Shown: in pieces, positions 1 to 36,825 of the stretch
Layout of the letters: each line of letters begins with the position of its first letter
Numbering within the stretch: the stretch's first letter is position 1
Assembly: GCA_032119875.1 (NCBI GenBank)
Contig: JAUMFK010000076.1
Location: 1-36,825 of the forward strand
DNA length: 36,825 nucleotides
Direction of reading: 5' to 3'
Source: Rickettsiales bacterium
GTDB taxonomy: Bacteria; Pseudomonadota; Alphaproteobacteria; Rickettsiales; UBA1997
Program-made: the position numbers and the translations under genes
Notes under the pieces: generated by a model
What the model saw: the letters and a program-made list of their open reading frames with translations, nothing else
The model's database searches: none
Told to the model about the DNA's origin: nothing

Positions 1-3000
1 GAGTTCCGCTATAGCCAGTGTCACAAGATGCTCCTGAAATTGATAGCGGAGTTGACCCTGTGTAGCTATAAGTAAAGCGACTTGGTAAAGTATAGCCAAC
101 AGTTGCGCTTGGAGCAGCACAAGTGTTAGTAGAGCATAAATTATCGTAAAGAGATGGGGGTGAGCCAAAGCTTGATTGCGTAGTGCATTTATATAATTTA
201 GAACCAGTAGAGCCAGTGGGGCAATTAACATTAACAATATTAGAATCATCTTGTGAAATAAATATAGAATCGATATTAGAACCATCATCTTTTTTACAAA
301 AAATACCTGGCTGATTGCAGTTAGTTGTAGCTATATTATAATTTAAATTATCAACTGGCAAGATACAATAATTACTGCTTATACAACGATTATTAGTGTA
401 TATAATACCACTCGCTTGATCACATGTAACTGATAGATCAGATGAAAAATCATTGCTATGAATAGTATAGCCAGAACGGCATTGCAATTGATAAAAAACA
501 TCTTGATGTCTCATTTTTTCAGAAGCTACCACTATATTAAATCCATCTGCAGAAGAAGAATAGGTGCAGGCTATACCACATAATTTATCTGGGCTAAAAG
601 GGTTCGAAGGATCGTTTCTATACCTTACATTACCAGAATCGCAAATAATTTCGTTTGCTGATCTTCTGTCACCTTCGCATGTGCCAGTGTGTGTTCCATC
701 ATGGGTTTCTAGAGATAATGAACAACCCAATATTTTTTCTCTACTACAAAAATTTGTAACTAACCCATTTCCACAGTTCTTGGGTCTGCAAGTCAAAGTA
801 TTAACATATTGTGGAGTACTTCCACTTCCATCACAAGATAATACACCTGAGGCAGGATCGTAGTTATTTTTACACTGCACTTCTGTTGCACTTCCTTCAT
901 AAAGTGTAACTTGTGTATTCGAAGAGCCAACAAGCATCATTTGAGTAGGTAAAGTATATGGGGAAGAAGAGCAAATTCTTCCTGTAGGAGCAGGAGCATA
1001 ACCAGAACGAATAATAGTAGCTACTCCTGTTTTTCTACATGTGCGACTATTATAGTCATAATTATCATAATTATCAGGGCATCCCCACATAATAATTTTT
1101 AAGTTTTTATCTACACCAGCAGCAAAACCCCCCTGACCATTATTACAATTTGTAGAGCCAGCTGCACCACCGTGTCCGTGTGAACTAGATTGTTGAGAAC
1201 AATTTTCATAAAGAATCTGATCGCCATCAACTGTTTTGTTACTATAAAAACCACGACAAGCAGAAGAAGTTTGTAATACTTTATAGCTATTATAACTACT
1301 ACATAAACTTGCAAAATAACTACTCCCTAGTAAACTTAAATTAACGGGAGAAGCAGATAATAAATTTATACCAGCAGCATAAGTTCTTTCACCGAATTTA
1401 CCTGACCCAAACCAGTCCCCGCTACAATTACAAACATTAGCAGCTCTTCTATCCACAATCATATCTCTATCAGCAAAATCAGGAAGTCTTCTGTTATCAT
1501 AATTATAGCTACCGCCCTTAAACAACGAAACAAGACTATCACACATAGACTCTTTACCCATAACACAGCCATCATCAACACCCTTCTTCCATTCTTTCTC
1601 AATTCTTAAATCGCCATACTGAAAAAACATTTCATAAACTACACCATTCGCAACAGAATGTTCATCTACTTGACTTCCTTTAGTTCTTGTAGATGTATAT
1701 CTAAATATTTGAGATTGTTCTTGTTTTTTACCAATAAAAGAGTTTGTTAAGCCCCATTTGCCATGCACTTGACAAATTGCAGAAGGATTCATCGGAGCAT
1801 TACCTTCTCTTTTTAATCCCCAGCAAAATACCGATGATGGTTTTCCATCTGTAATATAACCATAAGTAACATTAGAAGTAACGGTAGTAGATGTCCCTAT
1901 TTCATTGTTGCATTGCGATTGGGCAGAAACACTATCAGCATCGTCATAATTACCAATCGCTCTTTTTTCAAATAAATTAAACAGACCTGCAACATTACTT
2001 TGATAGCTCATATTATTTATAGCACCAAAAATTGCAAATTTTTTAATTTGTTTTGATTGATCAGCATAGACACCGTTATAAAAATTATAATTATCATGCA
2101 ATTCAAATTTTTTATATTTTTCATAAGGATCATCTGAAACAAAATAAGCTTTAGATATTGTAACTTTTGAATAGTTTTCGATTGAACCTGAACCATCAAA
2201 TCGCTTATCTATATTAGCACCAGATGACCCTTGTCTACCGATTCTTTGGATGATGCCAGAATTACATTTTTGAACACAACGACTGCTAGGATTTTCAGGA
2301 GATATTTTATAAGTATTTAGATAATTAGAAGAATTCTCACATCTATATCTTGGATTTGTGCCCCAGTAAGCAGAAGAACTAGAAGGGTTATTGCCAAAAT
2401 CTGGGTTATAAAAATTATAATATATCCAATTAGCAGGTGCTGGTGGTGTGCTATCAACATAATTATAATTACACATTGCATAAGCATAAATATTTTTTGA
2501 AGTAATATCTAATGAACTCACATCAAATTTATTATTAGAAACACCAAATCTATTATTAGAATCACCAATAATGCGATAATCTGGTATTACTGGAATTTGT
2601 ATGATACTGTCAATTGGTGCAGATGTTTCTTCGGCCAATCTATAAAAAGCATCACTAATTTTTGTCATATCATATAATGTACTCTGTTTTAATAAGCCTT
2701 GATCAAAACCAATAGGAAAATCAAAACTAGTGCTTCCTCTAATACTCTCAATTGTTGGCAAATGGTCGCTGCCTGGCTCAATATTGTTTGCTCTCACAAA
2801 GCCTAAAATAGAGTTAATATCATAGCCACCTTTTGCTGGACCAGCAATTGGGCAAAGCGAAATTGGATCTTGCCATTTACCACTTTCACCACACCTACGA
2901 TATAAAATAACAGAATCTTTCATACCATCTTTTTCGTAATGCAAAGCACTGAAAGGATCGGTCTCTACAGGAGGATTATTTAAAACGAGTTTATCTTGTA

Positions 3001-6000
3001 TAATTTTGTAAGTATTTCCAGATTTTTTAAGAATTAAAGTAACATCATGTTTATGCGGTAATTCTGGCCAAATAATATGTAAAGTAGCTTGGTTACCTGT
3101 TATATTAACAACTTTTACTGCGATTTTATCTCTGTTTAAAACAGCAGAAGATGATGAATTCTCAATATTTAAATAGCTATTTGCAGTTAAGTCACCAAGA
3201 CCAGTTGCATCAATTTTATGCTCGGTAATTGCCGAACCAATTCTGGAATCAAAGTTATTATCAGTAATAATTGCCTCAACATCTCCATCAGTAGCTACGG
3301 CTTGTGTTAAACCAGGGCAGGTATTTTGGCAAGCAGAATCTGGCAAACTCCACACATTACCAATACCATAGCGACAAGTTCGACTTGGAAGTGGGTAATT
3401 ATCCTGTGGATTAGATGCGGTTTTTGAAAGAAAATCGGTAGCATTTATTAACAAATAATAATCAATGCCAACTCCATTAGTTGCTTCATCAATGGCTCTT
3501 AAAATATATTTACCAGATAGCTCTTGATGATTAAAATCGGTAATTAAATTACCTTGACTGTTATATTTTTTAACTGGCTTTGCATTGTAATTTATCATAT
3601 AATTATCAGAAGGATTGCCAGAAGTAGGGCTTGGGCTTGGAGAAGAAAAAGTAATTTCAGTTTCTTGATTTTTTGTTAAAACAGGAGAACCAGAAGTAAG
3701 AATCATAGTGCAGTTGTAGTCTATTGAAGGTGAGCCACTAATATCGTTAGATTGCATGCAATTATTTATAGTAGCATTGATTACACCACCTGTCAGCACT
3801 CGCTTTAAACCATTATAAACACCAGAATTATTAATTTGTTGCCATTGCAAATGACCTGCAGAGTTTTTTACTAATTGTAGCACAAAATGATTACCCAAGG
3901 ATGCACCAGAAATATTGATATCATTTGTAGAATAAGGATTTTTGCTAAATTTTAAAACACTAGGATCAACATCAGAACTTAAATTAATTTCTACCACCTC
4001 ACCTTCAGAAATTTTATCAAGAACATTATCAAAAGGGCAAGCTGGGTAAGTACTATGGCCACATAAACAATTAACACGATTACCCCCTGAACAATCTGTT
4101 GTTGTAAAAATTTTTCTTTTATTTATGTTGTATTCTTGCCAACGATTATCATCTGTCATTTTTGCTGGTTGCACCAAAACCAACAAGTAATATCCGCTTT
4201 CTAGTTTTATTTGATATTTAACATTTGGCAAAATATCATAAGAAGCAAATTTTTCTTTAGCACCAAGAGAATCTTTTTTATATAAAGGATATGTGGTTGC
4301 GGTGTCCGATTTTTTCAAAAATACATTTTCTACAATATTTGCTTTATCAAATTCAACTATACATCCATCTAAAGAAGTGCATTCATCTGCATTATAAACA
4401 TCTGTACTTTTAGTAGAAGAAGCAACATCGTAAGAAACCGAATATGACACAATAGGATTACTGATAAATTCGAATTTAACACCTTCTAGGCTACGAAAAG
4501 GCGGGTATGGATATGGTTTTTTACCAGTAAAACAAGAAGGGGTAGATTTGCTAATATAAGAAAAAGGAATTTTAGTAGTAACTGGGCTACATCTATCGCC
4601 ACAAATTTTAATTTTATTTTCAGTTTCTGCCCATTGCGAATAACCATGAATTTCGGTATCAGCCATCGAAACATCAACCGCATCGCAAGTAGAAATGCAA
4701 GGCTCTTTAATTTTTAATATACCTTGGTAATTACACAACAATTCTGGATCAAAATTAGCAGCAATTATTCTGTAACCTAAAGAAACTAAACATTTACCTT
4801 CAATATCGTAATCATCATCATCTTGTTGCGGAGTGCCATCACTCGTTTTTTTGCCAGAAATTTGAGCATGCTCTATTGTTTTGTTTCGCATTGCAGGAAT
4901 TAATGTTCTTGTATCTTTTGTATCTGGTTGGAAACCAGCTATTTTGCTCCATACTTTTAAAAGCTTTTCATGCTCTATTGTAGATTTATTGCTTTTTGTA
5001 GTTATCAGAAGATCTGCATCATTGATTATAAAATTTAAAGATTGTTTTGTTATTTTAAAATACCAAGCATTAACTGGATCGTTACCATTAAACCTTCTTT
5101 TATCTGAATCTGATGCAATTGCACTAATATCGATATTGTAAACCGCAGTATCACCAATTTTAATTATATGTAATTCAGTAGCATCTTTACAAGGTGCTAA
5201 ATTATTAGTTTTTAAATAATAATATTTATTATCAATCGGTTCTAAATATAATGATGTTATTTGGGTATTTAACTCGGCAATAATAACTTGATTACCAGCA
5301 GATGTTGAGCCACATTTTTGTTTAATTAAACGAATTGGTGTTGATTTAATTGGTGTTATTGGTGTTGAATCTAAAAATTTATTTTCTAAATCAGTAATAG
5401 AACACTTAATTCTTTGGCAACTGTTTAATACTGTTTCACCGCGATTTCCAGAAAAAATGACCCCGTCATAATCTTTTAAAAATTCTTGACTTCCCCAATC
5501 GAATCGCCAATAACCAAATTGATTACATTGAGTAGAAGGTAAAGTGCCGCCAGTATTATGATAAACATTATTCACTGAACCCTCTTGATTTGGGCAAATA
5601 GCTGTAAGCATTTTAATAGAATCGGCAATTTGAGGTCTGGCACAAACAGAGTCATCAAACAAACCAGCATTTAATATAGCACCATCTTTAGCAAAACCAA
5701 CTAAACAAGCACTTTTATCATAAACCTCTTCTATAAAATCAGTTGTTTTTAAAAAAGGTTGCCAATAAGCCCAGCCTCTTCTTTTTATAACATCTAAACC
5801 AATACTATAAGCACTGTCATTACTGTATAAACCATTTCTATCTGCCTGATTTTCATAAACATCAGAAGAACTTGATTTTCCATATTCAATAGTAGGGCAA
5901 GAATATCGTTCGCAAGCAGAAGAAGGGGGAGTAGCTGGCAATGTTAAACTAGGAGTAGAAGCAAGATCAGAAGCAGTGCACTTATATCTTGGCGAATTAT

Positions 6001-9000
6001 CTATATTTTTATTTTTCCAAAAACCATTACAAACCCCATATATTCCTTGATCATCCACAAAAGCAACATCGAGTTCAGCATTAGCAGTTAGAGAATTTCC
6101 TCTAATAATTTGACCATCTTTTCTATCTTGGTGAGATATATCAACCCCATAATCTTGTGTATCAGTTTTAACAGAATATGTTGATGGGGCTTTGCTTATC
6201 AAGCTTTTATATTTAATGTTTCCTTGTTGAATCAAAGAGTTTCTGTCTAGATCATCCTCTACAAAGTTTCCATACTTTAAATTTTGCAAAGGATATAATT
6301 TTGCCTTACAAAATCTAACTAATTTAGGAGCATTAATAGCCCCTCCGCCAATTCCAACACATAAATTATTAATACCTGATATGATGTTGTCATCTGAAGC
6401 AACTACACCTATTTTATACTCATAAACTTCTGCAAAACGACAAGAAGCTGAAGTTGGGCAAGATTTATAATTATCTGTGCCTATCATTTTTCCTTTTAGC
6501 TTATAAGAAAGCCCTGTTACTTCTTTTTGTTCAACAAATTGCGGTGGTTGCACAATTAAATTCTCCACACCTTTTTTTAAACATATCATATTATTAAATC
6601 CCAAAGCATCTTTTGCAGAATTAGAAATACTAGATTCTAATCCAATTCTATTATTAAATTCTGGATGTAGAGTTTTAATTTCTGGATAGTTTTCAATATC
6701 ACCATGAGTATAACCATTAGTTTCATTACAAGAATTAAGTATTGTGTTTATGCAAAAATTTCTAACTTCTAACATTCTGTATAAATTTTGTTGTATATTT
6801 AATTTATCTTTTGGTTTTATAAAACTATTATAATTAACGTCGTTAATACTAGAATTTAATCTATCAAAATCTTTCTTTGTTTGCACAATTGATCGGTTGC
6901 ATATAAGCTCTTCAGTATTGCAAATTTTCTGAATTTCTCTTTCATTATCAACACAATCTAGGTTAAGAGTTGTGCAGTAATGCCTTGCAGACGATATTTG
7001 AATACCTTCAAAATAAATATGATCTTCTATGAAACCAAGATTTTTAGCATCATTTAAACCATCTGCAGTATCTTTTAATTGATATTTAGTAGCAACTGTT
7101 TGACCAGCAGTGAAAATTTTAAACATATCAGCAATATCAGTATAAGAAGAAACATCAGAATATTTATATTGAAACCGAACTTCATGATTTAAAAAAGCAT
7201 TAGAATCACCAGCAGAAACAGCAGTTTTAAAAAGCTTCATGTTATTAACCAACGGCTGTTGTCTTGCGAAACAAGCAATAACTTTTAAATCACCATCCTC
7301 TACCGTAGCGGGCAGATTGCCATTCATACTAGCTCGATACACACACAAAACAGGATTTTCACCTTGCTGTTCTTTTTTCACGAAAATTTGGGCATATAAT
7401 GTAGTATTGCTAGTAGAAGCATTTATTTGTTTAAGATTAGAAGCAATAACAACTCCATATGGTTTTGTATTGCCTCTACATTTATTAGATATAGTGTCAG
7501 CACCAGAAATTGTGTTAAGATTAGGGTTATGATGCTCTTTAAATGAAGAATCATCTCCAAATCTTGATGGTGCTGTTGTGGATACAGTATTTTTTGATTG
7601 ATTAACCCCATATGTATCGCTTTGTCCATTACTACTATTTAATTTGTCTATCAAATCATTTTCATTGGTGATGCCTGGTATTTCTTTTAACATAAATTTT
7701 AATCTTTCATTTCCAGTATCATCAAATTTATAAATGGTTTTTCCTTCGATAATTGTTGGCGGATCTTCAATGTTGTTACACTTTGTTAAAGAAGCATGCT
7801 TTTTAGGAATTTGTAAATAATAATATTTATCGCCATATCTTAAAACAATTTCTGGATCAGAAAAATTTAATTTATCAATATCACTAATTTCGGTGGCTTT
7901 TTTCCATGGATTAGTAGAAGATGTTGTTTTTAAAGCAAAAACCATCGGCTCTGGTGCAAATAAATTAGGAGCATTATCTGGAGTAGAAACAGCCGAAATT
8001 AGCGGAAAACCTACTCTTTTCTGCACTGGTACACAATCTGATTTTAACCAAACTTTTTCTTTTAAAAAGTTATTTGGCTGAAAATCTTTATTATACAAGG
8101 CTTCAGTAATTGAAGGTCTTGGGGATTGCACGATAAGGGTTGCAATAGATAATATAGGTATTGTGGGCCTCGTGGAAGAGGAAATCGATCCATCTTCTCT
8201 AAGAAATGTAGTATCATCAAAAGTAATACCATCGAACGAACAGTTATCTTTTTTATCTTTTCTTATTCCCACACCAAAATAACCACATAAAGAAAGATCG
8301 TCTGGAAACGAGGTGCTAAGCCACAGCCAAGTAGGGTCATTATCGTTACGATAGCCGTTAAACCCATAGTAAGGATTTTTTTTACCTCTTGACATTTGCA
8401 ACAAACCATATTTGTTATCAGGTCTTTCTTCTGCTGCCTTATTTCGTTCTTCTTGATGAGATTTAAAAATCTCATCTTCATCTAATGTAGGATCGATTCT
8501 TTTTATAGTTCTTATTCTAGTATCATGATCATATACCGTAGTAATTAAACCATCTTTTGCCTTCATTTTAGCAGGAAAAAGATTGCCTACATTTGTATCT
8601 CTTCTGTAATCATATCGAGTAGAATTTTCTGCAATACTTGGCACACTATAACCTAAAAATTCAATATTTGGATCATCAGAAATATTGCTAATAAATTTAA
8701 TTTTTCGCACCGTTCTCCACACCGTATGGTCTGGAAGACCTGGCATGCCACCAATACGAGTATTAAGATCGGCAAAAGTATTAAAACTACCTTCTGCAAA
8801 ACTACAATCTTTTTTGTTATTATCAAACACTCTGCCTCCATAACAAATTTTGGCACCATTTGGCAATTCAAAATAAGAAGCTTTATTCATATCTTCTTTA
8901 TGAAGATTGTAGGTATTTAAATCTATGCCATAAAAATCAAGTTCGGCACACACATAGCCTTGTTGATCATAAAAAGCTCTCACTCGATGATTAGTATAAT

Positions 9001-12000
9001 CCCAAGTTGCCCATATTGCACCACCAGGTATTAAACTTTTACCAAGCTTTTCAAGTCTCTCTAAATCTGGGTTGCTATATAATTTTGCACATTTTTCGTA
9101 ATCATCAGGTAATCGGCGGTAAGGGTATTCATGGTATTCATCAAGAAATTTGCCGATCTTCAGAGGATCGCTTTGAGGAAGCGATTTTAGTAGGTCATTA
9201 ACAAACCAAACAGATTGTTTTTTACCATCAATATCTGCAAGGGTTGATAACAAATGACATTTGCTATATGCAATACTGGTACCTGGATCTTCAACCATAA
9301 ATTTACGACACTGATCTTCGCCACATTGCATCATACCTGGAGGATTATCTATTCGACATTCTCTTCTACCACAAGCTCCCAGAGCATTTGTCGATTCGTA
9401 TCGTAAACAAATATTAACATAATACTCAAGTTTTTTTGTGGTGCTATTCCATTTTGTATCAGAAAATGCAAATCTTCGAGTATCGCTCATAACATTATTT
9501 GTTTTTAAACCAAATCTACCCCCTTGCACTAAAACAGGAGCAAAATAAGCAAAAGTGCTTTCATCTGGTAATCTTGTTGTATCACGATTCATTCCGCATA
9601 ACAATTTTCTATCAAATGAAGAGGTATATGTATAATCTCCATAAGGATTAATTCCCATAACAGTAGAGCCTCTTAAAGCTACAGCGCTAGGAGAAGCAAC
9701 TTTATTAATAGAATGCAAACCAACTCTATCAAGTATACCAGAATCTAAACCTTCTTTACTTGACACTAGATTATATTTTTCTTTTTCAGAATCATCGCCG
9801 TAATTACCATGGCCATAATAATAAATTGGCGGATATTGAAAAAAATCTAAATATTTACCTATACTGCTTTTATCATCATATCTAATTCCAATCACTGAAC
9901 TTTTAATAACCCTATTTAAATAACCTGATTTTGTAGAATCACTAGTGCCACGACTATTTGGAAAATCAACAGTAAAAGCCTTATAACATTTTTGATTACT
10001 TCCGCAATCTCTTACTGTTTGTGTTGCATCTAGGCCAGATGTATTTGGCTTTGGAAAAAAGAACCAGCTATAAAAAGGATCTTCATATTGATAATAACCC
10101 ATATCACTTGTTACTTCTTGCAAAGAGCCTTCTGGAGGAATGCCACTTGGAGGAACTACTTCATTTTCGATAATAGGATAATAAGCATCAGGAGGAGTTG
10201 ATTTTTTAAACAAACCAGCATAAAAATTTGGTTTATAACATATATAGCAAGAATTAGCAGGTTGGCAAATAGACTTCACAGAACTATCAAAATCAATAGC
10301 TAGACCTCCGCTCATTACATATCTAGCTTTGTCAGAATCGTTAATTGAAAAACAATAACAATCATAACAGCTGGTATTATTGCTATTTATAATTTTATAG
10401 CTTAAAGATGTTTTGCTATAATTAATTGTTGTTTTAGCACTTGGCACAAAAATAGTCAACAATAAAGGATCTGCATCGCATTTATTGATTATAGCACCTT
10501 TATTGGCATCAAATGCACCGCTAACATCTGTATTAGTAAAATTAGCATAATCGCTAAAACAATCTAGAGAACCCAGGCTATTTAATGCATAATTAACTAC
10601 ACATTTTTTAGGATTAGAACCAGTTCCAAGACAACCGATAGATCTATCATTTATGTTAGTATCGCTTATGCTTGTTATTGTTTTTTGGCCATTAAAAAAA
10701 ATGTCAAAATTTTTAAATTTATAATTACTCAATAAATAGCAAGCTTTTTTATAATGATCTAATCTACAAGAAAACTGGCTAGAATGATAACAAGCAAATT
10801 TACCAGATAACTCACTGCCACCAAGACCTGATATAGTTTGAGAAGCACCAGAAGAATCAGTATAAGTATAAGGATTAGTCGGAAACATATAATTTATTCT
10901 ATTTGCATAATAATTACATTGCTCATCAATACCAGATGGTGATGTAGCAAACACAGTAGCATCAAAAACCGAATGATTGATCTTGTTATAATCTGGAATG
11001 TTATCATCATTATTAAAACCTGCTGAAACTGCTGGACCAATAATGTTGTGATCTATTCGTTTGTGAATCAAAAAAGCTAAGTTTCCTTTAAAACAAGCTT
11101 TGGTAATATAATTTTTTAATTCATCAAGTTCTATTGAAGTTGCTTGTGAAGTTACTTGTTTAGTAGTTTTAGTAAGAGCTAAAATTTCAAGATCATTTAA
11201 AATATTACATTTAATATTGGCATCTTCATATTTGCTATATTGAGCAGGCAAACAATGAAAAAAAGCTTTCGCTTCTTGTAACTGCTCATCACTAAACATC
11301 GAACAACGAGTATCAACTTTACAAAAATATTCACCTTCACAAAAATTTTTACCAAGAGTGCTCGATTTTGTATCGGCTATACCATTTTTTCCACCTGTAG
11401 AATCTTTCCAAATTTGGTTTAAATCACAATTTCTAGTGCCAATAAATTTAAGCTCTTGTTTAGTAAGCAATGAACAGCTTGGTTTGTTAGTGGCATTATA
11501 ATAATTATCTAGAGTTTGTGTAATTTTATATTTAACCGCAGGCGAACCTACAAAAAAAGCTCCACTACCATCATTTCTTGTGGTGTTTCTAAAAGGTTTA
11601 ACTTTTAAAGAATTAGCATCAACTTCGTTAACACTATCATGATTTAAAGTATCGTTAAATAGAGCATCTTGCACCTGTATCATATCAACATTTTGAAGAT
11701 AATTATTCGCTGGAATTGAAAGGGCAGCTTGAGCGAGTTTAGAATAAGTATAAGGCTTACCGCAACCAATTGTAGATAATGAAGTATCGTTGCAATTTCT
11801 CGGTTCATAGTTAATAATTGGAATTGATTTAAGGTTTACAGAATTTGAAAGATCTTCATCGTATGTTGGTTTATCAGTTTTATTGATTTCTGCAACTCCT
11901 AAAATATATTCATTATCAACAAATACTGGTGAACCGCCAGCAACATTTTGCTTTACCATACCTAAACAACCAAACTTCTCTGCCACTTGTATAGTGCTTG

Positions 12001-13351
12001 CATTAAAGAAAGCACATAAAGGTAAATCGGCAGCATTCATACAATCTTTTCTAGGAATATGTGGATTAGCAATATTTTTTACATTTGCAGTTTCTTGAGA
12101 ATTAGAATTACTAGAAAAATTTGCTAATGGTGTATTATTACACACTGGCATTACATAACCTTGATGCTTTAAAAAACAAGTAACTCCAATATCTTTAGGT
12201 AGCAATTTATCAGGATCTCTAGAATCAACACCATATAAAACTGTTTTTGAGCCAGTTTCACAAGCAGGCAAGCAATTTATGCCCGGTAATTTTAAATTTA
12301 CATCATCAATACCATTAAAATCGGCACGATCATTACAATCTGCTAAACAATTTATACCCGGTCTGCGATAATATTCTTTTGAAATAGATAAACAAGAAGG
12401 AAGCCTGCAATTATCACCCAAAACTGGATCTTCTCTAGTTTTGTTATGACAATAATCATTAGCCGATGCAAAATCGAAATCACCCGAATTGATTTTAACT
12501 CTATAGGCATTGTCTATCTTAATTTTTAACATACAAGTATTGCCTATGTCTTGCAACCCTGCCCCAGCTTTGCAAGCTTGCAAGTTACTAGCTTTACCGT
12601 TATAATTTACAAAACCGCCAGCCACAGAGCCACTGCCAGTTTTGATTTCAGGATTTCCAGCAGTAGCTACTAACAACTCTCCTGTATAATTACTTGTTGA
12701 TAAACCTGTAAATTGATTATAAGGCGGTAAATAATTAATACGATAGTCGGTTAAAATGGTATTGCCCGATTTATATTCTTTAACTAAACGTATAATTTTT
12801 TCACCTGGTGATCTTCTATAAAAACTTTCTTGTTTTTTATTTTGAAAAGTAAAAACCTGTTCTTCTGTGCAGAACAAAGGAGATCTAGTGCAATCAGAAT
12901 GTTGATTTCTAAGTGAATTATCTGTGTTTATAGAGGCATCACAATAATATTGAAGATCGTTTTTTTCTGTACTAGTAGTTGCACAACGAAAATAATCGAC
13001 ACCATTTTGATAATAAAGCTTGGTTAATTTATAACCTAATCTATCGATATTTATTACTTCAGAAGCAATTGGAGATTCTAAAGTTGTAGTTGAATCAAAA
13101 GCAGTAGGAGGACTTAAAGGAAAAGCATCTTTTCTGGGATAAGAAGCATGTTTGTAAGGAGGATTAACATCAGATAAAACTTCTTTAAAATGAAACTGCC
13201 ACAGCAATAAAATAATGCAAAAAATAGCTACACAAAATAAAAATATTTTTTTGTTGCTAAATATTTTTTTTAACCATATAAAAAACAAACTATTAACAAA
13301 AGCAGAAAAAACTTTGATGATTGCTTGTTTATATTTGGTTAAAATTAGCAT
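1..13351 (-). CDS. Giant hypothetical surface or periplasmic protein, more than 4,450 aa, C-terminus beyond the left window edge. Membrane-anchored, cysteine-rich and rich in Asn/Ser/Thr/Gly/Tyr/Asp.
   Basis: Hand translation of the minus strand from the ATG at 13351-13349 found no stop in that frame down to nt 2. An in-frame TAA lies three codons upstream of this ATG. The ORF is absent from the track only because it has no stop inside the window. All six minus-strand track ORFs inside the interval share one other frame, and no alternative ORF there exceeds 99 aa. The N-terminus is MLILTKYKQAIIKVFSAFVNSLFFIWLKKIFSNKKIFLFCVAIFCIILLLWQFHF, a basic stretch followed by one TM helix. I counted about 145 Cys by hand. 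I saw no HExxH, RTX or P-loop motif. Confidence 0.9.
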   Translation of the reverse strand, partial: MLILTKYKQAIIKVFSAFVNSLFFIWLKKIFSNKKIFLFCVAIFCIILLLWQFHFKEVLSDVNPPYKHASYPRKDAFPLSPPTAFDSTTTLESPIASEVINIDRLGYKLTKLYYQNGVDYFRCATTSTEKNDLQYYCDASINTDNSLRNQHSDCTRSPLFCTEEQVFTFQNKKQESFYRRSPGEKIIRLVKEYKSGNTILTDYRINYLPPYNQFTGLSTSNYTGELLVATAGNPEIKTGSGSVAGGFVNYNGKASNLQACKAGAGLQDIGNTCMLKIKIDNAYRVKINSGDFDFASANDYCHNKTREDPVLGDNCRLPSCLSISKEYYRRPGINCLADCNDRADFNGIDDVNLKLPGINCLPACETGSKTVLYGVDSRDPDKLLPKDIGVTCFLKHQGYVMPVCNNTPLANFSSNSNSQETANVKNIANPHIPRKDCMNAADLPLCAFFNASTIQVAEKFGCLGMVKQNVAGGSPVFVDNEYILGVAEINKTDKPTYDEDLSNSVNLKSIPIINYEPRNCNDTSLSTIGCGKPYTYSKLAQAALSIPANNYLQNVDMIQVQDALFNDTLNHDSVNEVDANSLKVKPFRNTTRNDGSGAFFVGSPAVKYKITQTLDNYYNATNKPSCSLLTKQELKFIGTRNCDLNQIWKDSTGGKNGIADTKSSTLGKNFCEGEYFCKVDTRCSMFSDEQLQEAKAFFHCLPAQYSKYEDANIKCNILNDLEILALTKTTKQVTSQATSIELDELKNYITKACFKGNLAFLIHKRIDHNIIGPAVSAGFNNDDNIPDYNKINHSVFDATVFATSPSGIDEQCNYYANRINYMFPTNPYTYTDSSGASQTISGLGGSELSGKFACYHSSQFSCRLDHYKKACYLLSNYKFKNFDIFFNGQKTITSISDTNINDRSIGCLGTGSNPKKCVVNYALNSLGSLDCFSDYANFTNTDVSGAFDANKGAIINKCDADPLLLTIFVPSAKTTINYSKTSLSYKIINSNNTSCYDCYCFSINDSDKARYVMSGGLAIDFDSSVKSICQPANSCYICYKPNFYAGLFKKSTPPDAYYPIIENEVVPPSGIPPEGSLQEVTSDMGYYQYEDPFYSWFFFPKPNTSGLDATQTVRDCGSNQKCYKAFTVDFPNSRGTSDSTKSGYLNRVIKSSVIGIRYDDKSSIGKYLDFFQYPPIYYYGHGNYGDDSEKEKYNLVSSKEGLDSGILDRVGLHSINKVASPSAVALRGSTVMGINPYGDYTYTSSFDRKLLCGMNRDTTRLPDESTFAYFAPVLVQGGRFGLKTNNVMSDTRRFAFSDTKWNSTTKKLEYYVNICLRYESTNALGACGRRECRIDNPPGMMQCGEDQCRKFMVEDPGTSIAYSKCHLLSTLADIDGKKQSVWFVNDLLKSLPQSDPLKIGKFLDEYHEYPYRRLPDDYEKCAKLYSNPDLERLEKLGKSLIPGGAIWATWDYTNHRVRAFYDQQGYVCAELDFYGIDLNTYNLHKEDMNKASYFELPNGAKICYGGRVFDNNKKDCSFAEGSFNTFADLNTRIGGMPGLPDHTVWRTVRKIKFISNISDDPNIEFLGYSVPSIAENSTRYDYRRDTNVGNLFPAKMKAKDGLITTVYDHDTRIRTIKRIDPTLDEDEIFKSHQEERNKAAEERPDNKYGLLQMSRGKKNPYYGFNGYRNDNDPTWLWLSTSFPDDLSLCGYFGVGIRKDKKDNCSFDGITFDDTTFLREDGSISSSTRPTIPILSIATLIVQSPRPSITEALYNKDFQPNNFLKEKVWLKSDCVPVQKRVGFPLISAVSTPDNAPNLFAPEPMVFALKTTSSTNPWKKATEISDIDKLNFSDPEIVLRYGDKYYYLQIPKKHASLTKCNNIEDPPTIIEGKTIYKFDDTGNERLKFMLKEIPGITNENDLIDKLNSSNGQSDTYGVNQSKNTVSTTAPSRFGDDSSFKEHHNPNLNTISGADTISNKCRGNTKPYGVVIASNLKQINASTSNTTLYAQIFVKKEQQGENPVLCVYRASMNGNLPATVEDGDLKVIACFARQQPLVNNMKLFKTAVSAGDSNAFLNHEVRFQYKYSDVSSYTDIADMFKIFTAGQTVATKYQLKDTADGLNDAKNLGFIEDHIYFEGIQISSARHYCTTLNLDCVDNEREIQKICNTEELICNRSIVQTKKDFDRLNSSINDVNYNSFIKPKDKLNIQQNLYRMLEVRNFCINTILNSCNETNGYTHGDIENYPEIKTLHPEFNNRIGLESSISNSAKDALGFNNMICLKKGVENLIVQPPQFVEQKEVTGLSYKLKGKMIGTDNYKSCPTSASCRFAEVYEYKIGVVASDDNIISGINNLCVGIGGGAINAPKLVRFCKAKLYPLQNLKYGNFVEDDLDRNSLIQQGNIKYKSLISKAPSTYSVKTDTQDYGVDISHQDRKDGQIIRGNSLTANAELDVAFVDDQGIYGVCNGFWKNKNIDNSPRYKCTASDLASTPSLTLPATPPSSACERYSCPTIEYGKSSSSDVYENQADRNGLYSNDSAYSIGLDVIKRRGWAYWQPFLKTTDFIEEVYDKSACLVGFAKDGAILNAGLFDDSVCARPQIADSIKMLTAICPNQEGSVNNVYHNTGGTLPSTQCNQFGYWRFDWGSQEFLKDYDGVIFSGNRGETVLNSCQRIKCSITDLENKFLDSTPITPIKSTPIRLIKQKCGSTSAGNQVIIAELNTQITSLYLEPIDNKYYYLKTNNLAPCKDATELHIIKIGDTAVYNIDISAIASDSDKRRFNGNDPVNAWYFKITKQSLNFIINDADLLITTKSNKSTIEHEKLLKVWSKIAGFQPDTKDTRTLIPAMRNKTIEHAQISGKKTSDGTPQQDDDDYDIEGKCLVSLGYRIIAANFDPELLCNYQGILKIKEPCISTCDAVDVSMADTEIHGYSQWAETENKIKICGDRCSPVTTKIPFSYISKSTPSCFTGKKPYPYPPFRSLEGVKFEFISNPIVSYSVSYDVASSTKSTDVYNADECTSLDGCIVEFDKANIVENVFLKKSDTATTYPLYKKDSLGAKEKFASYDILPNVKYQIKLESGYYLLVLVQPAKMTDDNRWQEYNINKRKIFTTTDCSGGNRVNCLCGHSTYPACPFDNVLDKISEGEVVEINLSSDVDPSVLKFSKNPYSTNDINISGASLGNHFVLQLVKNSAGHLQWQQINNSGVYNGLKRVLTGGVINATINNCMQSNDISGSPSIDYNCTMILTSGSPVLTKNQETEITFSSPSPSPTSGNPSDNYMINYNAKPVKKYNSQGNLITDFNHQELSGKYILRAIDEATNGVGIDYYLLINATDFLSKTASNPQDNYPLPSRTCRYGIGNVWSLPDSACQNTCPGLTQAVATDGDVEAIITDNNFDSRIGSAITEHKIDATGLGDLTANSYLNIENSSSSAVLNRDKIAVKVVNITGNQATLHIIWPELPHKHDVTLILKKSGNTYKIIQDKLVLNNPPVETDPFSALHYEKDGMKDSVILYRRCGESGKWQDPISLCPIAGPAKGGYDINSILGFVRANNIEPGSDHLPTIESIRGSTSFDFPIGFDQGLLKQSTLYDMTKISDAFYRLAEETSAPIDSIIQIPVIPDYRIIGDSNNRFGVSNNKFDVSSLDITSKNIYAYAMCNYNYVDSTPPAPANWIYYNFYNPDFGNNPSSSSAYWGTNPRYRCENSSNYLNTYKISPENPSSRCVQKCNSGIIQRIGRQGSSGANIDKRFDGSGSIENYSKVTISKAYFVSDDPYEKYKKFELHDNYNFYNGVYADQSKQIKKFAIFGAINNMSYQSNVAGLFNLFEKRAIGNYDDADSVSAQSQCNNEIGTSTTVTSNVTYGYITDGKPSSVFCWGLKREGNAPMNPSAICQVHGKWGLTNSFIGKKQEQSQIFRYTSTRTKGSQVDEHSVANGVVYEMFFQYGDLRIEKEWKKGVDDGCVMGKESMCDSLVSLFKGGSYNYDNRRLPDFADRDMIVDRRAANVCNCSGDWFGSGKFGERTYAAGINLLSASPVNLSLLGSSYFASLCSSYNSYKVLQTSSACRGFYSNKTVDGDQILYENCSQQSSSHGHGGAAGSTNCNNGQGGFAAGVDKNLKIIMWGCPDNYDNYDYNSRTCRKTGVATIIRSGYAPAPTGRICSSSPYTLPTQMMLVGSSNTQVTLYEGSATEVQCKNNYDPASGVLSCDGSGSTPQYVNTLTCRPKNCGNGLVTNFCSREKILGCSLSLETHDGTHTGTCEGDRRSANEIICDSGNVRYRNDPSNPFSPDKLCGIACTYSSSADGFNIVVASEKMRHQDVFYQLQCRSGYTIHSNDFSSDLSVTCDQASGIIYTNNRCISSNYCILPVDNLNYNIATTNCNQPGIFCKKDDGSNIDSIFISQDDSNIVNVNCPTGSTGSKLYKCTTQSSFGSPPSLYDNLCSTNTCAAPSATVGYTLPSRFTYSYTGSTPLSISGASCDTGYSGT

Positions 13352-13379
13352 AGATGTTTATTTATTAACCTAAAAAACT

Positions 13380-14771
13380 TCATTTTGCCACCTCAATAAC
13401 ATTAGCAACTAATTTGCAAAAATAATCACCGCGATGCTCAAAGTTTTGCCATTGATCTAGCGAAGCACAAGCTGGAGAAAGTAAAATATTTGCCAGCTCA
13501 TTATTATTTTGTTTAGCATCGGCATAAGCAGTATTAAAAGCAGTTTCAAGATTGTGGCAAATTACAAAATTTACTTTATGCTTTTGTAAAACCAAAGCAA
13601 AATCATAAGCAGATTCGCCAATTAAATAGGCTTTGTTAATTTTAGTAAAATATTCAACCAAGCTATCTATTCCGCCTTCTTTAGCTTTTCCGCCTAAAAT
13701 CCAAAAAATATTATTGTAGGCAGAAAGTGCATGTTTTGTAGAATCGGCATTAGTTGCCTTGCTATCGTTAATAAAGCAAATATTATTTTGTTTCGCCACA
13801 ATTTGTAAGCGATGCTTCAAGCCAGTGAACTGCAAAATAGCATTAATTATTGCTTCAATTATTTTGTTGTTTAATTGATGTTTAGTTAAAAAATAGCAAA
13901 ATAAATTTGCAAAAGCAACCACAATATTTTGCTCATTGTGTTTGCCTCTTAAAAACTCTGATTGCATTTTTTTACAATAACTATAACCCATAAAATTAAT
14001 CGATAAAATACCATCAACCAAGCTAATACCATTTTGCAAAACTTGATTATTTGAAACTGGCAATAATCTGCTTGCAAAATTCCAGTCAGCAATAATATTT
14101 GCATTAATTTTATTGTCAATACTTATTATTGCATAATCGCACGGTAATTGATTAGTAAAAATTCGTTTTTTTGAGGCAATATAATTTTGAAAACTTGAGT
14201 GTCTATCGAGATGATCAGGAGTAATATTTAATAAAGAGGCAATATGAAACCTAGTATATTTAATTAAATCGAGCTGAAAAGAAGAAATTTCAAAAATATA
14301 ATGATGATTTTGTTGTTGTTGCGGTAAAGAAAAACAAGAAAAACCTAAATTTCCACCCACCGAATAATTTATGTGCAGTTTTTCAAAAATAAAAGCCACC
14401 AAAGAAGTAGTGGTTGATTTACCATTTGTGCCAGTAATGCCGATAAATTGATTATAAAAATTATTTAACAAAAAAAACAATTCTATGTCGCCTAAAAGAT
14501 GTGAACCAAATCTTTGGCATAAATCAATAATTTTATGTTGTGTAGGATAATAAAGAGGAATACCCGGAGCAAAAACTACCGCTGTTTTGCTATCAAAAAT
14601 AAAATTATCAAGATTAGTTAAAAAATTAATTTTTGGATAAGCCGAAGCTAATTCTTCTATTTTTTGTGAGTTATCATCGATAGCAAAAACTAAACAATTA
14701 TTATCATTTAAATATTTGGCAGTTGCTAAACCAGATTTACCCAAGCCATAAACTAAATATTTATCAAACAT
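13380..14771 (-). CDS. murD: UDP-N-acetylmuramoylalanine--D-glutamate ligase
   Basis: 463-aa track ORF. It has the N-terminal GLGKSG motif and the Mur-ligase P-loop GITGTNGKSTT. The stop codon is TGA. Confidence 0.93.
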   Translation of the reverse strand: MFDKYLVYGLGKSGLATAKYLNDNNCLVFAIDDNSQKIEELASAYPKINFLTNLDNFIFDSKTAVVFAPGIPLYYPTQHKIIDLCQRFGSHLLGDIELFFLLNNFYNQFIGITGTNGKSTTTSLVAFIFEKLHINYSVGGNLGFSCFSLPQQQQNHHYIFEISSFQLDLIKYTRFHIASLLNITPDHLDRHSSFQNYIASKKRIFTNQLPCDYAIISIDNKINANIIADWNFASRLLPVSNNQVLQNGISLVDGILSINFMGYSYCKKMQSEFLRGKHNEQNIVVAFANLFCYFLTKHQLNNKIIEAIINAILQFTGLKHRLQIVAKQNNICFINDSKATNADSTKHALSAYNNIFWILGGKAKEGGIDSLVEYFTKINKAYLIGESAYDFALVLQKHKVNFVICHNLETAFNTAYADAKQNNNELANILLSPACASLDQWQNFEHRGDYFCKLVANVIEVAK

Positions 14772-14786
14772 TTTTCATAAAAAAAT

Positions 14787-14879
14787 TGGCGGATGAAGAG
14801 AGATTCGAACTCTCGATAGAGTTTTTGGCCCTATACACACTTTCCAGGCGTGCGCCTTCGACCACTCGGCCATTCATCC
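14787..14879 (-). tRNA. tRNA-Ser (anticodon GGA), 3' CCA encoded
   Basis: The reverse complement folds as a cloverleaf. Acceptor stem is GGATGAA/TTCATCC. Anticodon stem is CACGC/GTGTG with loop CTGGAAA. It has a long variable arm, T-arm GAGAG-TTCGAAT-CTCTC, and ends GCCA. Confidence 0.9.
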
Positions 14880-14939
14880 AAAAAAAAATCCAATTTTATA
14901 TCAAAATATTAACGAAAATTTTTTGATATAAAATTGGAT
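14880..14939 (-). terminator. Rho-independent terminator after the cyclophilin gene
   Basis: Perfect 19-bp inverted repeat, ATCCAATTTTATATCAAAA (14888-14906) and TTTTGATATAAAATTGGAT (14921-14939), with a 14-nt loop. On the minus strand it is followed by a run of eight T (14887-14880). Confidence 0.7.
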
Positions 14940-14952
14940 GATAGCAAGATTT

Positions 14953-15504
14953 TTATTTTACATCAGAAGCAATTCTTACTTTTAGCATTTTATCAGGATC
15001 AGAAACCTGACCATTATTAGCTGGATTGCCTTTTTTAATTTTATCAACAATCTCAATACCAGAAACAACTTTACCCCATACAGTATATTGACCATCAAGA
15101 AAATTAGAATCTTTGGTTACAATAAAAAATTGACTATTTGCACTATTTGGTGATTGAGCCCTTGCCATAGAAACAGCACCTCTAACATGAGGTTGTTTAG
15201 AAAATTCTGCTGTAAGATCGTTTAATTTACTACCGCCCATTCCAGTGCCGGTAGGATCGCCAGTTTGAACCATAAAACCATCGATAACTCTATGAAAAAC
15301 AATGCCATCATAAAATTTTTGACGAGTTAATGTTTTTATTCTTTCTACATGCTTTGGAGCGATATCTGGAAGCATTTCAATAACTACTCTACCATCTTTT
15401 AAATCAATATAAAGAGTGTTTTCTAAATTAGCTGCATTAACATTAGACATAAGAAAGAAAATTTGAGTTATTGTAAAAAATAATAATTTGATATTTTTAA
15501 ACAT
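14953..15504 (-). CDS. Cyclophilin-type peptidyl-prolyl cis-trans isomerase with signal peptide (periplasmic)
   Basis: Carries the FHRVIDGFMVQTGDPTGTGMGG cyclophilin motif. I chose the start at the internal Met (MFKNIKLLFFTITQIFFLMSNVNA/ANLE, signal-peptide-like) because the track ORF 14953-15717 reads through two tRNA genes. Confidence 0.85.
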   Translation of the reverse strand: MFKNIKLLFFTITQIFFLMSNVNAANLENTLYIDLKDGRVVIEMLPDIAPKHVERIKTLTRQKFYDGIVFHRVIDGFMVQTGDPTGTGMGGSKLNDLTAEFSKQPHVRGAVSMARAQSPNSANSQFFIVTKDSNFLDGQYTVWGKVVSGIEIVDKIKKGNPANNGQVSDPDKMLKVRIASDVK

Positions 15505-15533
15505 ATAATTAAAAAGTAAAATTATTTTAAAGG

Positions 15534-15619
15534 TGGTGGAGGGAGCAGGATTTGAACCTGCGAACGCTAACGCGGGCAGATTTACAGTCTGCTGCCATTG
15601 ACCACTCGGCCATCCCTCC
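15534..15619 (-). tRNA. tRNA-Tyr (anticodon GTA), CCA encoded
   Basis: The reverse complement is GGAGGGATGGCCGAGTGGTCAATGGCAGCAGACTGTAAATCTGC... Anticodon loop is CTGTAAA. It has a long variable arm, T-arm GCAGG-TTCAAAT-CCTGC and acceptor 3' strand TCCCTCC-A-CCA. Confidence 0.9.
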
Positions 15620-15639
15620 GCTAAAAAACAAAAAATAAA

Positions 15640-15713
15640 TGGAGCGGGTGAAGGGAATTGAACCCTCACGGCCAGCTTGGAAGGCTGGAACTCTACCATT
15701 GAGCTACACCCGC
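15640..15713 (-). tRNA. tRNA-Gly (anticodon TCC), CCA encoded
   Basis: The reverse complement is GCGGGTGTAGCTCAATGGTAGAGTTCCAGCCTTCCAAGCTGG... Anticodon stem is CCAGC/GCTGG with loop CTTCCAA. The T-loop is TTCAATT and the acceptor stem is GCGGGTG/CACCCGC. Confidence 0.9.
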
Positions 15714-15869
15714 TCAAAAAATATAATGTTATTTAAAGTTATTTGTTTTATTTTCGTTTAAAAAATAAACAATCGCAAATATCTTAAATGTCCTTTTTCA
15801 TTTTGCAACTACTTTTATTGAGATTTTTAATATTTTTATAAAAATAAAAGAATAATTTTGAAAAAATTA

Positions 15870-15898
15870 TTGACAATTAAAAATATTGTTTTTAAAAT
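15870..15898 (+). promoter_or_regulatory. Sigma-70-like promoter for the 16002 gene
   Basis: Perfect -35 TTGACA (15870-15875), an exact 17-nt spacer, and -10 TAAAAT (15893-15898), about 100 nt upstream of the ATG at 16002. The same TTGnnA-17-TAAAAT layout recurs at 21970-21998 upstream of tRNA-Lys. Confidence 0.45.
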
Positions 15899-16001
15899 GT
15901 TTTGCAAGATTAAATTTAGCAGATCTTTATCATTAAATAAAGTTCCTAGCGAGTTGAAGTCGTTTAAACAATAAAAAAACAATAAATACTAATAATAAAT
16001 T

Positions 16002-16373
16002 ATGAAAAAGTTTTCATTCTTTGCCGTTTTAGTTGCTTTACTTGCAACTTCTGCTATCGCTCAAGTTCCACCTACTGCTCCAGTAAAAGGTAATGTTCCA
16101 GCTACTGCTCCAACTCCAGCAAAAGTTGCTGCTCCAGTTCCAGCTACTGCTCAAGTTCCAGCTAATACTCAAGGAAAAGTTGCGGCTCCAGTTCAAGTAA
16201 AAGATACTCCTCCAGCTCAAGTAAAAGATACTGCTCAAGTTCCAGCTAATGCTCCAGCTGTCGATTCAGCTAAGCCTGAAAAAAAAGTAGTTAAAAAAGC
16301 TAAAAAAGCTAAAAAAGCTCCTGAAAAAAAACCAGAAACTACTAATGCAGTTGAAACTCCAGCTCAAAACTAA
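16002..16373 (+). CDS. Small secreted Ala/Pro/Val-rich repeat protein with a Lys-rich C-terminal tail
   Basis: Signal peptide MKKFSFFAVLVALLATSAIA/Q with an AxA cleavage site. In-frame repeats: QVKDTPPA/QVKDTAQV, and a perfect 21-nt repeat ACTGCTCAAGTTCCAGCTAAT at 16146 and 16230. The tail reads KKVVKKAKKAKKAPEKKP. The gene is bracketed by a promoter-like site and a hairpin. Confidence 0.75.
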   Translation: MKKFSFFAVLVALLATSAIAQVPPTAPVKGNVPATAPTPAKVAAPVPATAQVPANTQGKVAAPVQVKDTPPAQVKDTAQVPANAPAVDSAKPEKKVVKKAKKAKKAPEKKPETTNAVETPAQN

Positions 16374-16389
16374 TAGTTTTTAGCACTCT

Positions 16390-16432
16390 AAACAAACATA
16401 ATACCAAAAAATATTATGTTTGTTTAGTTTTT
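16390..16432 (+). terminator. Rho-independent terminator-like hairpin
   Basis: Perfect 14-bp inverted repeat, AAACAAACATAATA (16390-16403) and TATTATGTTTGTTT (16412-16425), with an 8-nt loop, followed by AGTTTTT. The stem is all A/T-rich, so its stability is modest. Confidence 0.6.
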
Positions 16433-16433
16433 A

Positions 16434-16508
16434 GCCGAATTAGCTCAGTGGTAGAGCAACTGTCTTGTAAACAGTAGGTCGTCAGTTCAAATCCGACATT
16501 CGGCACCA
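16434..16508 (+). tRNA. tRNA-Thr (anticodon TGT), CCA encoded
   Basis: GCCGAAT-TA-GCTCAGTGGTAGAGC-A-ACTGT-CTTGTAA-ACAGT... ATTCGGC-A-CCA. The T-stem has one A.C mismatch. Confidence 0.88.
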
Positions 16509-16538
16509 TATTTTTAGCTTATCAACACCAAAAAAAAT

Positions 16539-17271
16539 ATGCCCAAAAATATCTTTTCATTCTGCAAATCATTGCTTTTTTACATAGTTCTATTTTTATT
16601 TAGCTTTTTAATTCCTGCAATATTTTTTATTCCATCAGTTATTTTTAAAAGCAGTAAAATCGCCGACTATGGTGCTAAAATTTGGGCTAAAATTATTATT
16701 TTTTCTTTAAAAAATATATGCGGCATCAGTTATCAAGTAATCAACCAAAGCAATATTCCAAATTTTCCTTGTATTTTTGCATGCAAACATCAATCTATGT
16801 GGGAAACAATAATTATGCATCTTATTATTAATCGCCCAGTTTATGCTTATAAAACCGAGCTTTTAAAAATACCTTTTTACGGTTGGTTTTTAAATGCTAT
16901 GAGTGGTATTAAAGTAAAACGAAAAGCTGGTGCCAGTGCTTTAAAATATGTTTTGCAACAAGCAAAAAAATATCTAAACATAAATCAATCAATTGTTATT
17001 TTTCCACAAGGAACTCGAGTAGAAGTGTTTAGTGAAATTTCGCAATATCCTTATCAACCAGGCATTATTGCTCTTTATCAAAACTGCGGGGTTCCTGTGG
17101 TGCCAATTGCTCTAAATTCTGGAATTTTTTGGCCAAAAAAACTTTTTAGCCAAAAGTCGGGAACAATTCTTATTGAATTTTTACCACCAATCAATATCGG
17201 TTTAAACAAACAACAATTTATCCAAACTCTCACCGAACAGCTCGAAAAAAAATCAAAACAATTAGCCACAA

Positions 17272-17279
<8 letters not shown>
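16539..17279 (+). CDS. plsC: 1-acyl-sn-glycerol-3-phosphate acyltransferase
   Basis: N-terminal TM helix. Acyltransferase block I is KHQSMWE, an H-x4-E variant of H-x4-D. Block III is FPQGTR. Confidence 0.8.
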
Positions 17280-18845
<1,566 letters not shown>

Positions 18846-18900
18846 TAAAATATTGCAACAGATTTTTTAAAAAACAAATTGCCACAGCTTTAATTAAAAA

Positions 18901-20481
18901 ATGAACACAAAAAATATTAAGTATTCTAGATTAAGTTTTATTTTTATTGTTATCATTTTGATTTTTATTTTTATAATTTTCAAAATGATAACTCTAGTTT
19001 TAAATCAAGATAAAAAAATTAACCATCTCTATAATAATAACAAATTAAATTCTAGAGCCGATATCTACGATAGAAATGGCATTTTAGTTGCCACCGACTT
19101 AAAAACAAAATCTCTTTATTTAAACTCTAATTTAGCAAGAAATAGTCAATTTATTGCTAAAACTTTACCAATTATTTTTAACGATATTTCCGAAAAAGAG
19201 TTATTGAAAAAAATAGTTGAAAATAATAAACAACAAATTTTAATCAAAAGAAATCTTACTCCTTCGCAAGTAGAGAAGGTAAAAAAACTCGAAATCGCTG
19301 GTTTAATTTTTGAAGAAGATCTCATCAGAATCTACCCTCAAAAATCAATTGTAAGCCACTATGTAGGCTACACCGATTCTGATCGCAATGGTTTAGCTGG
19401 TATTGAAATGCAATATAATAAACAATTGCTAAACAACAAACCAGTTTATCTTTCTCTTGATATTAGAGTGCAAGATATTTTACACAACGAACTAATCAAG
19501 GCAAAAGAGCAATTCAAAGCTAAAAATGTTGGGGGGTTAATTTTAAATGTTAATACTGGCGAAATTTTAGCCCTTTCTTCTTTACCATCTTTTGATCCTA
19601 ATTTACAAAGCGAAGCCAATCCAGAGCAACGATTTAATATGATAACTGGAGGAGTTTATGAGCTTGGTTCGGTAATGAAACTTTTTACTAATGCCCTAGC
19701 TTTAGAAAAAAAATTAATCAATTTAAAAACCACTTTTTCGGTAAAAGAACCAATAAAATATGGCAGGTTCACCATTAAAGATCATGATTTTCATCAAGAA
19801 ATTCTTGATGTTAACCAAATATTTGCCTATTCTTCCAATATCGGCACCATCAAAATTGCCGAAAAATTTGGCCCCAAAGCTCAACAAGAATTTTTCACAA
19901 AACTAGGTTTTCTAAACAAAATCACTGCCGATTTCCCGGGGCTAGGCAGGCCACTTTATCCTAAACACTGGCGAGATATCAATATGTTCACCATCTCTTA
20001 TGGTCATGGCTTGGCAACTACACCACTGCATTTTGCTATCGCCGCTTCAGCTATGATAAATGGTGGCAATTTACTTTCTCCAATATTCATCAAAAATCAA
20101 TATAAACTAAATGAATCGAAGGTAATTAGCCAAGAAACCACTGAAAATCTTAAAAAAATGTTAAGAAATGTAGTAGAAAACGGCACTGGTAAATTTGCTA
20201 ATGTTGATGGCTACGAGGTTGGCGGTAAAACTGGCACAGCAGACCGAGCCGAAAATGGAAGCTACAACGAAAAGCAAACTCTAGCATCTTTTGTTGGCAT
20301 ATTTCCAATTAGTAAACCTCAATATCTAGTTTATATTTTATTTGATAGACCAAACAATATTTACAATACCGCAGGCATGATTGCCGCTCCTATTGCAGGT
20401 AAAATTATTAAAAACATCGCCCCAATTTTAGAGGTGATGCCAATTTCTAATAACAAATCAAATGATAAAAAACATGAATAA
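18901..20481 (+). CDS. ftsI: Class B penicillin-binding protein / peptidoglycan D,D-transpeptidase (FtsI/PBP3-like)
   Basis: N-terminal TM helix plus the SxxK motif (GSVMK), SSN (AYSSNIG) and KTGT (GGKTGTA). Confidence 0.85.
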   Translation: MNTKNIKYSRLSFIFIVIILIFIFIIFKMITLVLNQDKKINHLYNNNKLNSRADIYDRNGILVATDLKTKSLYLNSNLARNSQFIAKTLPIIFNDISEKELLKKIVENNKQQILIKRNLTPSQVEKVKKLEIAGLIFEEDLIRIYPQKSIVSHYVGYTDSDRNGLAGIEMQYNKQLLNNKPVYLSLDIRVQDILHNELIKAKEQFKAKNVGGLILNVNTGEILALSSLPSFDPNLQSEANPEQRFNMITGGVYELGSVMKLFTNALALEKKLINLKTTFSVKEPIKYGRFTIKDHDFHQEILDVNQIFAYSSNIGTIKIAEKFGPKAQQEFFTKLGFLNKITADFPGLGRPLYPKHWRDINMFTISYGHGLATTPLHFAIAASAMINGGNLLSPIFIKNQYKLNESKVISQETTENLKKMLRNVVENGTGKFANVDGYEVGGKTGTADRAENGSYNEKQTLASFVGIFPISKPQYLVYILFDRPNNIYNTAGMIAAPIAGKIIKNIAPILEVMPISNNKSNDKKHE

Positions 20482-20968
20482 TAAAATCGCTATTTATCCG
20501 GGCAGTTTTGATCCTATCACCTTTGGGCATCTTGATATTATTATTAGAGCCAGTGCAATATTTGAAAAACTTATTGTAGGAGTTGCTTATGATAATATTA
20601 AAAATTCTCTATTTTCGGTTGCAGAAAGAATAAATCTAATTCAACACGAAATTAATCATCACAATCTTAATGAAAAAGTTTTTGCCACTTCTTTTAGCGG
20701 TTTGTTGGTTGATTTTGCCAAGCAAAACCAAGCAATAGCAATTGTTAGAGGCTTAAGAGCGGTATCAGATTTTGAATACGAATTTCAAATGTTTGGTATG
20801 AATTCTACTCTTAATTCTAATATTCAAACTATTTTTTTACCAGCATCAAAAAATCATCATTTTACCGCTTCTCGTTTTGTTAAAGAAGTTGCCAGGCTTG
20901 GTGGCAACACTTCTGAATTTGTTTCTCAAAATGTCGCTATACAATTACAAAAAAAATATGCAAAATAA
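20462..20968 (+). CDS. coaD: Phosphopantetheine adenylyltransferase
   Basis: Nucleotidyltransferase motif YPGSFDPITFGHLDI. The true start may be the Met at 20474 (MNNKIAIYPG). Confidence 0.9.
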   Translation: MIKNMNNKIAIYPGSFDPITFGHLDIIIRASAIFEKLIVGVAYDNIKNSLFSVAERINLIQHEINHHNLNEKVFATSFSGLLVDFAKQNQAIAIVRGLRAVSDFEYEFQMFGMNSTLNSNIQTIFLPASKNHHFTASRFVKEVARLGGNTSEFVSQNVAIQLQKKYAK

Positions 20969-21953
20969 ATCAGAAATTTGGCTACTGCTCGATAATCGCC
21001 CCGGAACCTCTAATCAGGCAATGGCCTTGGCAAATTCCACCAAAATGATACAACATAAATTTTTTCTTGATTATAATTATTTAGCAAATCTACCAAACTC
21101 TACTTTTGGCATTGATTACTGTTTATTGCGCTTAAAAAATAAACATATTTTTGAAAATTTCAGCTATTTTCCGTCTTATATTATTTCTGCTGGCAGAAGG
21201 GCGGCAATTTTTGCTTTATATCTACATAAGCAAGCCAAAAAAGAAGCCAAAAAAGAAAATTTTGCTTTGCCAAAATTAATTCAAATTATGAATCCAGAAC
21301 TTCCTTTTCATTTATTTGATTGGATAATTTTACCAAACCACGATCAAAAACCAAATTTACCGAAAAATGTTTTGTTTAGTGTAGGTGGCTTGGCTAATTT
21401 TGATGATACAAAAATTCGCAATATTAGTTTTAACAATAACTTACTTGCTAAAATTGATCAAAATAAACCTATCATCGCTCTTTTAATAGGCGGATCTTTT
21501 GCCAAAAAACAAAATTTTTCGTTAGAGATTTTTTTACAACTCTATCAACAAATATCTAGCATTGCCAACAAAATGCAAGCTCAATTAATTGTTTTAAATA
21601 GCAAAAGAACTAGCTTTGCTATTAATAATTTTTTACAACAACAAGCAAATATTATTTTTCATAATTGGCATCAAAGTGGCAGTGATTATTATTTACAAAC
21701 TCTTGCTTTAGCTAATTTTTTAGTTATTACTGGCGATTCTGTTTCGATGATCTCCGAAAGCCTTTCTACTGGCAAACCTGTTTATATTTTTAGTCACCCG
21801 CAAATCATTACAAGTAAGCATAATTTATTTCACCAACAATTACAGCAAGAAAATTTGGCTCAAATATTGTTGCCAAACCATACAACCCTTACTAAATATA
21901 GTTATTCAGCACTAAATGAAGCTCAAAGATTATCAAAAATAATATTTCATTAA
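20958..21953 (+). CDS. ELM1/DUF1022-family protein (bacterial homologue of the mitochondrial fission ELM1 family; function unknown)
   Basis: The N-terminal IWLLLDNRPGTSNQAMALA matches my memory of the family's conserved RxGxxNQ start. I moved the start to the internal ATG at 20958 because the track ORF start at 20877 lies inside coaD. Confidence 0.6.
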   Translation: MQNKSEIWLLLDNRPGTSNQAMALANSTKMIQHKFFLDYNYLANLPNSTFGIDYCLLRLKNKHIFENFSYFPSYIISAGRRAAIFALYLHKQAKKEAKKENFALPKLIQIMNPELPFHLFDWIILPNHDQKPNLPKNVLFSVGGLANFDDTKIRNISFNNNLLAKIDQNKPIIALLIGGSFAKKQNFSLEIFLQLYQQISSIANKMQAQLIVLNSKRTSFAINNFLQQQANIIFHNWHQSGSDYYLQTLALANFLVITGDSVSMISESLSTGKPVYIFSHPQIITSKHNLFHQQLQQENLAQILLPNHTTLTKYSYSALNEAQRLSKIIFH

Positions 21954-22055
21954 AATTATAAAAAAAATCTTGCTATTTTTATTTTGTTGTTTTAAAATAT
22001 TTTGCATCTAAAATTACCTTAATATTGAAGATATTCTTTAATACTAGATTTTTTA

Positions 22056-22131
22056 GAGCACGTAGCTCAGTCGGTAGAGCACCTCACTTTTAATGAGGTT
22101 GTCGTTGGTTCGATTCCAACCGTGCTCACCA
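22056..22131 (+). tRNA. tRNA-Lys (anticodon TTT), CCA encoded
   Basis: GAGCACG-TA-GCTCAGTCGGTAGAGC-A-CCTCA-CTTTTAA-TGAGG-TTGTC-GTTGG-TTCGATT-CCAAC-CGTGCTC-A-CCA. Confidence 0.9.
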
Positions 22132-22142
22132 CCATTTTTTTT

Positions 22143-22850
22143 ATGAAAATAGATTTCATTATTGTTAAAATGATCTTTATTTTTTTGCTTGTGCTTGCTA
22201 TTGCCTTTAGCTTTGTTGTTAAAAATATTTATCAATCTTCTAGCGAAAAACAATTATACATTCAAATTACTAAAATTCAGCAACAAATAAATTCTTTTTA
22301 TACAAAATATCAAGCTTTACCTGGCGATATTTCTAATGCTTTTGAGTTAAAATTAAGTAACTATCCCACAAATGGCAATGCCGACGGTATTATTACCGAT
22401 TCAATATCTGAAAACACTTTATTTGATGGTGAAATAGCTAATTTTTGGCTTCATCTTGGTAATTTTGAAATGCTATCTGAAAAATACGACGGTTTTAGTA
22501 GCGAATCGGCTCGAATTGGTTTTAGCATGCCAAAAGCTTTAGGTGTATCAAAAAATAACGAAACAGGTATTATTGCTTTTGGCAAATTAATTAATAATCA
22601 GAAAACTAATTTTTTGCATCTGGGCTTTAGCGAAGCTGATGCTACCAAGCTTTATACCAAGCCCGTTCTTTCTGCCGCAAAAGCTTATGATCTCGATAAA
22701 AAATTTGATGATAGTTTACCAAATTCTGGCAAAATATTAGCCAAAACTGGGCAAACCTTAAACGATAATTCTAGGCAAGAAAGTTGCTTACAAAACAACA
22801 AATACTTAACAACTAATCAAATTGCCTGTCAACTACTTTTTTCTTTTTAA
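22143..22850 (+). CDS. Hypothetical membrane-anchored or secreted protein with pilin-like architecture
   Basis: Start moved to the first ATG after the tRNA. It has an N-terminal hydrophobic helix (MIFIFLLVLAIAFSFVV), then a helical QLYIQITKIQQQINSFYTKYQALPGD segment, and a C-terminal Cys-x13-Cys pair (CLQNNKYLTTNQIAC). There is no canonical G/FTLIE prepilin site. Confidence 0.55.
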   Translation: MKIDFIIVKMIFIFLLVLAIAFSFVVKNIYQSSSEKQLYIQITKIQQQINSFYTKYQALPGDISNAFELKLSNYPTNGNADGIITDSISENTLFDGEIANFWLHLGNFEMLSEKYDGFSSESARIGFSMPKALGVSKNNETGIIAFGKLINNQKTNFLHLGFSEADATKLYTKPVLSAAKAYDLDKKFDDSLPNSGKILAKTGQTLNDNSRQESCLQNNKYLTTNQIACQLLFSF

Positions 22851-22853
22851 TTT

Positions 22854-23894
22854 ATGCAAAAAACCGCAGTTATTTTATTTAATCTAGGAGGGCCTAGCAA
22901 CCTAGAAGAAGTTAAACCTTTTTTATTTAACTTATTTAACGATAAAGCCATTATTTCTTTACCGCAACCTTTTCGGTTTTTATTGGCAAAATTAATTTCT
23001 CACAAAAGAACCCCTAAATCTCAAAATATTTACAAGCAAATTAACAATAAATCTCCGATACTTGCCATTACCTCTGCCCAAGCCGAATGTTTAGAAAAAG
23101 AACTCTCTTTTTATGGTGATTATCAAGTTTTTGTAAATATGCGATACACCAAGCCAAATTCTTTAGAAGTAGTTAAAAAAATTAAAGCTTATAAACCTGA
23201 TAATGTGGTTTTATTGCCACTTTACCCGCAATTTTCAAGCACTACTTCGGCATCTTCTATTAACGATTTTTTAGCAAATTTTAAAAATAACGATGTTAAA
23301 ATTATTTGTTGTTACCCTACCGAAACTAGCTTTATTAAAGCACATAGCCACTTGATTTTGGCGATTTTACAAAAACTTACTCAACCAGAATTAGCAAAAG
23401 CTAAAATTTTATTCTCTGCTCACGGCTTGCCTCAAAAAATTATCAATGCTGGCGATCCTTATGTGTATCAGGTAGAGCAAACAGTTGCTCAAGTTATTGC
23501 TAATCTACAAAATTTAGGCTATCAAAATCTCGATTATCAAATTTGTTATCAATCAAAAGTTGGCCCATTAAAATGGACCACACCTAGCCTAGAAGATTGC
23601 TTAAGAAAAACCGCCATTGACAACAAAATTGCTATCATTACCCCAATTGCCTTTGTTTCTGATCACTCCGAAACACTAGTTGAACTCGATATCGAATACA
23701 AAGAACTAGCTCTTGAACTTGGCATTGCACAATATCATCGCATTGCTTCACTAAATTTACATAACGATTTTATCAATAGCTTAACTCAAATGGTTTTAAA
23801 CACTAAACAACACCAAAATAAATTTTTCTGTGGCACTTCTTGCTTACGAAATTGTCCAAAAAATTTTAAACTATGCCCACATAATTCGGTTTAA
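22854..23894 (+). CDS. hemH: Ferrochelatase
   Basis: Motifs LFNLGGP and FSAHGLP. The length and the C-terminal Cys cluster are typical. Confidence 0.9.
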   Translation: MQKTAVILFNLGGPSNLEEVKPFLFNLFNDKAIISLPQPFRFLLAKLISHKRTPKSQNIYKQINNKSPILAITSAQAECLEKELSFYGDYQVFVNMRYTKPNSLEVVKKIKAYKPDNVVLLPLYPQFSSTTSASSINDFLANFKNNDVKIICCYPTETSFIKAHSHLILAILQKLTQPELAKAKILFSAHGLPQKIINAGDPYVYQVEQTVAQVIANLQNLGYQNLDYQICYQSKVGPLKWTTPSLEDCLRKTAIDNKIAIITPIAFVSDHSETLVELDIEYKELALELGIAQYHRIASLNLHNDFINSLTQMVLNTKQHQNKFFCGTSCLRNCPKNFKLCPHNSV

Positions 23895-23904
23895 AGCTTT
23901 CTTT

Positions 23905-24420
23905 ATGATTATTGTCGATATCTTACAAAAAAGCACTAGGTGGCAACAACAAAAAAACATACATAATTTTTTATTAAAAACCACTAAACATATTTTACCA
24001 TACACTAGTTTAACAAATTTTTTGCAAAAAAAATCTAATACCTTGCAATTAAACATTATTTTGCTTGCCGATTTACAAATAAAAAAAATCAACCAACAAT
24101 TTAGACAACAAAACAAACCTACTAATGTTTTATCTTTTGCCAATCTAAACGAAACAGAGCTACATAACAAAAATATCAATCAAGTGCTTGGCAAGAGTAA
24201 TTTTGTTGTTTTAGGCGATCTTTTATTTGCTTATCAAACTATTCAAAAAGAAGCACATCAGCAAAATAAAACCTTTCAAAACCACCTCACTCATTTGCTT
24301 GTGCATGGTATTTTACATTTATTAGGCAACGATCATAAGCAACCAGAAATGGCAAAAATTATGGAGGAGCAAGAAATTTTCATTTTAAATACTCTTAACA
24401 TTACTAACCCTTACTTATGA
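23905..24420 (+). CDS. ybeY: rRNA maturation endoribonuclease YbeY
   Basis: Metal-binding motif HLLVHGILHLLGNDH. Start set at the ATG at 23905, just after the hemH stop; the track ORF start at 23830 overlaps hemH. Confidence 0.85.
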   Translation: MIIVDILQKSTRWQQQKNIHNFLLKTTKHILPYTSLTNFLQKKSNTLQLNIILLADLQIKKINQQFRQQNKPTNVLSFANLNETELHNKNINQVLGKSNFVVLGDLLFAYQTIQKEAHQQNKTFQNHLTHLLVHGILHLLGNDHKQPEMAKIMEEQEIFILNTLNITNPYL

Positions 24421-25298
24421 CTATTTTCTCTCAAAAAATATTACCAACTTTTAGCAAAATTTACCAGCTTTTAAAAAATATCTTTGGCAAGAAAACTAAA
24501 AAATCTTTTGCCAGTGTAATTAATCATATCACCGAAACTTTTGCCTCTGAAGGGCTAATTTCAAGCGAAGAAAAAAAAATATTTCGCAATATCGTGGGCT
24601 TTGCCGATAAAAAAATCAACACCATCATGACCAACCGTTCCGATATTATCGCCATCAAGCAAACCGCCAGCCTCGAAGAAATCAAAACCATTATCAACGA
24701 AGATCAGCACACTAGAATTCCAATTTATGCCGAAACTTTCGACAACATTACAGGCTTTATTCATAGCAAAGATCTAGCAAAATTTTTATCAAAACAACAT
24801 CAAGAAACCTTTCAAATCAGCAAAATTATCAGAAAAATCTTGTTTTTTCCGTGTTCCATGAAACTTATTGATGTGCTGATGCTAATGCGCTTGTCAAGAG
24901 TGCATATTGGCATTGTGCTCGACGAATTTGGCGGAGTTGATGGCTTGGTTACTATCGAAAATATTGTTGAAGAAATTGTTGGACAAATAGAAGACGAACA
25001 CGATTTGCCTTTAGAAAGTGCTTTTTTTCAAATAAAAGAGCTAAACAACAATGTTTTTCATCTTGGAGGCAGAGTGGCGGTGGCAAAACTTGCAGAAATA
25101 GTTGGCTTTCCGATAGAAGAAGAAAACATCGATACTGTGGCAGGCTTGGTTATTTCGTCATTTAAAAGACTCCCTGAAATCAACGAAGAAATTGAAAAAT
25201 TTGGTATTAATTTTAAAGTAATAGATGTTGATAATCGCACTATCAAAACTGTTGCGATTCAGATTAACCAAAAACAACTAAACAAAAAGTTGTTTTAA
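24417..25298 (+). CDS. corC: CBS-pair plus CorC/HlyC-domain protein (CorC/TlyC family)
   Basis: The conserved ybeY-corC gene order, 4-nt overlap with ybeY, and the typical LVTIENIVEEIVGQIEDEHD segment. Confidence 0.8.
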   Translation: MTIFSQKILPTFSKIYQLLKNIFGKKTKKSFASVINHITETFASEGLISSEEKKIFRNIVGFADKKINTIMTNRSDIIAIKQTASLEEIKTIINEDQHTRIPIYAETFDNITGFIHSKDLAKFLSKQHQETFQISKIIRKILFFPCSMKLIDVLMLMRLSRVHIGIVLDEFGGVDGLVTIENIVEEIVGQIEDEHDLPLESAFFQIKELNNNVFHLGGRVAVAKLAEIVGFPIEEENIDTVAGLVISSFKRLPEINEEIEKFGINFKVIDVDNRTIKTVAIQINQKQLNKKLF

Positions 25299-25319
25299 AA
25301 TTTAAACTACTATCAACAA

Positions 25320-26705
25320 ATGTTTTCTCAATATTTTGCAGCCAAGAAAAAATTATACCCCCAACATGTAAAAGGCAAAATTCGCTCTTTAAAAAATTGG
25401 TTAAATTTCTTATTATTAAGTATTTACATTTTTTCACCCTACCTTCGTTTTGATAGAAAAAATTCAGCTCCTAATCAAGCAATCTTGATTGATTTTAAAA
25501 CCGATGTAATATATTTTTTCTTCATCGAAATCTGGCCGCAAGAAATTTATTACTTGGCAGGAATTTTAGTTTTATCTGCTCTAACACTGTTTTTTATAAC
25601 TTCTTTATTTGGTAGAGTTTGGTGCGGATATGCTTGTTTTCAAACAGTCTGGACCGATCTATTTATTGCAGTTGAAAGATTTTGGCAAGGCGATAGAAAC
25701 ACTAGAATTTTACTTGATCGCCACCACAATCTAAAATATTATCAAAAAAAAATCTGCACTCATTTTTGCTGGATAATCATTTCGCTTTTTACAGGAGTAG
25801 TTTTTGTAAGCTATTTTAACGATGTGTTTGTGATTTATAAACAAATTATCACCCTACAACTTTCGCCTGCTGTTTTAGGCTGGATTATTGGCATTGGCTT
25901 TGCCACTTATCTTATGGCTGGCTTTGCCAGAGAGCATGTTTGCACCTATATGTGCCCATATGCCCGATTTCAATCGGCAATGTTTGATAACGAAACCTTA
26001 ATTGTTTCTTATCAACATAAAAGAGGCGAACCCAGGCAAAAACATCATCAAAACGATGATTTTAACCAAAGAGGGCATTGCATTGATTGCAAACAATGTG
26101 TAGTGGTTTGCCCTGTTGGTATTGATATTCGTGATGGCTTACAAATGCAATGTATCGCTTGCGGTTTATGTATTGATGCTTGCGATAACATAATGAAAAA
26201 GCTTGATTTACCCACAGGTTTAATTCGCTACGATACTTTACAAAACTTAAACACTAACCCAAATTTGTTTAGTGTGCAAAAAGCCAAGTTTTTTCGCCCT
26301 CGAACTTTGTATTATTTGGTTATTATTAGCATTATTTGCACAGCGATTATGTTTGGCTTGGTCACCAAAAAACCAGTGTCAGTTTCAGTTTTGCAAGAAA
26401 GAAACCCACTTTATGTGTTGTTAAGCAACGGATCTATTCGCAATACTTATCAATTAAACATCGCTAACAAAAGCCATCATGCCAAAAAACTTGCACTTAC
26501 CACAAGCCATAGCAATTTGTTAGATTTAAAAATTTTAAATCAAGAACATAATTTTATTGAGCTAAAACCACAAGCATTAAGCGAATTTAAGGTTTTTCTC
26601 ACCACTAAACACAAAATTATTAACACCGAAAATTTAGTTATAGATTTCATCTTAACCGATAATCAAGAAATCTACCAAACTTCGGCGATATTATTTCTGC
26701 CATAA
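25320..26705 (+). CDS. ccoG: Cytochrome c oxidase accessory protein CcoG/FixG
   Basis: Multi-TM N-terminus and two ferredoxin-type Cys clusters, CIDCKQCVVVCP and CIACGLCIDAC. Confidence 0.85.
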   Translation: MFSQYFAAKKKLYPQHVKGKIRSLKNWLNFLLLSIYIFSPYLRFDRKNSAPNQAILIDFKTDVIYFFFIEIWPQEIYYLAGILVLSALTLFFITSLFGRVWCGYACFQTVWTDLFIAVERFWQGDRNTRILLDRHHNLKYYQKKICTHFCWIIISLFTGVVFVSYFNDVFVIYKQIITLQLSPAVLGWIIGIGFATYLMAGFAREHVCTYMCPYARFQSAMFDNETLIVSYQHKRGEPRQKHHQNDDFNQRGHCIDCKQCVVVCPVGIDIRDGLQMQCIACGLCIDACDNIMKKLDLPTGLIRYDTLQNLNTNPNLFSVQKAKFFRPRTLYYLVIISIICTAIMFGLVTKKPVSVSVLQERNPLYVLLSNGSIRNTYQLNIANKSHHAKKLALTTSHSNLLDLKILNQEHNFIELKPQALSEFKVFLTTKHKIINTENLVIDFILTDNQEIYQTSAILFLP

Positions 26706-26726
26706 ATCTAGGTGTAATATTTTTTG

Positions 26727-27632
26727 TTAAGCTGATAAACATTCTAAAATTGCCATGCGAACCGCCACTCCTGCTTTTACTTGGTTTAAAATGCAAGATT
26801 TATCAACATCATAAGCAAGATTAGTATCTATTTCAACTTGACGATTAATTGGCCCTGGATGCAAAATAATTGCTTTAGGAGCTAATTGAATTTTATGATT
26901 ATCTAGACCATAAAGCTGAAAATATTCATCAAAAGAAGCTATATAACAACTTTCCATTCTTTCTTGCTGTAAACGAAGCATCATGATAACATCGGCATCG
27001 GCAATTGCTGTTGATAATTTTTGGCATATTTTTACATTATAATTTTTAAGCCACTGCTCATAGCCAAAAGGCAAAAGAGTGGGAGGAGTGTTAATTTGAA
27101 TTTCACAGCCAAATTTACTTAATAAAAAAATATTAGATCGAGCAACTCTTGAATGCAAAACATCGCCACAAATTGCCACTTTTAAACCGTAAAGAGTTTT
27201 CTTATGCTCTAAAATAGTAAAAGCATCAAGCAAAGCTTGCGAAGGATGTTCGTTGGTGCCATCGCCTGCACTAATTAGACTAGCTGAAATATGTTTTTGT
27301 AAAATCTGTAAAATTCCACTAGAATTATGACGAATTGCCACAAAATCTGGCCCCATAGCCGAAATTGTTTTAGCAGTATCGGTAATTGTTTCACCTTTTT
27401 TTAAAGACGAAAGCGAAATATCGAGGTTAATAACTTCGGCTCCCATTTTTTTTGCCGATAATTCAAAAGACATTCTAGTTCTGGTGGAGTTTTCAAAAAA
27501 AAAATTTACCAATAATTTACCTTTTAAAATATCAAAATATTGTTTAGGGTGATAATAATAAAACTTTGCTACATCAAGTATTTGCAATATTTGCTGCGGT
27601 TGTAAAGGCAAAATAGAAAGTAGATTATTCAT
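26727..27632 (-). CDS. pyrB: Aspartate carbamoyltransferase catalytic chain
   Basis: Motifs FFENSTRTR, EHPSQALLD and HPGP. Confidence 0.92.
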   Translation of the reverse strand: MNNLLSILPLQPQQILQILDVAKFYYYHPKQYFDILKGKLLVNFFFENSTRTRMSFELSAKKMGAEVINLDISLSSLKKGETITDTAKTISAMGPDFVAIRHNSSGILQILQKHISASLISAGDGTNEHPSQALLDAFTILEHKKTLYGLKVAICGDVLHSRVARSNIFLLSKFGCEIQINTPPTLLPFGYEQWLKNYNVKICQKLSTAIADADVIMMLRLQQERMESCYIASFDEYFQLYGLDNHKIQLAPKAIILHPGPINRQVEIDTNLAYDVDKSCILNQVKAGVAVRMAILECLSA

Positions 27633-28546
27633 TTTTCTTGCACAATATGTTGAAAAACCTGTTCTAGATCTGGTTGTTTGGTAGAAATATCGATAATATC
27701 AAGGTTTTGTGAAGTAATTTGCCATAAAATATCGGTAATTGCAATGCGATTTGGATTATAATTAATAATAATTTCGTTTGTTTCGTTTAGCTTAACATCA
27801 AGATTTGGCAACATAAAATTAGCAGGCAACAATTGTTTGGTGTGAATAATTAACTGTTTTTCTGATAAACTATTTAACAAATTTTGTTTGCTATCGCAAG
27901 CCACAACCTTGCCTTTATTAATAACGGCAATTTCATTGCAGAGTTGTTCTGCTTCGGTTAAATAATGAGTGGTAAGCAATACTGTGGTTCCTTGCTTATT
28001 CAAACTCTGCACATAAGACCAAAGCTGATTTCGTAATTCAACATCAACTCCTGCGGTTGGCTCGTCGAGTACCAGAATTTCGGGGTTATGAACCAAAGCT
28101 TTTGCCACTAAAAGCCTTCTTCTCATACCGCCAGATAATGTTCTAGGCACTGATTTTGCTTTATCACCTAAACCTAAAGCCTCAATGATTTGGTTGGTTT
28201 TGCGTTGAGATTTTGGAACTCCAAAATAGCCAGCATAAATTTCGAGAGTTTCATAAACATTAAAAAATGGATCGATTATTAACTCTTGTGGCACAATGCC
28301 GATTTTATATTTACTCTCACAAGAATGAGTGTCGATATCAAAACCAGCAACCACAACTTTACCACTAGTTTTTTTTACTAAACCAGCTAAAATATTGATA
28401 ATGGTAGATTTTCCTGCTCCATTTGGCCCTAATAAACCAAAAAATGAACCTTTTTTTATGTTTAGATCAATGCCGTTAAGAGCTGTTTTTGATAATGATT
28501 TGGCAGATTTTTGATAGGTTTTATGCAAATTTTTGATAATAATCAT
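27629..28546 (-). CDS. ABC transporter ATP-binding protein (no adjacent permease gene)
   Basis: Walker A GPNGAGKST, signature LSGGMRRRL and Walker B ILVLDEPT. It overlaps the pyrB start by 4 nt and lies 3 nt after the pyrC stop. Confidence 0.88.
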   Translation of the reverse strand: MIIIKNLHKTYQKSAKSLSKTALNGIDLNIKKGSFFGLLGPNGAGKSTIINILAGLVKKTSGKVVVAGFDIDTHSCESKYKIGIVPQELIIDPFFNVYETLEIYAGYFGVPKSQRKTNQIIEALGLGDKAKSVPRTLSGGMRRRLLVAKALVHNPEILVLDEPTAGVDVELRNQLWSYVQSLNKQGTTVLLTTHYLTEAEQLCNEIAVINKGKVVACDSKQNLLNSLSEKQLIIHTKQLLPANFMLPNLDVKLNETNEIIINYNPNRIAITDILWQITSQNLDIIDISTKQPDLEQVFQHIVQEK

Positions 28547-28549
28547 AAA

Positions 28550-29887
28550 CTAATAATTATTACTATGTTTGGTAAAATCATCAAATACAATAACCCCATC
28601 AACAACCGTGAGTAGTGCTTTGCCTTTGGTTTGAAAACCGTTAAAAGGTGAATTTTTTGATTTACTATAAAATTTATTAATATCAATTTGCCAAGAAAAG
28701 TTAAGATCTATTAATACCAAATCGGCAATAGCATTTTTGGCAATAATACCTTTGTTTAGATTAATGATTTTTGCTGGATTACAAGTGAGTTTTGCCAATA
28801 CTTGCTGTAAAGTTAATAGTTTTTGATGATATAAATTAAGCGACAAACATAATAAAGTTTCTACTCCAACAATACCAAAAGATGCTTCTTGCAAAGGTTT
28901 TTCTTTAGATGCTAAATCGTGAGGAGCATGATCGGTGGCAATTGCATCAATTAACCCCGATTTTAAACCATCAAGCAGAGCCTGTTTATCTGATTGTGAG
29001 CGAAGTGGAGGGTTCATTTTAGCATTAGTGCCAGAAATTAAAACCTGCTCATCGGTTAAGGTAAAATGATGCGGTGCCACCTCAACAGTTACAGATAAAC
29101 CTTTATCTTTTGCTCTAGCAATAGCTTGTAAAGCCTCTTTGGTTGAAACATGAAGTAAATGATATTTGCCTTTTACCGCCTCTAAAATAGCCAAATCTCT
29201 TTCTACAATTACCGATTCTGAAATATTTGGAATTCCTCTTACTCCAAGCTGGTGAGCAACTATACCTTCGTTAATACAGCCCTTATTAGATAAGTTTAAA
29301 TCTTCGGCATGTTGAGCAACCACAATATCGAGATCTCGACTCATTTCAAAAGCTCTTCTCATAATATTAGCATTCATGACAGGCAAGCCATCATCGGTAA
29401 AACCAACTGCCCCAGCTTGTTTTAATAAGTTCATTTCGGTTAATTCTTGACCCTGCATATTTTTAGTAATACAAGCATAAGCCAAAACATTGCAATAGGC
29501 AGATTCTTTAGCTTTTAGTGTTAAGTATTCTATAGTAAAAACCGAATCAAGGCAAGGAGAAGTATTAGGTTGACACACCACGGTAGTAATTCCGCCTGCC
29601 ACCGCAGAAGCAGAGCCAGTGTGTAGAGTTTCTTTGTGATGTTGGCCAGGATCACGAAAATGCACCTGTAAATCGATAAGACCCGGAGCTAAAATATGTT
29701 GCTTACAATCAATAACTAAATTTGCCGAAGCTTGTAAATTAGGACCAAAATCGATAATTTTATTGCCGATGGTAAGTAAATTACCAATACAATCATAACC
29801 AGTTGCAGGATCAATAATTCGGGCATTTTGATATAAAATAGAAAAATCAGTATTTTTATTTTGATAAGGAAGTTTAAATTGTGGCAT
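28550..29887 (-). CDS. pyrC: Dihydroorotase (type I, long form) or dihydroorotase-like PyrC'
   Basis: Amidohydrolase motifs DLQVHFRDPG, AQHAED, LLHVST and ATDHAPH. The first His of the canonical HxH is Gln (codon CAG at 29666-29668). Confidence 0.85.
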   Translation of the reverse strand: MPQFKLPYQNKNTDFSILYQNARIIDPATGYDCIGNLLTIGNKIIDFGPNLQASANLVIDCKQHILAPGLIDLQVHFRDPGQHHKETLHTGSASAVAGGITTVVCQPNTSPCLDSVFTIEYLTLKAKESAYCNVLAYACITKNMQGQELTEMNLLKQAGAVGFTDDGLPVMNANIMRRAFEMSRDLDIVVAQHAEDLNLSNKGCINEGIVAHQLGVRGIPNISESVIVERDLAILEAVKGKYHLLHVSTKEALQAIARAKDKGLSVTVEVAPHHFTLTDEQVLISGTNAKMNPPLRSQSDKQALLDGLKSGLIDAIATDHAPHDLASKEKPLQEASFGIVGVETLLCLSLNLYHQKLLTLQQVLAKLTCNPAKIINLNKGIIAKNAIADLVLIDLNFSWQIDINKFYSKSKNSPFNGFQTKGKALLTVVDGVIVFDDFTKHSNNY

Positions 29888-29904
29888 AGGTTTTTAAATT
29901 AGAT

Positions 29905-30285
29905 TTACAACCAAGAGAGTGCCGATAAAAGTAATAAAATATCAATTACTATCACTACTTGCCTCCAGCTTGGTTTAGAAATTGGCTCTTGCAACAATAT
30001 TTTTTTTAACAAGGATTTTGGTTTTTTAATTATTGCAAGTTGTTTTTCTTCTTTGGTTAAAGTAGAATCTTCAGGAGGTTTGCATTTATAAACCGCATAA
30101 AGATGCCATATAAAAAATAAAGAAAGCAATGAGCTTGTTAGAAAATAATGAACTTGCAAATAAGATTGTATTTTATAAACAATGTAAAATACAAAACACA
30201 AAGATAAAAACCAAAAAACTTCTACCGCTTTAGAAGTTTCTTGCCCTATTGATGCTTTATAAAAAGATTGCCAAATTTTTTTCAT
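29905..30285 (-). CDS. Hypothetical small membrane protein (about 3 TM helices)
   Basis: 126-aa track ORF. Its ATG overlaps the nuoC stop codon (TAATG). It has hydrophobic segments, and I recognised no family. Confidence 0.5.
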   Translation of the reverse strand: MKKIWQSFYKASIGQETSKAVEVFWFLSLCFVFYIVYKIQSYLQVHYFLTSSLLSLFFIWHLYAVYKCKPPEDSTLTKEEKQLAIIKKPKSLLKKILLQEPISKPSWRQVVIVIDILLLLSALSWL

Positions 30286-30884
30286 TAATCAGATTTTTTA
30301 TTATTATTATTTTGTGGACCATACCAAGGCATATCAAAATCAAAATTACGAAATTCTTGGGTAAGTTTTACTGGCTCATAAACTACTTTTTGTAATTCTT
30401 GACTATATCGAACTTCTTGGTAACCCGTGAGAGGAAAATCTTTTTGTAAAGGATGCCCAACAAAATCATAATCGGTGAGAATTCGACGCAGATCTGGATG
30501 ATTTTCAAAATAAATGCCGTACATATCAAAAACTTCTCTTTCATACCAACCAGCAGAACTAAATATATTAATTGCTGTTGGAACTTTTATTTGTGAGTTT
30601 TCAAGACAAACTTTTACAGTAATTCGACTGTTTAATTTATAGCTTAATAAATTATAAACCACTTCAAAACGAATTTTCTTTAAATAAAGCATATCGGAAG
30701 CGAAAAGATCGACCAAAGTTTTAAACGAAAGAGCGGTATCTTGTTTTAAAAAAGTAAGAAAATTAATAATTTTTTCAACTGGACAAATAATAATTAAGTG
30801 ATCGTTAGTAATTGAAGTTTGTAAAGAAACTTGTTTAAAATTTTCTTTAATATAAAACTCTTGTTTGGCTAAATCTAAAAACAT
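30285..30884 (-). CDS. nuoC: NADH-quinone oxidoreductase subunit C
   Basis: Motif EREVFDMYGIYFENHPDLRRILTDY. Confidence 0.9.
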   Translation of the reverse strand: MFLDLAKQEFYIKENFKQVSLQTSITNDHLIIICPVEKIINFLTFLKQDTALSFKTLVDLFASDMLYLKKIRFEVVYNLLSYKLNSRITVKVCLENSQIKVPTAINIFSSAGWYEREVFDMYGIYFENHPDLRRILTDYDFVGHPLQKDFPLTGYQEVRYSQELQKVVYEPVKLTQEFRNFDFDMPWYGPQNNNNKKSD

Positions 30885-30887
30885 AAT

Positions 30888-31418
30888 TTATCGTTTAAAA
30901 TTTTTAGTTCTACTAATTTTATTTTGCAGAACCATTAAACCATAGAGCAAAGCTTCGGCAGTTGGTGGGCAACCCGGCACATAAACATCAACAGGCACAA
31001 TACGATCGCAACCCCTCACAACCGAATAAGAATAATGATAATAACCCCCGCCATTAGCACAACTACCCATAGAAACCACATATCGTGGCTCCGACATTTG
31101 ATCGTAAACTTTACGTAGAGCAGGAGCCATTTTGTTAGTAAGAGTGCCAGCAACAATCATGACATCGGATTGTCTTGGTGATGGGCGAAAAACCATACCA
31201 AAACGATCGAGATCGTATCGACTAGATGCAGTTTGCATCATTTCAACCGCACAACAAGCTAAACCAAAAGTCATGGGCCAAAGCGAGCCAGACCTTGCCC
31301 AATTTATTAAATCATCGAGTTTAGCAGTTAAAAAACCTTGATTTGCAACATCTGTGGGCAGTTTACCAAAATCAGTTTCTTGTAAAGAAGATGTAGTGGT
31401 TATGTAAGATTTTACCAT
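30888..31418 (-). CDS. nuoB: NADH-quinone oxidoreductase subunit B
   Basis: Fe-S ligand motifs [15 protein letters not shown] and PGCPP. Confidence 0.93.
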
Positions 31419-31819
31419 TCAAGAGCACCTCTTTTTAATTCGTAAATAAAACCAATAGTAAGCACATTTAAGAAAAAAATCATCGACCAAAAACCAGCAT
31501 AACCTATTGTTTTTAAAGAAACCGCCCACGGAAATAAAAATGCTATTTCTAGATCGAAAATTAAAAATAAAATTGCCACTAAATAAAACTTAACATTAAA
31601 TTTATTTCTTACCTCACCTGATCCTTCAAAACCGCATTCATAAGGAGAATTTTTATGTTTATCTGGCCGAAGTTTATTAATAAAAAAAGGTAAAACAATA
31701 ATTAATAAAGACAAACCAAAAGCAACTACACAAAAAATAAGTATTGGCAGATATTCGACCGAAACCGCTTGCGGTGTAAAAAGTTTTGATTGTAATTGTT
31801 GGGTGTTAAAAAGATTCAT
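31412..31819 (-). CDS. nuoA: NADH-quinone oxidoreductase subunit A
   Basis: Three TM helices, the YECGF motif and a 7-nt overlap with nuoB. Confidence 0.9.
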
Positions 31820-31885
31820 AATTTATTTGTAAAAAGAAATTTTTCTCAAATTTTAAACAAAAAATATTTTAATTACAACTATTTT

Positions 31886-32629
31886 TTAAATCAATTGTTC
31901 TTGTTTTAAAAAATTTTTTGCTTCAACAATAGAAAATTGCCGAAAATGAAAAATAGAGGCCGCTAAAACAGCAGAAGCTCCAGCTTTTAAACCATCGGCT
32001 AAATCATTTAAACTACCAACTCCACCTGAAGCAATTACAGGAATACTAATTTTACTAGTAATTGCTTTTATTAAATCAAGATCATAACCAGTTTTTGTGC
32101 CGTCTTTATCCATTGAGGTAAGTAAAATTTCACCTGCTCCTAATTGCTGAACTTTACTTGCCCAAGTTATAGCATTTAAACCAGTTGCTTTTGAACCGCC
32201 ATGACTAAATATTTCGTAACCAATGGCGGTTTTTTTTACATCTAAAGCCACCACCACACATTGTGAGCCAAATTTATTAGCTGCTTGGGTAATCAAAAGA
32301 GGATTACTAATTGCCGAAGAATTGATAGAAACTTTATCAGCTCCGCACCGCATTAAAGTTAAGAAATCAGCTATTTCTTTAATACCACCACCAACTGTAA
32401 AAGGAATAAAACAAGTTGAAGAAACTTTTTTAACCATATCAAACATATTTTGCCTATTTTCTTGAGTAGCAGAAATATCGAGAAAACAAAGCTCATCGGC
32501 TTTTTCTTGATAATAATATTGGGCCTGAACAATAGGATTACCAGCATCGGCTAAATTTTCAAAGTTAATACCTTTTACCACTCTGCCGTTTTTTACATCA
32601 AGACAAGGAATAATTCTAGGTTTTAACAT
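31886..32629 (-). CDS. hisF: Imidazole glycerol phosphate synthase cyclase subunit
   Basis: Motifs RIIPCLDVKNGRVVKG, FTVGGGI and ASGGVG. Confidence 0.92.
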   Translation of the reverse strand: MLKPRIIPCLDVKNGRVVKGINFENLADAGNPIVQAQYYYQEKADELCFLDISATQENRQNMFDMVKKVSSTCFIPFTVGGGIKEIADFLTLMRCGADKVSINSSAISNPLLITQAANKFGSQCVVVALDVKKTAIGYEIFSHGGSKATGLNAITWASKVQQLGAGEILLTSMDKDGTKTGYDLDLIKAITSKISIPVIASGGVGSLNDLADGLKAGASAVLAASIFHFRQFSIVEAKNFLKQEQLI

Positions 32630-32632
32630 ATT

Positions 32633-33154
32633 TTACAACATACGTTTAATAATAGGAAATTTATTAGCACCAATAAAATGATGTTTTATAACTGCTAATA
32701 AATGAAAGATAATTAAGCCTAATAAACTAAATGCAAAAATTTCATGTAGTTCTGAAAAATTTTTCGCCAAATCAAAATTAGTTTCAACCAAATTAGGCAA
32801 AACCATGCCAAAAATTTTTACATTATAACCGTAATAATTAGACATTAAATAACCAGATACTGGAGTAATAAACATTAGTAAATAGAGCATAAAGTGAGTT
32901 ATTTTTGCCAATTTCACAATATATGGAGCTATTTCTGCTGGTAATTGAGGTGATTTATATAAAAAACGATTAATTATACGTGCAGAAATCATGATTAAAG
33001 CTAAAACCCCAAAAGATTTATGCAAAGAATAAAAAAACAAACGATTTTCATTTTCTTTGTTAAGAGAAGTCATGTAAAAAGCTAAAGCAAAAGCTATAAT
33101 AATAACTAAAGCCATTAACCAATGAAAAACTCTAGCCGAATAACTGTATTTCAT
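32633..33154 (-). CDS. Cytochrome b561 family protein
   Basis: Four TM helices with conserved His residues (RVFHW, LHKSFG, ITHF, IFH), in the CybB-like layout. Confidence 0.72.
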   Translation of the reverse strand: MKYSYSARVFHWLMALVIIIAFALAFYMTSLNKENENRLFFYSLHKSFGVLALIMISARIINRFLYKSPQLPAEIAPYIVKLAKITHFMLYLLMFITPVSGYLMSNYYGYNVKIFGMVLPNLVETNFDLAKNFSELHEIFAFSLLGLIIFHLLAVIKHHFIGANKFPIIKRML

Positions 33155-33237
33155 AGTAAAATTTATTAATTAATTACGGCCAATTTACCATAACATTTTC
33201 AAATATTACTTATGCAAAAATCAAAATGCAAAATATT

Positions 33238-33498
33238 TTACCATTTTTTCTGAATAATTTTAATTTCCAAAGCATGTAAGCCATCTAGAAATTCTTGTTT
33301 TAAACTTTGATTAATAAATCGATGAGCTTGAATTTTTGTGCATTTATCAAAAAAAATACTGGTGATAATAACTTTAAAATGAGTGCCTAAATTATTGGTA
33401 GAAACAAAATGCCCACTATGAGCAGAAGAATTATCGATAACTTGCAAAAAACTTGGCTGAAATTTTTTTGTTAAGTTGTTAACAATTCTTTCTTTCAT
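33238..33498 (-). CDS. bolA: BolA family protein
   Basis: Motifs VIDNSSAHSGH, GTHFKVIITS and HAL. I chose the start at the internal Met (MKERIV, 33498) because the 27-codon upstream extension of the track ORF is just a translation of the TGTTAATAA repeats (LLTKTNKLLTK). Confidence 0.75.
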   Translation of the reverse strand: MKERIVNNLTKKFQPSFLQVIDNSSAHSGHFVSTNNLGTHFKVIITSIFFDKCTKIQAHRFINQSLKQEFLDGLHALEIKIIQKKW

Positions 33499-33796
33499 TT
33501 TTGTTAATAATTTGTTGGTTTTTGTTAATAACTTTTTACTTATTAACAATATTTGTTTGAAAAAATAAGTTGTTGTCAAATATTAACAAGTTATTCACAA
33601 AATAAAAATGTTAATAACTATTTATTTAGTAAAAAAACAATGTTAATAACTAGTATTTTAAACATTTAAATTATTGTTTGCAAGTTTTAATTTTACTGCT
33701 TACAATGGTTATAAAATTTTTCTTAAATAAATGTTAATAACTTGTTAATAACATTTTATTCACATTTTAACAACACTAATATCAATAAAAAATTAA
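33499..33796. other. Candidate chromosomal replication origin (oriC) in the bolA/hemE divergent intergenic region
   Basis: Two identical DnaA-box-like 9-mers TTATTCACA (33591-33599 and 33756-33764), which fit TTWTNCACA. Three perfect 13-mers AATGTTAATAACT (33607, 33639, 33730). Eight copies of the GTTAATA core in total, six on the plus strand and two inverted. One exact TTAA-N7-TTAA (33734-33748). The region is very AT-rich and adjacent to hemE. Confidence 0.5.
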
Positions 33797-34831
33797 ATGA
33801 ATAAAATTATTAATGTTATAAAAAATCATCAAATTTATTCTAATCCTCCTGTTTGGATTATGCGTCAAGCTGGTCGATATTTACCAGAATATTTAGAAGT
33901 TAGAAACAAACTTGAAAACTTTTTAGATTTATGTTATAACCCAGTTTTAGCAAGCAAAGTAACTCTACAACCAATTGAAAGATTTGGTTTTGATTCGGCA
34001 ATTATTTTTTCTGATATTTTAGTAATTCCAGATGCTTTAGGAATTAAAGTTGATTTTATAAAAAATCATGGTCCAGTTTTAGCTGATTTTAATTTATCTA
34101 ATGTAAATAAATTAAAAATAGATCATAATTTTTTTCAAAAACTTCAGCCAGTTTTTGAAGCAGTTTCTTTAACAAAAAGTAAATTAAATAATCAAACTTC
34201 TCTTATTGGTTTTGCAGGAGCTCCTTTTACTTTGGCTTGTTATATGTTGCAAGGTGGTTCTGCAAAAAATTTTGACAAAGTTAAACAAATTGCAACCGCA
34301 AATAAAGATGAATTTTTAGAATTACTAAATTTATTAAGTGAAGCAATTATTTTATTTTTAGAACAAAAAATTAAAAGCGGTGCCGATATTATTAAAATCT
34401 TTGATTCTTGGGCAGGTATCTTACCTTGTGATCAGGTGCAAGATTTTGTAATTAACCCTACTAAAAAAATAGTTGATTATTTTTTAAAAAATTATAAACA
34501 AGTGCCGATAATTTGCTTTCCAAAAAATATTGGAGTTAATTATAAAAATTTTTTACAACAAGTAAAATGTAATGTTTTAGCAATAGATCAATCAATTAGT
34601 TTTGATTATGCAAACGATTTATTTACCACAAAAAAAATAGTTCTACAAGGAAATCTTGATAATTTTTTATTAGCATTTGGCACTAAACAACAAATTACTC
34701 ATCAAGTTGAAAAAATTTTGCTAAATTTTATTGATAAACCATTTATTTTTAATTTAGGACATGGTATCTTACCTCAAACTCCAATTGCTAATGTTGAGTT
34801 ATTATTAAAAATTATTCACAAAAAATGTTAA
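33797..34831 (+). CDS. hemE: Uroporphyrinogen decarboxylase
   Basis: Signature PVWIMRQAGRYLPEY. Confidence 0.92.
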   Translation: MNKIINVIKNHQIYSNPPVWIMRQAGRYLPEYLEVRNKLENFLDLCYNPVLASKVTLQPIERFGFDSAIIFSDILVIPDALGIKVDFIKNHGPVLADFNLSNVNKLKIDHNFFQKLQPVFEAVSLTKSKLNNQTSLIGFAGAPFTLACYMLQGGSAKNFDKVKQIATANKDEFLELLNLLSEAIILFLEQKIKSGADIIKIFDSWAGILPCDQVQDFVINPTKKIVDYFLKNYKQVPIICFPKNIGVNYKNFLQQVKCNVLAIDQSISFDYANDLFTTKKIVLQGNLDNFLLAFGTKQQITHQVEKILLNFIDKPFIFNLGHGILPQTPIANVELLLKIIHKKC

Positions 34832-35901
34832 AAGCTAATCAATTTTTACTTGATATACCTAGTTATATTCCTGGAAAATCTAAAACTAATCATCAACAAA
34901 TAATTAAACTTTCTTCAAACGAAAATGCTTTAGGTGCTAGTAAAAAAGCTATTGAGGTTTATAAAAAACATGCCGATAAACTTTTTCGCTACCCAGATGG
35001 AAGTTGCCTTGATTTAACTAATTGTTTAGCAGAAATAAACAATATTAATTCAAAACAAATTGTTTGTGGTGCAGGTTCTGATGAAATTATTTCTTTATTA
35101 ACTACTGCTTTTGCTAGTATTGATGATGAAGTTTTATATAGTGAATATGGTTTTTTGATGTATCCAATTTCGGCAAAAAAAGTTGGAGCAAAGCCAGTAA
35201 AAGTGCTAGAAACTAATTTAAAAACTAACCTCGATAATTTTTTAAATAATATTTCTAATAAAACAAAAATTATTTTTATTGCTAACCCAAATAATCCTAC
35301 TGGCTCTTATGTTTTAAAGCAAGAGTTAGAAAATTTTTTAAGTAAAGTGCCTAATAATATTTTAGTGGTGCTTGATCATGCTTATCAAGAGTTTGTGACA
35401 GCTACTGATTATTATCAAGGTTTTGATTTAGTAGAAAAATATCAAAATTTAGTAATTACTCGAACTTTTTCAAAAATTTATGGTTTAGCATCTTTAAGAA
35501 TTGGTTGGTCATATAGTAATTTATATGTGGCAGAAATACTTCATAAAGTAAGAGGGCCTTTTAATGTAAATGGAGCTGGGCAGTTAACAGCAATTGCCTC
35601 ATTGCAAGATATTGAATTTTTGCAAGAATCGGTTTATCATAATAATAATTGGCTAGAAAAATTTAGGCAATTTTTTGCTAATTTAAAAACAGTTAAGCAA
35701 TATCCTTCGGTGGCAAATTTTGTGTTGGTTGATTTATTTAGTCAACAAAAAGCCCAAGAAATTAACGAAAAACTACTAGATAACGGTATTATTGTGCGTG
35801 ATATGGCTTCTTATAACTTGCATTCTTGTTTGCGTATTAGTGTTGGTAATACTCAAGAGAATCAATATTTACTTAATGTTTTGCAAAAAATTTTAGTATA
35901 A
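34825..35901 (+). CDS. hisC: Histidinol-phosphate aminotransferase
   Basis: Motifs LSSNENALG, RYPDG, GAGSDE, NPNNPTG, DHAYQEF and RTFSKIYGLASLRIGW (PLP lysine). Overlaps hemE by 7 nt. Confidence 0.88.
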   Translation: MLKANQFLLDIPSYIPGKSKTNHQQIIKLSSNENALGASKKAIEVYKKHADKLFRYPDGSCLDLTNCLAEINNINSKQIVCGAGSDEIISLLTTAFASIDDEVLYSEYGFLMYPISAKKVGAKPVKVLETNLKTNLDNFLNNISNKTKIIFIANPNNPTGSYVLKQELENFLSKVPNNILVVLDHAYQEFVTATDYYQGFDLVEKYQNLVITRTFSKIYGLASLRIGWSYSNLYVAEILHKVRGPFNVNGAGQLTAIASLQDIEFLQESVYHNNNWLEKFRQFFANLKTVKQYPSVANFVLVDLFSQQKAQEINEKLLDNGIIVRDMASYNLHSCLRISVGNTQENQYLLNVLQKILV

Positions 35902-35907
35902 TTAATT

Positions 35908-36825
35908 ATGATAGAACTAAATTTAACTAAGGTTAATAATTTTCTTGCTTCACAAAATATTTTAGAACCAAAAATTATTAAAATTGCTGGCGATGCTTCT
36001 TTTCGCTCATATTATCGCATTTTAAATGCTGATAAATCTTATATTTTAATGTTTGCACCAGTTGGCTATGAAGATCCTAAACCTTTCATAAAAATTGCTA
36101 CTTTTTTACAAGAAAATAATTTTTTTGCTCCGCAAATTTTTGCCTATCAATCAGAAGATGGTTTTTTATTATTACAAGATTTTGGTGATATTAATTTTAA
36201 TAAAGCTTTACAGCAAAACCCATTAATTGAACTTTCTTTATATAAAAAAGCTTGTTTAGTGTTGGTTAATTTGCAAAAACTTACTACTAAACCAAAAATT
36301 TTAAGCTATAATAATTATATTTTACTAAAAGAAGCTTGGTTATTTATTGATTGGTATTTACCTTGGCAAAAAAAACAAGCTACTATTTTACAAAAAGCTT
36401 TTTATAAAAACGAATTATTAAAATTGTTTGATAAATTAAACAAGCAAAATCATTATTTAGTGCTTCGTGATTACCATGTTGATAATTTGATGTTAATTAA
36501 TTATAATAATTGTCAAGAAGTTGGTCTACTTGATTTTCAAGATGCTCTGATTGGTTCTTTTGCTTATGATTTAGTTTCTTTACTTGAAGATGCCAGAAGA
36601 GATGTTGATAAACAAAACAAAATAATTTTATATCAATATTTTTTAGAACAAAGCGGTTATGATAAAAATAGTTTTGATGTTGATTATCAGGTGCTTTCTT
36701 TGCAGAGAAATTTAAAAATATTAGGTATTTTTGCTAGATTAGCAATAAGAGATAATAAACAACAATATTTACAATTTATTCCTAGAGTAAAGCAATTAAT
36801 AATAAATAGAATTTCTGAAAATTAT
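35908..36825 (+). CDS. Aminoglycoside-phosphotransferase-fold kinase, AmgK-like (MurNAc/GlcNAc anomeric kinase family); 3'-truncated by the window edge
   Basis: Open frame of 306 codons from the ATG at 35908 to the window end; it is not in the track because it has no stop. Motifs IAGDASFRSYYRI, LRDYHVDNLM and LLDFQDA give a kinase HxDxxxxN plus DFx layout. Confidence 0.65.
   Translation, partial: MIELNLTKVNNFLASQNILEPKIIKIAGDASFRSYYRILNADKSYILMFAPVGYEDPKPFIKIATFLQENNFFAPQIFAYQSEDGFLLLQDFGDINFNKALQQNPLIELSLYKKACLVLVNLQKLTTKPKILSYNNYILLKEAWLFIDWYLPWQKKQATILQKAFYKNELLKLFDKLNKQNHYLVLRDYHVDNLMLINYNNCQEVGLLDFQDALIGSFAYDLVSLLEDARRDVDKQNKIILYQYFLEQSGYDKNSFDVDYQVLSLQRNLKILGIFARLAIRDNKQQYLQFIPRVKQLIINRISENY

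What the first reader, a model, noticed from the sequence alone, without database searches (positions are those of the whole stretch)
1..13351. A hidden 13.35-kb open reading frame encodes a cysteine-rich membrane-anchored protein of more than 4,450 aa with no recognisable domain
Seen in sequence:
- The interval that looks empty in the ORF track is one continuous minus-strand frame. I checked every codon from 13351 to 2 and found no TAA, TAG or TGA.
- In the other five frames nothing longer than 99 aa stays open, as expected for AT-rich DNA, so this frame cannot be open by chance.
- The gene takes more than a third of the window and is still incomplete at its C-terminus.
- The product has a basic N-terminus plus a single TM helix (IFLFCVAIFCIILLLW). 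This predicts an N-in/C-out anchor with almost all of the protein outside the cytoplasm.
- The extracytoplasmic part has about 145 Cys (about 3%, several-fold above typical bacterial proteins). It is very rich in Asn/Ser/Thr/Gly/Tyr/Asp.
- It contains short Pro/Ser/Thr linkers, for example SSPSPSPTSGNPS near 3602-3660 and LPATPPSS near 5880-5940.
- It is largely non-repetitive by eye, unlike RTX, Big or cadherin-type giant adhesins.
- I found no HExxH, P-loop, RTX nonapeptide, YD/RHS or autotransporter-like signature.

Inference: this is a disulfide-stabilised giant surface or periplasmic protein (adhesin, host or particle interaction, or envelope scaffold) of a family I cannot name. For a streamlined genome this is a very large investment.
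Basis: partly seen in the sequence, partly recalled or inferred. Interest (0 to 1): 0.85.

Follow-up and report, generated by a model that had tools for sequence, protein, structure and literature searches.

The report
Giant cysteine-rich exported protein beside murD
The 13.35-kb open frame is a real gene for a huge, exported, cysteine-rich protein of an undescribed family that always sits right after the cell-wall gene murD in a group of uncultured aquatic bacteria; it evolves far faster than its neighbours and is most likely a cell-surface binding protein.

Summary
Window 2..13351 (minus strand) is one stop-free frame of 4,450 codons (chance about 1e-158). It starts at a family-conserved ATG 28 nt after murD and is cut by the window edge; a 95%-identical homologue has 5,209 aa. 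Pfam, NCBIfam, PHROGs and PDB sequence searches find nothing in the window protein.

It is not an orphan. An exhaustive HMMER search of 1.84 billion representatives finds 71 relatives. All named ones are "hypothetical protein", from lake and marine MAGs labelled Rickettsiales or Proteobacteria. They share a collinear core of about 1,900 aa, an N-terminal Sec-type signal and 3-5% Cys. In all 11 main-family contexts examined the gene follows murD directly.

Against a sister genome the gene shows dN 0.27 and omega about 0.48, versus dN 0.02-0.06 and omega 0.06-0.16 for its neighbours. The C-terminus is hypervariable. Weak but convergent evidence points to sushi/CCP-like four-cysteine modules, plus SUEL lectin domains in a sister subfamily.

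Best reading: a Sec-exported, disulfide-rich, modular adhesin-like surface protein. The route across the outer membrane and the reason for the murD pairing are unknown. I file it as a new family of a known kind, of moderate interest.

The parts
2..13351 (-). Giant ORF, 4,450 codons. It starts at the ATG at 13351-13349 and its C-terminus is cut by the window edge; the full length is about 5,200 aa, judged from the 95%-identical P0001.
13271..13324 (-). First, moderately hydrophobic stretch (aa 10-27, AIIKVFSAFVNSLFFIWL). Lys residues flank it on both sides. It is probably the h1 part of an extended signal region rather than a membrane span.
   Evidence: Sequence; hand Kyte-Doolittle estimate about 1.9; conserved in subfamily A
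13199..13246 (-). Strong hydrophobic segment (aa 36-51), acting as a Sec signal h-region or signal anchor.
   Evidence: Kyte-Doolittle 3.5 over 15 aa. Relatives carry classical cleavable signal peptides at the same place.
12002..12604 (-). N-terminal cysteine-motif region (aa 250-450, repeated G-x-N-C-L...C motifs). This is the block best conserved with subfamily B, about 45% identity at its peak.
4322..7534 (-). Family core (aa 1940-3010), conserved in all 71 relatives and carrying the CNGFWKN, CNQFGYW and PYPYPP motifs.
   Evidence: AF2 models of this region have low to moderate confidence.
5894..6046 (-). Sushi/CCP-like half-module (aa 2436-2486): C-N-G-F-W-K ... C ... C-x-R-Y-S-C-P.
   Evidence: family alignment. 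In the short forms the pattern is C..GFWK...P...C...G..W....C.RYSCP.
5399..5545 (-). Sushi/CCP-like half-module (aa 2603-2651): LP..QCNQFGYW ... C-Q-R-I-x-C.
4673..4804 (-). Sushi/CCP-like module end (aa 2850-2893). It is homologous to the stretch of P0028 that matches Pfam Ephrin_CRD above the gathering score.
2..994 (-). Start of the C-terminal array of four-cysteine (C-x-A-P ... S-C-x-x-G-Y-S-G ... Y-x-C ... G-C) modules (aa ~4120-4450). The array continues beyond the window.
   Evidence: A profile of these modules hits only CCP proteins at the top of the PDB list (CD55, E=0.002).
2..2851 (-). Hypervariable C-terminal third (aa >3500): dN 0.36-0.64 and dS 0.9-1.4 against L001. One block (aa 4001-4250) is only 77% identical even to the 95%-identical strain.
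3608..3646 (-). Pro/Ser/Thr linker SSPSPSPTSGNPS.
5918..5941 (-). Pro/Ser/Thr linker LPATPPSS, lying inside a CCP-like module loop.
13380..14771 (-). murD (UDP-N-acetylmuramoyl-L-alanine--D-glutamate ligase), 28 nt upstream on the same strand with no terminator-like site in between. It is the universal upstream partner of the family.
   Evidence: synteny

Best explanation
The frame is a functional gene, probably co-transcribed with murD. It encodes a protein of about 5,200 aa that the Sec system exports through an extended N-terminal signal or signal anchor. The protein would fold outside the cytoplasm with many disulfide bonds (146 Cys in the window part).

It has two parts:
- A collinear, mostly non-repetitive core of about 1,900 aa, shared with about 70 relatives and interspersed with sushi/CCP-like four-cysteine modules.
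- Lineage-specific expansions. Here the main one is a C-terminal tandem array of CCP-like modules; in a sister subfamily there are CCP arrays plus SUEL-type lectin domains.

The most likely role is an extracytoplasmic, cell-surface binding protein, that is, an adhesin-like molecule contacting a eukaryotic host, prey or particle surface. On this reading the core is the stalk or anchor and the variable cysteine modules are the ligand-binding end. Fast, mosaic evolution would then reflect exposure to a changing partner.

Shown: the gene is real, the targeting signal, the Cys content, family membership, the synteny, and the evolutionary rates.
Inferred: disulfide folding, surface location, a binding function, and co-transcription with murD.
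For: Real gene:
- Stop-free 4,450 codons, chance about 1e-158, with GC and GC3 like the neighbours.
- Intact collinear homologues of 4,141-5,209 aa in seven clusters.

Export:
- A K-rich n-region plus a strongly hydrophobic h-region in nearly all full-length family members.
- Classical AXA-type signal peptides in short forms and distant relatives.
- No other TM segment in the window's close homologue P0001 or in most members; three relatives show one weak internal hydrophobic window.

Extracytoplasmic, binding-type modules:
- 3.0-5.4% Cys family-wide.
- Pfam Ephrin_CRD (a sushi-type module) above the gathering score in P0028, and SUEL lectin in P0021.
- A profile of the C-terminal repeats ranks CCP proteins first in the PDB: CD55 E=0.002, then CR1, MASP-1, VCP and factor H.
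- Sub-threshold Sushi and HRM hits in short forms.
- Foldseek top ranks for the core model are beta2-glycoprotein I, the EphA2 CRD, CD46 and CFHR1, though none is significant.

Fast, mosaic evolution:
- Against L001 the neighbours are 85-96% identical (omega 0.06-0.16) while the giant protein is 64% identical (dN 0.267, dS 0.56, omega about 0.48).
- The C-terminal third is far more diverged.
- Against the 95%-identical strain, identity alternates between 99.6% blocks and 77-92% blocks.

Core plus variable cassettes.
Against: - No experimental or sequence evidence places the protein on the surface. No outer-membrane anchor, autotransporter barrel, TPS domain, T1SS/RTX signal or neighbouring transporter was found (contexts).
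- An inner-membrane-anchored periplasmic protein fits the same data.
- The sushi/CCP assignment rests on marginal E-values (0.002 to about 1). Pfam Sushi does not reach threshold on the window protein.
- AF2 models are low to moderate in confidence (mean pLDDT 51 and 60), and no Foldseek hit is significant.
- Omega below 1 everywhere does not separate diversifying selection from relaxed constraint.
- Strict pairing with murD across rearranged flanks is not what one expects of an ordinary adhesin gene and remains unexplained.
- The host association of these bacteria is itself unverified; the taxonomic labels come only from record titles.
Confidence: 0.5

Rival explanations
1. Envelope scaffold. 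The protein stays anchored in the inner membrane or periplasm and acts as a lineage-specific structural partner of cell-wall synthesis or division. Its production is coupled to murD.
For: - murD lies immediately upstream in all 11 main-family contexts examined, while the outer flanks differ: PPIase/tRNA here, purM in L007 and L013, rpe in L009-L011.
- Start and stop overlap by 11-44 nt in L007, L009, L010, L011 and L013; L012 also overlaps.
- There is no terminator-like site between the two genes here.
- The ~1,900-aa core is collinear in every member.
- The N-terminus has no clear cleavage site here, which is compatible with a membrane anchor.
- No outer-membrane export feature was found.
Against: - No peptidoglycan-binding or division domain is detected (LysM, SPOR, OmpA, SH3 and similar).
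- The gene evolves 4-13 times faster in dN than its neighbours and has a hypervariable, module-shuffled end. That is unusual for a core envelope machine.
- Lectin and CCP-type modules suggest external ligands.
- Two more distant relatives (L005, L006) are not next to murD.
- The protein seems far too large for the periplasm; as beads on a string, 5,000 aa would be much longer than the periplasm is wide (my inference).
Confidence: 0.2
2. Defensive or identity coat. The protein is an abundant, variable surface layer whose variation helps the cell escape phages or grazers. This is what has been proposed for giant variable genes of planktonic bacteria. It would not be an adhesin for a host.
For: - The family comes from lake and marine plankton metagenomes.
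- The genomic neighbourhoods carry full biosynthetic genes: his, pyr, pur, leu and heme. This fits cells that are not strictly intracellular.
- Variation between close strains is mosaic, and the C-terminal module number varies.
Against: - The gene sits at a fixed core locus, not in a flexible genomic island.
- dS in the first 3,500 aa is similar to the neighbours, which points to vertical descent.
- Lectin and CCP modules are binding modules. This rival overlaps heavily with the best explanation and cannot be separated from it with these tools.
Confidence: 0.17
3. Secreted toxin or effector delivered to another cell, for example Sec export followed by a second secretion step.
For: A VirB3 gene lies 3.5 kb from the homologue in L007. 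The protein is very large with an extended signal region.
Against: - No catalytic motif or toxin domain is present: no HExxH, P-loop or RHS/YD, and no Pfam, NCBIfam or PADLOC-type hint.
- There is no immunity-like small gene or dedicated transporter next to it in any context.
- The C-termini are not conserved.
Confidence: 0.06
4. Decayed pseudogene, assembly chimera or chance open frame.
For: None, apart from the fact that the window is a metagenome-type contig that ends inside the gene.
Against: - Chance is about 1e-158.
- Intact collinear ORFs occur in independent assemblies from NCBI, ENA, JGI and Logan.
- Omega is below 1 along the whole length.
- About 1,150 residues are invariant among eight sequences, including most of the cysteines.
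Confidence: 0.01

Closest known systems
Giant type-1-secreted RTX adhesins (LapA, SiiE, MpIBP type)
   Same: Multi-thousand-residue bacterial surface proteins with a stalk and distal ligand-binding (often lectin-like) modules. They are large investments for the cell, and the binding ends vary between strains.
   Different: Here there is an N-terminal Sec signal instead of a C-terminal T1SS signal. There are no RTX nonapeptides and no Big/cadherin-type tandem repeats in Pfam. Cys is 3.3%, whereas (from my own knowledge) T1SS substrates are usually Cys-poor. No T1SS genes lie nearby.
Two-partner-secretion exoproteins (FhaB/TpsA), reported in Deianiraea-clade Rickettsiales (PMC9352585, PMC10847448)
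   Same: Sec-dependent, with an extended N-terminal signal region, more than 3,000 aa long, with an adhesion role, and present in aquatic Rickettsiales.
   Different: No TPS domain, haemagglutinin repeats or ESPR hit in Pfam. No TpsB/FhaC neighbour in any of the contexts. Cysteine-rich and non-beta-helical by sequence.
Eukaryotic sushi/CCP (SCR) module proteins (CD55, CR1, factor H, beta2-glycoprotein I) and the Eph-receptor cysteine-rich domain
   Same: Modules of 52-76 aa with four invariant Cys, a C-x-x-G-[YF] motif after the second Cys, G-x-W before the fourth Cys in the core modules, and 3-4-residue linkers between modules in tandem arrays. These are the top PDB sequence hits and top Foldseek ranks. 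Pfam Ephrin_CRD is above threshold in the relative P0028.
   Different: The protein is bacterial, and the matches are marginal: E 0.002-4, with Pfam Sushi below threshold. The Trp is mostly missing in the C-terminal array. Several core modules carry insertions of 100-170 aa. Most of the protein is not CCP-like at all.
Rickettsial Sca autotransporter surface antigens
   Same: Large, fast-evolving surface proteins of Rickettsiales that are used for host contact.
   Different: No autotransporter beta-barrel or passenger repeats, and no sequence similarity.
'Giant genes' of free-living planktonic bacteria (general class; my own knowledge, not tested)
   Same: Genes of more than 10 kb for exported, variable, poorly annotated surface proteins in small AT-rich genomes.
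   Different: Those usually lie in flexible islands and are highly repetitive. This one is at a fixed locus bound to murD and has a long non-repetitive conserved core.

Membership tests
Sushi/CCP (SCR) module superfamily (Pfam PF00084 and relatives) | A module of about 60 aa with four conserved Cys (bonded 1-3 and 2-4) and a C-x-x-G-[YF] motif after Cys2. | tested here: met
   An alignment of 20 units from P0001, P0021 and the window end has four invariant Cys and a nearly invariant G after Cys2. The core modules show the same pattern family-wide. Disulfide connectivity was not tested.
Sushi/CCP (SCR) module superfamily (Pfam PF00084 and relatives) | A significant match to a curated family model. 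| tested here: inconclusive
   The window protein has no Pfam hit, and neither does the P0001 C-terminus. The relative P0028 hits Ephrin_CRD at 28.9 bits against a cut-off of 27. P0045 hits Sushi at E=0.08 and P0050 hits HRM at E=0.035, both below cut-off. The repeat profile against the PDB gives CD55 at E=0.002 with CCP proteins filling the top ranks. The core-module profile gives only CCP proteins, but at E 0.4-4.
Sushi/CCP (SCR) module superfamily (Pfam PF00084 and relatives) | A beta-sandwich CCP fold. | tested here: inconclusive
   AF2 mean pLDDT was 51 and 60. The Foldseek top ranks are CCP and Eph-CRD structures, but E>=0.97.
T1SS RTX giant adhesins | C-terminal GGxGxDxUx nonapeptide repeats and a T1SS signal, with no Sec signal. 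| tested here: not met
   There are no RTX motifs in the window protein or in full-length P0001. An N-terminal Sec-type signal is present.
Type V secretion (autotransporter / TpsA) | A C-terminal beta-barrel domain, or an N-terminal TPS domain with an adjacent TpsB. | tested here: not met
   There is no Pfam hit. The C-termini are variable and Cys-rich. No TpsB-like neighbour appears in the contexts.
RHS/YD-repeat toxins | Multiple YD repeats and an RHS core. | tested here: not met
   A single chance G..Y.YD match and no Pfam or NCBIfam hit.
SUEL-type (D-galactoside/L-rhamnose-binding) lectin domain proteins | A PF02140 domain. | tested here: not met
   The domain is absent from the window protein. 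It is present in subfamily B relatives: P0021 at E=1.8e-7 and 31.9 bits against a cut-off of 31.4.
The new murD-linked giant protein family defined here | A collinear core with the motifs CNGFWK, CNQ.G.W and PYPYPP; an N-terminal signal; at least 3% Cys; and murD immediately upstream. | tested here: met
   with the synteny.

The most novel reading that the evidence does not exclude
The family is a lineage-defining envelope or attachment apparatus of a group of aquatic, metabolically fairly complete, Rickettsiales-labelled bacteria. A single conserved ~1,900-aa core is made in step with peptidoglycan precursor synthesis, being translationally coupled to murD. It carries exchangeable eukaryote-type modules (CCP, lectin) that mediate epibiotic attachment to protist or algal cells. 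On this reading it would be a molecular handle on how host association arose in this lineage. It would also have to cross the outer membrane by a route unlike any described giant-adhesin pathway.
Probability: 0.15. Interest if true: 0.8.

Novelty: new variant of a known kind. Interest (0 to 1): 0.55.

Why it matters
If the best reading is right, this is a new family of giant bacterial surface proteins. It is built on a long non-repetitive cysteine-rich core rather than on tandem Ig-like or beta-helical repeats, is exported by Sec, and has no recognisable outer-membrane route.

It is confined to uncultured aquatic alphaproteobacteria that public records label Rickettsiales and that keep many biosynthetic pathways. 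It would therefore be an obvious candidate for the molecule that contacts a host or particle in lineages near the origin of host association.

The invariant pairing with murD through several genome rearrangements is an unexplained regularity. It gives a concrete, testable link between cell-wall precursor synthesis and a surface giant.

At a practical level, the family (about 70 clusters at 50% identity, all 'hypothetical protein') could be given a profile model so that these 6-15-kb genes stop being left unannotated or split in MAGs.

Tried and rejected
Domain and sequence libraries:
- Pfam, NCBIfam and PHROGs on the whole protein and on ten 480-aa pieces found nothing credible.
- PDB sequence searches with the full-length profile (A1) and the short-form profile (A9) found nothing: and (only a chance E=0.6 hit).

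Structure:
- AF2 on aa 1940-3010 with 25 sequences gave pLDDT 51, and Foldseek against the PDB gave no hit below E=0.2.
- AF2 on aa 2180-2990 with 38 sequences gave pLDDT 60. Foldseek against the PDB and BFVD gave no significant hit.

Alignment and submission problems:
- An alignment without a subfamily-A anchor (A9) stretched the query fragment across the long rows, so I discarded it for structure prediction.

Literature: four searches and two targeted readings of the Rickettsiales evolution papers found no description of the family.

Hypotheses rejected:
- Chance ORF or pseudogene.
- RTX, T1SS, autotransporter, TPS or RHS membership.
- Recent horizontal acquisition. GC and GC3 match the neighbours, and dS in the first 3,500 aa matches theirs.

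The promoter scan is uninformative in this AT-rich DNA.
Full report
**1. The observation**

The minus-strand frame from 13351 to 2 contains 4,450 sense codons and no stop under any bacterial code tested. An in-frame TAA lies three codons upstream of the ATG at 13351. The MLxLTKY N-terminus is invariant in all close homologues. The annotated start is therefore very likely the true one.

The other five frames hold no ORF of 100 aa or more. Their longest stop-to-stop run is 114 aa. With the local base composition, a frame this long is open by chance with probability about 1e-158.

- 146 Cys (3.28%), and high S, N, D, G, T and Y.
- The hydrophobic stretch at aa 36-51.
- The two Pro/Ser/Thr linkers at the stated coordinates.
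- No HExxH, P-loop or RTX motif.

GC (32.6%) and GC3 (17.5%) match the flanking housekeeping genes.

Two details need correction:
- A second, weaker hydrophobic stretch at aa 10-27 precedes the strong one.
- The last ~330 aa of the window open a tandem array of four-cysteine modules, so the protein is not entirely non-repetitive.

**2. It is a real gene and part of a family**

A word-indexed search of 5.8 billion proteins returned seven clusters. One is 95% identical and complete at 5,209 aa, so about 760 aa are missing beyond the window edge. Six are 48-59% identical and 4,141-5,000 aa long. All are collinear over the whole query. About 1,150 residues are invariant among the eight sequences, including most of the cysteines.

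A profile search added P0021. Searching with P0021 opened a second subfamily of 17 further giants of 2,332-4,920 aa.

An exhaustive HMMER search was run with a profile of aa 1940-3010 against 1.84 billion representatives. It found only 71 proteins at E<=1e-3, most of them 'short forms' of 1,800-2,100 aa. Every source name recovered is 'hypothetical protein'. The organisms are MAGs labelled Rickettsiales bacterium, Proteobacteria bacterium and the like, from lakes (Mendota among them) and the sea. I could not verify the taxonomy independently.

Context fits a small-genome alphaproteobacterium that is less reduced than classical Rickettsia:
- A VirB3 gene lies near one homologue, on a 1.52-Mb contig.
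- The neighbourhoods carry his, pyr, pur, leu and heme biosynthesis genes.

**3. Anatomy**

*Targeting.* Nearly all full-length members begin with a Lys-rich stretch and a hydrophobic h-region. Many short forms and two distant relatives have textbook cleavable signal peptides. There is no other TM segment in the window's close homologue P0001 or in most members; three relatives show one weak internal hydrophobic window. Cys is 3.0-5.4% throughout the family. In the window's subfamily the signal is extended (n1-h1-n2-h2), with four Lys between the two hydrophobic stretches. By the positive-inside rule this keeps the loop cytoplasmic and puts the bulk of the protein outside; this is my inference. 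Whether the signal is cleaved cannot be decided here.

*Shared blocks.* The giant and short forms are collinear. The shared blocks, in window aa numbering, are roughly:
- 250-450
- 1250-1350
- 1450-1560
- 1750-1850
- 1950-2350
- 2400-3000
- 3330-3510

*Variable material.* It sits between or after these blocks. In the window's subfamily the main expansion is a C-terminal array of 52-76-aa units. Each unit reads C-x-A-P ... S-C-x-x-G-Y-S-G ... Y-x-C ... G-C, with a 3-4-residue linker. In subfamily B a similar array, two SUEL lectin domains and Gly-rich segments are inserted in the middle of the core.

**4. What the modules are**

No curated model matches the window protein. Five independent weak signals nevertheless point the same way:
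- The relative P0028 matches Pfam Ephrin_CRD, a sushi-type module, above the gathering score. The matching stretch is homologous to window aa ~2850-2890.
- A profile of 20 C-terminal units ranks CD55, a poxvirus SCR protein, CR1, MASP-1, VCP and factor H first in the PDB. The best E is 0.002.
- Short forms give sub-threshold Sushi and HRM hits.
- A profile of the core module hits only CCP-containing chains, at E 0.4-4.
- The second AF2 model (mean pLDDT 60) has beta2-glycoprotein I, the EphA2/EphB2 cysteine-rich domains, CD46 and CFHR1 as its top Foldseek ranks. None is significant.

The family-wide pattern C..G[FY]...P...C...G.W....C...C-P is the classic second half of a CCP module; that recognition comes from my own knowledge.

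I conclude that sushi/CCP-like modules are probably present, with moderate confidence. The large domains between them remain unassigned. The first AF2 model was confident only for aa ~1990-2240, a beta-sandwich plus a helical bundle, and found no structural neighbour.

**5. Genomic context**

In the window, murD ends 28 nt before the giant gene's ATG, on the same strand, with no terminator-like site between them. The same arrangement holds in all 11 main-family contexts examined: the window, L001, L003, L004, L007, L008, L009, L010, L011, L012 and L013. In L007, L009, L010, L011 and L013 the two genes overlap by 11-44 nt, and in L012 they also overlap.

The outer flanks differ between lineages:
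- PPIase and tRNA genes upstream here.
- purM upstream in L007 and L013.
- NDUFA12-mlaD-DUF2155-rpe upstream in L009-L011.
- purE downstream in five contexts, but not in the window's genus.

The pair has therefore survived several rearrangements. Two more distant relatives (L005, L006) are not next to murD.

I take this as good evidence for co-expression with murD. It is not evidence for a shared biochemical function.

**6. Evolutionary rate**

The comparison is with the sister-genome locus L001.

| Measure | Six flanking genes | Giant gene |
|---|---|---|
| Protein identity | 85-96% | 64% |
| dN | 0.02-0.06 | 0.267 |
| dS | 0.31-0.43 | 0.56 |
| omega | 0.06-0.16 | about 0.48 |

In the first ~3,500 aa, dS (0.37-0.57) is close to that of the neighbours. 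The gene has therefore diverged in place rather than arriving by transfer. Beyond aa 3500, dN rises to 0.36-0.64 and dS to 0.9-1.4.

Against the 95%-identical strain, identity alternates between 99.6% blocks and blocks of 77-92%. That is a mosaic pattern suggestive of recombination or local hypervariability.

This is the signature expected of an exposed interaction surface. Relaxed constraint cannot be excluded, because omega is below 1 everywhere.

**7. Mechanism proposed**

*Shown:*
- An intact gene.
- A Sec-type signal.
- High Cys content.
- A conserved core with variable cysteine-module cassettes.
- Linkage to murD.
- Fast, mosaic evolution.

*Inferred:*
- The gene is transcribed with murD.
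- The product is exported by Sec and oxidised by the periplasmic Dsb system.
- It ends up outside the cytoplasm as a long modular molecule.
- Its variable CCP-like end (and, in relatives, its lectin domains) binds a partner surface, most likely a eukaryotic cell or particle.

I give this adhesin-like reading about 0.5.

*Main rivals:*
- A periplasmic or inner-membrane envelope scaffold tied to wall synthesis (0.2). It is favoured by the murD pairing and by the absence of any outer-membrane export feature. It is disfavoured by the rate, the size and the module types.
- A variable protective or identity coat (0.17). This overlaps with the best reading.
- A secreted toxin or effector (0.06).
- An artefact or pseudogene (0.01, effectively refuted).

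**8. Comparison with what is known**

In function the protein resembles giant adhesins (RTX/T1SS adhesins, FhaB-type TpsA proteins, rickettsial Sca proteins). It fails each membership test:
- There is no RTX motif or T1SS signal.
- There is no TPS domain or TpsB neighbour.
- There is no autotransporter barrel.
- There are no Ig-like tandem repeats.

The evidence is and the context calls.

Its modules resemble eukaryotic CCP/sushi and Eph-CRD modules, but only marginally by statistics. Full-text searches, and targeted reading of the two recent Rickettsiales evolution papers, found no mention of such a protein.

**9. Verdict**

- The protein belongs to an undescribed, narrowly distributed family of large to giant exported cysteine-rich proteins.
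- I class it as a new variant of a known kind: giant bacterial surface or binding proteins.
- Interest is moderate (0.55). Giant unannotated exported proteins are not rare in MAGs. The conserved non-repetitive core, the eukaryote-type modules, the missing export route and the invariant murD pairing make this family worth following up.

Noticed in passing
window 33797-34831 (+): The hemE (uroporphyrinogen decarboxylase) gene has much lower GC (24.8%) and GC3 (9.3%) than the other genes measured in the window (GC 29-37%, GC3 16-30%).
   Followed up: no
window 14953-15717 (-), tRNAs at 15534-15619 and 15640-15713 (-): The longest ORF for the cyclophilin-type PPIase (254 aa, TTG start) runs over tRNA-Tyr and tRNA-Gly on the same strand. 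The family match begins only at residue ~72-107, so the real start must be an internal codon downstream of the tRNAs.
   Followed up: partly
window 20877-21953 (+); also L008 1290-2273 and L012 13556-14521: A homologue of the 'mitochondrial fission ELM1' family (PF06258, E=3.6e-52) sits right after coaD and overlaps it. The coaD-ELM1-like pair recurs in related loci. In L012 it lies directly downstream of the giant gene.
   Followed up: no
P0001 aa ~5060-5180 (beyond the window edge): By eye, the extreme C-terminus of the full-length homologue (…IIWAHFEYGG…NNTFGDPDLWCYKTARITIKEC…) resembles the YGR…FGDPC…K.L.V.Y.C signature of SUEL-type lectins. Pfam reported nothing for this segment at E<=1.
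   Followed up: partly
P0021 aa ~2040-2230 and ~3300-3370 (subfamily B): Runs of Gly (GGGGGGG) with the surrounding conserved sequence occur twice, each next to a SUEL-lectin-like segment. This suggests a duplicated lectin plus Gly-rich cassette inserted in the family core.
   Followed up: no
L012 nt 798-4000: The homologue P0040 (called as 3,025 aa without a signal peptide) is really about 4,090 aa. Its first 1,063 codons, with a signal peptide and overlapping the end of murD, are separated from the rest by a 100-N scaffold gap. Gene callers therefore split this family at assembly gaps.
   Followed up: yes
L001 record title: A Lake Mendota MAG that carries the 59%-identical homologue and near-identical housekeeping genes is deposited under the name 'Rickettsia typhi'. 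Given its lake origin and gene content this looks like a taxonomy-mapping error. Related records are labelled 'uncultured Rhizobium sp.' and 'Chitinophagia bacterium'.
   Followed up: no
window 16002-16373 (+); L008 6952-7344: A conserved small ORF (123-130 aa) with no Pfam or NCBIfam match lies between the tRNA cluster and plsC in both the window and the related locus.
   Followed up: no
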